Positions 1-64,000 of a DNA stretch of 64,000 nt are shown piece by piece. The position numbers were made by a program, and so were the translations under genes. The DNA is from an uncultured Actinomycetes bacterium (GTDB taxonomy: Bacteria; Actinomycetota; Actinomycetes; Streptosporangiales; Streptosporangiaceae): assembly GCA_963813975.1 (NCBI GenBank), contig CAWFAP010000002.1, forward strand, positions 57,876 to 121,875. The letters are read 5' to 3'. Position 1 is the first letter of the stretch. The number at the start of each line of letters is the position of its first letter. A model generated the notes under the pieces. The model had not been told where the DNA came from and did no database searches. It saw only the letters and a list, made by a program, of their open reading frames with translations.

Positions 1-1
1 G

Positions 2-208
2 GCCGCCTGGGCCTTCGGCGCGGCCGGGCTCGGCGCGGCCACCGGGGTCACGGTCGCCACTCTCTATGCGGTACTCATGCTGGCCGCAGTTGCCCCAGGT
101 GCGGGGCTGCTGCTGGGGGACGCCGTTCGCCGCCGTCGCGACCCGGGACACTCGGGCGAGGCGAGACGACCCGATCCGGCGCCGCTGACGATGGAGGCCG
201 TTCGTGAT
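2..208 (+). CDS. 3' end of a membrane-protein gene entering from upstream of the window (partial)
   Basis: The frame is open from the window edge. A hydrophobic stretch AAWAFGAAGLGAATGVTVATLYAVLMLAAVAPGAGLLLG is followed by a charged tail, and third positions are G/C-rich. The TGA at 206-208 overlaps a GTG at 204 (GTGA). Confidence 0.3.
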
Positions 209-628
209 TGACCGGCCGTACCCGGTGACCGGCCTCGGCACGCCGCTGACGAGGCGCCCGGCCTGGCGCGAGGCCGAATGGATCGTCCCGTGACCGGAGC
301 GGTCCAGGCGGCAGCGATCCGCCGGCGTATCCGCATCCCGCTGCGTTTCGCTAATGTGTTCGGCAGCCAGCGGTGCGACTGCCGGCCGCAACTGCGCGAA
401 GCGGCCGAGCGGATCACCAAGCACTGCGGGTACGTGCTGTATATGCGGCAGGAAGGGCGCGGCATCGGACCGTATGACAAACTCGACGCCTACGCGCTGC
501 AAGATCGCGGTCTCGATACGTATGACGTGAATCTTGCGCTCGGTCACCGCGCCGACGAGCGCGACTACACCAGCGCAGCCCAGATGCTGCTCGCCGGTCC
601 GGCACACCTCGGGACCGAGGCCCGATGA
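204..628 (+). pseudogene. GTP cyclohydrolase II-like gene, apparently frameshifted near 270-290 and lacking the C-terminal third
   Basis: ORF 278-628 carries the GCH II core motifs [10 protein letters not shown] and [37 protein letters not shown]. The position of the first zinc Cys (HSEC in E. coli RibA) reads IPLR. The sequence stops after AAQMLL, and the expected LLTNNP segment is absent in every frame. A possible GTG start at 204 is in another frame. Confidence 0.5.
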
Positions 629-671
629 CAGACATCCGCGAGCACCCGCCGCCTACCAGCGCGCCAGAGCG

Positions 672-2153
672 GTGACTCGAATACGGCCAGCCGCCTGGGT
701 CATGGCCGCGGTCGCACTGTTCCTGCTGGCCGTGGCCGGTTATGCCCTGCTCGTCCATGCGTCCCCGCAGTACTACTGGACGCAGATCGACACGGCCGTC
801 TACCGAGACGGCGGCATCGCTGTGCGGAACCGGCCGGCGATGCTCTACTCGCTGGCGCTCGGGGCGGCGAAGCTGCCGTTCATCTACACGCCGTTCGCCG
901 CGCTCCTGTTCGCTCTAGGGAGCGGTGCGTCCTTCGCGACCTGGCAGGTCGGGGCTGGCAGTGCTCACGATCGGGCTGCTGCCGGTGGTGGCGTACCTTT
1001 CCCTGGGACTCGCCAGGCGGCCCGCCGGCCTGGCCAGGGTGGCGGCGGCGTTTGCGATCGCCGCGGTGGGCCTCTGGCTCGAACCGGTTGCGATGACACT
1101 GTTCTTCGGGCAGATCAACCTCCTGCTGCTGGCCCTGGTGGTGGGCGATCTCGCGCTGCCGGACCACATCAAGGGCAAAGGCATCGGAATCGGGCTGGCG
1201 GCGGGGATCAAGCTCACGCCGTTGATCTTCATTCCGTACCTGCTGTTCACGCGGCGAGTAAAGGCCGCGGCGCTCAGCGGGCTGACCTTCGCGGTCACGG
1301 TGGGATTTGGGTTCGCGCTGCTGCCGCACGCCTCCGTGGTCTACTGGGGCGGGCAGATCACCCGGCCGGGCAGCAAGCCCTTCCACCTGGACAACCAGTC
1401 CCTTAACGGCGTCATACTGCGCCTTCCCACGCCGGGCCCGACGCGCACGCGTACTGGCTGGTCGCGGCGGCCGTCGTCGGCATCGCCGGGCTCGCCACCT
1501 CGATACTGGCGAGCCGGCGTGGCCACGAGCTACTCGGCCTGGTTGCGTGTGCCGCGACCGGCCTGCTGGTCTCCCCGATCACCTGGTCGCACCACTACAT
1601 TTACGTGGTACCGGCACTTGTCCTCGCCGCGTACGGGCCACGCCGCCTCGGCTACCGGATCCTCGGCGCCGCGCTGGTGGTGGGCTTGTTTGGCTGGTGG
1701 CCAGTGTCTATTGGCAACCAGGGCGGCTACGACCCTAAGGCCCAGCTACTACCGCGCGGGTGGGTGCTTCTCGCGCCGAACCGGGGCAACAACCGGGCAG
1801 CAGTCGAGTTCACCTGGCGTGGGCTGGAATTGATCGTCGGCAACTACTACGTGCTCACCCTGCTCGTGTTTATCGCGGCCACCGCATACGCCCAGGTGCT
1901 TACCCGTCGCCTCAGGCCTGAGTGCGCGCAGTCGGCCCCCGAACCCGATGCCGTGTGGGCGGCACGCCCGCCCGGCGTCGCCGGGCGCCGGCGGGGCGCT
2001 AGCCGGGCGAGCGGCCCACGAAATCAAGCTGGTGGGCGATATAGACCAGCTCGCCCGCGGCCAGTTGCCGGCCGCGCTCGGCCAGCCAGCCGGCCAGATC
2101 CGCCGGTTCCACCCAGTCCTGGCGATTCCGCAACGCGTTCTGGATCGTGTTAA
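672..2153 (+). pseudogene. GT87 / DUF2029-type polyprenol-phosphate-mannose-dependent mannosyltransferase (PimE-like), split over three frames
   Basis: One continuous membrane-protein sequence is spread over three ORFs. These are ORF 534-1406 (..YYWTQIDTAVYRDGG..PFIYTPFAALLF), ORF 925-1833 (..FFGQINLLLLALVVGD..GIGIGLAAGIKLTPLIF) and ORF 1605-2153 (..SPITWSHHYIYVVPAL..). The frame changes at the G-run near 949-953 and near 1422-1432. Confidence 0.6.
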
Positions 2154-2889
2154 GGATGCTGCGCAGGAAGTAATCCTCGTCGCCCGGGTAATTCCCATCC
2201 GGGCCCGCGCTTACGACCCAGTCCGACGGCCCCGCCGCCAGCGCAGGCGCCCCCGCAGCCCGCAGGTAGTGAAACAGGCGGCGGCCCGTTCGGCTTTCCC
2301 CGGCCGGCAGGCCGTAGCGCAAGCGCTCATCCATGTCGCGGTGGTAGGCCTGCATGATCCGGTCGTCGTAGGGGTGGCCGGGCTCGAAGATGCTCTCGCC
2401 GTCGTAGTTGATCGTGAACCAGTAGAGGCCGCCGGGGACCAGCAACCGCAACAATCCGGGCAGGACGGCCGGCACGTCCACCAGGTCCAGGACGGCGTTG
2501 GCGATCAGCACATCGGCCGGCGCCCCATGAGCGGCCTCCAGGTAACTGCCGAGCTCGGCGTGCACCAGGCGCACCCGGAGATCACCCACCCGCAGCCCAT
2601 CCGGCAGCTGGCCGCTGCGCAGGCCCCGCGCGACCGCCCAATCAGACAGCCACCGGCGGGAACAATCCAGCAGCTGCCGATCCGCATCCAGCAGGATGTA
2701 CTCGCCGGCTCCAACCGCGCCGCAGTCCATCAGCCGGGCCACCATCGTCCCCAGGCCGGCGCCGACCTCCAGCACCCGCGGCGCACCCGCGGGCATCAGG
2801 CGGCGCAACTCGGCCAGCACATGCCGGTTAAGCGCCCGGTCATCCACGGTCGTCTTCGCAGCCAGGTAGCGGGCATAGTCGCAGGTCAT
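1999..2889 (-). CDS. class I SAM-dependent methyltransferase
   Basis: It has the VLEVGAGLGT SAM-binding motif and LLVPGG. The ATG at 2889 overlaps the stop of the upstream gene (ATGA at 2886-2889). Confidence 0.8.
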   Translation of the reverse strand: MTCDYARYLAAKTTVDDRALNRHVLAELRRLMPAGAPRVLEVGAGLGTMVARLMDCGAVGAGEYILLDADRQLLDCSRRWLSDWAVARGLRSGQLPDGLRVGDLRVRLVHAELGSYLEAAHGAPADVLIANAVLDLVDVPAVLPGLLRLLVPGGLYWFTINYDGESIFEPGHPYDDRIMQAYHRDMDERLRYGLPAGESRTGRRLFHYLRAAGAPALAAGPSDWVVSAGPDGNYPGDEDYFLRSILNTIQNALRNRQDWVEPADLAGWLAERGRQLAAGELVYIAHQLDFVGRSPG

Positions 2890-3647
2890 CGCTTCTTGGC
2901 TACCATCGCGAACTTGCGCACCCGACCGCTGCCGAGCCAGTCGCTCCACAGCTGGTGGGCTGTGATCAGCTCGGCGGTAGCCTGCGTCCCGATCTGGGCG
3001 GCGATCTGAGGTGAGTCAGCTCGATACCAGCGAAGCAGTGCCGTCGCTGTCGCGTGATGGGAGGAGCTGTTCTCCTGCCGCCAGATCACGGTCAACCCCG
3101 CCTCGCGCAGCACACCCGTCAATTCCGCCAAGTCGATGAGCCAGACTGTTTCGGCGCCGGGCATCCGCCCCCGCTCCTGCTGGGTGAGCGGCCGGCCTTC
3201 CTCGACCGTGAAAGCGAAACGCCCGCCCGGCTCCAGCACGCGCTCTACCTCACCCACCAAGGCCTCCTTGTCGGGGAAGGCCAGCAGCGTCTCCAGCAGG
3301 AGAACCACCTCGAAGCGGCTCTCGGGCAGCGGCGGGAGGTGAGCTCGCTCGAAGCGGCAGGGGAGATTCCCGGCCAGCTCCTGGGCAGTGGCCAGTGCGC
3401 TGGCGGAGTAATCGACACCCAGGTAGTGACATCCCGACTCCGACGTGATCATCCGGCCGGGGCCGGCCACCCCGCAGCACAGGTCGAGCACCGAGACGCC
3501 GGGGCCGACCCGGGCGTGGTGAGCCAACCCCCGGACCTCGCCCGCCCCCATGAAGCTCTCCTGGCCTACATAATCACCGGCAGGGTAGGCGGCCGCCCGG
3601 GCCCGCTCTAGCGCCGTCAAAAATGGCGCTCGTTGATCCTGTCTCAC
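2886..3647 (-). CDS. class I SAM-dependent methyltransferase
   Basis: Motifs are VLDLCCGVAGPG and LEPGGRFAF. The GTG start at 3647 was chosen because the longer ORF upstream is Arg/Pro-rich noise. It is translationally coupled to the next methyltransferase. Confidence 0.75.
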   Translation of the reverse strand: MRQDQRAPFLTALERARAAAYPAGDYVGQESFMGAGEVRGLAHHARVGPGVSVLDLCCGVAGPGRMITSESGCHYLGVDYSASALATAQELAGNLPCRFERAHLPPLPESRFEVVLLLETLLAFPDKEALVGEVERVLEPGGRFAFTVEEGRPLTQQERGRMPGAETVWLIDLAELTGVLREAGLTVIWRQENSSSHHATATALLRWYRADSPQIAAQIGTQATAELITAHQLWSDWLGSGRVRKFAMVAKKR

Positions 3648-3883
3648 GTCAGATCCCGTTTGGTGCCTGGCCCGGCGGGGCCCGCCACCGGGCCCGGCAG
3701 AGCTACCTGCTGTGCGCCGCGCTGGCGTTGAGCGGACTCCGGTGGTCTCGGGTCGAACCGCGGCCACCGCTTCTACGTGCCATCCTGTCTCGGGTATGAC
3801 GGATCGGTGGCGGGTGTGGTTCAGCGCGGCCGCAGGGTGGAGACTGGTGTGGTGCGGCAGGCGCTCTGGAGGGCCGGAACATC

Positions 3884-5002
3884 GTGCGGGTCCACGTAGT
3901 AGTCCCCGAGGGGTTCGACGATCCCCGGCAGCCTACCGGCGGCAACATCTATGACCAGCGCGTCTGCGCCGGCCTGGCCGGGGCCGGATGGGATGTGCTG
4001 GTTACGACCGTGGCCGCGGCGTGGCCGGTATCCGGTTCGCGCGGCCGCGCCGACCTGGCCCGTATCGTTTCCGCCATTCCCGACGGTGAGACCGTCCTGA
4101 TCGACGGGATCATCGCCTCGCCGGCCGCCGCGCAACTGCTGCCACACACCGGCCGGATACGAATGACGGTGCTGCTGCACATGTCACTGGCCACCGTCCT
4201 CGACGCGCACGGTGATGCCAGCGCCCAGCGCTCCGAACGGGTCGTGCTCCGCGCGGCCACGGGCGTGGTCGTTACCAGCGAATGGACCCGCCAGCAGGTA
4301 CTGACCCGATACGCGATCCCGGCTCACCGCGTGCACGTCGCCCGGCCCGGAGTCGATCAGGTCGCTGCCCCGGCCCGACCCGTCCGCGGACACCTGATCT
4401 GCGTCGGAGTCCTCGGCCGCCACAAGGGGCAGGACGTCCTCCTCGAGGCGCTCGCCGACCTCGCTGAGCGGGACTGGCATTGCGTGCTGGCCGGGCCGCT
4501 CGACCGCGCCCCTGACTTCGTCAACCAATTGCAGACCCGCATCACGCGCCTCGGCTATGGCCACCGCGTCCGGCTCACCGGCGTCCTGACCGGCGCGGCG
4601 CTCAGCCACGCGTACACCACGGCCGATCTGCTCGTCGCGCCGTCCCGCTCGGAGACCTACGGCATGACCGTCACCGAAGCGCTCGCCCACGGCCTGCCCG
4701 TCATAGCCACCGCTGTCGGTGGGCTGCCCGAAGCGCTCGGCTCCACCGCCGATGGCACCCGCCCCGGCCAACTGGTCCCCCCCGGCGATCCGGCTGCCCT
4801 CACCGCCGCGCTCGGAGACTGGCTGGGTGACGAGCGCCACCGACACCGGCTACGGGCCGCCGTACGACAGCGGCGGTCAACCTTGCGCGGCTGGGAACAG
4901 ACCACACAAGAGATAGCGAACGCACTGACCGCCGATGGGGGCCGTAAGCCTGGGCCGCCCGGAGTGGACAACCATCCTGAAAAGACCAGCGGCCCGGCTT
5001 GA
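3884..5002 (+). CDS. GT4-family glycosyltransferase
   Basis: The C-terminal GT-B signature is present: LLVAPSRSETYGMTVTEALAHGLPVIATAVGGLPE. The N-terminus (MRVHVVVPEGFDDP..GGN) is typical of GT4. Confidence 0.85.
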   Translation: MRVHVVVPEGFDDPRQPTGGNIYDQRVCAGLAGAGWDVLVTTVAAAWPVSGSRGRADLARIVSAIPDGETVLIDGIIASPAAAQLLPHTGRIRMTVLLHMSLATVLDAHGDASAQRSERVVLRAATGVVVTSEWTRQQVLTRYAIPAHRVHVARPGVDQVAAPARPVRGHLICVGVLGRHKGQDVLLEALADLAERDWHCVLAGPLDRAPDFVNQLQTRITRLGYGHRVRLTGVLTGAALSHAYTTADLLVAPSRSETYGMTVTEALAHGLPVIATAVGGLPEALGSTADGTRPGQLVPPGDPAALTAALGDWLGDERHRHRLRAAVRQRRSTLRGWEQTTQEIANALTADGGRKPGPPGVDNHPEKTSGPA

Positions 5003-5135
5003 CCTTGATCCGGCATTGGCCCCGCCCGGCTCAGTGCACAGGCTCCGCCCTACTGCACCAGAACAGCTGATCCGTGTGGCACTGCTCGCGTGAACCGAAA
5101 CGGCGGGTGCGCGGTTCAGCGGTAGATGGGGCGGC

Positions 5136-5969
5136 TCATACAGCGTGCGCTGTGACCAGCCAGGCCGCGCTGGGCATGGTCACGCCACCCGGCGATGCAT
5201 ACGCCACCAGGCGGTCCCGGACCTGCCTGGTCAGCTCGTCGGCTTGTGCTGGGCTGAGCCCGGTCAGGACCTCTCTGGCGCTGGGGAAGGTGCGCTCGTA
5301 CTCGAGCACCTCGTCTACGTCGCGGCCGATGAGCATCGGCTCGTCCGCCGCCGCGAACTCGATGGCGCCGAACCCCGCACCGCTCAGCAACGCGCCCACC
5401 CGGCCGGTATCGGCGAGGGAGAAGGCAGCATCCGGCCCAGGCATCTCGCGGCGGCCGAGCACCGCCGCGGCCTCGGCGAACCCGAAGGTAAAGAAGGGGT
5501 TCTCATCGCGGGTGCGCCAGCACAGGAACGCCAGCCTGCCGCCGCGCCGCAGCGCCTTCCGCAGGTTGCCGAACGCCGCCGCCGGGTCATCGAAGAACAT
5601 GACACCGAACGTGCTCAGCACCACGTCGAAGATCCCGGCCCCGAAGGGGTGCACCTGGGCGTCGGCTACCTCGAACCTGGCGTTAGTGACGCCAGCAGCA
5701 GCGGCGAGCTGGCGCGCTTCGGCTACCTGGATCCGGGACAAGTCGGCGCCGAGAGCGTGCCCGCTGCGGGAGGCGCGGGCCGCGAGGATGGTTGTGTCAC
5801 CGCAGCCGCACCCGACATCGAGAACGTTCTCCCCGTCCTGGATCTGCGCGCCGGCGAACAACCGCGCCGTCAGCCGGCCCCGCATCCGCTCCCACCGCTC
5901 ACGCTGCTCGACGAAGTGCCTACCACTGGGCCCGTTCCACGCCTCGGCCTGCTCCGCGTTCACCGCCAC
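5136..5969 (-). CDS. class I SAM-dependent methyltransferase
   Basis: Motifs are VLDVGCGCGDTT and LRRGGRLAF. This is a full-length 277-aa ORF with strong G/C third-position bias. Confidence 0.85.
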   Translation of the reverse strand: MAVNAEQAEAWNGPSGRHFVEQRERWERMRGRLTARLFAGAQIQDGENVLDVGCGCGDTTILAARASRSGHALGADLSRIQVAEARQLAAAAGVTNARFEVADAQVHPFGAGIFDVVLSTFGVMFFDDPAAAFGNLRKALRRGGRLAFLCWRTRDENPFFTFGFAEAAAVLGRREMPGPDAAFSLADTGRVGALLSGAGFGAIEFAAADEPMLIGRDVDEVLEYERTFPSAREVLTGLSPAQADELTRQVRDRLVAYASPGGVTMPSAAWLVTAHAV

Positions 5970-6323
5970 GAAGGCACGCTACATCGCCCCACACTCCTGC
6001 CGGGACCGGTGCCCGGTGCGCCGTTCGGTACGTTATGGCCGGAAATCGCGACGGTCGCGGAGGCCTGCCAGTCAGCAGCCTGCGCGTGTTCGGCAGCGCG
6101 GCCCGCGGCGAGGACCAGAGGCTCAAGTCGCCCGGACGGTTCCTGCCATACGGCGTTCATGCGCCGGGTCACGGGGTCTCGCAGCGCTTCTGGGTGTACA
6201 CCGTTGCCACCCGCACCTGCCTGGACATCACCGAACACCGCGGCAAACCCCTGCCCTGATGCGGGCGGTCGCCGACCGGGCCCGGGCTTCTGGTGTACCT
6301 CGTCACCGGGGATTGCGGGCGAG

Positions 6324-7922
6324 TCAGCCCAGGGCCATCTGTTCGCCAGAGCCCGATTGCTGGGGGTCTGGCAGGCGCATCATGCGGAACGAGATGAGCA
6401 GCCCGGTCAGACCAGCGAGGATGGGTATCAGAAGCGCCACCTGAAGGGCGAGGTGCCTTGCCTGGGTGTTGATCTTGATGATCTCGTCCTGCGTCTTCTG
6501 CGGCTGGCCGGCGAGCTGTTTCTCGAGCTGGGTGTTGCTGACCACTTCGGCGTCATGCTCGAGGACCTTGGCGACCTGCTGCTGCTCGGCCCCGGAAAGC
6601 ACGGTGCTCGACTGGGTCATGCTGGTGAAGCCAGCCGACAGCACCGCCAGCAGGATGGCGCCCGCGAATGCCAGCCCGAATGACAGACCGAATGATCCTC
6701 CGGCCGAGTTCACCCCGGCGGCCTCACTGACGCGTTCCTCAGAGATCGGGGCCAGCGTGTAGTTGTTCAGCTGCGAGACCAGCAGGCCCAGCCCCGCTCC
6801 GGCGATTATCAGCGGCACCACCAGGTACCAGCCGGAGGTCGCCCGGGGCACGATCGGCTCCACGGCGGCCATCCCGATCGTGAACAGCGCGAACCCGGCC
6901 CGGATGAGGCTCGCCGGACGCCGCTTCCCGCCTCTTCTCCCGGCGACCAGCGCCACCGCGAACATGCTCAAAGACAGCGGGGCGATCGACAGGCCCGCTC
7001 CCATCGCGCTGTATTCGAGCACGATCTGCAGGTAGATCGGCAGTGCGATCATCGTGCCGCCCAGGCCGATCTGCTGCAGCAGTTGCCCGGAGACCCCGAA
7101 CTTGAACAGCTTGGCCTTGAACAGGTCCGGGTCCAGCAGCACCGCCTTGCCTGCACGCTTGCGCCGCACCAGCCACCACGCCAGGAGCCCGAGCGAGACC
7201 GCCCCCAGCGCCAGGAGCAGGCCGACCGCTTCGCCGCCTTCTTGCCACACGAGGATGCCCAGCACGACGCCGCCCATGCCCAGCACGGACAGGAGGGCAC
7301 CCACGATGTCCACGCGCCGCGATCCGGTGTATTCCACGTCCCGGACCAGCCGGATGCCGGACAGCACGACCACGATGATGACGTCCTCAAGCACAAACGC
7401 GATCCGCCACGACAGGTAGGTCGTGATGAACCCGCCCAGCAGCGGGCCGAGGGCGGCGGCGATCGCGGCCGCGGCTCCCACCAGCGCGTAGGCCTGCCGT
7501 TGCGCGGCGCCCTGGAAGTTGCCGTGGATCAGCGACTGCATCGCCGGCAGCAGCAGCGAAGCGCCGAGCCCGCCGACGATCGCCCAGAAGACGATGATCG
7601 CGGTCAGGCCCTGCGCCAGGGCCATGGCCAGGGCACCGATCGCGTAGCCGAGCAGGCCCAGCACGTAGGCGCGCTTGCGCCCGATCAGATCGCCCACCTT
7701 GCTGCCAATCAAGATGAACGCCGCCGAGACCAGCGCCTCAAGCGCGATCGCGGACTGAACCCCGCTGACGGTCGTATGCAGATCATGAACGACCGATGCG
7801 ATGGACACGTTCATCACCGACGTGTCGACGACCAGGACGAACATGGCCATCGCCAGCAAGATGGCCAGCCTGCGGTCCGCCCTGGCCATCGCCGGGGCGC
7901 TGGCGCCGGACTCGCCAGTCAT
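6324..7922 (-). CDS. MFS transporter, 14-TMS drug:H+ antiporter (DHA2/EmrB-QacA-like)
   Basis: It is hydrophobic throughout and carries MFS motifs (GDLIGRKRAY; LGPLLGGFIT). The ATG at 7922 was chosen because it precedes the first TM segment. Confidence 0.9.
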   Translation of the reverse strand: MTGESGASAPAMARADRRLAILLAMAMFVLVVDTSVMNVSIASVVHDLHTTVSGVQSAIALEALVSAAFILIGSKVGDLIGRKRAYVLGLLGYAIGALAMALAQGLTAIIVFWAIVGGLGASLLLPAMQSLIHGNFQGAAQRQAYALVGAAAAIAAALGPLLGGFITTYLSWRIAFVLEDVIIVVVLSGIRLVRDVEYTGSRRVDIVGALLSVLGMGGVVLGILVWQEGGEAVGLLLALGAVSLGLLAWWLVRRKRAGKAVLLDPDLFKAKLFKFGVSGQLLQQIGLGGTMIALPIYLQIVLEYSAMGAGLSIAPLSLSMFAVALVAGRRGGKRRPASLIRAGFALFTIGMAAVEPIVPRATSGWYLVVPLIIAGAGLGLLVSQLNNYTLAPISEERVSEAAGVNSAGGSFGLSFGLAFAGAILLAVLSAGFTSMTQSSTVLSGAEQQQVAKVLEHDAEVVSNTQLEKQLAGQPQKTQDEIIKINTQARHLALQVALLIPILAGLTGLLISFRMMRLPDPQQSGSGEQMALG

Positions 7923-8193
7923 AGCAGGTTCACCATCCTGACAGTCATGCGGTTTCGGCTGAAGGCAATCCGCGCGCCCTTCGCCCCATCGCTCCCGGAG
8001 ACACCAGGGAATGCCGTCCCGGGTCGCATGCTCCCGGAGCGCCATCTGCCGCCTTCTGTCGGCAGACCGGATGCCGTGTACCGGTCAGAGCGCCAAGTCA
8101 ACCCCACAGCGGGGCTAGGTTGATCACCCACGGTGGGTGAGCCGATCCGGTTCCCCATGGCAGGTACTACCGCTGGCGACTTCCGGAGCTGCC

Positions 8194-9663
8194 TTAGATG
8201 TCGGTGGTGGCTTCGGCTGTGCCGTCTTTGACGGCGTTCTGGAACGCGGTGTAATCGCGTTCGTTCTGGTCGGCGTAGGTTTCGGCGAAGCCGGCGATGG
8301 CCTGGTCGAATGTGGCGGAGCTGCCGAGGTAGGCGGCGAGGGCGATGCGATCTCCGGAGCGGGCGTGCGCCCGGGCGAGGGTCCACCCGCACAGCCGGGC
8401 GTAGACGGTCATGCCCGAGGGGATCATCCGCTCGATCGGCACGGAGAATTTCCAGTCCCGTAGCTGGCGCACGTAAAAGTCGCGGTCGATCCCGTCCGGG
8501 CCAGTGTTGCGGGTCCAGCCGAGGAAGATGTCGCTTTGAGCCTGCATCAGGTGCTGCCCGGCGACGACGCGCTCGCCTTGGTTGTTGTGCTGGCTGCGCC
8601 CGCAGTAGCCGGCCAGGACCGAGGGCTGCGCTTCCTTGGCTTGCAGGAACAAGGGCTCTACACCATCGCAGGCGTCCATCAGCAGCACCCAGGCGCGGGT
8701 GCCGACGCTGCCGACCCCGACGACCTTGCGGGCCATCTGGACCAGCGTGAATTGCTTCAGCAGGTGGCGCCGGTCGGACTGCAGGCTGCGCCGGTATTTG
8801 GCTAGCACGGCGCGCAGCTGCTCGTAAATCGCGTCGGCCTGCGCGTCGGCGAAGACTTCTTCGACCGGGACGATCATCGGAGGGTCGCTGATGATCCGCC
8901 GCTGCCCGCCGACCCTGGTGGTGAGCTTGCGCAGCGCCTGCATGCTGTCGCGGGTATGCGCCTTGGCCAGCTGCGCCTGGGCGGCCTTGAACCCCTTCGC
9001 CTTGATCTGCGATCTGAACTCGCCGAGGGCCGGCTCGATGTCCAGGTGGGCGTACCACACGTCCAGGAAGGGCTGCTGTGCGAAGCCGCGCATCGTCGTG
9101 CGGTAACTCTCGGCCGCCGCGAGGGCGATCTTGCGGCGGGCTTTGTCGGGGTACCCGTTGTCTCGTCCCGCCACGGCCAGGCTCGCGGCCAGCCGCTTGA
9201 CGTCCCACTCGAACGGGCCGGGCAGGGTCTCGTCGAAGTCGTTGACGTCGAAGACCAGCCGCCGTTCCGGCGACGCGAACGCGCCGAAATTGGACAGGTG
9301 CGCGTCCCCGCACAGCTGCACCTGCAGCCCCGAAGCGGGAGTGCTGGCCAGGTCCGCCGCCATCGGGAGCGCCGCCCCGCGGTAGAACGTGAACGCAGAC
9401 ACCAGCATCCGCCCGTGGCGCACCGGCACCAGTTCCGGTACCCGCGATTCGGCCTGGCCCAGCAGCAGCCCGACCGGATCCCGGGATCCGGTCGGCCGGA
9501 ACTCGGCATGGGCCTCCAGCGGCGCTACCGCCCGGGCGTCCTTGCCCCGGGCCACCCGGTCCTCGCGGCTCAGATGCTCTGCCGCAGCGGCACGGGCCGG
9601 ACCCCGCCTAGATGCCCGGGCACCAGACCTTCCAGCCGCGGCACGATCAGCCGTCACTGTCAT
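8194..9663 (-). CDS. DUF2252 domain-containing protein
   Basis: The characteristic block is present: FYRGAALPMAADL...QLCGDAHLSNFG...VFDVNDFDETLPGPFEWDVKRLAAS. The ATG at 9663 was chosen. Confidence 0.85.
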   Translation of the reverse strand: MTVTADRAAAGRSGARASRRGPARAAAAEHLSREDRVARGKDARAVAPLEAHAEFRPTGSRDPVGLLLGQAESRVPELVPVRHGRMLVSAFTFYRGAALPMAADLASTPASGLQVQLCGDAHLSNFGAFASPERRLVFDVNDFDETLPGPFEWDVKRLAASLAVAGRDNGYPDKARRKIALAAAESYRTTMRGFAQQPFLDVWYAHLDIEPALGEFRSQIKAKGFKAAQAQLAKAHTRDSMQALRKLTTRVGGQRRIISDPPMIVPVEEVFADAQADAIYEQLRAVLAKYRRSLQSDRRHLLKQFTLVQMARKVVGVGSVGTRAWVLLMDACDGVEPLFLQAKEAQPSVLAGYCGRSQHNNQGERVVAGQHLMQAQSDIFLGWTRNTGPDGIDRDFYVRQLRDWKFSVPIERMIPSGMTVYARLCGWTLARAHARSGDRIALAAYLGSSATFDQAIAGFAETYADQNERDYTAFQNAVKDGTAEATTDI

Positions 9664-9862
9664 GACCGCTCCCTCCGGGGCCACAGGGGCGTGATGCCGC
9701 CAGCCGGTACGGACCACGGATCGCTCCCCGATGCTCGTATCAGGCAAGCAGGGCCACTCAAGCGCAGGCATCCCCCCGCACGGGTGACACACGCATTCGC
9801 GGGACGGCGGGTAATCGGGCGGTCGGACCGTGACCTAGGATCTCACCGCTCCTTGAAGGCTG

Positions 9863-10264
9863 TTGCGGTCTTCGGCTTGCGACAATGGCGTAGTGGACCT
9901 CAGTGACCTGCGGCACGGGCGGGCGCGGCTAGGCCGTCTGGAGCGTGATGAGCAGGCGGCTGCGTCTTTCGCCGTCGTCGCCACGCTCAGGCCGCTGGCC
10001 GAACTGGGCGGGGACGCGGTTGGGCCTGCGGACCTCGCGCGCCTTCTGGATGAGGCTCTGGCCGCGATGCGGCGGGTGAGCGTGGATGCGCTGCAGCAGT
10101 TGCTCGCGGCAGCGGAGGCGATGCCGGTGCTGGCGTCCGGCGAAGAGCCATCTGGCAGCGCTGCTTTCGCTGTGGACGTTCTCGCCCGCCTGATGCAGGC
10201 GCTCGATGCCTGGCTGGAGGGTGACGGCGGCGACCTGCTGATGGCAATGCTGCCTCCACAGTGA
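9863..10264 (+). CDS. hypothetical Ala/Leu-rich helical protein
   Basis: Third-position G/C bias is moderate and no family was recognised. An antisense ORF (9929-10399) competes for the same DNA. Confidence 0.3.
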   Translation: MRSSACDNGVVDLSDLRHGRARLGRLERDEQAAASFAVVATLRPLAELGGDAVGPADLARLLDEALAAMRRVSVDALQQLLAAAEAMPVLASGEEPSGSAAFAVDVLARLMQALDAWLEGDGGDLLMAMLPPQ

Positions 10265-10572
10265 TCTGGTAGGTATCAGCCTCGATGAGGAAGTCGGCGG
10301 TCTGGCCGGCATGGGGGGGCCGACCTGGATGCGCTGGCCGCCGATCATGATCGCGCCACTGTGCGGCCCGGCATGCGCTAGGCAATACATCGCAGCCACG
10401 GTAGTAGTTCACCCGCCCCGTCCTGATCGGGTCTTCCGGCCCGTGGGCGATCCTCGTTTGCGCAGTCGAAGCCGACGCCTTCTGCATGATGAGCGGGCAT
10501 GGGCACGATACCGAGGACCCATCTGTCGCCGCGCGCTTCAGTCAGAGCAGTGCTGAGCGGAGCGGCGGGTTC

Positions 10573-11458
10573 TCATGCCTCCGGGATGTCGCGGCCGAAG
10601 GCCTCGAGGGTGATTGCGTCGGGCTCGGGGCCGCCGCGTCGGCCGGTGTCGAGGCCGTCGATCGCGGTCATCTCGCCGGCGGACAGCTCGAAGTCGAAGA
10701 CGTTGATGTTCTCCGCGATGCGGCTGGGCTTGGTGGACTCTGGAATCACCGAGCGTCGGTGTTGCAGACCCCAGCGCAGCATCACCTGGGCGGGGGTCTT
10801 GCCGTGGGTCCTGGCGATGGCTCCGATGACCGGGTCGTCGAGGGTGCTGCCGTGGCTACCGTCGCGGTAGAAGGTGATGCCGCCGATCGGTGACCAAGCC
10901 TGGGTGAGGATCGCCGTGCTCGGCGCCGAAGTCCTGCACCTTTTGCTGGGCGAAGTAGGGGTGGACCTCGATCTGGTTGACGGCCGGCACCACCGTCGTG
11001 CGGTCGAGCAGCGTGGTGAGGTGCTCGACCATGAAGTTGCTCACCCCGATCGCGCGGACCTTGCCGTCAGCCTGCAACGTCTCCAGGGCCCGGTAAGCCT
11101 CCAGGGTCCGGTCGAACGCCGACGGCAGTGCCTGGTGCAGGATCAGCAGGTCGATCTGGTCGACGCCGAGCTTGCGGGAGCTCTTCTCGAAGCCGTGCAG
11201 CGTCTCCTCGTACCCGTAGTCACTGATCCAGATCTTGGTCTCCAGGAAGACCTCCGATCGATCCAGGGCGGAACTGTGGACGGCCTCTCCGACCTGCTGT
11301 TCGTTGCCGTAGGCCGCTGCGGTGTCGATATGGCGGTACCCGGTGTCGAGTGCGGCCCGGACGGCGTCGCGGGTTTCGGCCGGGGGTGTCTGGAAGACCC
11401 CGAGGCCAAGCGCGGGCATCTCGACGCCGTTGTTGAGGGTGATGGGTTTCCATGTCAT
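10573..11458 (-). pseudogene. aldo/keto reductase interrupted by a single frameshift
   Basis: The N-terminal 190 aa (ORF 10856-11488, from MTWKPITLNNG..LGVFQ..DTAAAYGNE) and the C-terminal part (ORF 10573-10785, ..VMLRWGLQHRRSVIPESTKPSRIAENINVFDFEL) are one AKR. The frame changes within cacggcgatcctcac (minus-strand sequence) at about 10906-10918. Confidence 0.8.
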
Positions 11459-11896
11459 TGGCCTTTCTGTTCGAGCTAGTAGCGTCACCGGGTTCGGGGC
11501 TTCACGTTAGTGAGATGCCTGTGCGACTGCTGCGCCCGGACGCACGGATGACCCGGGCACCCTGGTGACCGGTGAGGGATGGATTACCTCTCCTTGCCAC
11601 GTATGCAACGCCCGCCGTCGGCCTCTGCGGCAGAGACGGTCTTTCCCGGTATGGCCAGACCCTCCCAGTGGGAGCCCGGTCCACCAGCCGGACCAGATAC
11701 GGTCGGCGGGGTACCGGCGCCCCAGCCCGGTTGGCAACTGCTCGCGGGCGCCCCAGTTCACCACTGATCCCCGTTTCCCGGGGTAGTTGTCGCCGCGACG
11801 AGGACGCAAGCACCGGACGCCAGCCGCCGTCCGGAAAGACCTGCCCCAGCGGCGCAGCCAGGGTCGCGCGGCTCAGTCGAGCGAAGGAGGCCGGAC

Positions 11897-12769
11897 ATGG
11901 TCGTCACCGAATACACCGAATACAACGTCGGGCCAGGCGCTTACGGTGTGGCCATCGCCGCGGACGGCGCCGTGTGGACCAGCCTGGTCGAGCGCGGTGA
12001 GCTGGCCCGCGTCGCCCCTGGCGGGCAGGTCAGCCGGGTGCGTCTCGACCCTGCGGACAGCCGTCCGATGGTCCTGGCCCTTGGTCCCGATGCTGCGGTC
12101 TGGTTCAGCCGGGGCGACGGGCGGATCGGCCGGGTCGCGCCCGACGGCGCTGTTTCCTCGGTGCCCGTGCTCACCCCGGCTGGCTCACCCTACGGACTGT
12201 GCGCCGGCCCGGACCAGACCCTGTGGTACACCCTGCTGACCGCCGACCGGATCGGGCGCATCGCCTCCGGCGGCCAGATCGAGGAGTTCCCGCTGGCGGC
12301 GGGCAGCATGCCGTCGCTGATCACCGCCAGCGTGGATGGCACGGTATGGTTCACCCTCAACCAGGCCCATGCCATCGGCATGATCACACCTGCCGGCGAG
12401 ATCACTACCTACCCGCTGCCGACGGCCGGCGCGGCACCGGTCGGCATCCACGCCGGCCCTGAGGCTGTATGGTTCACCGAAATCGGCGCTGGCCGGATCG
12501 GACGCGTCTTTCCCGGCGGGCGGATCGAAGAATTTCCGCTGCCCGACCCCTCCTGCCGGCCGCACGCGATCGCCGCGGCTGACGATGGGGGATGCTGGGC
12601 GACACTCTGGGCCGCCAGCTCGGTCGTCCGCCTCGACGTGGAAGGCCGCCTCGCCAGGGAAATCAGCTTCCGGGCCGGATCCGAGCCACATGGACTGGCT
12701 CTCGCCCCCGACGGAACACCGTGGGTCGCGCTGGAGACGGGCTCCCTGGTGCACCTGACCGCCACCTGA
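11897..12769 (+). CDS. vgb: virginiamycin B (streptogramin B) lyase-type beta-propeller protein
   Basis: Blades of the form GP....WFT......IGR....G...EFPLP repeat, as is typical of Vgb. A GAAGGAGG RBS lies 6 nt upstream of the ATG at 11897. Confidence 0.8.
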   Translation: MVVTEYTEYNVGPGAYGVAIAADGAVWTSLVERGELARVAPGGQVSRVRLDPADSRPMVLALGPDAAVWFSRGDGRIGRVAPDGAVSSVPVLTPAGSPYGLCAGPDQTLWYTLLTADRIGRIASGGQIEEFPLAAGSMPSLITASVDGTVWFTLNQAHAIGMITPAGEITTYPLPTAGAAPVGIHAGPEAVWFTEIGAGRIGRVFPGGRIEEFPLPDPSCRPHAIAAADDGGCWATLWAASSVVRLDVEGRLAREISFRAGSEPHGLALAPDGTPWVALETGSLVHLTAT

Positions 12770-12919
12770 CGCGGGCCATCCCGGGTAGCAGACCCAGACG
12801 ATGCCGACCGCTGGCCCAGATCAGCCAGATCTGCCGCAATGCCAGGCGGCACTGTTGTGGGCAAACAGCCACGCCGGATGCTGAACAGCCACGCCGTGGG
12901 CCCGCGCGCACTCCCCACG

Positions 12920-13513
12920 TCATATGCCGGTCGGCCGCCCGTCGAGGACCCAGTCCAGGCCGTCTGCCGGATCTGGCTCATAGCGGCAGTTCAGGCCAGT
13001 GTGAATGCGGGTTTGCAAGTGTCGTCCGAGTGGCCCGTCAATCCCGGGCGAGCTCATGCAGAAGCGCGTCGCGTTCTGTCCGCAGCGAGCCCAGCCGGCC
13101 GATGTCGGACCAGTCCTCGGCCTCAGTGACCTCGAGCTCGAGGTCGCGCAGCCGTTGCCGGTAGGCCCTGAGGGCACGGGTGTCGAGGAGGTCGCCGAGT
13201 CCTGATTCCACGGCGGCTCCCGCACCGGCCCGACGAGATCCAGCGCGGCGACCGGCTGGCCCGCACGGCGCAGCAACTCCCTCAGGTATCCGTATCCACG
13301 CAGGGCCCTGAGCGGCACGGCTGCCCCCTCGGGCCCGATCAGCCAGAGCCCGCCCGGAACCGGATGCAGATATACGCGAAGGGACCCGCCGGACCCGTCG
13401 TCCGCTGCTGGCGGCCCCCATGCCGGGGTGTAACCGCCGAGATGTGCGTAGCGACCCTCGATCTGCGCCTCGTTGACCATGACCGGAGTCATCATTCGGT
13501 TGGCACTCGGCAT
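12920..13513 (-). pseudogene. conserved-hypothetical (regulator-like) gene with two frame changes and an apparent internal deletion
   Basis: A perfect AAGGAGG RBS precedes the ATG at 13513. The N-terminal part (..LRALRGYGYLRELLRRAGQPVAALDLVG) is in one frame. The middle part (..ESGLGDLLDTRALRAYRQRLRDLELEVTEAEDWSD..RTERDALLHELARD) is in a second frame. The C-terminal part (..GPLGRHLQTRIHTGLNCRYEPDP) is back in the first frame. Confidence 0.5.
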
Positions 13514-13751
13514 GATGTCCTCCTTGTGAAGGGTGAGACTGACACCCTTCAGGCGTGACAACTGCCAGAACACCGTGACGCCGGCCATCACGGCGCTGGC
13601 CCCTACGGGACCATGCGCACCCGCACGTAACGTGCTTGGGAGCAGAGACGTCGATGACGCACTGGCCAGTGAGGGCACGGGAGGGTAGCTGCCGCCTCGG
13701 ATGCGGCCGCTGGCAGGCGGCCATCCCGGCCACTGGCTGGCACCAATGCGG

Positions 13752-14264
13752 CTACCCGACCTGGACCGGAGGCGGTGAGTCGAGCGGGCGGAGTTCGTCG
13801 GCATAGCAGACCGACGCGCGGCGCAGCACGCCAGCGTCATCGATGGTGTACTGACCGAGCCGCCATAGCGGGGGTGAGTACGCGTGCAGGGAGATGGTCT
13901 GCTCAGCCTCACCGGTGAGCCGGTGAATATGGTCAGGCCCGAAGGAGAACGAGCAGCCTGCGGCGACGGCCGTCTGCACATGGACCCCCCCGATGCGGGG
14001 GTTGGACTCCATGAGCGCGCCCCGCACCACGCGGACCGCTCCGCAGGAGACGTCGTGGTCGTGCCAGCCTGTGTCGTTGCCGGGAGACCAGCAGATAAGC
14101 CAGACGTCTACGTACTCGTCTCGGTGGATCGAGGCGTAGTGCCGCCGTCCGCCGGCGTAGGCAACCTGGTCGCTCCATATATCCGGAGAGCCGGCCAGGT
14201 TCCCGACAAGCTCAGCCAGTTCGCGCTGGTCGAGACACCGGGCGGGTAGCGTGGAAATGGTCAT
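13752..14264 (-). CDS. cysteine dioxygenase type I-like cupin
   Basis: The cupin metal site WHDHD....GA.RV.RG and the PDHIHRL motif are present. The size (170 aa) fits bacterial CDO homologues. Confidence 0.8.
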   Translation of the reverse strand: MTISTLPARCLDQRELAELVGNLAGSPDIWSDQVAYAGGRRHYASIHRDEYVDVWLICWSPGNDTGWHDHDVSCGAVRVVRGALMESNPRIGGVHVQTAVAAGCSFSFGPDHIHRLTGEAEQTISLHAYSPPLWRLGQYTIDDAGVLRRASVCYADELRPLDSPPPVQVG

Positions 14265-15219
14265 GGCGGTGCTTCTCTCCTTGCTGCGGGACGGTCAGAT
14301 CCTGGCTTCGGAGCAGGCGGTCACCCTGAAGCAGCCGGGCCGGGTTGGTCACGCGGATCGCGCGGCGGGCAGCCTCGCCGAGGCCGGGATCGGGGTGCGG
14401 CTGCGCGTACGGCCGGTCCGAGCCGAATACGAGCATGTCAACGCCGAGCACACGAAGTACCGAGTCCACTGCGCGGTTGCCGTAGCTGGACGTTTCGGCG
14501 AACATGCCCGGATCGACAACGCCCCGCGCCAGCGGGTCCTCACCGCCGCGGGCAGCGAGCCGCTCGCCGTGCAGCGGCCCGAGACCGGCCAGCGCAGTGA
14601 AGCAGACCCGTAGCCGCGGGTACGCCGGCCGGCCGTAGGCGCGGAACGCGAACCATGCCGCATGGAGCTGCTGGACATAGGGGACAAGAGCGGGCCACCA
14701 CGCCGGGCCGGCCGCCGTCGCCCCAGCCGCGGGCCCGGGGTGGATGAAGAGCGGGAGGTCCCGCTCGGCCAGGACGTCGAGCAGCGGGCTGCACCTGCGG
14801 TAGCCGGACTCGTCGGCGACTGCGGTGGCCGGCAGCTGGAGCCCGGCGAACCCGCGGTCGAGCTGCCTGGCCAGGCCAGGCCCGTCGATCGCCGTCAGGC
14901 AGGCCGCGGCCCAGCCGCCGAACGGGGAGCCCATTCCCGTGACCCCGTCGTGGTAAGCGTCGAGGAGTGGCCCGGCCTCCCCGGGCGCCAGGTACTCGAT
15001 GCCGAGCGGGCTTGACAGGCCGACGATAACGAGATCAGCCCCGTCGCGGGCTGCTTGTGCGGCACGCCGTCCGATGTCGTGATCCACCGGATTCACGGTG
15101 AAGGGCGGTTCACCGGAGGTGAGCAGCGTCCAGCCATCCAGCCGCGGCGGCTGTGATCGCCGGCGCAACTCCTCGACGAGCACGTCCGGCCAGACGTGCT
15201 GATGGATGTTGACGTGCAC
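14212..15219 (-). CDS. amidohydrolase-2 (ACMSD-like) family metal-dependent hydrolase
   Basis: The N-terminus is HVNIHQHVWP (HxH metal motif), with FIHPG and VFGSDRPY further on. Its 3' end overlaps the cupin gene start by about 50 nt. Confidence 0.8.
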   Translation of the reverse strand: MHVNIHQHVWPDVLVEELRRRSQPPRLDGWTLLTSGEPPFTVNPVDHDIGRRAAQAARDGADLVIVGLSSPLGIEYLAPGEAGPLLDAYHDGVTGMGSPFGGWAAACLTAIDGPGLARQLDRGFAGLQLPATAVADESGYRRCSPLLDVLAERDLPLFIHPGPAAGATAAGPAWWPALVPYVQQLHAAWFAFRAYGRPAYPRLRVCFTALAGLGPLHGERLAARGGEDPLARGVVDPGMFAETSSYGNRAVDSVLRVLGVDMLVFGSDRPYAQPHPDPGLGEAARRAIRVTNPARLLQGDRLLRSQDLTVPQQGEKHRHDHFHATRPVSRPARTG

Positions 15220-15303
15220 AGTGCTCCTCTGCCGGTGCCTGGGCTGATCTCATGGCCGGGCCAGCTGCGAGCGGGGCCGGGCCTGGCTTTACTGATCCGG
15301 TTC

Positions 15304-15344
15304 ACTGAAGCGGTTCAGTTACACGTTTCAGTGAACCGCTTCAG
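15304..15344. promoter_or_regulatory. two LacI-type palindromic operator candidates
   Basis: The sites are ACTGAAGCGGTTCAGT (15304-15319) and CAGTGAACCGCTTCAGT (15328-15344). Each is a TGAA..CG..TTCA-type palindrome, and they are mutually inverted. They lie between the amidohydrolase operon and the divergent LacI gene. Confidence 0.5.
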
Positions 15345-15486
15345 TAGTGGCAGCGTCAAGGCCTGGCCGCCTGCGGGCCCGCTGAGCACGGAATGTGCCG
15401 TTAGGCTTGTGCGCGGCGTGGCGGGCTGGCACGGTGGCCGCGGCGGCTAGGCTGGTAGAGGCGGGCAAATCCTAGGTTGGGAAACG

Positions 15487-16497
15487 GTGCCCCAGCGACC
15501 CAAGCGCGCGACGATCCGCGAGGTGGCAGAGGTGACGGGGTTGTCGCCTGCCGCTGTCTCCTACGCCCTGCGGGGCATCCAGACGTCTGAGGAAACTCAG
15601 GAGCGGGTGCGCGTCGCCGCTGCCGAGCTTGGCTATAACGTTGACCGCATCGCGCGCGCCCTGGCCAGCGGCCGGACCGGCACGGTAGGACTGCTGTTCG
15701 GTTCGCTGGAGGATCTGTGGCAGCAGCTGCTCGGTGTCGGCATAGGCCGCGCGCTGCTGGCCCGTGATCATTACGCCCTTCTCGTGGACGCCGCGGGCGA
15801 CCCCGAACGGCAGTTGCTTCTTGCCCGCCAGCTCCGCGACCAGCGGGTGGACGGTCTCATCGTCCATCCACTCGATCCATCCGATGAGAGATGGCCGCAG
15901 CTGGCGGAGAGCCTGCCCATGGTGTCGATCGGCGACGCGCTGCGCGGGCGGGCCGCTGGCGAGGTGGTGTTCGACAACCGCTCCGGGGTCACACTTGCCC
16001 TGGAGCATTTGCACAAGCTCGGCCACCGGCGGATCGGCGTGCTGACCCCGACTCAGCCAAGCACTCCGGACCGCCCGTCCGATATTCATGTCACCGCCGA
16101 GGCTGAGCGGCTCGGCCTCGACGTGAGCATCATCAGCTCGCCATCCGCGCTCACGGCAGCAACCGACGTGGCCCATGAGGTGCTGTCGGCAGCAGGCCGG
16201 CCAACGGCACTGTTCTGCTTCGCCGACTCCATCGCCTACGGCGCCTACGCGGCCGCCAGTGAACTCGGCCTGCGCATCCCGGACGAGGTATCGATCTCCG
16301 GCTACGACAATCACCCGATGTCTGCGCTGCTGACACCAGCGCTCACCACGATGGACTGGAATGTCGATGGAATCGTCCGGGCCGCCGTCCGGCTTATCCT
16401 GGCCGCTATCGAGGGGAAGCCTTACCGCCGCCGCACCGTCCAGCCACCGCGCCCGCGTGAGCGCGGCTCCACCGGGCCGCCCGGGACGCGGGCGTAA
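15487..16497 (+). CDS. LacI-family transcriptional regulator
   Basis: The N-terminal HTH is ATIREVAEVTGLSPAAVSYALRG, followed by a periplasmic-binding-protein-like sugar-binding fold. Confidence 0.9.
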   Translation: MPQRPKRATIREVAEVTGLSPAAVSYALRGIQTSEETQERVRVAAAELGYNVDRIARALASGRTGTVGLLFGSLEDLWQQLLGVGIGRALLARDHYALLVDAAGDPERQLLLARQLRDQRVDGLIVHPLDPSDERWPQLAESLPMVSIGDALRGRAAGEVVFDNRSGVTLALEHLHKLGHRRIGVLTPTQPSTPDRPSDIHVTAEAERLGLDVSIISSPSALTAATDVAHEVLSAAGRPTALFCFADSIAYGAYAAASELGLRIPDEVSISGYDNHPMSALLTPALTTMDWNVDGIVRAAVRLILAAIEGKPYRRRTVQPPRPRERGSTGPPGTRA

Positions 16498-16550
16498 CCA
16501 AGCGGGGGCCGCCGCGGATCAGCTTGAGTTGATAGCCGGCGACGCCACCC

Positions 16551-17936
16551 TTAGCGGTATCCCCCGCATTCCTGGCCGCCGGCGCGGCGGCACGGGCACC
16601 CATCGGAACACTTCGCCGGGCAGCCCTGGTCACCGTGGCAGCCGGGCAGCAGGATGGCACCAACGCCCGGGATGGCCTGGGCCCTCGCCTTGGCGAGCAG
16701 TGCGGCGGCCGCCTGCTGGCCGTTCTCCCCGGTGCGGGACATCCGCGCGGCGATGAGCCCGGTCACGACCGGAGTCGAGAAGGACGTGCCACTCCACTTG
16801 GCCATGCCGTAGAACTTCCTCTTCTCGCCTTTATACGGCCGGACATGGCATTTATATGTGCCCGTGGCATAGGCGTTGATGAGGTCCCGGCCCGGCGCAT
16901 ACACATCGACCCACCCGCCGTGATTGCTGAATGAGGCCCGGCTCCGCCAATCACCGGCGAGCGCGCCGACCGAGACCACCTCGGCGAAGGCTGCCGGCCA
17001 GCTCGGCCGCCGGGAACCGCTGTTACCCGCCGCGACGACGCAGACCCCACCCTTGTACTGACCGAGCAGCTTAAGCCAGGCCTCGAAGGCGACCAGCGGA
17101 AGATCAGCCCTGGTTGGCGCGGCGATCGTCAGGTGGAAGATGTCCACGCCCAAGCTGAGCGCCGCGACGAGCCGGGGCACCAGATCTGATTCCAGCGTGC
17201 TGCCCGCGATCGCGAAAGCATTTGTCACGATGATGTCCGCGCCGGGTGCCAGGCATCGCGTCACGCCGGCGACGAACGTGCCATGTGCGGTGTAGGGCGG
17301 GATCGGGTCCCGGCTGTCCCCGGAGTCCAGGTCATTCGCATCACCTTGCCGGACCCCGGCCAGCCATGGGTGGCCGTGCGCCGGGCTGGCCAGCAGCCCG
17401 GTGTCGGCCAGGTAGATCAGTACCCCGGCACCGCCGTTGTCCCGGCACACCGAGGGGAAAGGCTCGGTCTTGTCGTACACCTCCTCAGGTTCCGTGGCCG
17501 GGCAGCCACCCGTGTTGCCTGCGACGGTCAGGACGTGATCCGGCGTCACTATTCCGCTGCCGAGATCCTGGTCGACCCGGTCCACTGCGTCGGGCACGGC
17601 GAGTTCCCGGCCCTTCCGCGGTGGACCGAGGGTGACCCGGACCACGCCCGCGATGACCCGCCGGATCCGCCCGCTCTCGCGCAGGCGGGCCTCAGGGGGC
17701 TGCTCGAGGATCTCCAGCACGCGGGCGAGGTACTGATCACGGACCAGGATCTGGTGAGTGGCGTACAGGTAGTCGAGCCGGTGATCGCGGTGGTCAACGG
17801 CAACACCGATCTCGGTCCCCGTCTTGCTCGACTCGCCTGAGCGGGCAAAGGCGCCGACTATAACCTCAACCTCATCGGCGATCGCGGGTTCGAGTTCTTC
17901 TCTCCAGTTACCTGCGTCGGTCACGGTTCCCCCCAA
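16551..17936 (-). CDS. S8-family (subtilisin-like) serine peptidase, no signal peptide, Cys-rich C-terminal tail
   Basis: The catalytic motifs are LADTGLL (Asp), AHGTFVAGV (His), AAGNSG and WSGTSFSTPVV (Ser). A non-catalytic N-terminal region of about 190 aa lacks any hydrophobic leader. The tail is CHGDQGCPAKCSDGCPC...EC. Confidence 0.9.
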   Translation of the reverse strand: MGGTVTDAGNWREELEPAIADEVEVIVGAFARSGESSKTGTEIGVAVDHRDHRLDYLYATHQILVRDQYLARVLEILEQPPEARLRESGRIRRVIAGVVRVTLGPPRKGRELAVPDAVDRVDQDLGSGIVTPDHVLTVAGNTGGCPATEPEEVYDKTEPFPSVCRDNGGAGVLIYLADTGLLASPAHGHPWLAGVRQGDANDLDSGDSRDPIPPYTAHGTFVAGVTRCLAPGADIIVTNAFAIAGSTLESDLVPRLVAALSLGVDIFHLTIAAPTRADLPLVAFEAWLKLLGQYKGGVCVVAAGNSGSRRPSWPAAFAEVVSVGALAGDWRSRASFSNHGGWVDVYAPGRDLINAYATGTYKCHVRPYKGEKRKFYGMAKWSGTSFSTPVVTGLIAARMSRTGENGQQAAAALLAKARAQAIPGVGAILLPGCHGDQGCPAKCSDGCPCRRAGGQECGGYR

Positions 17937-18176
17937 ATTCCGAGATTCTGGCTATGCCAATGACCGGATCTAAGGCAGGCCGGTAGCGCAGGACGCGAAC
18001 GCACCCGCGGCCCCGACGCCTGTTCGGAGCAATCGGCGAGCTGCGTGATACGTCCCGGCCGGGAAAGCTTTCGCCCTGCGGCCCCGGTTACTGCCCGTGC
18101 AATGCTATTAACAGAACGTGGAAAAGGTCGATAAAAGTCTGGCATGCCTTACGGGGATATTCAATAGACCAGGTGG

Positions 18177-20834
18177 ATGCGAAGACCTAATATCGGCTTT
18201 ATGGGGGGAGCCGTTGCGACTGGATCCGGTCAGCGGGCTGTAGAGGATTTGCTGCCCCTGGCCTTGTCTCGTCCTCACGAAGCACTAGCCAGGGCGCGTG
18301 CCGTTCTGGCTGGGCGGCCTGGCCCGTATGCGGCATCAGTGGCCCATCAGGCCGCCGGAATTGCTTTGCGCGATACCGGTGACGTCAACGCGGGCGTCCG
18401 TGAGTTGCGCGCCGCGCTGCGCCTGGCCCGCCGGACCAGTTCCACCGAACGCGAGGCTGATGTGCTGGCCACACTGGGACTCGCACTTGCCTATGCACGC
18501 CGGACCACGGCCGGGCTCGCCGCATTCGACCAGGCATTGCACCTGTCCAGCGGCGTTCTGGCCGGGCGGGTACTGTACCGGCGCGCCGTGGCGCTGTGGC
18601 GGCTCGGCCGGTATGCCGCGGCTCTCGACGACCTCCGCCGCGCGGCCGACGTACTGCAGCGGGCCAACGATCCAGTTTGGATGTCTCGTACTTTAAACGC
18701 CCGCGGGCTGGTTTACCTGGCCGTCGGGTCGCCGCATCGCGCAGATGCCGATTTTGCGGCTGCCGGGCGCCTGTGGGCCGAAACCAGCCAGGAGCTGGAG
18801 TCAATCTATACAGTGGAGAACCGCGCGCTTAGTGCTTTCTCCTCAGGAGATCTTCCCGCAGCGCTCGCATTTATTGATGAAGCTGCCGCCCGCTACCGGC
18901 CGCTGAATGTGCCGACGCCATCCCTCAGTGTCGATCGCTGTGCGGTCTTGCTGGCCGCCGGGCTGGTCGGGGATGCGCTGGCCGAGGCGGATGCCGCGGT
19001 CCGTGACATCGAGCAGAGAGAGGGCCAGGCCGACTGGAAGGCCGAACTGCTGCTGGTGGCGGCCAAGTGCGCGCTGGCCGCAGCGCAGCCGCAGGCCGCC
19101 CTCGACCGGGCACGGGCCGCCTACCGCCTCTTCCGGTTTCAGCAGAGTGCCTGGTGGCAAGCCCACGCCGGGCTCGTTCTGGTCCAGGCGCGTTATGCGG
19201 CCGAGCCAGTGTCAGCCCAGTTGCTCCGCGCGGCGATGCGGGCGGCCGCCCGGCTGACGGAGCTCGGTTCCGGCGAGGCAGCGCAGGCGCACCTGCTGGC
19301 CGGGCGGGTGGCACTGGATCTGGGCCGGCGCGATGACGCAGACCGTCATCTCATCGCCGCCGCACGCAGCCGGCGGCGCGGCCCGCCGATGTCGCGGGCG
19401 ACCGGCTGGCTCAGCGAAGCGCTGCGGGCCGAGGCCGCGGCCAACCCGCGCCGCCTGCTGGCCGCCTGCCGCCGGGGGCTTGCGGTCCTGGACGAGCATC
19501 GGTTCACCCTGGGCGCGTCGGAGCTGCGGGCACAGGCCACCGCGCACGGCGCCGAACTGGCCGTGCTGGCCCAGCGCCATGCCGCGCACGCCCACCAGCC
19601 GCGGCTCTTGCTCGCCTGGAGTGAACGCTGGCGGGCCACCGCCCTGGCGGTCCCCCCGGTGCGCCCCCCCGCCGATGCGCAACTCGGCGCCCGCCTGGCC
19701 GCGCTGCGCCAGGTAACCGGCGAACTCGAGGAGGCGCGGCGCAAAGGCGTGCCGCCGGTAGCACTGGGCCGGGAACAGCGACGGCTCGAAAGCATGGTGC
19801 GCGCCGGTGCGCTGCGGGCCCGGGGTAGCGCCGACGCCGCGCAGATAACTGTCAATATCGGGGAGCTGCTCAGCGCGCTCGGCCGTGGCCAGCTCATCGA
19901 GATCGTCGATGTGGACGGCATCCTGCACGTACTGGCCTGCGGGGCGGGGCGAGTACGGCAGTTCATGGCGGGCCGTACCGAGGATGCCGTCCGGGCTGCC
20001 GACCTCGCCCGTTTTGCCCTGCGCCGCCTGGCCCGCAGCCGGCCGGGGGCCGACCTAGACAGCACGCTGGCCATCCTGAAGGCGGCCGGGCCGCAGCTGC
20101 AGGACGCGCTCCTGGGCCCGGCCGCCCAGCAGCTCGGCGACCAGCCCGTAGTCATCGTCCCGCCCGGCAAATTTCACTCGATCCCGTGGGCGCTGCTTCC
20201 CGCGCTGGGCGACCGGGTGTTCAGTGTCGCTCCCTCCGCGGGCGCCTGGATGCGGGCGCAGGCCGCCCCGCCGCCGGGACGCCGCCAGGTCACGCTAGCC
20301 CGCGGGCCGGGCCTGGTCACTGACGGCGCCGAGGTACCCCTGGTGGCGCAGTTGTATGACGACGTCACAGTCCTGTCGGGTGAGGACGCCACTGCGCGGC
20401 GGGTGCTGTCCGCCCTCGACGGAACCTGGCTGGCCCACGTGGCCGCGCATGGCAGCTTCCGCGCCGACAGCCCACTGTTCTCCTCGTTGCGCATGCATGA
20501 CGGGCCGCTGACCGTCTATGACTTCGAGCAGCTGCATCGCGCGCCCTACCGGCTGATCCTGTCCAGCTGTGACTCCGGCATCATGGCTCCGGCCGGGGCT
20601 AACGAGCTCCTCGGCCTGGTGAGCAGCCTGCTGCCGCTGGGCACGGCCGGGATCATCGCCAGTGTGGTCCCGCTGAACGACTTCGCCACGGTACCCCTCA
20701 TGGTCGGCTTGCACCGCTACCTGCGCATGGGCCATACGCTCGCCGAGGCGATGCGCGACGTGCGGTGCGGGCTCAGCGGAGACCCCATCCAGCGCGGGAC
20801 CGCGCTGTCCCTGACGCCACTGGGCGCCGGCTAA
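18177..20834 (+). CDS. TPR-repeat / CHAT-domain (caspase-like) protein
   Basis: About 550 aa of Ala/Leu/Arg-rich helical repeats are followed by a C-terminal CHAT region. That region carries the His/Cys dyad context LAHVAAHGSF and RLILSSCDSG. Confidence 0.9.
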   Translation: MRRPNIGFMGGAVATGSGQRAVEDLLPLALSRPHEALARARAVLAGRPGPYAASVAHQAAGIALRDTGDVNAGVRELRAALRLARRTSSTEREADVLATLGLALAYARRTTAGLAAFDQALHLSSGVLAGRVLYRRAVALWRLGRYAAALDDLRRAADVLQRANDPVWMSRTLNARGLVYLAVGSPHRADADFAAAGRLWAETSQELESIYTVENRALSAFSSGDLPAALAFIDEAAARYRPLNVPTPSLSVDRCAVLLAAGLVGDALAEADAAVRDIEQREGQADWKAELLLVAAKCALAAAQPQAALDRARAAYRLFRFQQSAWWQAHAGLVLVQARYAAEPVSAQLLRAAMRAAARLTELGSGEAAQAHLLAGRVALDLGRRDDADRHLIAAARSRRRGPPMSRATGWLSEALRAEAAANPRRLLAACRRGLAVLDEHRFTLGASELRAQATAHGAELAVLAQRHAAHAHQPRLLLAWSERWRATALAVPPVRPPADAQLGARLAALRQVTGELEEARRKGVPPVALGREQRRLESMVRAGALRARGSADAAQITVNIGELLSALGRGQLIEIVDVDGILHVLACGAGRVRQFMAGRTEDAVRAADLARFALRRLARSRPGADLDSTLAILKAAGPQLQDALLGPAAQQLGDQPVVIVPPGKFHSIPWALLPALGDRVFSVAPSAGAWMRAQAAPPPGRRQVTLARGPGLVTDGAEVPLVAQLYDDVTVLSGEDATARRVLSALDGTWLAHVAAHGSFRADSPLFSSLRMHDGPLTVYDFEQLHRAPYRLILSSCDSGIMAPAGANELLGLVSSLLPLGTAGIIASVVPLNDFATVPLMVGLHRYLRMGHTLAEAMRDVRCGLSGDPIQRGTALSLTPLGAG

Positions 20835-21220
20835 TGCAGGCGAAGGCCCAGCGCGGGACCTGGCCAGCCGGCCCGGGTGGTTTCCCGCCTCCCCCCGCGG
20901 CGGCGGCGCCCGGGCCGGGCCGGGTGGCCGGCCAGCGCTGCACCGGCCCTCACCCAGAACGGAGCAGTGCGGTCAGTCCCTGATACAAGATCTGGCCGCG
21001 GGATGTCTCAACCGCGCACTGGCGGACCGCGGCAAGGACACGATGCCGCCATGATTTCCGGGTCGCTGGCGTATCAGCGGCCAGGGCCGTCGCTCCTTCT
21101 CATAAGAGACGCTACTACCCGTGTGCTGGGCTGGCCCCTGGTCCCGTCAGTTGCAGGACGCGGCGCCGATGTGCGCATGTGGAGTCACAGGTGCGCGCCG
21201 CACGTTACGGAGACGTGATT

Positions 21221-22042
21221 ATGCCTGTACAGAATGGCGGCATGCCGCATCTGGTCGTGCTGGCACCGGACTCTGACCGCGGCCGGCGAATCCCGCTTAA
21301 TAGGGACTACCTGGTAGTCGGGCGCGAGCCGACCTGCGACGTGCGGTTCGATGACCCATGCGTCAGCCGCGCCCACGCCGCGCTGCGGCGGCGCGGGAGT
21401 GCGGTCTATGTGGAAGACCTCGGCTCCTCCGCGGGCACGTTCGTCAACGGAGCGACCGCGGCCAGCGCCTGCGAGCTGCACTCTGGCGACCTGCTGAGGT
21501 TCGCCTCAGTGACAGCGCGGCTGGAATCCAGCGGGGCCAGAAGCGACGAGACAATTACCATGCGCGAAACGCCGGCCGGGGCCGGCGTGGTCCATCACAT
21601 CGACGAGCAACGTGCGGACGTCATCAATTACGCAGAGCACCAGTACAACTCGCACGTTCAGTACGTTAACCAGCAGCGCGAGAACTTCCTCCGCGAGGTC
21701 GCCGCGACCAAGACAAAGGCGCGGTGGCTCGCCTGGACGGGCTTCTTGATGTTCGTGGCCGGCTTCGGCATCTTCGCCGCAGCCGACGTCAGCTTCATCA
21801 AAGGAATTACCGACTCCATCCAGAACGGGGGTCAGGTATCGCCGACGACCAGCCCCTTCGGACGGGAGGTCGGGGGCATTCCCGTCGGGCTGGCCGGCTG
21901 GGCCTTGGCCGCGCTGGGCATGATGCTCCTCATCGTCGGGATCGTGCTGCATGTGGTCGCCACCTCGCGGCGCCGACGGGCCTACCGCGACTTCCCGGTG
22001 TCCCCGCCCTGGCCGGATGCCGCGTCCATGAGAAGAGAGTGA
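21221..22042 (+). CDS. FHA-domain protein with C-terminal transmembrane segments
   Basis: The FHA signature is LVVGREPTCDVRFDDPCVSRAHAAL....VYVEDLGSSAGTFVNG. Hydrophobic segments are WLAWTGFLMFVAGFGIFAA and GLAGWALAALGMMLLIVGIVLHVV. The ATG at 21221 has GGAG upstream. Confidence 0.85.
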   Translation: MPVQNGGMPHLVVLAPDSDRGRRIPLNRDYLVVGREPTCDVRFDDPCVSRAHAALRRRGSAVYVEDLGSSAGTFVNGATAASACELHSGDLLRFASVTARLESSGARSDETITMRETPAGAGVVHHIDEQRADVINYAEHQYNSHVQYVNQQRENFLREVAATKTKARWLAWTGFLMFVAGFGIFAAADVSFIKGITDSIQNGGQVSPTTSPFGREVGGIPVGLAGWALAALGMMLLIVGIVLHVVATSRRRRAYRDFPVSPPWPDAASMRRE

Positions 22043-22043
22043 C

Positions 22044-22433
22044 ATGGAGATCCATGTGAAGAACCAGACCGCTGGCGTCATCACCTACGTCGACGGCAAC
22101 CAGGTGATCTACGGCGGCCTCCACGGCATCGTCGTCACCGACGAAGACGCATGCCGGGCGGTGCACGAGCTCCGGGAGGCGCTGGCGAGCGTAGCCCTAG
22201 ACCGAACCGGGGCGGCCGAGGCGCGAGCCCAGGTCGCGGAGATCGACGCGGCAGTGCGCACACCTCAGCCAGACAAGCGCCGGGCCGCCGGCCCGCTCAA
22301 ACGGCTCACCGAACTGCTTGCCCGCGCCGGATCGCTGACCACGGCAAGCGCAGCCCTGATCGGCCCGCTGCAAATCCTTGCTACCTGGCTGGGTGCTCAC
22401 GGAACAGCCATCCTCAGCCTGCTTCCCCTGTAA
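22044..22433 (+). CDS. hypothetical 129-aa protein coupled to the FHA gene
   Basis: It starts 1 nt after the FHA stop. The N-terminal motif is NQTAGVITYVDGNQVIYGGLHG, followed by a helical middle and a hydrophobic/amphipathic tail. Third-position bias is good. Confidence 0.6.
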   Translation: MEIHVKNQTAGVITYVDGNQVIYGGLHGIVVTDEDACRAVHELREALASVALDRTGAAEARAQVAEIDAAVRTPQPDKRRAAGPLKRLTELLARAGSLTTASAALIGPLQILATWLGAHGTAILSLLPL

Positions 22434-22613
22434 GCCATCTCCGGTGCTTCCCGGGCCAAAGGCCGTATCGATTTGAGAGCGATCTGCGCGTCGCGGGTCG
22501 GGCGGTGACCAGGGTCCCGGTTCCCGGCGTCGCAGCCAGGCCTTCCCTCACTGAGGTAGAGGCAGACCGCCTGGCCTGAGCAGATGTGGACGCATGAGCA
22601 CGAGGAGGCAGCG

Positions 22614-23102
22614 ATGGCAAGGGTCCGGCTGCGAGACATCGTGGCTGCAGGGGACCGCGCGGCGGTCATGGGCCTGCGCCGTGGCCCCGGCCAGGGCCAG
22701 TACCTCAACTCCATGGAGGAGATCTTCGCCGAGGTCCGCGAGGAGCAGCGCGCCATGCCCCACCCCTGGGCGGTGCACGACGCCGGGACCGGCGCGCTGG
22801 TCGGCTTCGCGATGATCAGCGACAACGTCCCGCAGCCGATGGACGACGACCTCGTCGGCCCGTACTACCTGTGGAAGCTGCTCATCGACCGTCGGTTCCA
22901 GCGCCGTGGCTACGGCGCGGCCACGCTCGACGCGGTCGTGGACTACCTCGCGGCGCGGCCCGGCGCCGAAGTGCTCTACACCAGCTGCGCGGACGGCCCC
23001 GGCTCGCCGCGCGGGTTCTACCTCAGCTACGGGTTCACCGACACGGGCCGAGTCATGTGGGGCGAGAACGTCCTCGCGCTCGATCTGGCGCCGTGCAGTT
23101 GA
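22614..23102 (+). CDS. GNAT-family N-acetyltransferase
   Basis: The acetyl-CoA motif is IDRRFQRRGYGAATLDAVV, and the C-terminus is FYLSYGFTDTG. Confidence 0.8.
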   Translation: MARVRLRDIVAAGDRAAVMGLRRGPGQGQYLNSMEEIFAEVREEQRAMPHPWAVHDAGTGALVGFAMISDNVPQPMDDDLVGPYYLWKLLIDRRFQRRGYGAATLDAVVDYLAARPGAEVLYTSCADGPGSPRGFYLSYGFTDTGRVMWGENVLALDLAPCS

Positions 23103-23164
23103 CCGGGGATCGCTCGATCACCTCCGCTCCCGTGGACCGGGCAGATCACGCTCATCTGCGCGCC

Positions 23165-23416
23165 TCAGTTGCACCGAACAGTCGCTGGTATACAGATTGG
23201 CGGCGCTGCGCGTTGGCGGCACTGCGCGCTCACCCACAGCTGGACCGGCGCGGTCGTGACCAGCTCGCGAGCGCTTGGCGGGAGGTACGAGCGGACGTCG
23301 GTCGTGCCCGGCGTCACGAACTGACCCCGCGGGCGCTGGCCCAGGCGAAGGGAGATCTCACGTTCGCGAGGTCCCTTGACCGGTTTCCGTTCCTGAGCCA
23401 GTAGCGCGGTGTCCAT
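23165..23416 (-). CDS. hypothetical protein or gene fragment
   Basis: Third-position G/C bias is strong in the central part (GQFVTPGTTDVRSYLPPSARELVTTAPVQLWVSAQ). No family was recognised. Confidence 0.3.
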   Translation of the reverse strand: MDTALLAQERKPVKGPREREISLRLGQRPRGQFVTPGTTDVRSYLPPSARELVTTAPVQLWVSAQCRQRAAPPICIPATVRCN

Positions 23417-23550
23417 GAACGCCGTAAGGGGGCTCCCAGGTCAGGCAGGTTTTCGCCTACCCATCCGACGGCTGTTACAGATGCCGGGATCCACGAGCAC
23501 GCGACGCGTCCGGGTGCGCCCTGGCGGACGCCCGACGCGGTAAGCCAGCC

Positions 23551-23588
23551 TGGTGCTGGTGCTGGTGCTGGTGCTGGTGCTGGTGCTG
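23551..23588. repeat. hexanucleotide microsatellite (TGGTGC)x6
   Basis: Read directly from the sequence: tggtgc repeated six times, plus tg. Confidence 0.95.
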
Positions 23589-24247
23589 ACCTCGCGTCAG
23601 CCTGCCCACAGTTGCTGTTTGGCGTCACCTGCGCCTCACCGCGAGGGCACCAGCACCAGGCTCGCCGCCAGCCGGGCCAGTGGGCGGCGCGGCCGCGCCG
23701 GGCAGTTTTCATGTCCGCCAGCGCGCAGCTTCATGCCCATCTCCGGCAGTTCTCCTGACCCGTCAAGGAGGGGCCGCTGTCAATCCTGGCCTGGCCGGCA
23801 TTTGGATGCCGCCATCAAGCACGGACAGCCGCGCGACCTTCATCCATTTAAGGTGATGCCGTGCCGCGAGCGGTGTGGTGGCATCCGGCTGTACGGCGCG
23901 GAGCCGACGCGCCGACCGGGGTTAACCGTGCGTCGCGGCACCGAATGCCGCCGCGGCCGGGATGACGCCCGGGGTCGAGCGGCGAGCGCAGTGGGCCCGA
24001 GGCGGGCACCCTCGGCGAGGGAGGATTCAGGCATGGCGAGTGAGGCAGCAGGAGGAACCCGGACCGGCGCCAGCGACCAGGCGCCGATCGCCCCGCTGGC
24101 CTGGTGGTCGCCCAGCGGGGCGGAGTCTCAGACGGGAGCGGCAGGTGAGGGCGGCAGGTCATGATGCGGCGGCGCACAGAGGGATTGTGAGAGTACGCGC
24201 GGGGTGCGCTGTGGGTACTTCCCGGGATCTCGCTGATAGCTGCGCTC

Positions 24248-25474
24248 GTGCTGGGTGCAGTCCTGGCCAAGGTTCATGTGGCCGCCACCGCGCCTGTGCA
24301 CCGTCTGCTGTTTCAGGGAACGGCCGACGACGCGCGGACGTTGCTGATCGGGATCACCAGCACGGTCATCACAGTTATCGCGCTTGTCCTCGGGCTGACA
24401 TTGGTTGCCCTCCAGCTATCGTCGTCGCAATATTCGCCACGAGTGCTCCGAAATTTTCTCCGCGACTGGCAGAACCAGGTCTTCTTGTCGGTGATCGTCG
24501 CGACGTTCGCGTACTCGGCGGCCGGGCTCTACACGGTCGGTGTATCGGCGGGGAAACGAACTTCCTCCTACCCGCAGCTTGCCGTTACCGTGGCGATTGT
24601 CCTGCTTTTCGTGAGCCTCGGTACCCTGATCTTCTTCCTGGACCACCTCGCTCATTCGATCCAGATCGACCGGCTGATGGCGGTCATCGAGCGGGCCACG
24701 ATGCAGGTCATCGCGGACGAAGCGCGGCGCGCCTCCGCCCGGACCGGATACGGCCAGGTCCCCGAGCCTCCAGCATGGGCGGTGGCGATTCGCGCCCGCA
24801 AGGATGGCTATGTGCAGACGATCCATCCCGAACTGCTGGCCCCCCTGGCCGAGCGGCTTGAGGTGACTGTGTGCATCGTTCCGCAGGTGGGTGACTATGT
24901 CGTGCCCAGTCATCCGATCGCGCACGCCTGGCACCGCTCGATTGACCAGCAGCGGCCGGACCCGCGAGATCTGACTGACACCGTGCACCGCGCGGTCCGG
25001 ATCGGCTTTGAGCGGACGCTGCAGCAGGACATCCGCTTCGGCCTGCGGCAGCTCGTTGACATTGCCCTGCGGGCGCTTTCCCCCGCCGTCAACGACCCTT
25101 ACACCGGGATCCAGGCGATCCAGCGGCTGACCGTCCTGCTCTGCGCGCTGGCACCCACGCCGCTCGGCGACTATGTGATCGCGGGGCAGGAGGGCTCGGC
25201 GGACGTCGTCGTACCCGCACCCTCGTTCAGGGAGTACACCGACCTTGCGTGCGGCCTGATCCGCCGCTACGGCGCCAGTGAACCGACCGTGATGGCCGCG
25301 CTGCTCCGCATGCTGCACGACGTGCAGGTCCTGGTCACCGACCAGGACCTGCTTCAGGTGCTCGCGACGGAGGCGCGCCTCGTCGTCAGCGATGCTGAAC
25401 GCGCCACCGTCCAGCCTGCAGACCTGCGCATGGTGCGAGAGCAGGCAACATCACTTCTGCCTGACGACTCATAG
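24248..25474 (+). CDS. DUF2254-domain membrane protein (N-terminus possibly disrupted by an in-frame TGA)
   Basis: The characteristic block is LLIGITSTVITVIALVLGLTLVALQLSSSQYSPRVLRNF. Upstream in the same frame, ATGATG at 24161 opens MMRRRTEGL, then TGA (24188-24190), then EYARGALWVLPGISLIAAL. Confidence 0.8.
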   Translation: MLGAVLAKVHVAATAPVHRLLFQGTADDARTLLIGITSTVITVIALVLGLTLVALQLSSSQYSPRVLRNFLRDWQNQVFLSVIVATFAYSAAGLYTVGVSAGKRTSSYPQLAVTVAIVLLFVSLGTLIFFLDHLAHSIQIDRLMAVIERATMQVIADEARRASARTGYGQVPEPPAWAVAIRARKDGYVQTIHPELLAPLAERLEVTVCIVPQVGDYVVPSHPIAHAWHRSIDQQRPDPRDLTDTVHRAVRIGFERTLQQDIRFGLRQLVDIALRALSPAVNDPYTGIQAIQRLTVLLCALAPTPLGDYVIAGQEGSADVVVPAPSFREYTDLACGLIRRYGASEPTVMAALLRMLHDVQVLVTDQDLLQVLATEARLVVSDAERATVQPADLRMVREQATSLLPDDS

Positions 25475-25513
25475 CACAACGGACCTGCCCGGGCACCGCG
25501 ACGTGCTGGCACC

Positions 25514-26914
25514 TCAGGGACGGATGAGAGCGGCGAGCAGGGCTTGCAGCTTCAACTGGGTTTCCGCCAGCTCGGTCTCGGGCCGGGATCCGGCCACCAC
25601 GCCGACACCGGCGTACATCGAGGCATGGTCGCCGTCTACGTGAGCTGACCTGAGCCCGATGGCCCAGCTCCCGTCACCGCGGGCATCCATCCAGCCCACC
25701 GGGCCGGCGTACCGGCCGCGGTCAAAGCCCTCGACCTCGCCGATATAGGCCACCGCCTCGCCGGTGGGCGTGCCGCCCACCGCGGGTGTGGGGTGCACCC
25801 TCGCCACGAGCTGGAGGGCGCTGGGCACACGGAGCCCGGGATGCGCCGGGCCGCCCCCCGGCGACTCTGACCGGCTCCGGGCATGGCCGGAGTAGGGGCT
25901 GTCACCCGTCCCGGCCGGCGCTTCCGGAACGGCGGATAGCACTCCGCTGAGCCGGGTGGCGAGATGGGACACGTTGCGCAACTCGAGCACTGTGGGCTTG
26001 TCGGGTATGTCCAGGCTCTCGCAGACAGGACCCAGGGTGCGACGGAGACCTTCGATGACGTAGGCGTGCTCTCTGCGTTCCTTGGGTGAGGCGAGCAGTC
26101 CGGCGATGAGCGCTTCGTCGGTAGCCAGATCGCCACTGCGGCCAATAGTGCCGGCCAGGGGGTGACTGGCGACGTGCGCACCCCGGCGCTCGATCAGCAG
26201 TTCGGGGCTAGCGCCGAGGAAGCCATCGACCCTGAAGACCATGCACGTCGGGTACAGGGCGAGCAGCCGGGACAGGACATCCGAGGTGACGAACGGGCGA
26301 TTGGCCGTCACGTCGATCTGGCGGGCCAGGACGACCTTGCCCAGCGCTCCGTCGTCGATGCGGGCGACGGCGCCGGCTACCAGGTCCTCCCAGGCCTCGT
26401 GGTCCATCACCGACGTCAGGGTGAACTGGCTCGGCGCGGGCCGGGGATCGGCGTACCCGCCGAGGGCATCGGCGGCCATCCGGTCAGCCAGGCGCGCGGT
26501 GGTGCCGGTGCCGGGGCGCGCGGTGGTGGTGATCCATGCTTCGCCGTCGCGTCGGCCGATCACCACGCGAGGGACCACGAGCACCCCAGGTGCGTCCCGC
26601 ACGAACGGGAGCGCGCCGAGAGCTACTGCCCCGGTTCCCGGCCCGGTCACGTCATCGCCGCGTTGGATAGCAGCCAGGCGGCCCGCCACCCCGGCCACCG
26701 CAGCGGCGTCGGTGAGACCGCGGGGAAGCTCGATGCGCAGGGCGACGCCGCGCCCAGCCAAGCCGAAGCCCTCGTGCTGCCACAGGAAGCCGTCGCGGCC
26801 AGCAGCGGCGAGCAAATCGATGTCCGCGGCATCGATGCCGGTTCCCGGGCCGGCGAGCCGGGCCGTCGTGGCCGCGAGGGGCGCCCCGTTCGGCGTAGTT
26901 CTGGCCATGCTCAT
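25514..26914 (-). CDS. isochorismate synthase (MenF/EntC/DhbC family)
   Basis: Chorismate-binding motifs are present: FLGASPELL, SHPLAGT, KERREH, HPTPAVGGTP and FDRGRYAGPVGW. The ATG at 26914 (MSMARTT) was chosen. Confidence 0.85.
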   Translation of the reverse strand: MSMARTTPNGAPLAATTARLAGPGTGIDAADIDLLAAAGRDGFLWQHEGFGLAGRGVALRIELPRGLTDAAAVAGVAGRLAAIQRGDDVTGPGTGAVALGALPFVRDAPGVLVVPRVVIGRRDGEAWITTTARPGTGTTARLADRMAADALGGYADPRPAPSQFTLTSVMDHEAWEDLVAGAVARIDDGALGKVVLARQIDVTANRPFVTSDVLSRLLALYPTCMVFRVDGFLGASPELLIERRGAHVASHPLAGTIGRSGDLATDEALIAGLLASPKERREHAYVIEGLRRTLGPVCESLDIPDKPTVLELRNVSHLATRLSGVLSAVPEAPAGTGDSPYSGHARSRSESPGGGPAHPGLRVPSALQLVARVHPTPAVGGTPTGEAVAYIGEVEGFDRGRYAGPVGWMDARGDGSWAIGLRSAHVDGDHASMYAGVGVVAGSRPETELAETQLKLQALLAALIRP

Positions 26915-26948
26915 GGGGCGCAACCTCAGGATGTGGTGGTCGGGCTCG

Positions 26949-27272
26949 TCACGGCCGCCCGCAGGGGCACGGCCTACCAGGATAGCCAGGCGGGGAACCT
27001 GCTCGCGGGCTGGGCCAGCGGTATGGCCTTCGCGCGGGGGGGCGTTCTTCCGCGGTGGTTCCGCCCCAGATGCCGTCCTGCCTGGTTTCCACGGCATAGG
27101 CCAGGCATGGCGCACGTACGGCGCAGCGGCCGCAGACCGCCTTGGCCGCCTTGATCTGCCGCGAAGCCGGACCCGTCGCCGCAATCGGAAAGAAGAGTTC
27201 CGGATCCTCGGCCCGGCAGGCGCCCTGCGACATCCAGTCGGAGGAATCCCGGCCCGCCTCTAGTCGCAGCAT
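26949..27272 (-). CDS. WhiB-family (Wbl) Fe-S transcriptional regulator
   Basis: The Wbl pattern is C-x-EDPELFFP ... AK.VC..C.VR..CL.YA ... GIWGGTT..ER. A Pro/Arg-rich tail follows. An alternative start is the ATG at 27233. Confidence 0.85.
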   Translation of the reverse strand: MLRLEAGRDSSDWMSQGACRAEDPELFFPIAATGPASRQIKAAKAVCGRCAVRAPCLAYAVETRQDGIWGGTTAEERPPARRPYRWPSPRAGSPPGYPGRPCPCGRP

Positions 27273-27456
27273 GACCGGTCATTCTGGCCGTCTGTCCAGC
27301 TGCGGGGATCCGGCGCGGCGCTGGTTACCTCGGCCGGCCGGTCGCGGCCCGGACAGATTCCGCTGGAGGAGTGCGCTTCGGGCGGGGCGCCCCCCGCTAC
27401 GCGGATCTCACCATGCGAAGATCGCATTTCAGCCCCCGAGAACAAGTTGGATGCGG

Positions 27457-28090
27457 TCAGATTTCCAGGGTCCCCGTCTCGCGGGGCATCACGCCCCACT
27501 CGTGGCGGGTGATCCGAGACGTTCCGCGACCGGCGACGGGGAGAATCCGGGTCAGATAGGGAGCAACTCGCAGGTCCAGGTCGAAGTGCGCCCGATCGGA
27601 TGCATTCCGGCGGCCCCGGCAGATCGCGTACCCGATCTGGCTCTACCGCTGCCGGCCCGGTCAGGACTGACCGAAAATGCTGATCAGATCCCGTGTTGTC
27701 TCGGTAACCCGGGTTGCGGTAGGCCGAGCGGATGGCCGTCCGCTCGTCGGCGAAACCGAGCTGCTCCAGCCGGCAGGCGTATGTCTGGGTCGCCGCGTAC
27801 AGCGCGATCTGCTGGGCAGCCTCCCGGCGGGCCCGTGCGGCGTCCGAGGCGACCGAGCAGATAACGAACTGTACGTGCTCGATCGCCGCCGGATCGCGCC
27901 CGGCCTTCGCTGCGCCCCCGGCTATCCACTCCCGGTAGGAGTCGAGGCCGCCGGGGACAGGGGATGGGCGACGAGCCCGTCAGCGCATCCGGCGGCCTCA
28001 GCCTCCGCCGCGAGCTGGCCGATCTCCGATAGCCGCATGGCGTCGCCGAGGATGTAGAGGCCGAGCCGCCTCCTGGCCGGGTGCAAGACC
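27457..28090 (-). pseudogene. remnant of a luciferase-like (LLM, F420/flavin-dependent) oxidoreductase
   Basis: Pieces lie in three frames. These are LYILGDAMRLSEIGQLAAEAEAAG, SYREWIAGGAAKAGRDPAAIEHVQFVICSVASDAARARREAAQQIALYAATQTY..LEQLGFADERTAIRSAY, and a downstream tail. The central roughly 150 aa expected of the family is missing. Confidence 0.4.
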
Positions 28091-28218
28091 GCCTGGCCAA
28101 GTACACCAGGGTGAACGACGCCGATTCCCGCTGGGTATGTGCAGCAAGGTGAGACGAGCAGAATGGGCGGAGACCTGGAAAATCGAGCCGCAAGCTGACG
28201 CGACCCCGGAGGAACCTG

Positions 28219-29226
28219 ATGCGACCAGGCAGCGACCAGGCCGGCGATCCGCCGGCAGCCGCCCAGAAGGCCGGGCCGGCTGCTGGCTCCCCGTTCGCTA
28301 GCACCGGGCTGGACGCCTGGCACGGCGATCTCGTGGCGTGGCTCGACCGGCTCGACTGGCTCCGGACTCTGAGCGACCGGCTGACCGGCGTGCTGGGGCC
28401 AGTCCGCGAAAGGCATCAGGACAACCTTGTCCTTGAGCTGATGCATGGCGGCCGATGGGTCGGCCACCCGATACACCCAGCACTGAGCGACCTGCCCATC
28501 GGGCTGTGGACCGGGGTCATGGTGCTGGACGCCATGGACCGTGATCCCGCTCCCCGGCGCGGAATCGACGCCGCAGGCCTGCTCAGCGCGGCCGGCATCC
28601 TCGCCGCGGGCGCCACCGCCCTGACCGGTCTCACCGACTGGACCGTCAGCGACGATGAGGACCGCCGCGTCGGGCTCTTGCACGGCCTCCTCAACACGGT
28701 CGCACTGGGGCTGCAAGGTGCCTCCCTGGGCACCCGGATGGCCGGCCGCCGGAGCACGGCCAGCGCTCTGGGCGCGGCCAGCCTCACGGTCACGGCCGCG
28801 GCCGGTTACCTCGGCGGTCACCTCGTATTCACCAAAGGCGTGATGGTCAACCGGGTGGCGTGGACCGTCGGGCCGCGGCGGTGGACGCGCGCCCTGCAGG
28901 AGGCCGACCTGCCTGACGACGCGCCGACCGCCGTCGAGGCCGAGGGCCGTCAGATCATGCTGTACCGCCACCACGGCCAGCTCTATGCCATCGACAACAT
29001 CTGCAGCCACGCCGGTGGCCTGCTCAGCCGCGGCCCAGTCGCAGACCTGACCGTGACGTGCCCGCTGCACGGGTCCCGCTTCACGCTCGCCGACGGCTGC
29101 GTCAGCCGCGGCCCGGCTAGCCAGCCGCAACCCGTGCTACCAACCCGGATCCGCAACGGGTGGATCGAGGTGCGCGGCAGCCTGCCGGCGCCCCGGCGGC
29201 CCGCAACTGGAAGGACACAGCCATGA
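28219..29226 (+). CDS. membrane (DUF2231-like) protein fused to a Rieske [2Fe-2S] domain
   Basis: The N-terminal half has HPIHPALSDLPIGLW plus further TM helices. The C-terminal Rieske motifs are CSHAGG and CPLHGSRF. Confidence 0.8.
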   Translation: MRPGSDQAGDPPAAAQKAGPAAGSPFASTGLDAWHGDLVAWLDRLDWLRTLSDRLTGVLGPVRERHQDNLVLELMHGGRWVGHPIHPALSDLPIGLWTGVMVLDAMDRDPAPRRGIDAAGLLSAAGILAAGATALTGLTDWTVSDDEDRRVGLLHGLLNTVALGLQGASLGTRMAGRRSTASALGAASLTVTAAAGYLGGHLVFTKGVMVNRVAWTVGPRRWTRALQEADLPDDAPTAVEAEGRQIMLYRHHGQLYAIDNICSHAGGLLSRGPVADLTVTCPLHGSRFTLADGCVSRGPASQPQPVLPTRIRNGWIEVRGSLPAPRRPATGRTQP

Positions 29227-29597
29227 CGTTCGTAATCGTCGCGAACCTCGACGACCTAGAGGTAGGCGACACCATGCTCGTCGACGAGCTGCGCGAGCCG
29301 ATCTGCCTCATCCGCCTCGACGATGACGACGTCAGAGCGATCCACAACACCTGCACCCACCAGCAGCAACCCCTTCACGAGGGCACCCTCCAGGACGATG
29401 ACACACTGGTCTGCACCGCCCACGCATCACGCTACGACCTGACCACCGGCGAGGCCGTCGGCGTGTTTGCCTGCGGCCCCATCCCGGTGTATGCATGCAA
29501 GATCGAAGACGACGCCATCCTCGTTGACATCGACGAGCAGCTCAACGACGCACCCATCCCTAATCCTCCGGCACCGGGGTCGCGGGGCTCGCGCTAA
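29223..29597 (+). CDS. small Rieske [2Fe-2S] ferredoxin-like protein
   Basis: Motifs are CTHQQQPL and CTAHASRYD. A GGAAGGA RBS is present, and the ATG overlaps the upstream stop (ATGA at 29223-29226). Confidence 0.85.
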   Translation: MTFVIVANLDDLEVGDTMLVDELREPICLIRLDDDDVRAIHNTCTHQQQPLHEGTLQDDDTLVCTAHASRYDLTTGEAVGVFACGPIPVYACKIEDDAILVDIDEQLNDAPIPNPPAPGSRGSR

Positions 29598-29737
29598 CGC
29601 CGCGCAGGCCAACGATGAGGACAGGCCCGCCACCCGGCGGGACGTGGCCGAGGTGCGGATCGTGCTCAGAGTTTCTCGTCATCCTGGGCGGGTGATCCTG
29701 CCGCTCCCGCGGGACGGAAGTCCAGACGGGGGGTGGG

Positions 29738-31129
29738 CTAGAGGAAACTGAACTTGCTGGCGGGGTCGTACCGGGCCTTGATCTGGCGGAGCTGGGCGAG
29801 ATTCTGGCCGTAGTAGCAGGCGGCTGGATCTTCGAGGTCGGGGTCGGCGAAGTTCTGGAAGACGCGGCCGGCTCCCCATGGGTGCACGGCGTCCCATGAT
29901 CGGCCGGCCCAGTGGTGCGCGCGGCTGATCGCTTCTTCGGTGACCGGCGGGCCTGCGACAGCTGAGTGCTTGAGCAGGAACAGGCCGTCACGGTGCACGA
30001 AGGCCGTAGCGTCCGGGCTGGCTCTGCGGTACGCGCCGCCCCACGGCATGAAGTCCAGTTCGCGGGATACGCCCGGTTCCTGGCCGGAGGTGAAGGTGGA
30101 GACGAGCGTGTCGATGGCCGCGCCCGGGAGGGGGGAATCGAAGAACTCGGACCGGCTGAAGAGGAACGGGTGAGGCTCTGGCCCCGGCGCATCCCCGGAA
30201 ACTGGCCTGCCGTGATTCCCGAGGTCGGCCCAGAAACGCCGGGCGGCCGGGAACGGCCCGCGGTGCCTGGTGACCGAAATCGGCGGGGTCCCCACCCGGC
30301 TGAAGAGCCTCTCGATGACGGCGGATGCCGCGGCTCCGAATCCGGTCGCGTACACGTCGGCCGACATTGCCGCTCCCGGGTCACCCGCCGTGGTTATCTT
30401 CAGGCTGGCGGCGAGTTCGTCAGGAGCGTCCGTAATCCATTGCTGCCAGGCGCCGATGACGTCCGCGGCGTCGGCGGCCGGCCATGCCGCGTGCTGGCTC
30501 CAGGTGTCGGCTGGTGCCGGGACGGTCCGGAACGACAGCGAGGTGACCACGCCGAAGTTCCCCGCGCCCGCCCCTCGCAGCGCCCAGAACAGGTCCGGGT
30601 GGCGGTGCTCGTCGCAGTCGATGATCTCGCCGCTGGCCAGGACTACCCGGGCTGCGGTGAGCCGGTCAGAGGTCACCCCGTATTGCCGGCCGAGGATCCC
30701 GAGCCCTCCGCCGAGGGCCAGCCCGGCGATACCGACCGACGGGCAGGTGCCCCCGGGAATCGTGCGGCCCAGGGTCTCCAGGGCAGCGTAGACGTGCCCC
30801 AGCCGGGCCCCCGCGCCTATGGCCGCCGCCTCGCCGTCCACCTGGACCGAGGTCATCGGGGACACGTCGATCACCACCCCCTCGCTGGTTGACCGGCCGG
30901 CGAAGCAGTGCCCGCCGCAGCGGACGGCGATAGCGGCCTGCTGCTCGCTCGCAAGGGCGATCGTCTGGGCGACGTCCCTGGCGGTGGCGCAGCGGACGAT
31001 GGCCGCTGGCCGCACGGCATGAAACCGGCTATTGAAACCCAGCCGGGCGGCGTCGAAGCCAGCCGAGCCGGGGAGCAGGACCTGCCCGCCGTCCAGTCGG
31101 TGCCCCAGCTTGTCCCAGGCGGCCCTCAC
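29738..31129 (-). CDS. FAD-binding oxidoreductase with berberine-bridge-enzyme-like C-terminus
   Basis: It has an FAD_binding_4-type N-terminal region (AIAVRCGGHCFAGRS; GLALGGGLG) and the BBE tail NLAQLRQIKARYDPASKFSF. Confidence 0.9.
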   Translation of the reverse strand: MRAAWDKLGHRLDGGQVLLPGSAGFDAARLGFNSRFHAVRPAAIVRCATARDVAQTIALASEQQAAIAVRCGGHCFAGRSTSEGVVIDVSPMTSVQVDGEAAAIGAGARLGHVYAALETLGRTIPGGTCPSVGIAGLALGGGLGILGRQYGVTSDRLTAARVVLASGEIIDCDEHRHPDLFWALRGAGAGNFGVVTSLSFRTVPAPADTWSQHAAWPAADAADVIGAWQQWITDAPDELAASLKITTAGDPGAAMSADVYATGFGAAASAVIERLFSRVGTPPISVTRHRGPFPAARRFWADLGNHGRPVSGDAPGPEPHPFLFSRSEFFDSPLPGAAIDTLVSTFTSGQEPGVSRELDFMPWGGAYRRASPDATAFVHRDGLFLLKHSAVAGPPVTEEAISRAHHWAGRSWDAVHPWGAGRVFQNFADPDLEDPAACYYGQNLAQLRQIKARYDPASKFSFL

Positions 31130-31226
31130 GGCTGCGTGGCCAGGGCGGCCAGGAGACCGGCCGGCATGTCGGCCGGACTTCCGGTCAGGTCCGGCTGTTT
31201 TGGCGGGTGGGGGTGCATGGACGGAC

Positions 31227-31805
31227 TCAGACGTGCAGGGAGGGCCGGTAGGTGAGCTCTTGGATGTTGCCGTCGAGCGTCCGGCTCTCGATCAGCTCGA
31301 GGTCGAAGTCGGCCGCTCCCTGGAAGATCGGCTCCAGTCCGGTCTGGCCGGTGATCACAGGGAAGAGCGTCACCTGGACCCGGTCGACCAGGCCGGCGGC
31401 CATCAGCGCCCGGTTCATCGACAGGCTGCCGTGTGAGCGCAACGGCACCCCGGACTCCTTCTTGAGCCGGGCGACGACGTCCGCGGCGTCACCGCTCACG
31501 ACGGTTGCGTCCGGCCAGTCGAGGGGTCCTTCCAGCGTGGTCGACACCACTGTTGCCGGCAGGTTCCTCATCCGGGTGACCCAGGGGTCACGGGCCCCGG
31601 ACTCCTCGGTGCCCGGGGCCAGCATCTGCGCGAACGCCCGATACGTGCCGGGACCGAAGACCATCCGCTGCTCTGCCTCGTACACGGCGAGGCGGTGGTC
31701 GAGCAGCTCGGGGCCTTGCTTGCCCCAGTAGCCGCCCCAGTTGCCGCTGTGGGAGCCGTAGCCGTCGAGGCTGGAAAAGACGTCGAAGGTGTAGGTAGCG
31801 GTCAT
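31227..31805 (-). CDS. dihydrofolate-reductase-family (RibD C-terminal domain) protein
   Basis: It begins MTATYTFDVFSSLDGY and contains LRSHGSLSMNRALMAAGLVDRVQVTLFPVITG. A GAGGAG RBS precedes the ATG at 31805. Confidence 0.85.
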   Translation of the reverse strand: MTATYTFDVFSSLDGYGSHSGNWGGYWGKQGPELLDHRLAVYEAEQRMVFGPGTYRAFAQMLAPGTEESGARDPWVTRMRNLPATVVSTTLEGPLDWPDATVVSGDAADVVARLKKESGVPLRSHGSLSMNRALMAAGLVDRVQVTLFPVITGQTGLEPIFQGAADFDLELIESRTLDGNIQELTYRPSLHV

Positions 31806-32142
31806 GATGCTCTCCTCGAGTGCGGTTGATCGCGTACTGGAATACAGACTGGCAACCTCGGCGAGACTCATCGCCGTTGGGCGCCCGGAGTCCGGCCGCC
31901 CCGGATGCGGCCCCCGGACCTGACCACGGCCATGACGGTGGCGACGATCAGCGTGACGGGCGGCACGGCGGGCGGGAAGAAGAGCGTGGCACGCCGATCC
32001 ACCGGCCTTGACTATTCCTCAATCGAGCTGAACAACCCGGGGTCCACGTTAGGCACGGTCACGAACCCCCTCTAACCGATCGGAAGCGTCTGCCGGACGT
32101 GTGCAGTGGCCAGGCTAAGCGGCAAGTGGCCTACTGGGCGGA

Positions 32143-32174
32143 TCCAATTGCAGTCACATAATTGGGTCCAATTG
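32143..32174. promoter_or_regulatory. direct repeat TCCAATTG x2, candidate MocR operator
   Basis: GGATCCAATTG (32141-32150) and GGGTCCAATTG (32165-32174) are 24 bp apart, 35-65 bp upstream of the MocR gene. Confidence 0.3.
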
Positions 32175-32208
32175 ACGTCCTGCGATGTGGACTGGATAGC
32201 TTCTGAGG

Positions 32209-33576
32209 GTGGATCTGGAGATGGAGTTCAGGCCGGGTGTCCCGCTCCGCCGGCAGCTCGAGGGGGCGCTGCGGGTGGCGATTCGCTCGGGCCGGCTGGC
32301 GCCCGGATCGGTGCTGCCGCCAAGCCGGGATCTGGCTGACGAAATCGGCGTATCGCGCGGCGTGGTGGTGGATAGTTATGCGCAGCTGACTACCGAGGGT
32401 TACCTGACCGCGAAACGTGGATCGGGTACCCACGTCGCCGTGCTTCCGGCCTCCGGAACGCCGCCCGCTCCGCGGCAGGTAAGCCCCCCGGAGCATTTCC
32501 GGTACGACCTGAGGCCCGGCCAGGCTGACTTCCACGCCTTCCCCCGCGCCCGCTGGAAGGCGTCGCTGGTGCGCGCTCTGCGTGAGCTGCCCGACCGGCG
32601 GCTGGGGTACGCCAACCACCGCGGCGTCGCCGAACTCAGGAACGCCGTCGCCGGATATCTGGCCCGCGTGCGCGGAGTGGTCGTGGAGCCCGAGCATGTT
32701 GTGGTGTGCTGCGCGGCGTCCCAGGCGCTGACCGTGCTCTGGCAGGCGCTCCGGAAACAGGGCGGGCGCCGGGTCGCTATCGAGGATCCGGGCTGGCGCT
32801 GGCAGCGCTACACGGTCGAGCATGCCGGGCTGGAGGCCGTCCCCGTGCGGGTGGACGCGGACGGCCTGGTCGTCTCCGAGCTCGCGGCCGCCGACGTGGA
32901 TGCGGTGGTGATGACGCCCGCGCATCAGTATCCGACCGGGGTCGTCATGACGGCGGAACGCCGCTCCGCCCTGATCACATGGGCGCGCGAGCGCCAGGCG
33001 CTCATCGTCGAGGATGACTACGACGTCGAGTATCGCTTTGGCCGCGAGCCGGTGGCCTCCCTGCAGGGCCTGGCACCGGACCTGGTCGCGTTCGTCGGGA
33101 CGACGAGCAAGACGCTGGCGCCCGCCCTGCGCCTCGCGTGGGTCGTGCCCCCTTCACACCTGATTGACGACGTGGAGAACGTGTTGCTCGTCACCGGGGT
33201 GACCCCGCCGACGCTCGACCAGATGGCCATGGCCTCGTTTATCGAAGACGCCGCGCTCGAGCGTCATCTGCGTTCCATGCGCCGGCGCTACCGCGCCAAG
33301 CGAGACGTCCTGATCGACGCGCTAGGCACGCACCTCCCCGATGTGCGCATCGGCGGGGCGGCGGCCGGGCTGCATCTGCTCGCCTGGCTCCCGGACGGCA
33401 CCGATGAGCACGCGACGGCACTGCGGGCCCGGCGCTCCGGCGTCGGCGTGCATGAGCTGCACCGCCACTGCACGACTCACGCGTCATCGTCTCCGGCGCT
33501 CATCCTCGGTTTCGCGCTTCCGAGTCAGTCCGAGCTGAGAGCGGCGACCAGACTGCTCGCCGGGGCAATGGTCTGA
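32209..33576 (+). CDS. MocR/PdxR-type regulator (GntR HTH fused to a PLP aminotransferase-like domain)
   Basis: The N-terminus is LPPSRDLADEIGVSRGVVVDSYAQLTTEGYL. An aminotransferase class-I-like body follows (HQYPTGVVM; SKTLAPALRLAW). Confidence 0.9.
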   Translation: MDLEMEFRPGVPLRRQLEGALRVAIRSGRLAPGSVLPPSRDLADEIGVSRGVVVDSYAQLTTEGYLTAKRGSGTHVAVLPASGTPPAPRQVSPPEHFRYDLRPGQADFHAFPRARWKASLVRALRELPDRRLGYANHRGVAELRNAVAGYLARVRGVVVEPEHVVVCCAASQALTVLWQALRKQGGRRVAIEDPGWRWQRYTVEHAGLEAVPVRVDADGLVVSELAAADVDAVVMTPAHQYPTGVVMTAERRSALITWARERQALIVEDDYDVEYRFGREPVASLQGLAPDLVAFVGTTSKTLAPALRLAWVVPPSHLIDDVENVLLVTGVTPPTLDQMAMASFIEDAALERHLRSMRRRYRAKRDVLIDALGTHLPDVRIGGAAAGLHLLAWLPDGTDEHATALRARRSGVGVHELHRHCTTHASSSPALILGFALPSQSELRAATRLLAGAMV

Positions 33577-33605
33577 CCGGACCTGAACGAGCGGAGAGCA
33601 GCGGT

Positions 33606-34394
33606 TCAAGGCGCGTCGAGGAAAGCTGGGACCATCGTCATGAGCATGTCGGCGCGGCCGGTGACCCCGATGTGCGAGGTGCCCGGCAGTACGGCGAGCC
33701 GGGATGGGGGCATCGGCGCCAGGTCGCCCAGCACTCCTCCTCCGAGCAGCCGGAACATCGCCACGGCGTGCTCGGGTGTGACGATGTCGCTGTCGCCGAT
33801 GATCAGCAGGATGGGGACCTTGATCGCGGAGATGGCCTGCGGGGTGATCTCGGGCAGCTCCATCGCCTGGACCTTGCCGAGCAGGGCCGGCCAGTTTCCT
33901 GGATCGGGGGCCAGTGCCCGGTATTCCTGCTCGAAGGGAATCTGCAGGTCGCGTCCGGTCGCATCTGCGGACTCCCCGTTTTCTGGCCCGCCGAACATTT
34001 CCGGGTGCAGGCCGCTCTTGTCGTAGGTCACCGACGCGAGCACAGCCTTACGGACCACGGAGGGGTGGTTCGCAATGATGTTCAGCGCGATGCCGGCACC
34101 CAGGCTGTAGCCGAACAGGTCGGCCGGGCCGATGTCCAGGCTGGCCAGCAGGGCCATGGTGTCATTGGCCATCGCCTGGACCGACATGGGCCGGTCGATG
34201 TCGGCGGTCCGGCCATGTCCTTGCTGCTCCACGGTGATGACCTGACGGCTCTGGGCCAGCCGGTCCGGCAGAGTCCCGAATGAGGTTCCGGTCGCGGAGA
34301 TCGCGCCGTGCAGCAGCACCACCGGGACCCTGGCCGGATCTGATGCGCCACGGATCTCGTAGAACATCGTCAGGCCGTTGATGTCGGCGTACAC
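33606..34394 (-). CDS. alpha/beta-fold hydrolase
   Basis: It has VVLLHG, the nucleophile elbow GYSLGAG and a C-terminal His region. Confidence 0.9.
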   Translation of the reverse strand: MYADINGLTMFYEIRGASDPARVPVVLLHGAISATGTSFGTLPDRLAQSRQVITVEQQGHGRTADIDRPMSVQAMANDTMALLASLDIGPADLFGYSLGAGIALNIIANHPSVVRKAVLASVTYDKSGLHPEMFGGPENGESADATGRDLQIPFEQEYRALAPDPGNWPALLGKVQAMELPEITPQAISAIKVPILLIIGDSDIVTPEHAVAMFRLLGGGVLGDLAPMPPSRLAVLPGTSHIGVTGRADMLMTMVPAFLDAP

Positions 34395-34405
34395 GGCCTG
34401 CCCTC

Positions 34406-34804
34406 CTACGCGGTCTCGGCCAGGACCGTGGAGACCCGGGCGAGGACCTCATCGACACTCTCCGTGATCATTGAGTGCATGGACTCGTCGACGTCGAAGG
34501 TGTAGGCAATCTGCGTGCTGTCGTCCGGGGTGGAAGTCAGCGTGATTGCGGTGACCACATCGCCGGGGACCGTCATCACCAGGCGGCCTGGCTCGGAGAC
34601 CTCGTCGTACCGGCCGGTGAGCGGGATCTCTTCACCCTCGGAGGAGATCACGGTCGCCTGCCAGGACCCTCCGGTCCGCACGTCCAGCACCGCGGTCCCC
34701 GGCTTGGCGGGCAGCCAGCCTTCGAAGTGGCCGGGCTGGGTGAGGATCTGCCAGACCCTCTCACGCGGGTCCTTCAGGGTGCGGGTGACGGTGAAGTCGC
34801 TCAT
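34406..34804 (-). CDS. SRPBCC (Aha1/START-like) domain protein
   Basis: The N-terminal pattern is ..PRERVWQILTQPGHFEGW.., and the size is 132 aa. Confidence 0.8.
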   Translation of the reverse strand: MSDFTVTRTLKDPRERVWQILTQPGHFEGWLPAKPGTAVLDVRTGGSWQATVISSEGEEIPLTGRYDEVSEPGRLVMTVPGDVVTAITLTSTPDDSTQIAYTFDVDESMHSMITESVDEVLARVSTVLAETA

Positions 34805-34860
34805 CGGAATCCTTCCTGTCGTCGGCTTCGCTCAGCCACGCCCGGGATCAGGCGCATGAG

Positions 34861-35349
34861 CTATGGGTCAGCGATACGCCTCGACCCTGACAGGAATCGG
34901 GCCCGTGGATAAGGTCCAGTCCGGTGGATAAATCTAGGACCAATTTTGCGGTGCCAGCCAGAGCGTCCTTCACCAGATTCCGTCCGGACTACTCTGACGT
35001 GCTGCGATCCGCCCGGTCCGGCGCGGCCAGCCGCCGCGCGGGGAGCGGCTGAGGGGGAAGCGCCATCGGTTCCGCCGAGGGCCCGAGCAACGGCAGGTAG
35101 CGCTCTCGCGGCATCGGCGCGGCGCCGAGCGACCGCAGGAAAGGGCTGTCCCACTGCGCGTTCAACGAGCAGGCCGCCGGCCAGAGCCGATCGCGCGGCC
35201 ATGTCTGCGACCGCGATCCTCGCCGCGCCGCGCTCGAGATGCACGCCGATCAGGGTCTCCGGGTCGGCGCCCATTTTCCTGAGGTAGTGGGCGAGTTGGT
35301 TCGCCGACTGGTCAAGCTCCCGGTAGGTCAGCCGCGTTCCCGCGGCCAC
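34861..35349 (-). pseudogene. orphan stub of an NRPS adenylation domain
   Basis: It contains the A1/A2-region sequence TRLTYRELDQSANQLAHYLRKMGADPETLIGVHLERG. After that it degenerates into low-complexity sequence and ends. No further NRPS domains are present. Confidence 0.55.
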
Positions 35350-35394
35350 GACGGCCGCCGAGCCGGGGCGGCGGGACGCCTGCCCGGCGAACCC

Positions 35395-35700
35395 TCATGG
35401 GGCCAACCCGGCATCGCCGGGGTGCGGACCCGGGTGACGGCACTGGTCGCGCCGGGTTGCCTCGCCGTGCGCTGACCCGGCCCGGTACCGCTGTCCCGAT
35501 GCGGCAGCGTGGACGCTGGCCGGGGCGATGTCCGGCCATGCGGCGGCGATGGCGTCCAGGCAGGCACGCCTGGACATGGCGGCCAACTGCCGCCGCCAGC
35601 CAGCCGGCAGGTCAAGATCGGCCGGCCACAATGCATGCTGGCGGTGGTCATTGACGACCACGGCAAAGGCGTTCCGCGTTGGCTTTCGCGGGTCACTCAC
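35395..35700 (-). CDS. MbtH-like protein
   Basis: The MbtH signature is N.F.VVVNDHRQHALWPADLDLPAGW.......SRRACLDAIAAAWPDIAPAS. The ORF runs about 30 codons beyond the usual MbtH length. Confidence 0.8.
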   Translation of the reverse strand: MSDPRKPTRNAFAVVVNDHRQHALWPADLDLPAGWRRQLAAMSRRACLDAIAAAWPDIAPASVHAAASGQRYRAGSAHGEATRRDQCRHPGPHPGDAGLAP

Positions 35701-36181
35701 GGCAGCCACAAATACGTATTCCTAAGTAAATACCCCGGATTGTCCGGAGGCCGAGAGTGCGTCATGTCGCAATAAATCCTGCCCGCGCCGAGCCCGCCTG
35801 ACACGCCACTGCCCGGGCCGGCCTGAAGAATTAACACGGCGGGAGCAATTGCCGGCGACTTTGCCATCTTCACACCAAGAACAGGAGCCTCGGCTAGCAC
35901 CAGTATTCCCATAAGCCGTGAACAATGCCCGTGGATGTGGTGATTTGCCGCCGGGCGCGTCCCGGCCCGGCAGGCCCGGAGTTGGCAGCTGCCGGGATGG
36001 GGACGCAAGCGGGCCGGGCGCCCTAGCTGGCGCCGATGACCTTGAAGTCCTGGTTGACGAAGATGTGGTGGGGCCAGTTGACACCGATGTTGTGGACCTC
36101 GTACTGAGGCTTAAGCCCCTGGCACTGGCCGCGCTGCGGCCGAATGTCCGCCTATGCCGCACAATGGTGCGGGTGCCTATG

Positions 36182-36604
36182 TCAGACGGTGGGCGACGAT
36201 GACCGCGGGTCGCGGCGGATTGGGTGATCGGCGGGGACTTCAACGAGAACGATCCGGACACCGTCGGGGTCCTCGATCCACATCTCGGTCAATCCCCACG
36301 GCTCCACGGCCGGTTCACGCAGAATGTGAACGCCCGCCGCGGCCAGCCGTTCATGCTCGGCGTGAACGTCCCGCACCTGGAGCCAGATCATCACCGCGTT
36401 CCCCGCAGCGCCCGCCGGGTGTCCGGAGACTTCCAGCAAGCCGGGGCCCAGGAAGAACACCACCCCGGGATTGGCCGGCGAGCCGAACTCGCGGTAGATC
36501 GCCAGACCCAGCACATCCCGGTAGAAATGGCGGCTTTCGGCCAGGTCGGCGGGGCGCAACAGGATCCGGCTACTCAGTACCTCCACGCCGCCATCCTTTC
36601 CCAT
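36182..36604 (-). CDS. VOC (glyoxalase/bleomycin-resistance) family protein
   Basis: Typical VOC motifs are FYRDVLGL and IEDPDGVRIVLVE. Confidence 0.85.
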   Translation of the reverse strand: MGKDGGVEVLSSRILLRPADLAESRHFYRDVLGLAIYREFGSPANPGVVFFLGPGLLEVSGHPAGAAGNAVMIWLQVRDVHAEHERLAAAGVHILREPAVEPWGLTEMWIEDPDGVRIVLVEVPADHPIRRDPRSSSPTV

Positions 36605-36965
36605 TCACGCAAATTCTGCGGCAACTACCCCTCAGCCCGGCGAGGAAACCGGGCCGCGCCAGGCGCACGGTGAGACCTCTCCGCGACACGATCGCCGGGC
36701 CAGCCGTCGGGGCACGAAGCATAGTCGTGGCGGCCAGCAGCGGACGTATTCCCCCGTGGTAGGCAACCAGGTGCCCCGGGCCGATCGGCCCGTAACGACC
36801 GGCCGAGCCGGGAGCAGGCCAGCGGCGAGTCCAGACCCGCCCGGGCGGGTCTGCGCGCTGGCTCTCTTGACAGCGGCCGCCTGTGCGGTGAATCCTCCGG
36901 AAGGATTCGCGGATAAGGCAGGGTTCGCATCGGCGCGTGACCCAGGCGGTCCGGCGGAGGTGGGG

Positions 36966-39900
36966 ATGACACGCTCGGCCCGTGGTCGCAGGCGCTTCGT
37001 CGGGGTTCTGGCCACATTAGCGACGGCGGGGGCGATGCTTCCGCTGGCTGCGGCCAGTGCGGAAGCCGCCACCACGACCAGGGCCCAGCCCAACGCGGGC
37101 AGCGTCGCCCCCGGCGGCCCCGGCACGCTGTCGTACTTCGATCTGGCCCGCAAAGACTGCCTGGGCACGGCCGCCGGCACGGCGTCGAAGGTCTGGTACA
37201 CGGTCGCCAACGGCGTGCTGTCGGACACCTACGAGCCCGCCATCGACAACACCAACGTGAGCACGTTGCAGTACGTCGTCACCGATGGCTCCACGTTCAC
37301 TGATCTGCAGACCAGGGACATGAGCTACACGGTCAGCGCGGATCCCACCGGCATGGCCTGCACGGTGACCGCAACCGACGCCGAGCACGGTTACCGGCTG
37401 ACCACCACGTACATCACTGATCCCGGCCGCGACACCGTGCTCATGCGCACGCGGCTGAGCGCCATGCCAGGCTCCGGAACCAACGTGTCCTCGCTGCACG
37501 TGTACGCGCGGCTGGACGCCCACGTCAATGGGAACGGCGGCGGGGGCAGCGATAACGCCGGCGCCAACAGCGGCGTCGTGACCACGTCGGGCGGATCGGC
37601 GATCCCGGTCGTCTCCAGCACCAACACGGTCACCAACGCCACCAACCGGACCTACGCGGTGCCGACCTACATGGCGCTGGCCGACAGCACCCGCGCGCCG
37701 CAGGCGAGCGTGGGCTACGCCGGAACCGCCAGCGACGGCCTCACCCAGCTGGACACCTCCCGCGCGCTGACCCCGTACACGTCCGCGCCGGACGGCCACA
37801 TCGTGGCGACCCAGGAGCTGGCGCCGGGGCCCGGCGGCACGCTGACGCTCGCCCTTGGTTTCGGCCGCACCCAGGCCGGCGCGGTCAGCACGGCCCAGGG
37901 CTCGCTCGGCAGCCCGTTCGCACTGAAAGAACTGAAGTACCTGGCCGGCTGGGTGGCGTACGACGCGAGCCTGAACCGGCCACCGGCCCACTACCCCGGG
38001 GAGCCGGCCAGCGCGACGGCCCGGCTGGTCGAGCACTACTACCAGTCCGCGAACGTGCTCAAGGCGAGCGAGGACAAGACCTTCCCCGGCGCGATCGTCG
38101 CCTCGCTGGCCAGCCCGTGGGGCCAGGCGGTACCGGCCGGGGCTGTCTCCGGTGGCCAGCCGGCCTACTTTGGCTCCTACCGCGAGGTGTTCTCCCGCGA
38201 CCTGTACGAGGCCTTCACCGGCCTGCTGACCGACGGCGACCTGGCCACGGCACGCGACGCCGTCCGGTTCCTGTTCGACCGCCAGCAGCTGGCGAACGGA
38301 GCCATGCCACGCAACTCGCTGCTCAACGGCAAGGCCGCCCCGGACACCGGCGGGCTCCAGCTGGACGAGGTCGCCTACCCGATCCTGATGGACTACCAGG
38401 CCGGCCTGAGCGGGGATGCGGCGCTGTGGACCGGCCACGTCCGCCCCGCGGCCGACTTCCTGGTCGCCCACGGGCCCTCGGACGGCAACGAACGGTGGGA
38501 AGAGCAGACCGGCTACTCACCCTCGACCATCGCGGCCGAGATCGCCGGGCTGACCGCGGCGTCTGCCATCGCCGCCAGCCACGGTGACCAGGCGCGGGCC
38601 CGGCTCTACCAGGCCACGGCCGACCACTTCCAGCGCAGCATCAAGTCCTGGGCCGTGACCACGACCGGCCCGGACGCGCCGCGCTACTTCATCAGGCTGT
38701 CCAAGACCGGTGACCCGAACGCGGCGATCAGCTACAGCCTCGGCAACGGCGGCCCCACGGTAGACCAGCGCCAGGTCATCGACGGCGGGTTCCAGGAGCT
38801 GGTCCGGCTCGGGGAACTGCCCGTCAGCGACCCGGACGTCCAGGCCTCGCTGGGCGTGCTGGACAAGCAGATATCGGTGAGCACGCCCAGCGGGACCGGC
38901 TACTACCGGTACGGCACGTCGGCCGCCAAAGGCAGCGCGGACGGCTACGGCGACTGCTACCAGCCGAGCCAGACCAAGTGCAAGCCGACGGGCGCGCCGT
39001 GGCCGCCCACCGACATCGGCACCGGCCACCTGTGGCCGGTGCTGTCCGGCGAGCGGGCCGAGAGCGACATCGCCGCCGGGCAGAGTTCCGGGGCCGCGAG
39101 CCTGCTGAACGCGATGATCAACTTCTCGTCGGGCGTCGGCCTGGTGCCCGAGCAGGCCTGGGAGGACCCGAACCTGCCGGCGTCGCCCTACGGCAGCGAC
39201 CCGGCGACCGCGTCGATCGGGTTCAGCGACGGCAAGGCCGCCGGATCGGCCTCGCCGCTGACCTGGGCCCAGGCCCAGGAACTGCGGCTGATCACGGGCC
39301 TCGGGACGGGCCGCACCGTCGAGACGCCGGCGGTCACGACGGCGCGCTACATCACCCACGGGGCGCCGGGTGCGCTGACGGTTACCCTCACCGCCCCCGC
39401 CTCCGGCGCGACGGTCGGATCCGCGACCACCACGGTCACCGGGACCACGTCGCCCGGCGCGTCGGTGGACATCGGATCGGCGGATACCACGACGGGGGCC
39501 GCCGCGTCCGTGACCAGCACAGTCGCGGCAGCGGACGGATCGTTCTCGGCGAAGGTCCCGGTCGGGTTCGGCAACGATGTCATCACCGCGACGGCCACCT
39601 CACCGGACGGGCGGAACACGGGATACGCACAGGTGGCCGTGACCGGGAATGTCACCGGAGGGACCACGGTCCTGAACGTCGCCGATCCGGCCGGTGACGA
39701 TAACGGGCCCGGCACCTACCTGTACCCGACCGCCCCGGACTTCCACCCGGGCGCATTTGACCTGACCGATTTCCAGGTGCTCAGCGACGGCACGACCGCG
39801 TATCTGCGGGTCAGCCTGGCCAACCTTGACCAGACCTTCGGTGCCGATTTCGGTGCCCAGCTCCTGGATGTCTACGTGCACACCCCGGGCGCTGGCCAGA

Positions 39901-40361
39901 CCTCGACCCAGGCCGCCTTCACGTCCCGCAACTACGCCATCGCCCCCGCGGGGGCCTGGAGCCAGCGAGTCGAGGTCCAGGGCTTCGCCGCCCCGGTGTG
40001 GGTGGACGCGAGCGGGAACGCGGTCGGCGCGGCGTCCATGCTGGTCGATGACGCGAGCCGGACGGTCACGATCGCGCTCCCGGAGGCCCAGTTCGGGACG
40101 CCGGGATCCGGCTGGGCGTTCAGCGTCGTGCTGACCGGGCAGGACGGGTTCAGCCCCGATCAGGCCCGGGCGTTCGCGCCCACTCCGCTGCCCTTCAGCT
40201 TCGGGGTGTGCGCGGCCGGCGGGCCGAGCCCGATCTGCGCGACGGGCCCCGGGACCGTCCCCAAGGCCATGGATGTCCTCACCCCGACGGGCGTGTCGCA
40301 GGCCACCGAGCTCGACCCCACCAAGGGCCCGGTGGTGATCCAGCCCGTGGCCGTGCCCTGA
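36966..40361 (+). CDS. secreted GH15 glucoamylase/glucodextranase with N-domain and glucodextranase-like C-terminal domains
   Basis: The leader is Tat-type: MTRSARGRRRFVGVLATLATAGAMLPLAAASA. The bacterial GH15 N-domain is present (SYFDLARKDCLG..WYTVANGVLSDTYEP), as is the catalytic block (YREVFSRDLYEAF..FDRQQLANGAMPRN). The C-terminal part reads GDDNGPGTYLYPT..FHPGAFDLTDFQV. Confidence 0.9.
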   Translation: MTRSARGRRRFVGVLATLATAGAMLPLAAASAEAATTTRAQPNAGSVAPGGPGTLSYFDLARKDCLGTAAGTASKVWYTVANGVLSDTYEPAIDNTNVSTLQYVVTDGSTFTDLQTRDMSYTVSADPTGMACTVTATDAEHGYRLTTTYITDPGRDTVLMRTRLSAMPGSGTNVSSLHVYARLDAHVNGNGGGGSDNAGANSGVVTTSGGSAIPVVSSTNTVTNATNRTYAVPTYMALADSTRAPQASVGYAGTASDGLTQLDTSRALTPYTSAPDGHIVATQELAPGPGGTLTLALGFGRTQAGAVSTAQGSLGSPFALKELKYLAGWVAYDASLNRPPAHYPGEPASATARLVEHYYQSANVLKASEDKTFPGAIVASLASPWGQAVPAGAVSGGQPAYFGSYREVFSRDLYEAFTGLLTDGDLATARDAVRFLFDRQQLANGAMPRNSLLNGKAAPDTGGLQLDEVAYPILMDYQAGLSGDAALWTGHVRPAADFLVAHGPSDGNERWEEQTGYSPSTIAAEIAGLTAASAIAASHGDQARARLYQATADHFQRSIKSWAVTTTGPDAPRYFIRLSKTGDPNAAISYSLGNGGPTVDQRQVIDGGFQELVRLGELPVSDPDVQASLGVLDKQISVSTPSGTGYYRYGTSAAKGSADGYGDCYQPSQTKCKPTGAPWPPTDIGTGHLWPVLSGERAESDIAAGQSSGAASLLNAMINFSSGVGLVPEQAWEDPNLPASPYGSDPATASIGFSDGKAAGSASPLTWAQAQELRLITGLGTGRTVETPAVTTARYITHGAPGALTVTLTAPASGATVGSATTTVTGTTSPGASVDIGSADTTTGAAASVTSTVAAADGSFSAKVPVGFGNDVITATATSPDGRNTGYAQVAVTGNVTGGTTVLNVADPAGDDNGPGTYLYPTAPDFHPGAFDLTDFQVLSDGTTAYLRVSLANLDQTFGADFGAQLLDVYVHTPGAGQTSTQAAFTSRNYAIAPAGAWSQRVEVQGFAAPVWVDASGNAVGAASMLVDDASRTVTIALPEAQFGTPGSGWAFSVVLTGQDGFSPDQARAFAPTPLPFSFGVCAAGGPSPICATGPGTVPKAMDVLTPTGVSQATELDPTKGPVVIQPVAVP

Positions 40362-40389
40362 GGAGGCGTGCGGCGCTCCCGGGCCACGC

Positions 40390-43149
40390 TCATGCCGGGT
40401 TCCACTTAGCCACGAATTCGGTGCGGTTCACGCATTGCGTCTTCGCGAGGATGCTGCGTACGTGTGACTCCACCGTCCGCTCCGACAGCACCAGCCGGGC
40501 TGCGATCTGGCGATTGGACAGCGCCTCGGTGAGCAGGGCGGCGACCTCGCGTTCCCGGCCGGTCAGCGGATCCGCTTGGTCGCGATCGGCGGCGAGCCGT
40601 GCCGCGAGCTGTCCGGCTGCCGTCACCGTGCCGGGCATGTCCAGCCGGGTCGCGATGTCGAGTGCATCCTGGGCCAGGATTGCGGCCTCGGCCATCTCGG
40701 TCCGGTCGCCGTCGCGCAGCAGGCGGGCTAGGCCGAGCGACGTTAGTGCCGTGTCCGGGTGCGCCCCGAGCGCGCGGTTACGCGGCAGGGCCTCGCGCAG
40801 CAGCTCGATGGCCGTTTCCCTGTCGCCGAAGGTCGTGGCCAGCTCACCGAGGTTACGGCTGATCGTTCCCGTGAAGTAGACGGTCGATGTGCCCAGCGCG
40901 CCAGGATAGGGCCGGAATGGCAGGAGCTGCCGGTAGACGATCTCGGCGGTCGCCGCATCGTTGAACTGCTGAATGAGCTCGACCATCTGGGTGAGCAGCG
41001 CGGCCCACGCCGGATGCTCGGCCGGGACCGGCAGCAGACCGCACAACGTGTCGTAGATGCTCCGCGCCTCGCGCAGTGAACCGGTCAGCGCCAGCACGTT
41101 CGCGCGCTCGATGTCGACGAGCGGCATCGACGGGGCCGCGGCCAGCGCTTCCCGGTAGCCTTCGGGCAGATAGGCCGCCCCGCCGCGGATCACAGCCAGC
41201 CGGATGCCGTGAGCGAAGTGCATGGACATGGCGACGGCGTCACCCGAGTCGCGGGCTATCGCGAGCGCGCGGTGACTGTGGTCGATGGACTCGGCGAACT
41301 GGCCGGTCAGGATGGTCCGGCTCGCATGCAGCCGGTGCAGGTGCCAGCGCGCCAGCGGCAGGGCGGACCGGCGGGTGAGGCGTTCGATGGCCGTGACCGC
41401 GGTGTCGACGACGTCAAGCCGGGCCCGCAAGTAGGCCGCGTGGATCCGCCACTCGTGCCCCATCAGCGCGGCGAGCGGCTGCGCGAGCGCCTCCGCCCGA
41501 TCGGCCACCAGGTCACCAAGCCGCATACGCTCTTCCGTGTCATCGGGGTGCACGAGCGTCATCTCGCGTGCGTGCGCGGCCTCGATCTCGGCCAGTGGAT
41601 CTCCGCTCTGCGCGGCGAGGGCCAGCGACTCGCGGGCCAGCGCCTCGGCCCGCGAGACACGGCCGGATTCGGCCTCCACCGTGGCCATCTGGGCGAGGAC
41701 ACGAGCCCGGAGATCAGGCCGGAGAGCCGGATCCGCCAGCGCTCGTCGGCACAGGCGCGTGAGCACGTCCGTGGCCTGCGGGTAGGTCACGTTCTGCAGC
41801 ACGAGCGCGCTGCGCGCCACGAGGTCCCCCCGGCCCGCACCGGCGGCCGCATCCGCCGCGTCGGAGCAGCGTTCCAGGGATATGTCGTACCGGCCGGCCA
41901 GGTACTCGGCGTGGGCCAATTCGATCAGCACTTCGGCCCGCTCGGCGCGGTCACCCTCCACCCAGGACATGTCGGCCAGTGCGTCGGACAGCAGCCGGGC
42001 GGCGTCATCGTACGCCTGGGCCGACCGCGCCTGGGTCGCTGCCCGGCGGGCCCACTGCGCCGCCTTCCGGCGTGTCCCGGGATCGGTGCCCGCGTACCGC
42101 CAGTGCGCCGCGATGCGGCCGGCCCGGTCGGCATCTGGTGACGACTCGAGCGCAAGCGCAGCGGCGCGGTGCAGCGCCCGGGCGGTCGCCGGCTCGAGAC
42201 GATCGACGATGACGTCGCGGACGAGGGCGTGGGCGAAGCGGTAGCGCCGGGTGGCGGTGCCGACCGCCAGCAACCCGCCGCGCCACGCTGCGGCCAGGGC
42301 ATCGGCGATGCCTTCGTCGTGCCACGCGCCCGCACCGGCCGCCGCGTCGCCGAAGCGGCCGGTGGCGACGGCCGCCAGCATGTGCTCGTCGATGTTCTCG
42401 CCGAGGACGGCGGCCGCCTCGATGACCGCGCGCTGCGCCGGCGTCAGGGCGGCCAGCAGGCCGCTGACGACCGCAGTGAGACCGGCCGACCCGTACCCGG
42501 CCCGGACGGCGGCCACCAGCAGCGGCAGGCCACCGGTGCGCTCGTGCACCTCGGACGCCTCAGCCGGATCCACCAGCTCAGCGACCTCGTCACGGGTGAA
42601 CGGCTCGAGCGTGAGCGTCAGGGCGCCGTACCGGCTGAGGCCGGCGAGGCGGACGGCGACGTCCGGTGGCGCGGGGGACCGCGCGGTGCCGATGATGATG
42701 ATCTGGGTGCCGGCCGCGACCGCCCCGACCTGAGCGAGCAGGTCCAGGGATGCGGCATCGGCCCAGTGCAGGTCTTCGAGCACCACCGCCAGCGGGCCAG
42801 CCGCGATCAAGGCGTCGCTCATCTGCGCAAGCGCAGCGAACCGGGCAGACGCGGCCGCCGCTGGCTCGATATCGGGTTCGTGGGCGATTTCCACACCGGC
42901 TTGCTTCAGCGCGGCGCGCCACGGCCACAGCGGCGGCGCCGACTCGGCGAGGCAGTACCCGCGGACGACCGCGGGTGCCGCGGCGTCCCGGACGGCGCGA
43001 TCGACGAGCGTGGTCTTACCGACGCCAGCCGGGCCGCTGATGAGCAGGATGCCGCCGGTTGGACGGTCCCGCGCGGCCAGGTGGGCAGCCAGGGCGCTGA
43101 GCTCACGGCCCCGGCCGACGAACGCGACACCTGGTGCGACGGCGGACAC
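40390..43149 (-). CDS. large ATP-binding LuxR-family regulator (LAL/MalT-like)
   Basis: A Walker A motif (ISGPAGVGKTTL) is at the N-terminus, followed by a long TPR-like helical middle. The C-terminal LuxR HTH is LTGREREVAALLTEALSNRQIAARLVLSERTVESHV. Confidence 0.9.
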   Translation of the reverse strand: MSAVAPGVAFVGRGRELSALAAHLAARDRPTGGILLISGPAGVGKTTLVDRAVRDAAAPAVVRGYCLAESAPPLWPWRAALKQAGVEIAHEPDIEPAAAASARFAALAQMSDALIAAGPLAVVLEDLHWADAASLDLLAQVGAVAAGTQIIIIGTARSPAPPDVAVRLAGLSRYGALTLTLEPFTRDEVAELVDPAEASEVHERTGGLPLLVAAVRAGYGSAGLTAVVSGLLAALTPAQRAVIEAAAVLGENIDEHMLAAVATGRFGDAAAGAGAWHDEGIADALAAAWRGGLLAVGTATRRYRFAHALVRDVIVDRLEPATARALHRAAALALESSPDADRAGRIAAHWRYAGTDPGTRRKAAQWARRAATQARSAQAYDDAARLLSDALADMSWVEGDRAERAEVLIELAHAEYLAGRYDISLERCSDAADAAAGAGRGDLVARSALVLQNVTYPQATDVLTRLCRRALADPALRPDLRARVLAQMATVEAESGRVSRAEALARESLALAAQSGDPLAEIEAAHAREMTLVHPDDTEERMRLGDLVADRAEALAQPLAALMGHEWRIHAAYLRARLDVVDTAVTAIERLTRRSALPLARWHLHRLHASRTILTGQFAESIDHSHRALAIARDSGDAVAMSMHFAHGIRLAVIRGGAAYLPEGYREALAAAPSMPLVDIERANVLALTGSLREARSIYDTLCGLLPVPAEHPAWAALLTQMVELIQQFNDAATAEIVYRQLLPFRPYPGALGTSTVYFTGTISRNLGELATTFGDRETAIELLREALPRNRALGAHPDTALTSLGLARLLRDGDRTEMAEAAILAQDALDIATRLDMPGTVTAAGQLAARLAADRDQADPLTGREREVAALLTEALSNRQIAARLVLSERTVESHVRSILAKTQCVNRTEFVAKWNPA

Positions 43150-43246
43150 TGGTCCAGTATCGCGCAGGCCCGGGTACCGGTTTCAGTGCCGCAGTTCAGT
43201 AGTGGCACGGATGTGACGGACCGGGCCGGACGCGACGCTGGCGGGC

Positions 43247-43795
43247 ATGGATATCTCCGTACACGCACAGCCCAACGCCCACCCCGTCAAGACCGAGTGG
43301 GTGGACGACGCCCTCGCGGGCGCGAACGCCGCCGGGGACCCCCTCGGCGCACTGGTCGGGCGGCCATTGGCCCCCGGCGATGGAATCATGCTGGTCGGAT
43401 GGGCCGAGGCCGGGCCCGGCCGGTATCACGTGATCGAAAGCCATCCCCGTCTCGGCCCAGGACCAGCTACGTACATGCAGGTCGTGGACTTCTTCGGTCC
43501 TCGTAGTGACGAATGGGCCGCTGCCGAGCAGCGGGCCGCGGCGGGGCGTCTGGCCCCGGCTACCGACGGCATTCCCGGCATCGTCTCGGTGACGCGACTG
43601 CGCGCCGCGGACAACGCCTGCATGGTGGTCGTCCTCGCGGAGAGCATGGATTCGTTCGACCTGGCGTCGCAGGCGATCATGTCCACCGACCTGCTGCCCG
43701 GCGAGGATCCGTCGCTCCTCGGCGGTCCCGACCGAGTCAGCTTCTACCGGCTGGTCCACGCCGACCTGCCGCTCACCGAAGGGAGCCGGGCATGA
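43247..43795 (+). CDS. hypothetical protein
   Basis: Third-position bias is good, and the stop overlaps the YceI start (ATGA at 43792-43795). No family was recognised. Confidence 0.6.
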   Translation: MDISVHAQPNAHPVKTEWVDDALAGANAAGDPLGALVGRPLAPGDGIMLVGWAEAGPGRYHVIESHPRLGPGPATYMQVVDFFGPRSDEWAAAEQRAAAGRLAPATDGIPGIVSVTRLRAADNACMVVVLAESMDSFDLASQAIMSTDLLPGEDPSLLGGPDRVSFYRLVHADLPLTEGSRA

Positions 43796-44313
43796 CCACG
43801 ACGGTCTTGGTCGGCGCCGGGACATGGACGGTCAACCTCGCGCACACCCGGGCCGCGTTCGCTGCGCGCCACCTCTTCGGGCAGACGGTGCACGGGACGA
43901 TCGACGTCACGAGCGGGACGATCGGCGTCGATACGGATGGGCGGCCCCGGCGGTTCCATGCGACGCTGGGCCCCGCGTCGATCGATACCGGCAACGCCCG
44001 CCGGGACGGCGACCTGCGCGGCAAGCGCTTCCTCGATGTTGAAACATGGCCCCTCATGGAGGTCGCCGCCGACCGGATCGAGGCGACCCCCAGCGGCTGG
44101 CGCACCGGGGCAGTGCTCCGCGTGCGCGGATGCGAAGCGCCGTTGCGCGTTGAGGCCACGCTGGACGGTCCCGCGGCCGCTTCCCGCCTGCGGGTGAGCG
44201 GCACGGCCCGGCTGGACCTGCGCAGCGCCGGCATCCGGGTGCCTGGATTGCTGGTCCGCCGGTTCGTCAACCTCTCGATTTCAGCCCAGCTCACGCGGGA
44301 ACGGCCGCTCTAG
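43792..44313 (+). CDS. YceI-family protein
   Basis: The YceI pattern is present: ..F.ARHLFGQTVHGT....G.I..D......ASIDTGNARRDGDLRGKRFLDVETWP. Confidence 0.85.
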   Translation: MTTTVLVGAGTWTVNLAHTRAAFAARHLFGQTVHGTIDVTSGTIGVDTDGRPRRFHATLGPASIDTGNARRDGDLRGKRFLDVETWPLMEVAADRIEATPSGWRTGAVLRVRGCEAPLRVEATLDGPAAASRLRVSGTARLDLRSAGIRVPGLLVRRFVNLSISAQLTRERPL

Positions 44314-44482
44314 CCGAGCCGTAGAGATAGCCGCGAAGGCACGTGGCCGGAGAACATGGCGCGGGGGTACCCCGGTGACGCCCGGACGGCCTTCGGCCCT
44401 TCTGCTCAGCGGGTGCCACCGCCTCAGCCGCCTTCACCGGCGCGCCGGTGCCGGATGAGCGTCCGGCACCGGTGCGGCCCGC

Positions 44483-45547
44483 TTAGCCCAGCACGTGGGA
44501 CAGCAACGTCCGGCGGTTGTGCGTGGAGGTCTTCGCGAAGATCGACTTGAGGTGGTCCTGAACGGTGTGCTCGGACAGGAACATCCGGCCAGCGAGTTCC
44601 CGGGTGTCGGCTCCGGTTACGAGATGGCTGAGCAACTCGCTCTCGCGCGCACTCAAGCCGGATGCCCGCGCAAACAGGGTGACCCGTTCGGGCGGCGTTG
44701 TCTCCTCTATCGTGACGGCAATATCGCTGTCCGCAATGGCCCCGGCGCGGCCGATCCGGGCCGCCCGGAGCGTCACCCACACGCCATTGGACATATGCAC
44801 GCGAGCCCACGGCGGGTTCGTGTCGATACCCGCCTCGACGGCCAGCAACTGCGCGGCCACGTTGTACGCACTCGCGGGGATCGGCGGGCGGTCTTCCGCG
44901 GGAGGGACAAGTATCCGCAGGTACTCCTGCGTCTCGGGAGTCTGGCGGAGCACCTCGAGGGCAGGGGACAGCAGCAGCACAACCGGTCCCGGCCGGCGTG
45001 TGCCCCGCGAGCCACGGCCGCCTTCGAAGGCGTAGGCCTGGCTGCGGCGCAGGGCTGACGTCACGGGCCCGGCAATATCACCCAGGAAAGCGGCGTCGGC
45101 CGGGCCAAACCGCTCCGAGGTGCCCGATCTCCACAGATCAAGGAAGCCCCAGCAGCCGAACCGGTCCCTGAAGACGAGTGACGCCACGTCGTTGACGCCG
45201 TACCCGCGCAGCAGGTCGTGCCACAGCAGGCTCCGTGACCGGTCGCCGCCCGTCGCTTCGTGCAGCAGCGCCACCGGGGCGCCGCGCAGCGACGTCCACC
45301 GGTTGATCGCGGTGAGGTACTTCAGGGCGATCAGCCGGGGTAGCTCCGGAAGGCACGGGACATCAGCCAGCGGCGCGGAACCGACCGACGTCTCAGGGTC
45401 GGTCAGCAGCCAGGCGTAGGCGTCGAAGCCCACCGCACGGCGGATTTCCTCGAGGAGCCGCAGTCGCAGCGTCCTGGCGTCGGTGGCGGAATCGCAGATC
45501 TGAACCACCCGCTCCCGCGACCTCGCGGATCCTGCCGGCGTGGCCAT
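44483..45547 (-). CDS. LuxR-family transcriptional regulator with N-terminal sensory (GAF-like) region
   Basis: The C-terminal HTH is LSARESELLSHLVTGADTRELAGRMFLSEHTVQDHLKSIF. Confidence 0.85.
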   Translation of the reverse strand: MATPAGSARSRERVVQICDSATDARTLRLRLLEEIRRAVGFDAYAWLLTDPETSVGSAPLADVPCLPELPRLIALKYLTAINRWTSLRGAPVALLHEATGGDRSRSLLWHDLLRGYGVNDVASLVFRDRFGCWGFLDLWRSGTSERFGPADAAFLGDIAGPVTSALRRSQAYAFEGGRGSRGTRRPGPVVLLLSPALEVLRQTPETQEYLRILVPPAEDRPPIPASAYNVAAQLLAVEAGIDTNPPWARVHMSNGVWVTLRAARIGRAGAIADSDIAVTIEETTPPERVTLFARASGLSARESELLSHLVTGADTRELAGRMFLSEHTVQDHLKSIFAKTSTHNRRTLLSHVLG

Positions 45548-45684
45548 GCCTGGAGGTTACGCGCACCAGAGCCAGGGGACCGTGCAGCTCGGTACCCAAG
45601 ACCCCAGGGTCCTGGGATAGGCAGCCCCCGGCGGGGGCTTCTAGCGTCGGACCAGACAGCAGCCCAGCTCATCCGGGAGTCACC

Positions 45685-45975
45685 ATGCCAACTCTGCACA
45701 TCGAGCACGCCGTCACCGATTTCGGCGCCTGGAGCGCCGCCTTCAGCCGCTTCGCCGAGGTCCGGCAGCAGGCCGGGGTACGCCAGCAGCACGTCCGGCG
45801 GCCCGCCGGCGACCCGAACTATGTCGTGATCGACCTCGATTTCGACACCGTCGATGAGGCGGCCGGTTTCCTCCGCTTCCTGCAAGCCAAGGTCTGGACC
45901 TCCAGCGCCAGTTCCCCCGCCCTGATCGGTACCCCGCAAACCAGAATCCTCGAACTCGCCGAGCCCATCTCGTAG
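45685..45975 (+). CDS. hypothetical small protein
   Basis: This is a 96-aa ORF with good codon bias. No family was recognised. Confidence 0.6.
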   Translation: MPTLHIEHAVTDFGAWSAAFSRFAEVRQQAGVRQQHVRRPAGDPNYVVIDLDFDTVDEAAGFLRFLQAKVWTSSASSPALIGTPQTRILELAEPIS

Positions 45976-46079
45976 GGCCGAGTGGGCCGCTAGCCCGGGT
46001 GCCGACTGACTGTCGGCGGTCGGTGGTAGACCACCAGCAATGGGCAAACGGGCGGGGGAGTGCCGTGGACTGGTCGGAG

Positions 46080-46604
46080 ATGACCCGGGCCCAGCCCCGC
46101 CTGGCTGGGCTTGGCCAGCGGCGCTTGCTGGATCCGGGTGTGGTGCTGGTAGCCACGATCCGCCGGGACGGCACGCCCCGGCTCAGCCCCGTCGAGCCGT
46201 TCGTGCTCGAGGGCATCTTGTGGCTGTCCATGCTCTGGGGCTCCAGGAAGGCCGCCGACCTGCTGCGCGACCCGCGCATCCTGGTGCACAGCACCGTCAC
46301 CGGCCGGGATGGCGGGGAGGGCGAGTTCAAGATCCGCGGCATCGCGCGGGCGGAGGGCGACCGCGATGCCCAGCACCGGTACGCCAGCGCGGTGGCGGCC
46401 AGCCTGGGATGGAGACCGGAGCCTGGCCGGTTCCACCTGTTCGCGGTCGGCATCCAGCAGGTGACCTTCATCCGCTATGACGACGCCACCGGGGACCAGC
46501 ACGTCGCCACGTGGCCACCAGCCTGCGAGTACATCCGCCGCGGCACCTCCGCCACCAGCGTGGGAGACCCGGAGCCGGTCAGCAGCATCCTGGTCCCCGG
46601 CTAA
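46080..46604 (+). CDS. pyridoxamine 5'-phosphate oxidase-family (FMN/F420-binding split-barrel) protein
   Basis: The pattern is LATIRRDGTPRLSPVEP......L....GSRKAADLLRDPR. The start is uncertain (ATG at 46080). Confidence 0.75.
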   Translation: MTRAQPRLAGLGQRRLLDPGVVLVATIRRDGTPRLSPVEPFVLEGILWLSMLWGSRKAADLLRDPRILVHSTVTGRDGGEGEFKIRGIARAEGDRDAQHRYASAVAASLGWRPEPGRFHLFAVGIQQVTFIRYDDATGDQHVATWPPACEYIRRGTSATSVGDPEPVSSILVPG

Positions 46605-46843
46605 CCGCCAAGGCGCGGCGCGCCAACCGCGTGAGCCCAGTCCCGGGGGTTGTCCCCGGTGAGGGAGGTGAGGGGGCCGTTGAACCAGTGACCGCGCGGG
46701 CACCGGATTTTCGCGCTGCGCAGGGGTCCCTCAGTTGACTCCACGGTGTACTCGTACTCCACCTCAGCCGGAAGCCCGCACCGTGTCGTCCCCCGGCTAT
46801 CCATATACGCCGGGCAGTCCAGCAGCATCACAGTGGTTTCCAT
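46601..46843 (-). CDS. hypothetical small Cys/His (zinc-ribbon-like) protein
   Basis: The sequence is METTVMLLDCPAYMDSRGTTRCGLPAEV...IRCPRGHWF, with a CP..C ... CPRGH spacing. Confidence 0.5.
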   Translation of the reverse strand: METTVMLLDCPAYMDSRGTTRCGLPAEVEYEYTVESTEGPLRSAKIRCPRGHWFNGPLTSLTGDNPRDWAHAVGAPRLGG

Positions 46844-47042
46844 CGACAGCCCCCGTTCATGGTGTGGCCCGGCCGGACGGCCGGGACGGGGCAATCGCCC
46901 CGGGCGGATCGTTCAGCCGGCTCGCCACCGGCACCCGACTGCAGGCCGCCCCGGCAGGAGAGAGCACCGGGCCGCGCCGCTGATACACCGGGCCGGGCGG
47001 CGGAACCCGCGGCGGCCGGATGTGGGGGCCTATCCTCGTGAT

Positions 47043-47513
47043 GTGCGAGGCTCCGTGACCGTCCATGTGGCCGCACCGGCCGGGCGGGTCTGGGACCTGG
47101 TGTCCGATATCACCCGGACCGGGGAGTTCAGCCCGGAAACGTTCGAGGCGGAGTGGCTCGGCGGCGCAGCCGGGCCTGCGGTGGGGGCCCGTTTTCGTGG
47201 TCATGTCCGGCGTAATGGCCGCTGGCCGGTCTACTGGACCACCTGCACGGTGATCGCCAGCGACCCGGGCCGCGAGTTTGCCTTCACCGTGGCCGGGCCG
47301 GGCCGCACGACGGTGAATACGTGGCGCTATGAACTGCGCCCGTACGCGGAGGGCACGGATGTCACCGAGTCGTTCGAGCTGCCTGACCTGCTGGTTACCC
47401 GGATGTACTGGATGCTGGCCGGGCGGGCGCGCCGGCGCACCAACCTGGATGGCATGCGCGCCACGCTGGAACGGATCAAGGCGGCCGCCGAAGCCGCTGG
47501 CCCACCCGGGTAA
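47043..47513 (+). CDS. SRPBCC-family protein (polyketide cyclase/dehydrase-like)
   Basis: The N-terminal pattern is V.APAGRVWDLVSDITRTGEFSPE. The GTG at 47043 was chosen. Confidence 0.8.
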   Translation: MRGSVTVHVAAPAGRVWDLVSDITRTGEFSPETFEAEWLGGAAGPAVGARFRGHVRRNGRWPVYWTTCTVIASDPGREFAFTVAGPGRTTVNTWRYELRPYAEGTDVTESFELPDLLVTRMYWMLAGRARRRTNLDGMRATLERIKAAAEAAGPPG

Positions 47514-47525
47514 CCAGCCAGGTCC

Positions 47526-48290
47526 TCACCCAGTCCCGGATGCCATGTAGTGCCGGACGTAGTCGATCAGCATGGTCCGCGGGAAGGTCAGTGAGGGATC
47601 CGGGTTTCCCGGCCAGGTCCCGCCGACGGCCACGTTGATCACCAGGAAGAAGTCGTGGTCGAACACCCAGGGCTTCCTCCGCACGTTGCGGGGCGTCACC
47701 GAGGCGTAGAGCTGGCCATCGAGGAACCAGCGGAACCGGCCGGGCTCCCAGGCCAGGGAGTACACGTGGAAGCCGTCCGCCAGGCTCTGACGGGCGCGGT
47801 GCGATGCATGGACGCCGCCAGCCCCCGAGTATCCGGGCCCGTGCACGGTGGCGTGCAGGACCGCCGGATCCTGGCCGAGCATTTCCATGATGTCGACCTC
47901 ACCGCACTGCGGCCAGCCCTGCTCGTCGATGTCGTGGCCGAGCATCCAGAACGCGGGCCAGATGCCGCGGCCATCGGGGATCCGGATCCGCGCCTCCACC
48001 AGCCCGTAGCGCAGCGTCATCCGCCCCTTGCTGATCACTCGCGCCGACGTGAACCCGCATCCGCCATAACGGTCCTCACGTACTCCCGGCTCCGACTGGC
48101 GCACCACGATCGCGAGGTTGCCGCCGCCATCGAGGAACGCATTCTCGCCCCTATCCGTGTAGTACTGCAGTTCCTCGTTCCCCCACCCGCCGTTCCCGGC
48201 CTCCATCCGCCAGGTCCCGGGATCCGGCGGCGAGCCCGCGTCACCATCGAACTCCTCTGACCAGGCCAGGGACCATCCGGGAACGGTCAT
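47526..48290 (-). CDS. GH16 beta-glucanase (laminarinase-like), no signal peptide
   Basis: Motifs are WSEEFDG, GNEELQYYT, WPAFWMLG and the catalytic GEVDIMEMLG. The ORF starts directly at the catalytic domain. Confidence 0.9.
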   Translation of the reverse strand: MTVPGWSLAWSEEFDGDAGSPPDPGTWRMEAGNGGWGNEELQYYTDRGENAFLDGGGNLAIVVRQSEPGVREDRYGGCGFTSARVISKGRMTLRYGLVEARIRIPDGRGIWPAFWMLGHDIDEQGWPQCGEVDIMEMLGQDPAVLHATVHGPGYSGAGGVHASHRARQSLADGFHVYSLAWEPGRFRWFLDGQLYASVTPRNVRRKPWVFDHDFFLVINVAVGGTWPGNPDPSLTFPRTMLIDYVRHYMASGTG

Positions 48291-48850
48291 CTTCCCGGCA
48301 CCCCGAACAGCGGCTGTTCCATGAGCCCGGTGGGCGCATCAAGGATGCCCTCCGCCGCCTGGGCCCGGCGCACGGTGAGGTACAGCAGATGGGAGGCCAC
48401 CGCGAACAGCAGCGTGGCGAGCGGCAGCTCCAGGACCACGGCCGACGCGACCGCGGTAAAGATATCGACGCGTCCTGATGCGGTAGCGATGTCAAACCAT
48501 GCATCGCAAGCCAGGAGCGTCCCGGTGATGAACGCGGTGATCACCACCGCCTGGCGGCGGCGCCAGGCGAGCCACGCGGTCAGCGAAAGGCCGCTCAGGA
48601 GAACGATGTCGAAGCCGACCCAGGTCAGCGTCCAATGGCTCGCCACGTAGCGGTGCGGCAGCGTGAACGCCAGCAATATGATCCACGGCACCAGGCCGAC
48701 CGAGGCGGCGGTCAGCAGAACCACGAATCGCCTGCGTCGTTGATCTCCTTCACTCAGGGACGGGAGACTGCTGTCGAGCGCGGCCAGCCGGCGGCTCAGG
48801 GCGGCTCGCTCTTCGCTTGTCATCTGGCGCAACGTGGAGTCACTGATCAT
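48287..48850 (-). CDS. hypothetical integral membrane protein
   Basis: A charged N-terminus is followed by four hydrophobic helices. The stop overlaps the GH16 ATG (ATGA at 48287-48290). Confidence 0.7.
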   Translation of the reverse strand: MISDSTLRQMTSEERAALSRRLAALDSSLPSLSEGDQRRRRFVVLLTAASVGLVPWIILLAFTLPHRYVASHWTLTWVGFDIVLLSGLSLTAWLAWRRRQAVVITAFITGTLLACDAWFDIATASGRVDIFTAVASAVVLELPLATLLFAVASHLLYLTVRRAQAAEGILDAPTGLMEQPLFGVPGR

Positions 48851-49087
48851 TGCCGCACATCCCAGCGTGAAGGCAACCGGGAGTCGCCCGTCGCTGACGA
48901 CGATAGCTCCGGCCGAAACGCCGGGCATCTTCCCCGGCGCCGGCGAAGGGGCGGCCGGACGCCGGGGGTGGTCGTTCTCCACCCTGGGTTCGAGACCCGG
49001 TTCTACCCAGAGGCAGATGTGCGGGAGTTCTCTCCCTGCCACGCTGGAGTTGAGCCCGAACCACGACATCAGACGGAGGCGTGCGGG

Positions 49088-49579
49088 ATGGACGACCAGC
49101 GGACAATGCGAGCCTCGGACCATGACCGGCAGCAGGTCGTGGACCTGCTGCGCGGCGCGGTAACGGACGGCCGCTTGCGGATGGATGAGTACGTGGACCG
49201 CATGGAGCTCGCGTATCAGGCAGTGACCCGCGGGGATCTCGTCCCGCTGCACGCCGACCTGCCCGCAGCGGGCCCGGCGACGGTGCAAACGGGCCCGGCC
49301 CCGATGACGGCTCCGCCCGCTGCGGCCCGGACGGGGGGCCGCACCGCAGGTGTCCTGGCCGGCCTGCCTGCGGCGCTCAGAGTGCTATGGACGATCTGGC
49401 TTACCGCCGTGTCGGTCAACGTGGTGGTCTGGATCCTGGTCAGCGGCACCACCGGCCATCTGGCCTACCCCTGGCCGCTCTGGGTGGCCGGTCCCTACGG
49501 GGCCGTGCTGCTCGCCGTCTCGGCCGCCATCACGGCTGTACGGCGCAGCCGGCTGTCCCCGGTGCGCTGGCCATCGTGA
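49088..49579 (+). CDS. DUF1707-domain membrane protein
   Basis: The N-terminus is MRASDHDRQQVVDLLRGAVTDGRLRMDEYVDRMELAY (DUF1707 signature), followed by TM helices. Confidence 0.8.
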   Translation: MDDQRTMRASDHDRQQVVDLLRGAVTDGRLRMDEYVDRMELAYQAVTRGDLVPLHADLPAAGPATVQTGPAPMTAPPAAARTGGRTAGVLAGLPAALRVLWTIWLTAVSVNVVVWILVSGTTGHLAYPWPLWVAGPYGAVLLAVSAAITAVRRSRLSPVRWPS

Positions 49580-49618
49580 GCGCGGGCATCGCGGCGGGCC
49601 GGCCGTAGCATCCCAGGT

Positions 49619-50752
49619 ATGAACGGTGCCCCGGGCCCGGCCCGTCCGGCCGTGTTCCCGCCGGGAGTGGCGAGGTGGGCGGCCCTCGCCGTGTTCACCG
49701 TGTTCGTCGGGATCGGGCTGTCCCGGATGAACCCGGGCCTGCCGGCCGCGGTGGCCGCGGCCGTGGTGGCCCTCGGCGCGGGGGTGCTGCTGGTCCTGAA
49801 CCGCCGGCCGCTGCTGGGGTACGCGGCGGCAGCTACCGCCGCGATCGCCGTCCTCGGGCACGGCATGTCCAGCAACGTGGGCTGGTTCGCCGTATGCCTG
49901 GTCGGCGCGTGGTGCGTGCTCACCGGGGGACGCCGCGCTGGCCTGGCCTACTGGACCCTCGCGATGGCGGTGTTCGCGGCCGAATGGCTCTGGATCGAAC
50001 CGGATCCCGGCTGGGGGGCGTGGATGGCCGGAACCACGCTCAGTGTCCTGGCCGGGCTGTTCATCCGGCACGAGATCGACCTGGTCGCGCAGTTGCGGGC
50101 GGCTCAGGCGGGGCTGGCCGAGCGGGCCAGGGCCGAGGAACGCAACCGCATTGCCCGTGAACTGCACGACGTCATCGCGCACACGCTGACGGTTTCCCTC
50201 CTGCACGTCACCAGCGCGAGGCTGGCCGTGGAGCACGATCCGGCCGACGCCGCGCGGGCGCTGGCCGAGGCGGAGCGGCTGGGACGGGAAAGCCTGGACG
50301 AGGTCCGGCTGGCCGTCGGCCTGCTGCATCAGCAGGGAGACGCTGGCCGCACAGCGCCGCTGCCCGGCGCGGGCGAGCTGCCCGCGCTGGTGGAACGGTT
50401 CCGGTCGGCTGGCGCGGACGTCACCCTGACCATCGATGGTGACCCCGGGAGGCTGGCCGCCACCACCGGCCTGGCCGTGTACCGCATCCTGCAGGAGGCT
50501 CTGACCAACGCGGTCAAGCACGCCCCCGGCTCACCAACCGCGGTGCACCTGGGCATTGACGCGGACGCGGTCGAATTGGCCGTCGATAGCGCGGCCGACC
50601 CGGGCACCGGCACGGGGGTGGGCGTGATCAGCATGCGCGAGCGGGCCGAATCGCTGGGCGGACGGTGCCAGGCCGGCCCGGGGGGTCAGGGGTGGCTGGT
50701 CCGGGCCACGCTCCCGCTGAACGGCAGCCGGCGACGGGCGGGGGCGGCATGA
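49619..50752 (+). CDS. sensor histidine kinase (HisKA_3 / NarL-partner type)
   Basis: N-terminal TM helices are followed by the H-box ERNRIARELHDVIAHTL and a C-terminal HATPase region (LTNAVKHA; GVGVISMRERAESLGG). Confidence 0.9.
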   Translation: MNGAPGPARPAVFPPGVARWAALAVFTVFVGIGLSRMNPGLPAAVAAAVVALGAGVLLVLNRRPLLGYAAAATAAIAVLGHGMSSNVGWFAVCLVGAWCVLTGGRRAGLAYWTLAMAVFAAEWLWIEPDPGWGAWMAGTTLSVLAGLFIRHEIDLVAQLRAAQAGLAERARAEERNRIARELHDVIAHTLTVSLLHVTSARLAVEHDPADAARALAEAERLGRESLDEVRLAVGLLHQQGDAGRTAPLPGAGELPALVERFRSAGADVTLTIDGDPGRLAATTGLAVYRILQEALTNAVKHAPGSPTAVHLGIDADAVELAVDSAADPGTGTGVGVISMRERAESLGGRCQAGPGGQGWLVRATLPLNGSRRRAGAA

Positions 50753-51417
50753 TCCGGGTGCTGCTAGTCGACGATCAGGAGCTGGTGCGAACCGGGTTGC
50801 GTGGCATCCTGCGGCCCCAGTTCGGCTTCGATGTCGTCGGTGAGTGCCCCGACGGCAGCGGGGTCATCGCGGCGGTCGAGTCTCTGACGCCGGACGTGGT
50901 CCTGATGGATGTGCGGATGCCCGTGGTCGACGGCGTGCAGGCGACCCAGGCGCTGCGCCAGCGCGACAGCCGGCCGCCCGTGCTGGCCCTCACCACGTTC
51001 GACGACGACGAGGTGCTGTCCGGCATGCTGCGGGCCGGCGCGTCCGGGTTCGTCCTCAAGGGTGTGCCCGCTGAGGACCTGCACCGGGCGGTGCGCGAGG
51101 TGGCGGACGGCGGCGCCTGGCTCGACCCGGCCGTGACCGGCCGGGTACTGGCTGCCTACCGGTCGGCTGCGCCGCGCCGGGCTGGCCAGGCCGGGCTCGA
51201 GGCCCTGACCAGCCGCGAGCGCGAGGTGCTCGCGCTCATCGGGCAAGGCGAGACCAACACCGAGATCGCCGCCCGGCTCGTGGTCAGCGAGGGAACGGTC
51301 AAAACGCATATCAACCACCTGTTCACCAAGCTGCAGCTGCGCGACCGGGCCGCGGCGGTCGTCTTCGCCTTCGACCACGACCTGGTCACCCCGTCACCGG
51401 GCAGCCGGAACGACTAG
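50749..51417 (+). CDS. NarL/LuxR-family response regulator
   Basis: The receiver domain carries IRVLLVDDQ and DVVLMDVRMP. The C-terminal HTH is LTSREREVLALIGQGETNTEIAARLVVSEGTVKTH. The ATG overlaps the kinase stop (ATGA). Confidence 0.9.
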   Translation: MIRVLLVDDQELVRTGLRGILRPQFGFDVVGECPDGSGVIAAVESLTPDVVLMDVRMPVVDGVQATQALRQRDSRPPVLALTTFDDDEVLSGMLRAGASGFVLKGVPAEDLHRAVREVADGGAWLDPAVTGRVLAAYRSAAPRRAGQAGLEALTSREREVLALIGQGETNTEIAARLVVSEGTVKTHINHLFTKLQLRDRAAAVVFAFDHDLVTPSPGSRND

Positions 51418-51636
51418 TCCCACCGGGCCGGTCCGGGCCGCGATCACATCCCCGCCTGGCGCGTACCCATGCCGCAACCTGCGGATCGCGTCGCCGGACT
51501 CTGGTGCGTGTCCCGCCGCCAGCTGGAACGTGTGCCCCTGCCCGGGAAGATGTCGAGCCGGGCATCGAGGCCAGCCCGGCGACGACCTCGGGCCGGCCCA
51601 GCCGGGCTGGATGAGCGGCCCGCAGCCTGGGCCCGG

Positions 51637-52074
51637 TCAGGCGGCCTGTTCCGGGCAGCCGTGGTAGGCCTCGATGAGCCACCTGCCGTCACGCCCGGAC
51701 AGCACCCACGTCGCGCGCTCCCGCTGCTCCCGGCCCGGCCGGGCCGCGCCCGGCCCGCCCCCCTCACCGGGGAAGACCGTGGTGCTGTCGGTGATCACGA
51801 TGGCCGTGCCGTCCCCGGGATGCCGGATGCTCCGCACCTCGTGAAGGCGCCGTGAGCCCTTCAGCGCCCCCGCGAAGGCCGCCGCCATGCTGGTCCGGAT
51901 CGCGTCCTTGCCCGGCAGGTAGAACCCGGGCAGGATGGCCGTCGCGTCGTCGGCGTACCACGCGACGAACGCGTCGGTGTCGCCCTTCTCCCACGCGCTG
52001 GCCACCTCGTGGAACAGGGCGCGGATGGCGCTGTCTGGCCCGGCCTGGACGGCCGGGGCGTCGGTGCTGGTCAT
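51637..52074 (-). CDS. SgcJ/EcaC-type NTF2-like (DUF4440/SnoaL-like) protein
   Basis: Pattern IRALFHEVASAWEKGDTDAFVAWYADDA ... RWLIEAYH. Confidence 0.8.
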   Translation of the reverse strand: MTSTDAPAVQAGPDSAIRALFHEVASAWEKGDTDAFVAWYADDATAILPGFYLPGKDAIRTSMAAAFAGALKGSRRLHEVRSIRHPGDGTAIVITDSTTVFPGEGGGPGAARPGREQRERATWVLSGRDGRWLIEAYHGCPEQAA

Positions 52075-52146
52075 GGTTTCTCCCGTCGTGAGCCTTCGGC
52101 AATGAAGACCCGCCCCGGCGGGGAAAGGAATCGCGGCCCGCGTTCC

Positions 52147-52959
52147 TCAGCCTTTGCGGGCCACCCCGACCAGGTTCGCGAACCGGCGGGGGTGGCCGGG
52201 AACGTCGTCCGGGGAGTCCGGCCGCCACAACGGCACGTACACCAGTCCGGGATCAACGAGCGCGAAGCCGTCGAACAGGCGCAGGATCTCCTCGCGGGTG
52301 CGCGCGTGCGCCGGGGAGGACGCGCTGCGGTTGTACAGCTTCTCGGCCGCCTGGGCCAGGGCCGGATCGTTCTCGCTGGTGCCGTGGCTCACCACGAGGT
52401 AGCTGCCGGGGGCGAGCGCCTCCCGCAGGGTGGCCACGATGCGCCAGGGATCCTCCGCGTCCGCGATGAAGTGCAGGACGGCGAGGAGCAGCAGCCCGGC
52501 CGGCTCACCGAAGTCAATCAGCCGCCCGATGCCGGGGGAGGCGAGGATCTTCTCCGGGGCGCGCAGGTCTCCCTCGATGGCCACCGCGGCGTCGTGGCCA
52601 GCCAGGATGAACTTGCTGTGCGCGACGGCGACCGGGTCGAGGTCGACGTACGCGACGCGGGAGCCCGGGGCGGCCTGCTGGGCGACCTCGTGCACGTTCG
52701 CCTGGGTGGGGATGCCGGAGCCGATGTCGAGGAACTGGCGGATCCCGTTCGCGGCCAGGAACCGCACCGCCCGGCCGAGGAACGCCCGGTTGGCCCGGGT
52801 GATGGCGCGGACGTTGGGCTCGATGGCCGCCATCGCCCGGCCCAGGTCCTGGTCGGCCAGGAAGTTGTGGCTGCCGCCCAGCCAGTAGTCGTAGACCCGG
52901 GCCGTGTTGGCCCGTCCCGGGTCCACCCCGGGTGGCGCCCAGCCAGGCTGATCAGTCAT
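52147..52959 (-). CDS. SAM-dependent methyltransferase of the actinobacterial DUF574 type
   Basis: The signature is NTARVYDYWLGGSHNFLADQD...IRQFLDIGSGIPT...VAYVDLDPVAVAH. Confidence 0.85.
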   Translation of the reverse strand: MTDQPGWAPPGVDPGRANTARVYDYWLGGSHNFLADQDLGRAMAAIEPNVRAITRANRAFLGRAVRFLAANGIRQFLDIGSGIPTQANVHEVAQQAAPGSRVAYVDLDPVAVAHSKFILAGHDAAVAIEGDLRAPEKILASPGIGRLIDFGEPAGLLLLAVLHFIADAEDPWRIVATLREALAPGSYLVVSHGTSENDPALAQAAEKLYNRSASSPAHARTREEILRLFDGFALVDPGLVYVPLWRPDSPDDVPGHPRRFANLVGVARKG

Positions 52960-53174
52960 AGTGCATCCTGTCCTGAAATGGTGCCCGCTTGGCTGCACGA
53001 TATCCCAGTGTGCCGGCGAACAAACGCCCGCCCTTAACCGCAGCCACAATGGCTCGCGGAATGGCGTGTGACCTGGCAGGCTCCCGGCACCGGAACCGCC
53101 TATTTGTTTCCGGAGCGAAAATCGGCGCGGCGAACTGGCCACCGCCGGCCACCGGGCGCCGGGCCGGTTCCGGG

Positions 53175-54224
53175 TCAGGCGGCGAGCCGGAATGACGAGC
53201 CGCTGCTGCCCGCGGCCCAGGCCGCGGGCAGGGCGGCCGCGAGGGCATGCTGGGCGCGCCAGCCGGTGCAGTGCCCGGGCACCACAAGCCCCGGGGCCAG
53301 CCCGGTCAGGGCGTCGATGGTGGGACCGATGGTGGGCTCGAACGCGGGTCCGCTGAGATGCAGGCCGCCCAGCAGCGCGTGCAGGGCTGGGACGGCGGTG
53401 AGCCGCTGCGCGTGCCGCACGATGTTGATGGCTCCGGCGTGCCCGCAGCCGGTCAGCACCACCAGGCCCCGGCCCCGCACGTGGGCGACGAGGGCCTGAT
53501 CGTCGATGACCAGGGGATCGTGCTGCCAGGCCGAGCCGGCCCACTCCTGGTGGGAAGCTGGCATGCCGTGCTCGAACTCGGTGGTCCGGTCGACCTCGCC
53601 CGTGATCAGCACGCAGCCGTCCACGAGCAGTGAGGGCTCCCGGCGCTCGATCACCGCGAAGCCCTCGGCTTCGAGGGCCCGCTTGCTCAGCGTGGGCAGT
53701 TCCCCGGGTTCGCTCCCGGGCATCGCCAGGCGCCGGCGGGTCCAGGCCTTCGGGTGAACCACCATGGGGAGCGACCGGGTCCCCTGCCTTCCGGCCAGCC
53801 CGGCCAGGCCGCCCGCGTGGTCGAAATGCCCGTGGCTCAGGACGACCGCCTGGATCCCGGACAGGTCGGCGCCCAGCCGGCTGGCGTTGGTGACCATCGC
53901 GTCGGGGGACAGCCCGGTATCGAACAGCAGCGTGGTCGTGGTGGTGCCCCGGCGCACGCTGACCAGCGCGGAGAACCCATGCTCGGCCATCAGCCCGACC
54001 GTGGTGGAGCCGGCCAGGAACTGCGGGGCCGGGGCCCGGCCGACGCTGAAAGGCGCGCGCGTAGTGCGCTCGTCGCCGGTCAGCAGGGCGTCGTACACAT
54101 TGTCGACCAGAGTGGTGATCACGATCTCGTCGACCGGCTCCAGCGCGATCGGGTCAACCGCGGATCCGGGGGCCGGGCGCGGCGCGGCCGCGGCGACCTG
54201 CCGGGGCCGGCTGGCGTGCCGCAC
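53175..54224 (-). CDS. MBL-fold metallo-hydrolase
   Basis: Metal motif VVLSHGHFDHAGG and downstream VLTGCGHAG. The start is uncertain. Confidence 0.85.
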   Translation of the reverse strand: MRHASRPRQVAAAAPRPAPGSAVDPIALEPVDEIVITTLVDNVYDALLTGDERTTRAPFSVGRAPAPQFLAGSTTVGLMAEHGFSALVSVRRGTTTTTLLFDTGLSPDAMVTNASRLGADLSGIQAVVLSHGHFDHAGGLAGLAGRQGTRSLPMVVHPKAWTRRRLAMPGSEPGELPTLSKRALEAEGFAVIERREPSLLVDGCVLITGEVDRTTEFEHGMPASHQEWAGSAWQHDPLVIDDQALVAHVRGRGLVVLTGCGHAGAINIVRHAQRLTAVPALHALLGGLHLSGPAFEPTIGPTIDALTGLAPGLVVPGHCTGWRAQHALAAALPAAWAAGSSGSSFRLAA

Positions 54225-54263
54225 ATCAGGAGCACTCCCGGGCCGGCCCGGGCCGGGGCGTGC

Positions 54264-54821
54264 TCATGCGGACGCCGCCCCGGGCGCGGTGAGCATGGGT
54301 GCGGCCGGGACGACGGTGGTGATGAGGCCGGTATTCACGTCATAGACGTGGCCGGAGACCGTGATCGTGGCCGGCAGGATGGTGCTGGCCCGCAGCAGTC
54401 CGACATCCGCGCGGACGGTCTGCTCGGGGTGGACGACGGCTTCCGCGGCCAGGATCGCGTCGTCACCACCGGCGAGGGCGGCGAAGCCGCGGCGGAAATC
54501 CTCGTCGGCGAGGAAGTGCGTGCCGCAGTCGGTGTGGTGGATGACGGCCACCTCGAACCGGGGTCCCCCGGGGATGACCACGCCGGAGAGGTAGCCGATG
54601 TAGGCGAGATCGGTGAGCACGTCGGGGGAGACGCGGCCGCCGGCGTTGCGGATCACCATCGCGTCGCCGAGCCCGAGCTCGAGGAACGCCGACGGGTCGG
54701 TGCGGGGGTCCAGGCAGGTGATCACGTAGACCTTGAGCTTCGCGGAGATGCTGGTTCCCTCGCGGGCGTTCGTGGTCGCGAAGTGCTTGTTGCGCTCGAG
54801 AAGCGGATCCATGTGGGCCAT
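54264..54821 (-). CDS. beta-class carbonic anhydrase
   Basis: The zinc/active-site motifs CLDPR and HHTDCG are present, and the size is 185 aa. Confidence 0.9.
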   Translation of the reverse strand: MAHMDPLLERNKHFATTNAREGTSISAKLKVYVITCLDPRTDPSAFLELGLGDAMVIRNAGGRVSPDVLTDLAYIGYLSGVVIPGGPRFEVAVIHHTDCGTHFLADEDFRRGFAALAGGDDAILAAEAVVHPEQTVRADVGLLRASTILPATITVSGHVYDVNTGLITTVVPAAPMLTAPGAASA

Positions 54822-54838
54822 AGTCGGGTCCTCCCGGA

Positions 54839-56017
54839 TTATGCCTTGGTCACGGGCAGCAGCACCGGCTCAGGCATGCTCCGCGGGTCGGCCGGGGTCG
54901 CGCTGCCCGCGTCCCCGGGAAGGGCGGCCAGTGTAGGCCGGTGCCGCGCCGGTGGGTGGCTGGTCCTGGTGCCGATGAGGCCGGGGGCGATCCTCCAGGT
55001 CAGGATGGCGAGGCCGCCGAGGGGAATAGAAGGGAGGTAGGTGACCGCCCGGTACAGCAGCACGGCTCCTGTCACCTGGGCGCCGGCGGCGGGGCCAGCG
55101 CTGGTGGCCAGGATCCCGACCAGGCCGAGTTCGGTGACTCCGAGGCCACCGGGAGTAATGGGAAGGGCGGTGAGCAGCCGGATGAACGCGAAAGCGGCGA
55201 AGGAGGTCTGCCAGGGCACCTGGACCTGGGACAGGCCGGTACCGCGCAGGCAGGCCAGCAGCACGAGCCACAAGGTGAGGTAGCTGGCTACCGTGGCGCC
55301 GGTGATGCGCCAGCCGCGAGCGCCGATCAGGGCGCCTGCCTGGTCGCGGAAACCGGACAGTGACCCGGCGATATCGGCGGGTGGTGGCCGGCGGCCCAGC
55401 CGGCTGGCGAGGGCCAGGAGGCGCTGCAGCAGGCGGCCCGCACGGAGCGCGAAGGCCTGGCTGCGCAGGAGGAGGCCCAGCCCGGTGACCATGGCCGCGA
55501 GCACGGCCAGGCCCACGGATGCGGCGGTGATCAGCACGGCATCGGGCCGGGTGGCCGTGGCCACGACCAGCAGCGCCAGGACGGGCATGCCCAGGAGCGT
55601 GAAGACGTTCCAGATCCCGGTCACCAGCGTGTAGAGGACGTAGTCCCCGGGGGACAGACCCCAGCTGGAGAGCATCGCCCAGCTCACCCCCATGGCCAGG
55701 GCTCCGCCCGCGGGGAGGGTGTTGGCCACGGCGTTGGATCCGAGGTTGACCGTGGCCGCCTGGCGCATCCGCAGCCGGGGCAGGACCGCGCGGATGGTGA
55801 TCCAGTAGGAAATCATGCTGGCGATGGCCGCCGCGGCGATGAGCAGGCTGTGCAGCCAGGTCATCGCCTGGACACTGGCCCAGACGCTGCGGTAGGACGC
55901 GAAACGCGGGATGGCGAATCCGAACGTGGCCGCGATGAGGACGGCTGACGCCGTAGTGCGGAGTATCTTGCGGCCGCGCCGGGGCTGGACTTCGGCGGAA
56001 CAGCTGTCCCGGGTCAC
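54839..56017 (-). CDS. lysylphosphatidylglycerol-synthase-TM-region (UPF0104/MprF-like flippase-like) membrane protein
   Basis: It is a polytopic membrane protein with NLGSNAVANTLPAGGALAMG and PITPGGLGVTE motifs. The start is uncertain (GTG at 56017 chosen; the ORF is open to 56191). Confidence 0.75.
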   Translation of the reverse strand: MTRDSCSAEVQPRRGRKILRTTASAVLIAATFGFAIPRFASYRSVWASVQAMTWLHSLLIAAAAIASMISYWITIRAVLPRLRMRQAATVNLGSNAVANTLPAGGALAMGVSWAMLSSWGLSPGDYVLYTLVTGIWNVFTLLGMPVLALLVVATATRPDAVLITAASVGLAVLAAMVTGLGLLLRSQAFALRAGRLLQRLLALASRLGRRPPPADIAGSLSGFRDQAGALIGARGWRITGATVASYLTLWLVLLACLRGTGLSQVQVPWQTSFAAFAFIRLLTALPITPGGLGVTELGLVGILATSAGPAAGAQVTGAVLLYRAVTYLPSIPLGGLAILTWRIAPGLIGTRTSHPPARHRPTLAALPGDAGSATPADPRSMPEPVLLPVTKA

Positions 56018-56291
56018 GTGACGCTGGCGCTCAGGGCCAGACGGACCATCAGGGCCAGACGGAACATGGGGGCGCCTTCCTGCGTCAGCAGCAAGGCGGG
56101 GACCTGACCCAACGGCTAGTTCACTGGTCTTCAGCCAAGACACTACGCCGGGCGTCATCGGGGCCACAACGGCGTAGTCTCGGAGCAGCACTGCTCAGGC
56201 AGCCTGAACGAGTTCCCGGCCGGGTCTGGACCTTACGCCAAGTCTCGAGATCGCCTCGCTGCAACTTTCCTATCTCGGCGAGGCAGGACCG

Positions 56292-56996
56292 GTGATCGCG
56301 GCCATGGTGAAGGCACCTCAGGACGGTGATGGGGTGTCCGCGGCCGGCGCGATCCGGGTGGCCGAGGACCTGGAACTCCCGAGGCCGCTGCGGCTGATGG
56401 TCACCGCGGGCTGGAACGTGGCCGAGTCCGCGGGGTTGCCCGTCGCGGCCTACGCGGCCGCCTCCTGGCACGGCGGCCGCGTTGCGGGCCTGGTCGCGGG
56501 GCTCGCGGCCATCTGGCTCACCGCGGTCATCCGCAAGGTCGCGACCGGATCCGTGCCGAGCTTGCTGACGATTTCCGCGGTGGTGCTCACGGTGCAGACT
56601 GCGCTGGTGCTCGTCACGGGTGACCTCTGGCTCTTCTTGCTGCAGTTCCCGCTGGCCAACTTCTGCATGTGCCTCCTGTTCGCCCGGACCGCGCGCGGCC
56701 CGAACCCGCTCGTGGCCAGACTCGCGGCTGAAGTTGTCGCGCTGCGGCAGCCGGCGACTCACCATCCGGCCCTGCACCGCTTCTTCCAGCGCGCGACCTG
56801 GCTGTGGGCGGCCATCTTCTTCCTGCTCACGGCCAGCTTGGCGGTGCTGATGGCGACGGAGCCGACCGCCACGTTCCTGATGCTGTCCACGGTCGCGACC
56901 GTGGCGCTCGTCGTCGCCGGGGCCGGCGCGTCCACGGTGTGGTTTCTCTCGGTCCTGCGCACGCTCGGGCTGCGGCTCCGTTTTGCCCCGGCCTGA
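56292..56996 (+). CDS. hypothetical integral membrane protein
   Basis: Six hydrophobic segments and good codon bias. The family is not firmly recognised. Confidence 0.65.
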   Translation: MIAAMVKAPQDGDGVSAAGAIRVAEDLELPRPLRLMVTAGWNVAESAGLPVAAYAAASWHGGRVAGLVAGLAAIWLTAVIRKVATGSVPSLLTISAVVLTVQTALVLVTGDLWLFLLQFPLANFCMCLLFARTARGPNPLVARLAAEVVALRQPATHHPALHRFFQRATWLWAAIFFLLTASLAVLMATEPTATFLMLSTVATVALVVAGAGASTVWFLSVLRTLGLRLRFAPA

Positions 56997-57017
56997 AGGG
57001 CCCGTCGTGGATGTCTC

Positions 57018-57854
57018 CTAGCCGAGCAGGCGCTGGCGGAGGTGGGCGAGAGCGTGGGTGCTCAGCCGTGAGACGTGCATCTGGGAGAGGCCAAGGTGCC
57101 GGGCGATTTGTGTCTGGGTCATGTCGTGATGAAAGCGCAACCGCAAGATCTTCTGCTCGCGCGGGGGCAGCTCCCTCCAGTGCGCGGCGACGGCCTGCAT
57201 GTTGAGCATGTGCTCCATCGCGTTGTCTTCCGCGCCGACCACGTCCGCGAGGGTGGCGGTGCCGGAAGGGCCGCGCAGCGGCGCGTCCAGCGACGAGGGC
57301 CAGAAGGCTAGTTCCGCCCGCTGTGCGTCCCGCAGATCGTCACCGCTGACTTCCAGGTGGCGGGCCATCTCGGAGGGGGTCGGCGCCCGGCCCAGGTCCT
57401 GGGTCAGCTGGCTGGCCGTCTTCCGGGCTTCCAGGACCAGATCTTGCACGGAGCGCTTGACGTGAACCGGCCAGCATTTGTCCCGGAAGTACCGTTTGAT
57501 CTCGCCGCTGATGCACACCTGGGCGTAGGCGGCCAGGTTACCGCCGACCGCCGGATCGAAGCGCCTGATCGCCTTCATCAGGCCCAGGTAGCCGACCTGC
57601 ATCAGATCCTCGGCCGGTTCATGGCTGCCCCGGTACCGCTCAACGCACGCGGACACCAGCTGGCGGTGATGGGCGATCAGCAGTTCGCACGCCGCGGCCC
57701 GCCTCTGCGTCGCCTCCTCCAGCGATCCGAAGACGACCAGCAGTTCGCGGTCATCCATTCGGCCCAGCGCTTTCTGGAGCCCCCGGCCTCCCGGGGCAGC
57801 CGGACCCTGCGCGGCGTCGCCTGCGCGTGGCGGCGGAGAGTAAATCGCTGTCAT
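57018..57854 (-). CDS. group-3 sigma-70 factor (SigB/SigF/SigG type)
   Basis: Region 2 is DLMQVGYLGLMKAIRRFDP..G.NLAAYA...ISGEIKRYFRD. Region 4 is LPPREQKILRLRFHHDMTQTQIARHLGLSQMHVSRL. Confidence 0.9.
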   Translation of the reverse strand: MTAIYSPPPRAGDAAQGPAAPGGRGLQKALGRMDDRELLVVFGSLEEATQRRAAACELLIAHHRQLVSACVERYRGSHEPAEDLMQVGYLGLMKAIRRFDPAVGGNLAAYAQVCISGEIKRYFRDKCWPVHVKRSVQDLVLEARKTASQLTQDLGRAPTPSEMARHLEVSGDDLRDAQRAELAFWPSSLDAPLRGPSGTATLADVVGAEDNAMEHMLNMQAVAAHWRELPPREQKILRLRFHHDMTQTQIARHLGLSQMHVSRLSTHALAHLRQRLLG

Positions 57855-57865
57855 GCCGCCTCGGC

Positions 57866-58195
57866 TTAACTGGACGGGAGGTCCGCACCGAAGAGCGCGC
57901 TCCACCCCGCCGGGTGCGTGGTGACGTCCTCGCAGCGCTCCTGAAGTCGCTGCAGTGACTCGCTATCGCCCAGGCGGAATGCCACCTCCAGGCGAGCGCT
58001 TTTCCGCACTTCGGGAAGGTCCATCACGGCATCGACCAGGCTCGCGCGGCAGCCGGGGGTGATGTGCCCGGGCTCGGAGTGCAGAGACACCCGGGCGGTG
58101 CCGCCCGATCCCTGGGAGGTGGTCACCTCGGCCGTGGCGACTGTGCGGTCATCATCACCGACCTCGAGGCTCTGACGCAGATCATGCTGGGCCAT
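57866..58195 (-). CDS. hypothetical 109-aa protein co-oriented with and 11 nt upstream of the sigma-factor gene
   Basis: Third-position bias is good and the stop is TAA. A GAGGCGG RBS for the sigma gene follows it. No STAS or GHKL motifs were recognised. Confidence 0.55.
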   Translation of the reverse strand: MAQHDLRQSLEVGDDDRTVATAEVTTSQGSGGTARVSLHSEPGHITPGCRASLVDAVMDLPEVRKSARLEVAFRLGDSESLQRLQERCEDVTTHPAGWSALFGADLPSS

Positions 58196-58685
58196 GCGGT
58201 GCCTCCAACTGCGGGTTCGTGCGCGGATCAGACGCGAGCCCGCGCCGCGCCGGGCCCCTGCTCAAGGCCGGGCCGGGCGGCGATCCCGTCTTGGTGGCCT
58301 CGCGCCGCCAGATGTGCGGCCCAGCCGGCGGCGCGAGGACGTCAGTGTGCAGGACAGGGCCATCGGTGGCTGACCGGGCGTTCAGCGAGTCCGGCGGCTC
58401 CATGCGGCCTGGCCGAGAATAAGATCATGAATGCACTCCGGGACTTGCCCGGCTACCCTCCATTAAACGTCCGTTAATAACAATTGTCAACATCGTTCAA
58501 CTACACTGTAGACAATAATTTATTCCGGCCTCTGCGATGGGGATATGCTATCTGCAGCGGCGTCCGGCGGCCGTGTCCGCGTCGTTGCCCATCGAGTTCA
58601 GTAACCGGGAAAAATTGCTGAGTTACTATTTCCGCCGTAAAGTGTAATTGGCATTCGGGGTTCAATGGCCGGCGGCTCTCCTGGC

Positions 58686-58919
58686 TCACCCGCACGTGGT
58701 ACCGATGGTCTCCGGCGTGGCCGCAGCGGACGTGCGGGCGGCCTCGCGCGCATCGATGAGATCGCCGCGAGCCCGGCTGGCGGCGGCGGTCTCCCGGCGG
58801 CACTGCCTCAGGCCACGCCGCGCGGCGCGGCCGCGCCGGGAGGTGAGCCGTGCTCCAGCCAGCAGCAGGACCGGGCCGAACACGCCGATCGCAGCCACCA
58901 CGATGGCGTACAGGAACAC
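58686..58919 (-). CDS. possible small single-pass membrane protein
   Basis: The GTG lies 10 nt after the desaturase stop. The sequence is VFLYAIVVAAIGVFGPVLLLAG followed by an Arg-rich tail, with high third-position G/C. Confidence 0.4.
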   Translation of the reverse strand: MFLYAIVVAAIGVFGPVLLLAGARLTSRRGRAARRGLRQCRRETAAASRARGDLIDAREAARTSAAATPETIGTTCG

Positions 58920-58928
58920 CGTACGAGG

Positions 58929-60047
58929 TCAGATCGGGGCTTGCTCAGCCGGAACGGATTTTCCCGCGGCCGGGCGTGGCGGTGGCCGGTGGGCCAGCTT
59001 GCCGACGGTGTTGAGGTGGCGCAGCGCCTGGGCGTAGGAACCGACCAGGCTCGTCTCGCAGTAGGGCAGTTCCCGCTGCTGGCAGAACGCCCTGATCAGC
59101 GCCTGGGAATGCCGCAAATTGGGCCGGGGCATGGAGGGGAAGAGGTGGTGCTCGATCTGGTAGTTGAGGCCGCCGAGAGCGAGGTCGGTCACCTGGCCAC
59201 CGCGGACGTTGCGGGAGGTGAGCACCTGCCGCCGCAGGAAGTCCGTGTGGTCGGTGGCGTCCAGGATGGGCATGCCCTTGTGGTTCGGGGCGAAGGACGA
59301 GCCCAGGTACAGGCCGAACAGGCCCTGCTGGACGACGATGAACACCATCGCTTTGACCGGTGAGAGGACCAGGAAAACCACTGCGAAATAGGCCGCGACA
59401 TGCGCCGCCAGCAGCACCGTCTCCCAGGCCCGGTGACGGGAGGCGCGCCTGGTCAGCGACCGGATGCTGGCCGCGTGCAGGCTGGCCGCTTCGAGCAGCA
59501 GCATGGGGAAGAATAGGTAGGCCTGAAAACGGAACGTCAGCCGGGCCAGCCCGCTGGTCGCGCCAGCCTGGGGTTCGGTGAAGGCCAGCACGCCGATCAC
59601 GATGTCGGGGTCCGCGCCTTCCTGGTTGGGATGGGCGTGGTGGCGGTTGTGCTTGCTCACCCACCAGCCGTAGCTCAGCCCGATGCCGAGGTTGCCGAGC
59701 AGGACGCCGATGATGTAGTTGCGCTTACGGGAGCGGAAGATCTGGCGATGCCCGGCGTCGTGGCCGAGGAAGCCAACCTGCGTGAACATGATGGCCAGGA
59801 ACGCGGCTACGGCCAGCTGCCACCACGAATTCCCCACCAGCACGAAGGCCGCCCATCCGGCGGCCAGCAGCACGATGGTGACACTGATGATCCCCGCGTA
59901 GTACCACGGGCGGCGGTCCAGCAGTCCCGCCTGCCGTACCTGCCGGGACAGCTGGGCATACTCACTGCCGCCCCGGGCCGCGGCCGGCGCGGACTCTGGC
60001 TGGGCCTGCCGCTCCGGCAGGCTGGGTGCCGCGTCAAGGGATTGCAC
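58929..60047 (-). CDS. membrane fatty-acid desaturase family protein
   Basis: Three His boxes are present: HDAGHRQ, HNRHHAHPN and QIEHHLFP. A GAGGAG RBS precedes the GTG at 60047. Confidence 0.9.
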   Translation of the reverse strand: MQSLDAAPSLPERQAQPESAPAAARGGSEYAQLSRQVRQAGLLDRRPWYYAGIISVTIVLLAAGWAAFVLVGNSWWQLAVAAFLAIMFTQVGFLGHDAGHRQIFRSRKRNYIIGVLLGNLGIGLSYGWWVSKHNRHHAHPNQEGADPDIVIGVLAFTEPQAGATSGLARLTFRFQAYLFFPMLLLEAASLHAASIRSLTRRASRHRAWETVLLAAHVAAYFAVVFLVLSPVKAMVFIVVQQGLFGLYLGSSFAPNHKGMPILDATDHTDFLRRQVLTSRNVRGGQVTDLALGGLNYQIEHHLFPSMPRPNLRHSQALIRAFCQQRELPYCETSLVGSYAQALRHLNTVGKLAHRPPPRPAAGKSVPAEQAPI

Positions 60048-60063
60048 CAGGAACTCCTCGGAA

Positions 60064-60091
60064 GCACATCGTGACCAGTCTGGTGATGTGC
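60064..60091 (-). promoter_or_regulatory. hairpin in the desaturase 5' leader
   Basis: GCACATC (60064-60070) pairs with GATGTGC (60085-60091), with an internally pairing loop. It lies about 17 nt upstream of the start, next to the RBS. Confidence 0.3.
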
Positions 60092-60356
60092 CGCCGGGGT
60101 CCTGGGCGGCGATCCGGGCCTGGCGCTCTCGTCAGGGAGACGTCCGGCCCGGCCGGTGCCTAGCCACACAGTACCCCGGCCCGGCGAACGCCGACGCGTC
60201 TAGAAGATGCACATCTGACTCGCGTCAGGTTGGGCCGGCGGCCGGGGAGGGCCGCCTGGAGACCGTCGAGGAGGGTGCGGAGGCTGGCCGAGGCGCGGTC
60301 GCCGAGAGCCAAGCCCCGGGTGTAGTCGCGGGGAGTAGGCAGGCCCGGACCGGAGG

Positions 60357-61079
60357 CTAGCGGCTGGGCGAGGAAGGGAAATCCGCGGAGGTGCTGTCAA
60401 CGAAGTCGCGGGCCACGTCGGTAAGGCGCTGGTTGGTGGTGCGGGCGTGGTCGCGCAGCAGCCGGAACGCCTCGTCCATGTCGGTGCCACGGCGCTCGGC
60501 CAGCTTGCCCTTGGCCTGCTCGATGATGACCCGGCTGTTGAGCGCGGCCTGGAGTTGCTCGGCCATGGTCTCGCTGCGGCGCAGGCTGCGTTCCTGGAGC
60601 AGGCCGATGGTGGCCACGTCGGCCAGGGCCTGGGCGATGCGCAGGTCGGCCGGCTCGAAGGCACCAGGGGTGGCCCGGAAGAGGTTCAAGGCCCCGATGA
60701 CCTGATCACGGAGCCGCATGGGCAGCGCCTCGACCGTGCGGAACCCAGCCTGGGTCGCGGCGGCGGCGAACCGGGGCCACTGTGTCTCCGGGTCGGCGAG
60801 GTCAGCGGCGGTGACGGAGTGCCCGGTACGGAAGCAATCCAGGCACGGCCCCTGGTCGTTCTGGATCTGGAACAGCTCGGCCATGCCGGCCGCCTCGCTG
60901 GACGCCGCCGCGACCCGCAGCACGCCGCGCGGGTCGGCGAGCACGACGCCGGCCGCGGACGCAGCCAGCAAGGCGACGCTGCGGTCGGTGAGCATGTGCA
61001 GGAAGTCGATGATGTCGAAGTCGGCGACCATAGTGTCGGCCAGGTCGACGAAGGTGCTGGAGAGCAGTTCGGAGTCCAT
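60357..61079 (-). CDS. GAF and ANTAR domain-containing (RNA-binding antiterminator-type) protein
   Basis: The GAF-like N-terminal half contains QGPCLDC. The ANTAR C-terminus is LNSRVIIEQAKGKLAERRGTDMDEAFRLLRDHARTTNQRL. Confidence 0.9.
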   Translation of the reverse strand: MDSELLSSTFVDLADTMVADFDIIDFLHMLTDRSVALLAASAAGVVLADPRGVLRVAAASSEAAGMAELFQIQNDQGPCLDCFRTGHSVTAADLADPETQWPRFAAAATQAGFRTVEALPMRLRDQVIGALNLFRATPGAFEPADLRIAQALADVATIGLLQERSLRRSETMAEQLQAALNSRVIIEQAKGKLAERRGTDMDEAFRLLRDHARTTNQRLTDVARDFVDSTSADFPSSPSR

Positions 61080-61149
61080 CTGATTTCACCTTCTCGTCGC
61101 TGGAACTGGGGAGCCATCCCCGCGGGCCTGCGGGGCGTGGCCGGATGTG

Positions 61150-61911
61150 TCATGGCGCGCCGCCCTGGGCAGGATCAGGGTCCAGGCGCAGACGGCGGGC
61201 GACGATGTCACCCGCCACCTCGGCCAGCCGCCTGTCCCGCGCATAAGCGTAGGCCCGCAGCCGGGCAAAGGCTTCCCCCGCGGTGACGCCGAGCTGCACG
61301 GTGAGCATGCCGGTGGCCTGGTCGATCTCCACGCGGTGCACCGCCAGATCGGGCGACTGCCCGCCTGGCCGTGTCCCAAACCCGTTCCCGTCCGCGGCCG
61401 CTGTGCCGCCGCCGTCGAGGTCGTCGAGCAGCAGCACGGTCGCGGTGTCGGCCAGCAGCAGGCCGTCGCCGAGCTGCAGGCTGGACAGGGGACCGGGAGA
61501 GTTGCGGTACAGGCCGATGACCCCGGCCCGGATCGCCCCGATCACCAGCGGGAACGCGAACACGGCCGCGGCGCCGGCGTTGCGGGCTTCCGGCGTGAAA
61601 GCGGGCCACCGGCGGCCGGATTCCTCGTCCCCCAGGTCGGCGGCCAGGACCGGTGCCGCAGCGGCCAGCACGTCGGGGCCCGGTCCTTCGCCGAGCAACA
61701 GCTGGAATTCCGCGAGCTGCTCGCTGACCCGGTCCGTCACGCACATGACAAAATCCGGTCCCCGGTGGCTGGCCGCGGCCAGCCACGCCCCGCTGGCCTG
61801 GGCGCAGGAGACGGCGACCGCGCACACATCGTCGACCGCCACCCGGCGACCCGCCGCGGCGGCGCGTTCCGCGATCAGGCTCCACAGGACCGTCGACCGT
61901 CTGGCGCTCAC
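61150..61911 (-). CDS. GAF and ANTAR domain-containing protein (paralogue)
   Basis: A GAF-like region is followed by the ANTAR motif VEIDQATGMLTVQLGVTAGEAFARLRAYAYARDRRL. The start is uncertain (GTG at 61911 chosen). Confidence 0.8.
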   Translation of the reverse strand: MSARRSTVLWSLIAERAAAAGRRVAVDDVCAVAVSCAQASGAWLAAASHRGPDFVMCVTDRVSEQLAEFQLLLGEGPGPDVLAAAAPVLAADLGDEESGRRWPAFTPEARNAGAAAVFAFPLVIGAIRAGVIGLYRNSPGPLSSLQLGDGLLLADTATVLLLDDLDGGGTAAADGNGFGTRPGGQSPDLAVHRVEIDQATGMLTVQLGVTAGEAFARLRAYAYARDRRLAEVAGDIVARRLRLDPDPAQGGAP

Positions 61912-62217
61912 GACCGGCTGGCACTCATCATCGGAGCCGCCTTCCCTGCTACAGCAGCCAGGCGGGGATCGACCCAACAGCTCATTATCGGCCTGCACCA
62001 CGACCTTACGCCTGGGCGCAGCGCCGGAGGGCGTGCCTGGCTGCATCGCGCCGCGTGGGCTGACCATGGCGGGAACGGCCTGGCCGGAACCGTCTGCGCC
62101 CGCGGGCGACCGGCCGGATCCGGTCGCGCCAGGGCCGCCGGCCGTGGGCTGCCGCATCGAGGACGACCAGGACAGGCGCGAAACGGCCCAGGCCCCGGGC
62201 CTGACCATGCGCCGCGG

Positions 62218-62685
62218 CTAGCCGGGCGCGGCCGGTCCCGGGATCCCGAGCTGGGAGATCAGCGTCGCGTGGTCCCAGAGGATCCGCTGCGACCGGATCC
62301 GCCCGCGCTCGAAGCCCACGATGGCGATGGCCAGCACCTCGGCCCGCCGGTGCGTGGCAGGCACCCCGGGCAGCAGCCAGGGCAGCTCCCGGTCGTGCGT
62401 GAACGACACCGTCGTCTCGTCAACCAGGTGAAATCGGTCCACGGTCCGGGACAGCCGGGCGCCGGCCAGGTCGCCCGGCACGTGGGGGAGGAACTCCTCG
62501 GCGTAGAACCGCTCCAGGGCCGGCCGCCCGGCCGCGCCGGTCCCGGCCGGCAGGTGCCACACCGACGGCTCGGCGGTCAGATGCGCCAGTGACCCGGCTA
62601 GATCACGCCGGACGACGGACGCGTCCCGGTGCTCGTCCCACACCCGCTCCAGCTCTCGCATGAATTGCGCGATCGCTGTGGTCAC
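62218..62685 (-). CDS. NTF2-like / SnoaL-type (ester-cyclase-like) protein
   Basis: This is a 155-aa ORF with good codon bias. The pattern ..FYAEEF.P......L.......VDET..SF.H fits a SnoaL-like fold. Confidence 0.7.
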   Translation of the reverse strand: MTTAIAQFMRELERVWDEHRDASVVRRDLAGSLAHLTAEPSVWHLPAGTGAAGRPALERFYAEEFLPHVPGDLAGARLSRTVDRFHLVDETTVSFTHDRELPWLLPGVPATHRRAEVLAIAIVGFERGRIRSQRILWDHATLISQLGIPGPAAPG

Positions 62686-63071
62686 CTCATGAAAATACCC
62701 ATTCCGCGGCAGATGCCCGGCCGTGGCGCGCAGCCTGCCGCGATGCCCGCAGGTGCCCGCCTGCCCGTGGGGCCGGAATTCGTCCCGCCACGAAAGCCTG
62801 GCCCGCGGACCGCCTCACCCCGGCCACCTGGGATGCGTGGCCAGCCGGGCGCGATCCAGATTCCGGGTCCCGGCCCCCCGGCGGCGGGCCTCGGCTGCCG
62901 GGAGGAGCGGGGCGACGGATGGGACGCATGCGATAGGATGAGGCCACACGGCATATCGTGAGGCGTCGCCATCAGGGCGCGCCGGTCGTACGTCGCTCGA
63001 TGAGCGAACTGGTTTCCACGGACGTGGGGCCCTCGACAATGCGGCCACCCGAGTCCGGGAGACATCCCTGC

Positions 63072-64000
63072 ATGACAGTACTTCCCCTTGACCAAACGCG
63101 TGCCCGCCGTCAGCGGCACGGCCGGGCTAAGCCCGGGGCGGCCGGGACCTTCGCCGGCGTCGGCGTCCCTGAGCCGCTGGTCACCTCGCTGGCCGAGGCC
63201 GGCATCCTCACCCCGTTCCCGATCCAGGCCGCGACCCTGCCCGACGCGCTGGACGGCCAGGACATCCTGGGCCGCGGCCGGACCGGATCCGGCAAGACGC
63301 TCGCGTTCTCCATTCCGCTTGTCGCGGGCCTGGCGGACGGGCACACGCTCGCCTGCCACCCGCGCGGCCTGGTCCTGGTGCCCACCCGGGAACTCGCCAG
63401 CCAGGTCCACGCCGTACTCGCGCCACTGGCCGCGGCCATGAACCTGACGGTGACCACCATCTTCGGCGGCATCGGGCAGAACCCGCAGGTCACCGCGCTG
63501 CGTAACCGCGTGGACATCGTCGTCGCCTGCCCGGGGCGGCTGGCCGACCTCATCGAGCAGGGGCACTGCCACCTGGACGACGTGGAAATTAGCGTGCTCG
63601 ACGAGGCCGACCACATGGCCGACCTGGGCTTCCTTCCGGTGGTGCGGCGGCTGATGGAGGCCACCCCGCCCGAAGGCCAGCGGATGCTGTTCTCCGCCAC
63701 CCTGGACAAGGCCGTCGATGTACTGGTGCGGCGATTCCTGAGCGACCCGGCGGTGCACTCGGTGGACTCGGCCGCGGCCGCCCCGGCCGCCATGGTTCAT
63801 CACCTGCTCACCGTCGCGCCGGGAGACCGGGTGCGCGTGGTCGCGGCGCTGGCCGGCGGCAACAACCGGTCGCTGGTCTTCACCCGCACCAAGCACGGCG
63901 CGCAGAAGCTTGCCCGGCAGCTGGCCGGGGCCGGGGTGCCCGCGGCCGAGTTGCACGGCAACCTGAGGCAGGGGGCCCGGGAAAGGAACCTGGCCTCGTT
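63072..64000 (+). CDS. DEAD-box ATP-dependent RNA helicase (5' part, continues beyond the window)
   Basis: It is not in the ORF track because it is open at the window end. Frame 0 from the ATG at 63072 gives the Q-motif region FPIQAATLP, then motif I GRGRTGSGKTLAF, PTRELA, VACPGRL, motif II VLDEADHMADLGF, and SAT (LFSATL). Confidence 0.9.
   Translation, partial: MTVLPLDQTRARRQRHGRAKPGAAGTFAGVGVPEPLVTSLAEAGILTPFPIQAATLPDALDGQDILGRGRTGSGKTLAFSIPLVAGLADGHTLACHPRGLVLVPTRELASQVHAVLAPLAAAMNLTVTTIFGGIGQNPQVTALRNRVDIVVACPGRLADLIEQGHCHLDDVEISVLDEADHMADLGFLPVVRRLMEATPPEGQRMLFSATLDKAVDVLVRRFLSDPAVHSVDSAAAAPAAMVHHLLTVAPGDRVRVVAALAGGNNRSLVFTRTKHGAQKLARQLAGAGVPAAELHGNLRQGARERNLAS

Follow-up and report, generated by a model that had tools for sequence, protein, structure and literature searches.

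Two separately conserved modules side by side: a subtilase/TPR-CHAT gene pair of the ECF54 context and an FHA-2TM cassette with a promoter-like motif in common

The locus described here lies within a 64-kb window, which denotes the whole stretch of DNA that was analysed. A first-pass annotation made from the sequence alone had read four of its adjacent genes as one protease-based system. Coordinates and Pfam searches confirmed all four genes together with their domains:

16551-17936, minus strand: S8 subtilase gene (461-aa ORF; Pfam Peptidase_S8 at residues 169-404, E 8e-18)
18177-20834, plus strand: TPR-CHAT protease gene (885 aa; CHAT at residues 636-866, E 1e-24; Pfam TPR matches)
21179-22042, plus strand: gene for an FHA-domain protein (Pfam FHA, E 1e-18; two C-terminal TM helices)
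22044-22433, plus strand: 129-aa partner gene (not assigned to any Pfam or NCBIfam family; hydrophobic tail at the C-terminus)

The S8 subtilase, whose real start is probably GTG 17924, revealed a catalytic domain at about residues 166-430 with D177, H217, N304 and S384. As originally noted, the triad is intact (D177/H217/S384 invariant in 66 homologues, as is N304) and a signal peptide is missing, the top 19-residue hydropathy within the first 40 aa being 0.74. The reported N-terminal extension is also present, though with a size of about 165 aa and not of about 190 aa. A conventional secreted enzyme with a mis-called start was ruled out, because a hydrophilic N-terminal stretch is kept across homologues from about residue 5 onward, and an in-frame extension upstream is impossible because the ORF begins at the first start after a stop. 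The two AF2 models, of S8 and TPR-CHAT, were of moderate quality only (pLDDT 69 and 74). In the S8 model, the N-domain (about residues 10-136, pLDDT 85-97) looks propeptide-like and is followed by a linker (residues 139-163) of low confidence carrying an invariant CPATEP; the C-terminal tail is Cys-rich. Best Foldseek matches of this model were unprocessed pro-subtilisins with 400+ aligned columns. S8 is thus a cytoplasmic subtilase made with a propeptide-like N-domain and likely a zymogen. With pro-subtilisins and intracellular subtilisins (3whi, 2e1p, 3afg) it has the fold, the triad and an N-terminal propeptide-like domain in common, but differs by the missing signal peptide, which in classical secreted subtilisins precedes the propeptide, by a longer N-region with the invariant CPATEP linker, by the Cys-rich tail and by its obligate pairing with a TPR-CHAT gene.

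The second protease consists of a TPR superhelix (about residues 20-550) and a CHAT domain, the dyad of which is intact as claimed (H758/C798 invariant in 55 homologues). Its AF2 model is confident in the TPR region and poor in the CHAT core; Foldseek placed separase on top and DdvA (8rot_A) at rank 24, with low TM-scores for all. Neither the N-terminal part nor the TPR region contains a TM segment, the sole hydrophobic stretch (810-833) lying within the CHAT domain, and Pfam matches did not include an anti-sigma domain. A sequence search against the PDB returned nothing relevant and no detectable similarity to Csx29, while a plasmid search with CHAT resulted solely in an unrelated CHAT fragment on a Streptomyces chartreusis plasmid without S8, sigma gene or the motif described below.

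A functional link between S8 and TPR-CHAT, as suggested before, is supported, since the two genes lie next to each other in divergent orientation in every species-level locus (79/79), all of these loci being drawn from one actinobacterial clade. The spacer between them measures 240 bp and is comparatively AT-rich as stated (GC 0.59 versus 0.70 for the window), falling to a GC of 0.44 over the 77 nt adjoining CHAT. Flanks of the pair differ even at 90.6% nucleotide identity. S8 and TPR-CHAT form a strictly conserved gene pair, module 1 (16552-21016).

For the FHA protein, homologues of 273-276 aa favor ATG 21221 as the probable start, and with this start the reported gap of 386 bp to CHAT holds. 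Hydropathy confirmed its two TM segments, and the distance of 1 nt to the 129-aa ORF was verified as well. Where an FHA locus extends far enough downstream, this ORF almost always comes directly after the FHA gene, and the cassette was found in more than 80 other contexts. Both genes make up module 2 (21030-~22460), a separate two-gene cassette. The short motif said to be shared by both proteins, N-terminal in the 129-aa protein, is real and co-varies in two subfamilies, but as a sign of homology it is statistically weak (hhalign probability 6%); the notion that the 129-aa protein duplicates the FHA protein's C-terminal half was dropped, with no support outside the 22-residue motif.

Thus, the locus consists of two independently conserved modules that are juxtaposed, and the four-gene system did not withstand comparison with related loci, a refuting condition that the first-pass annotation had set itself. 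FHA and 129-aa genes were absent from 79/79 S8/CHAT loci, even at E 0.1, S8 and CHAT were absent from 83/83 FHA loci, and co-localisation of all four genes was rejected on these counts (0/79 and 0/83). Both halves meet at a sharp rearrangement breakpoint: nucleotide homology to related locus L037 stops at 21016, and from 21030-21059 onward the window is homologous to FHA cassettes found in unrelated contexts. In the closest relative, L163, homology is restricted to 16552-20917, and a sigma gene and a 153-aa gene are kept downstream of CHAT. Therefore, the four adjacent genes should not be annotated as one system.

Among 54 S8/CHAT loci with enough context, 50 harbored an ECF sigma gene together with a gene for a 155-aa CarboxypepD_reg-like protein, and two further loci kept the latter without the sigma gene (52/54). 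Sigma and 155-aa genes adjoin or overlap each other, and their arrangement varies, with positions on both sides of S8/CHAT and both orientations. A match to CarboxypepD_reg (PF13620) was detected in 17/37 members of the 155-aa family, so that the neighbour set equals the context published for ECF54. This group was reportedly first defined by Huang et al. 2015, and its genomic context is said to have been treated by Huang et al. 2015 and Casas-Pastor et al. 2021. To our knowledge, ECF54 is among the few ECF sigma groups without a known regulator, and its control by proteases, an idea dating from 2015, has never been put to experiment. In the literature, the conserved context comprises subtilase, CHAT and "carboxypeptidase" proteins, and proteolytic control of the sigma factor was proposed (PMC8999054; PMC7826278); ECF54 loci are actinobacterial and lack a canonical anti-sigma factor, and the published description is a context catalogue with a proposed proteolytic mechanism (PMC8999054). 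Judged by its neighbour set, from which the ECF54 label is taken, the S8/CHAT pair is part of this catalogued context, and the statement that no named system matches proved wrong for the protease pair (PMC8999054). Subtilase and CHAT, both conserved in 79/79 loci, represent the context in the window, which itself lacks the sigma factor and the CarboxypepD_reg-like protein: neither gene was found throughout the 64 kb using tblastn and a sigma HMM built from 56 neighbouring sigmas, and the sole sigma factor noted there belongs to group 3 (57018-57905). Thus, as far as visible, the circuit is incomplete here, and on the reading proposed below the cognate sigma factor must be encoded elsewhere in the source genome.

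The intergenic regions of related loci revealed a bipartite motif, GTATCA-N16-CTCCGTA, with a fixed spacing of 16-17 nt, which resembles an ECF-type promoter. S8 is preceded by it in 69/73 intergenic regions of related loci (median distance 118 nt), and on the CHAT strand it was found in 0/73. Since the loci stem from a single clade, some upstream conservation could be inherited, but spacers and flanks diverge. The motif also precedes the sigma gene in about 40/61 cases and the FHA gene in 37/49 unique regions (background 0.0057 per 260 nt), there at 59-152 nt, mostly 107-152 nt, from the start. A PWM trained solely on S8-upstream sites gave 137 real matches versus 4 in shuffled sequence, and its three best matches in the window are all located within the S8/CHAT/FHA locus. 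The corresponding features are:

18023-18051, minus strand: motif copy for S8 (GTATCA-N16-CTCCGAA, 115 nt before the start of the S8 ORF; PWM 31.0, best in the window)
20958-20986, minus strand: second motif copy, GTATCAGGGACTGACCGCACTGCTCCGTT (PWM 21.6), pointing back toward the CHAT 3' end
21004-21030, plus strand: putative former sigma promoter, with remnant -35 GTCTCA at 21004-21009 and the breakpoint at 21017-21030
21071-21099, plus strand: motif copy of the FHA cassette, GTATCAGCGGCCAGGGCCGTCGCTCCTTC (150 nt before ATG 21221; PWM 15.6)
46601-46986, minus strand: gene for a Zn-ribbon-like small protein (ATG 46843) with motif copy 46958-46986 (PWM 12.6, fourth best in the window)

The geometry of the back-pointing copy recurs in loci L008, L012, L016, L019, L033, L037, L067 and L163, which identifies it, on comparative grounds, as belonging to the intergenic region that ancestrally lay between CHAT and sigma; the small ORF behind it showed no conserved reading frame. 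The breakpoint lies within the former promoter of the sigma gene, in its spacer, and we propose that a rearrangement removed the sigma operon here and that the FHA cassette, another motif-bearing unit, took its place. The FHA copy in the window reached a moderate score (15.6) and has a deviant -10. Since the cassette bears the motif type of S8 and sigma, co-regulation of the three is plausible even without co-localisation. The Zn-ribbon-like protein is probably a dispersed regulon member, its homologues in L022, L024 and L034 being preceded by a motif copy that points away from the sigma gene; regulon membership is in all cases judged from motif matches only. Scans for sigma-70 promoters and terminators, and an Rfam search over 16-23.5 kb, returned nothing.

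Taken together, we consider it somewhat probable (roughly 55%) that TPR-CHAT controls an ECF54-type sigma factor, which in turn drives expression of pro-S8 and of the FHA cassette. With the sigma-type motif upstream of its gene, S8 would be a target of the sigma factor, which we infer to read this motif, while TPR-CHAT, never preceded by the motif, is easier to reconcile with a regulator than with a target. TPR-CHAT would be made from its own AT-rich promoter, not of the sigma type, and its TPR array may sense a protein signal in the cytoplasm, upon which the enzyme would cut the partner of the sigma factor or the sigma factor itself. The 155-aa CarboxypepD_reg-like protein is the candidate for such an inhibitor or partner. 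Once freed, the sigma factor would transcribe its own operon, pro-S8, the FHA-2TM/129-aa cassette and the Zn-ribbon gene from GTATCA-N16-CTCCGTA promoters, with S8 possibly acting as a feedback or output protease.

Two known systems invite comparison. In Craspase/CASP, the TPR-CHAT protein Csx29 cleaves Csx30, which releases the ECF-like CASP-sigma (PMC10028731), and DdvA-DdvS provides a TPR-CHAT precedent for control of an ECF sigma factor (PMC11506125). Craspase likewise has a cytoplasmic TPR-CHAT with His/Cys dyad that is genetically linked to an ECF-type sigma factor and small partners, and CASP-sigma motif copies occur in its own locus (PMC10028731), similar to the sigma factor considered here. 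In contrast, our locus harbors a second protease (S8), and its activating signal cannot be a target RNA. Domain scans of neighbouring genes and a search for repeat arrays detected no Cas7-11 (gRAMP), crRNA or CRISPR array, in agreement with the first-pass annotation; the same applies to gasdermin, which was absent in a Pfam scan of 10 genes (13752-27184) and had no look-alike in the conserved neighbour clusters of the 79 loci. DdvA also couples a TPR-CHAT architecture to ECF sigma control, with a fold resemblance that is architectural only. However, it is one transmembrane polypeptide that carries a zinc-binding anti-sigma domain at its N-terminus and its TPR-CHAT part in the periplasm, whereas the TPR-CHAT studied here is a separate soluble protein without TM segment or anti-sigma domain. 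Apart from these, NCBIfam yielded solely sub-threshold resemblances to mycosin, PrtP and FhaB, and the conflict-systems paper of the Aravind group contains S8 and FHA in other architectures only.

Adjacency of the four genes, two intact cytoplasmic proteases and the promoter-like motif common to S8 and the FHA cassette would also suit the original idea of one physically interacting, co-inherited cascade, leading from a signal via proteolysis to a membrane effector that would serve abortive infection or programmed cell death. The TPR-CHAT/ECF systems known so far are linked to defence, and the co-varying short motif might mark a site at which both cassette proteins are recognised or cut. We regard this as improbable, given the lack of co-localisation in both directions, the breakpoint between the halves and a sigma factor and a CarboxypepD_reg-like protein as the conserved partners of S8/CHAT instead. 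PADLOC, which as expected showed nothing beyond weak or partial matches, likewise speaks against it, with no match for CHAT, FHA and the small protein, and for S8 a weak domain-level match ("subtilase", E 2.5e-8) besides IetS (38 residues, E 7.5e-4). Membership in IetAS, which calls for a full-length protease and a partner ATPase, was rejected on this partial match.

Somewhat less remote, but still unlikely, is that S8 and TPR-CHAT only act as output proteases of the sigma factor (for stress, development or quality control) and take no part in its control, the sigma factor being regulated by the 155-aa protein or something else. The motif at S8 in 69/73 loci agrees with this, and context alone cannot separate regulators from targets according to the authors of the ECF classification (PMC7826278), but the motif never points toward CHAT (0/73), the linkage of proteases and sigma factor survives several gene-order rearrangements, and two TPR-CHAT proteins that were studied by experiment operate upstream of ECF sigmas. 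That the motif is a conventional transcription-factor operator or a functionless inherited sequence, and S8/CHAT a self-contained pair unrelated to the sigma factor (e.g., with CHAT activating pro-S8), appears as doubtful as the single cascade. It would fit the differing flanks and the persistence of the module here without sigma gene, and the motif is known here from its sequence alone; nevertheless, its two blocks with 16-17-nt spacing, its single orientation, its fixed distance to the start codon and its position upstream of an ECF sigma gene are ECF-promoter-like, and it recurs before unrelated genes in unrelated contexts.

Control of the sigma factor by TPR-CHAT may be extended, quite speculatively, to a CRISPR-independent Craspase-like switch, in which soluble TPR-CHAT would cut the CarboxypepD_reg-like partner and free the ECF54 sigma factor for dispersed effectors (subtilase zymogen, FHA-2TM/129-aa membrane pair and Zn-ribbon protein), resulting in a cell-fate switch triggered by stress, phage or development, with the co-varying motif of the cassette as protease recognition site. 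If control by TPR-CHAT were confirmed, the locus would join Craspase and DdvA, and control of an ECF sigma factor by a TPR-CHAT protease would emerge as a signalling design that recurs in bacteria, in this case CRISPR-free and with an additional protease. Compared with the two ECF54 accounts at hand (PMC8999054; PMC7826278), in which the motif and its link to the FHA cassette do not appear, our analysis adds a precise candidate promoter, the asymmetry between S8 as target and TPR-CHAT as non-target, the CarboxypepD_reg-like protein as candidate inhibitor, and two candidates for regulon membership that lie apart from the sigma locus, namely the FHA-2TM cassette and the Zn-ribbon protein. Homologues of the latter are located near the sigma gene also in L030, L041 and L048.

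The window has a G+C content of 70%, and all four genes of the locus were backed by their third-codon-position G+C:

Genes of the locus, with family assignment by Pfam
16551-17936 (-): S8 peptidase, 461 aa
18177-20834 (+): TPR and CHAT protein, 885 aa
21179-22042 (+): FHA protein
22044-22433 (+): 129-aa ORF without Pfam family

Their description in the first-pass annotation was confirmed. Thus, the catalytic triad of S8 (D177/H217/S384, invariant in 66 homologues) and the His/Cys dyad of the CHAT protein (H758/C798, invariant in 55 homologues) were found intact, and spacer length, AT-richness, and gap sizes matched the reported values. The leader of S8 is truly absent, since the N-terminus is hydrophilic and conserved in homologues from about residue 5; the true start is probably the GTG at 17924, preceded by a ribosome-binding site (GGGGGGA). 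The N-terminal extra region was also present, though with about 165 non-catalytic aa instead of 190. The 77 nt adjoining the CHAT start (18100-18176) showed 44% G+C compared to 70% for the genome and presumably represent the promoter region of CHAT itself.

The predicted model of S8 (pLDDT 68.9 overall, 85-97 in the N-domain) gave unautoprocessed pro-subtilisin E, fervidolysin, ProN-Tk-SP, and pro-Tk-subtilisin as best Foldseek matches over 400+ columns. Because pro-subtilisins top this list, the extra domain is predicted to be propeptide-like and S8 is probably a cytoplasmic zymogen. The CHAT model (pLDDT 73.8, with a poorly modelled CHAT core) matched separases and, at rank 24, the TPR-CHAT anti-sigma protein DdvA, all with low TM scores, and these matches were taken as support for the architecture only. 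Within the S8 family, the linker after the propeptide-like domain (residues 139-163, window 17448-17520) carries an invariant CPATEP, which could be a processing site, and the Cys-rich C-terminal tail (LLPxCHG...C.C...GC.C; residues 431-461, window 16554-16646) may serve in metal binding or redox chemistry.

Starting from an alignment of S8 homologues, we obtained 79 loci from actinobacterial MAGs, many of them labelled Streptosporangiaceae, with each species represented once. The divergent neighbor was CHAT in 79/79, while the FHA and 129-aa genes were detected in none of them, even at E 0.1. Conversely, an FHA gene followed directly (overlap or gap of a few nt) by a 129-134-aa gene forms a conserved unit by itself, and neither S8 nor CHAT was found near it in three long contigs and 80 metagenome loci. 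The nucleotide homology splits accordingly: the closest relative, L163, matches window 16552-20917 (90.6%) and nothing outside it, the locus L037 matches 20710-21016, and FHA cassettes in dozens of unrelated contexts match from 21030 to about 22460. Thus, the earlier proposal of one four-gene system, which had named co-localisation outside this genome as its own test, fails that test; its S8-CHAT link stands, and its inclusion of the FHA cassette is not supported. The cassette is a separate unit, tied to S8 only via a common promoter-like motif.

Clustering of all ORFs neighboring S8/CHAT revealed two further conserved genes, encoding an ECF sigma factor of about 200 aa (Sigma70_r2) and, adjacent to or overlapping it, a 155-aa protein with a PF13620 (carboxypeptidase regulatory-like domain) match in 17/37 members. 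Among 54 loci with sufficient flanks, 50 harbored both, two the 155-aa gene alone, and two neither. The pair occurs on one or the other flank of the proteases, in either orientation, and a link kept through such rearrangement argues for function. By gene content, the proteases appear to belong to the catalogued context of ECF54 (subtilase, CHAT, and 'carboxypeptidase', with proteolytic control of the sigma proposed; PMC8999054), one of the groups without clear regulator in the 2021 reclassification (PMC7826278). A '4Fe-4S protein' near ECF54 is mentioned in the 2021 ECF paper and might conceivably be S8 with its Cys-rich tail. Neither an ECF54-like sigma nor the 155-aa gene was found anywhere in the 64-kb window; the pair described here appears to be a new, sigma-orphaned member of this known context. 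The window does encode a 295-aa group-3 sigma factor (57018-57905 (-); regions 2, 3, and 4), which is not related to the ECF54-like ones.

A promoter-like motif, GTATCA-N16(17)-gCTCCGTA, is common to the S8-CHAT intergenic regions. It is always S8-directed, lies a median of 118 nt upstream of the S8 start, and points toward S8 in 69/73 regions and toward CHAT in none of the 73. In a subclade (about L052-L078), its -35 directly adjoins or overlaps the start codon of CHAT (CAT|GTATTA), so that transcription of S8 and of CHAT may interfere there. A weight matrix trained solely on the S8-upstream sites gave 137 matches (score >=14) in 1.4 Mb of loci vs 4 in shuffled sequence. The motif also precedes the sigma gene in about 40 of 61 loci, a pattern that usually signals ECF autoregulation. 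The FHA cassette has it in 37/49 unique regions whatever its surroundings, at 59-152 nt (mostly 107-152) upstream of the start codon, against a background rate of 0.0057 per 260 nt. With the motif upstream of each, S8 and the cassette are plausibly co-regulated, though not co-inherited.

Best four motif matches in the window
18051 (-), score 31.0: 5' of S8
20986 (-), score 21.6: back-pointing copy downstream of CHAT
21071 (+), score 15.6: 5' of the FHA cassette
46986 (-), score 12.6: 143 nt 5' of a Zn-ribbon homologue

In the clade nearest to the window, the gene order is CHAT, sigma, 155-aa gene, with two back-to-back motif copies between CHAT and sigma. Of these, the copy closer to CHAT is retained in the window, and the one closer to sigma persists as a degenerate -35 (GTCTCA, 21004-21009). 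Because homology ends at 21016, within the spacer of the former sigma promoter, and the FHA cassette with its own promoter-like motif starts at 21030, the sigma operon must have been displaced by a rearrangement with its breakpoint in the sigma promoter. A second independent junction of the two module kinds, comparable to that of the window, is found in L132 (4595-5315), where an ECF54-like sigma gene (about 50% identical to the S8/CHAT neighbors) converges on the 129-aa gene of an FHA cassette and truncates it after residue 43. In L163, CHAT and the sigma operon are separated by two inserted genes (7987-9740), one for a 213-aa protein of unknown function and the other for a 370-aa protein with HTH_31 and Peptidase_M78 (ImmA/IrrE-like) domains.

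A TPR-CHAT protein acts upstream of the ECF sigma in two studied systems: CASP-sigma has an inhibitor, Csx30, that is cleaved by Csx29 (PMC10028731), and DdvA is a TPR-CHAT anti-sigma (PMC11506125). We propose the same order here, based on this analogy and on the motif asymmetry between S8 and CHAT. TPR-CHAT would serve as sensor and regulator, the 155-aa protein as partner or inhibitor of the sigma, and pro-S8 and the FHA cassette as sigma-dependent outputs or feedback elements. We put this picture of module and regulon at roughly 55%, and the direction of cleavage lower. That both proteases are outputs only seems unlikely; the motif before S8 would suit it, but CHAT lacks one. It is quite improbable that the motif is no sigma promoter, as the sigma gene itself is preceded by it. 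The single four-gene cascade is equally improbable, its members being neighbors here and S8 and the cassette sharing the motif, but the two modules lying apart elsewhere.

FHA protein residues 141-157 (window 21600-21650) and 129-aa protein residues 6-22 (22059-22110) share xQxAxVIN-x-V-xx-Q, which co-varies between the partners in two subfamilies (FHA loci L080-L139; NNVDRDQ with NNVDGDQ, HYDER/NYAEH with TYVDG/NYVEG) and may serve both proteins as an interaction or cleavage site. Motif copies that point back toward the 3' end of the preceding gene, mostly CHAT, were seen in the window (20835-20986 (-)) and in L008, L012, L016, L019, L033, L037, L067, and L163. After them come about 100 nt that are conserved and rich in GC and palindromes but lack a conserved reading frame, possibly a sigma-dependent antisense/small RNA or simply a bidirectional terminator region. 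Between the GNAT and DUF2254 genes, the hexamer CTGGTG is repeated 6.5 times in perfect tandem (23550-23588).

In several loci, of which L022, L024, and L034 are examples, the gene of a small Zn-ribbon-like protein without Pfam family follows a motif copy that diverges from sigma. Homologues also lie near sigma in L030, L041, and L048, and the window carries one behind a weak motif copy (46601-46986 (-); CP...CGLPAEV...STEGP...CPRGHWF). A protein of about 385 aa, likewise without Pfam family, with a Cys-rich N-terminus (CCQSPCDP.W...SC) and a Gly/Ser-rich center, has a strong motif copy before it in three loci:

Motif-preceded genes for the Cys-rich protein of about 385 aa
L010, 11505-12824: motif score 24.5
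L021, 11545-12874: motif score 23.0
L076, 4823-6021: motif score 15.7
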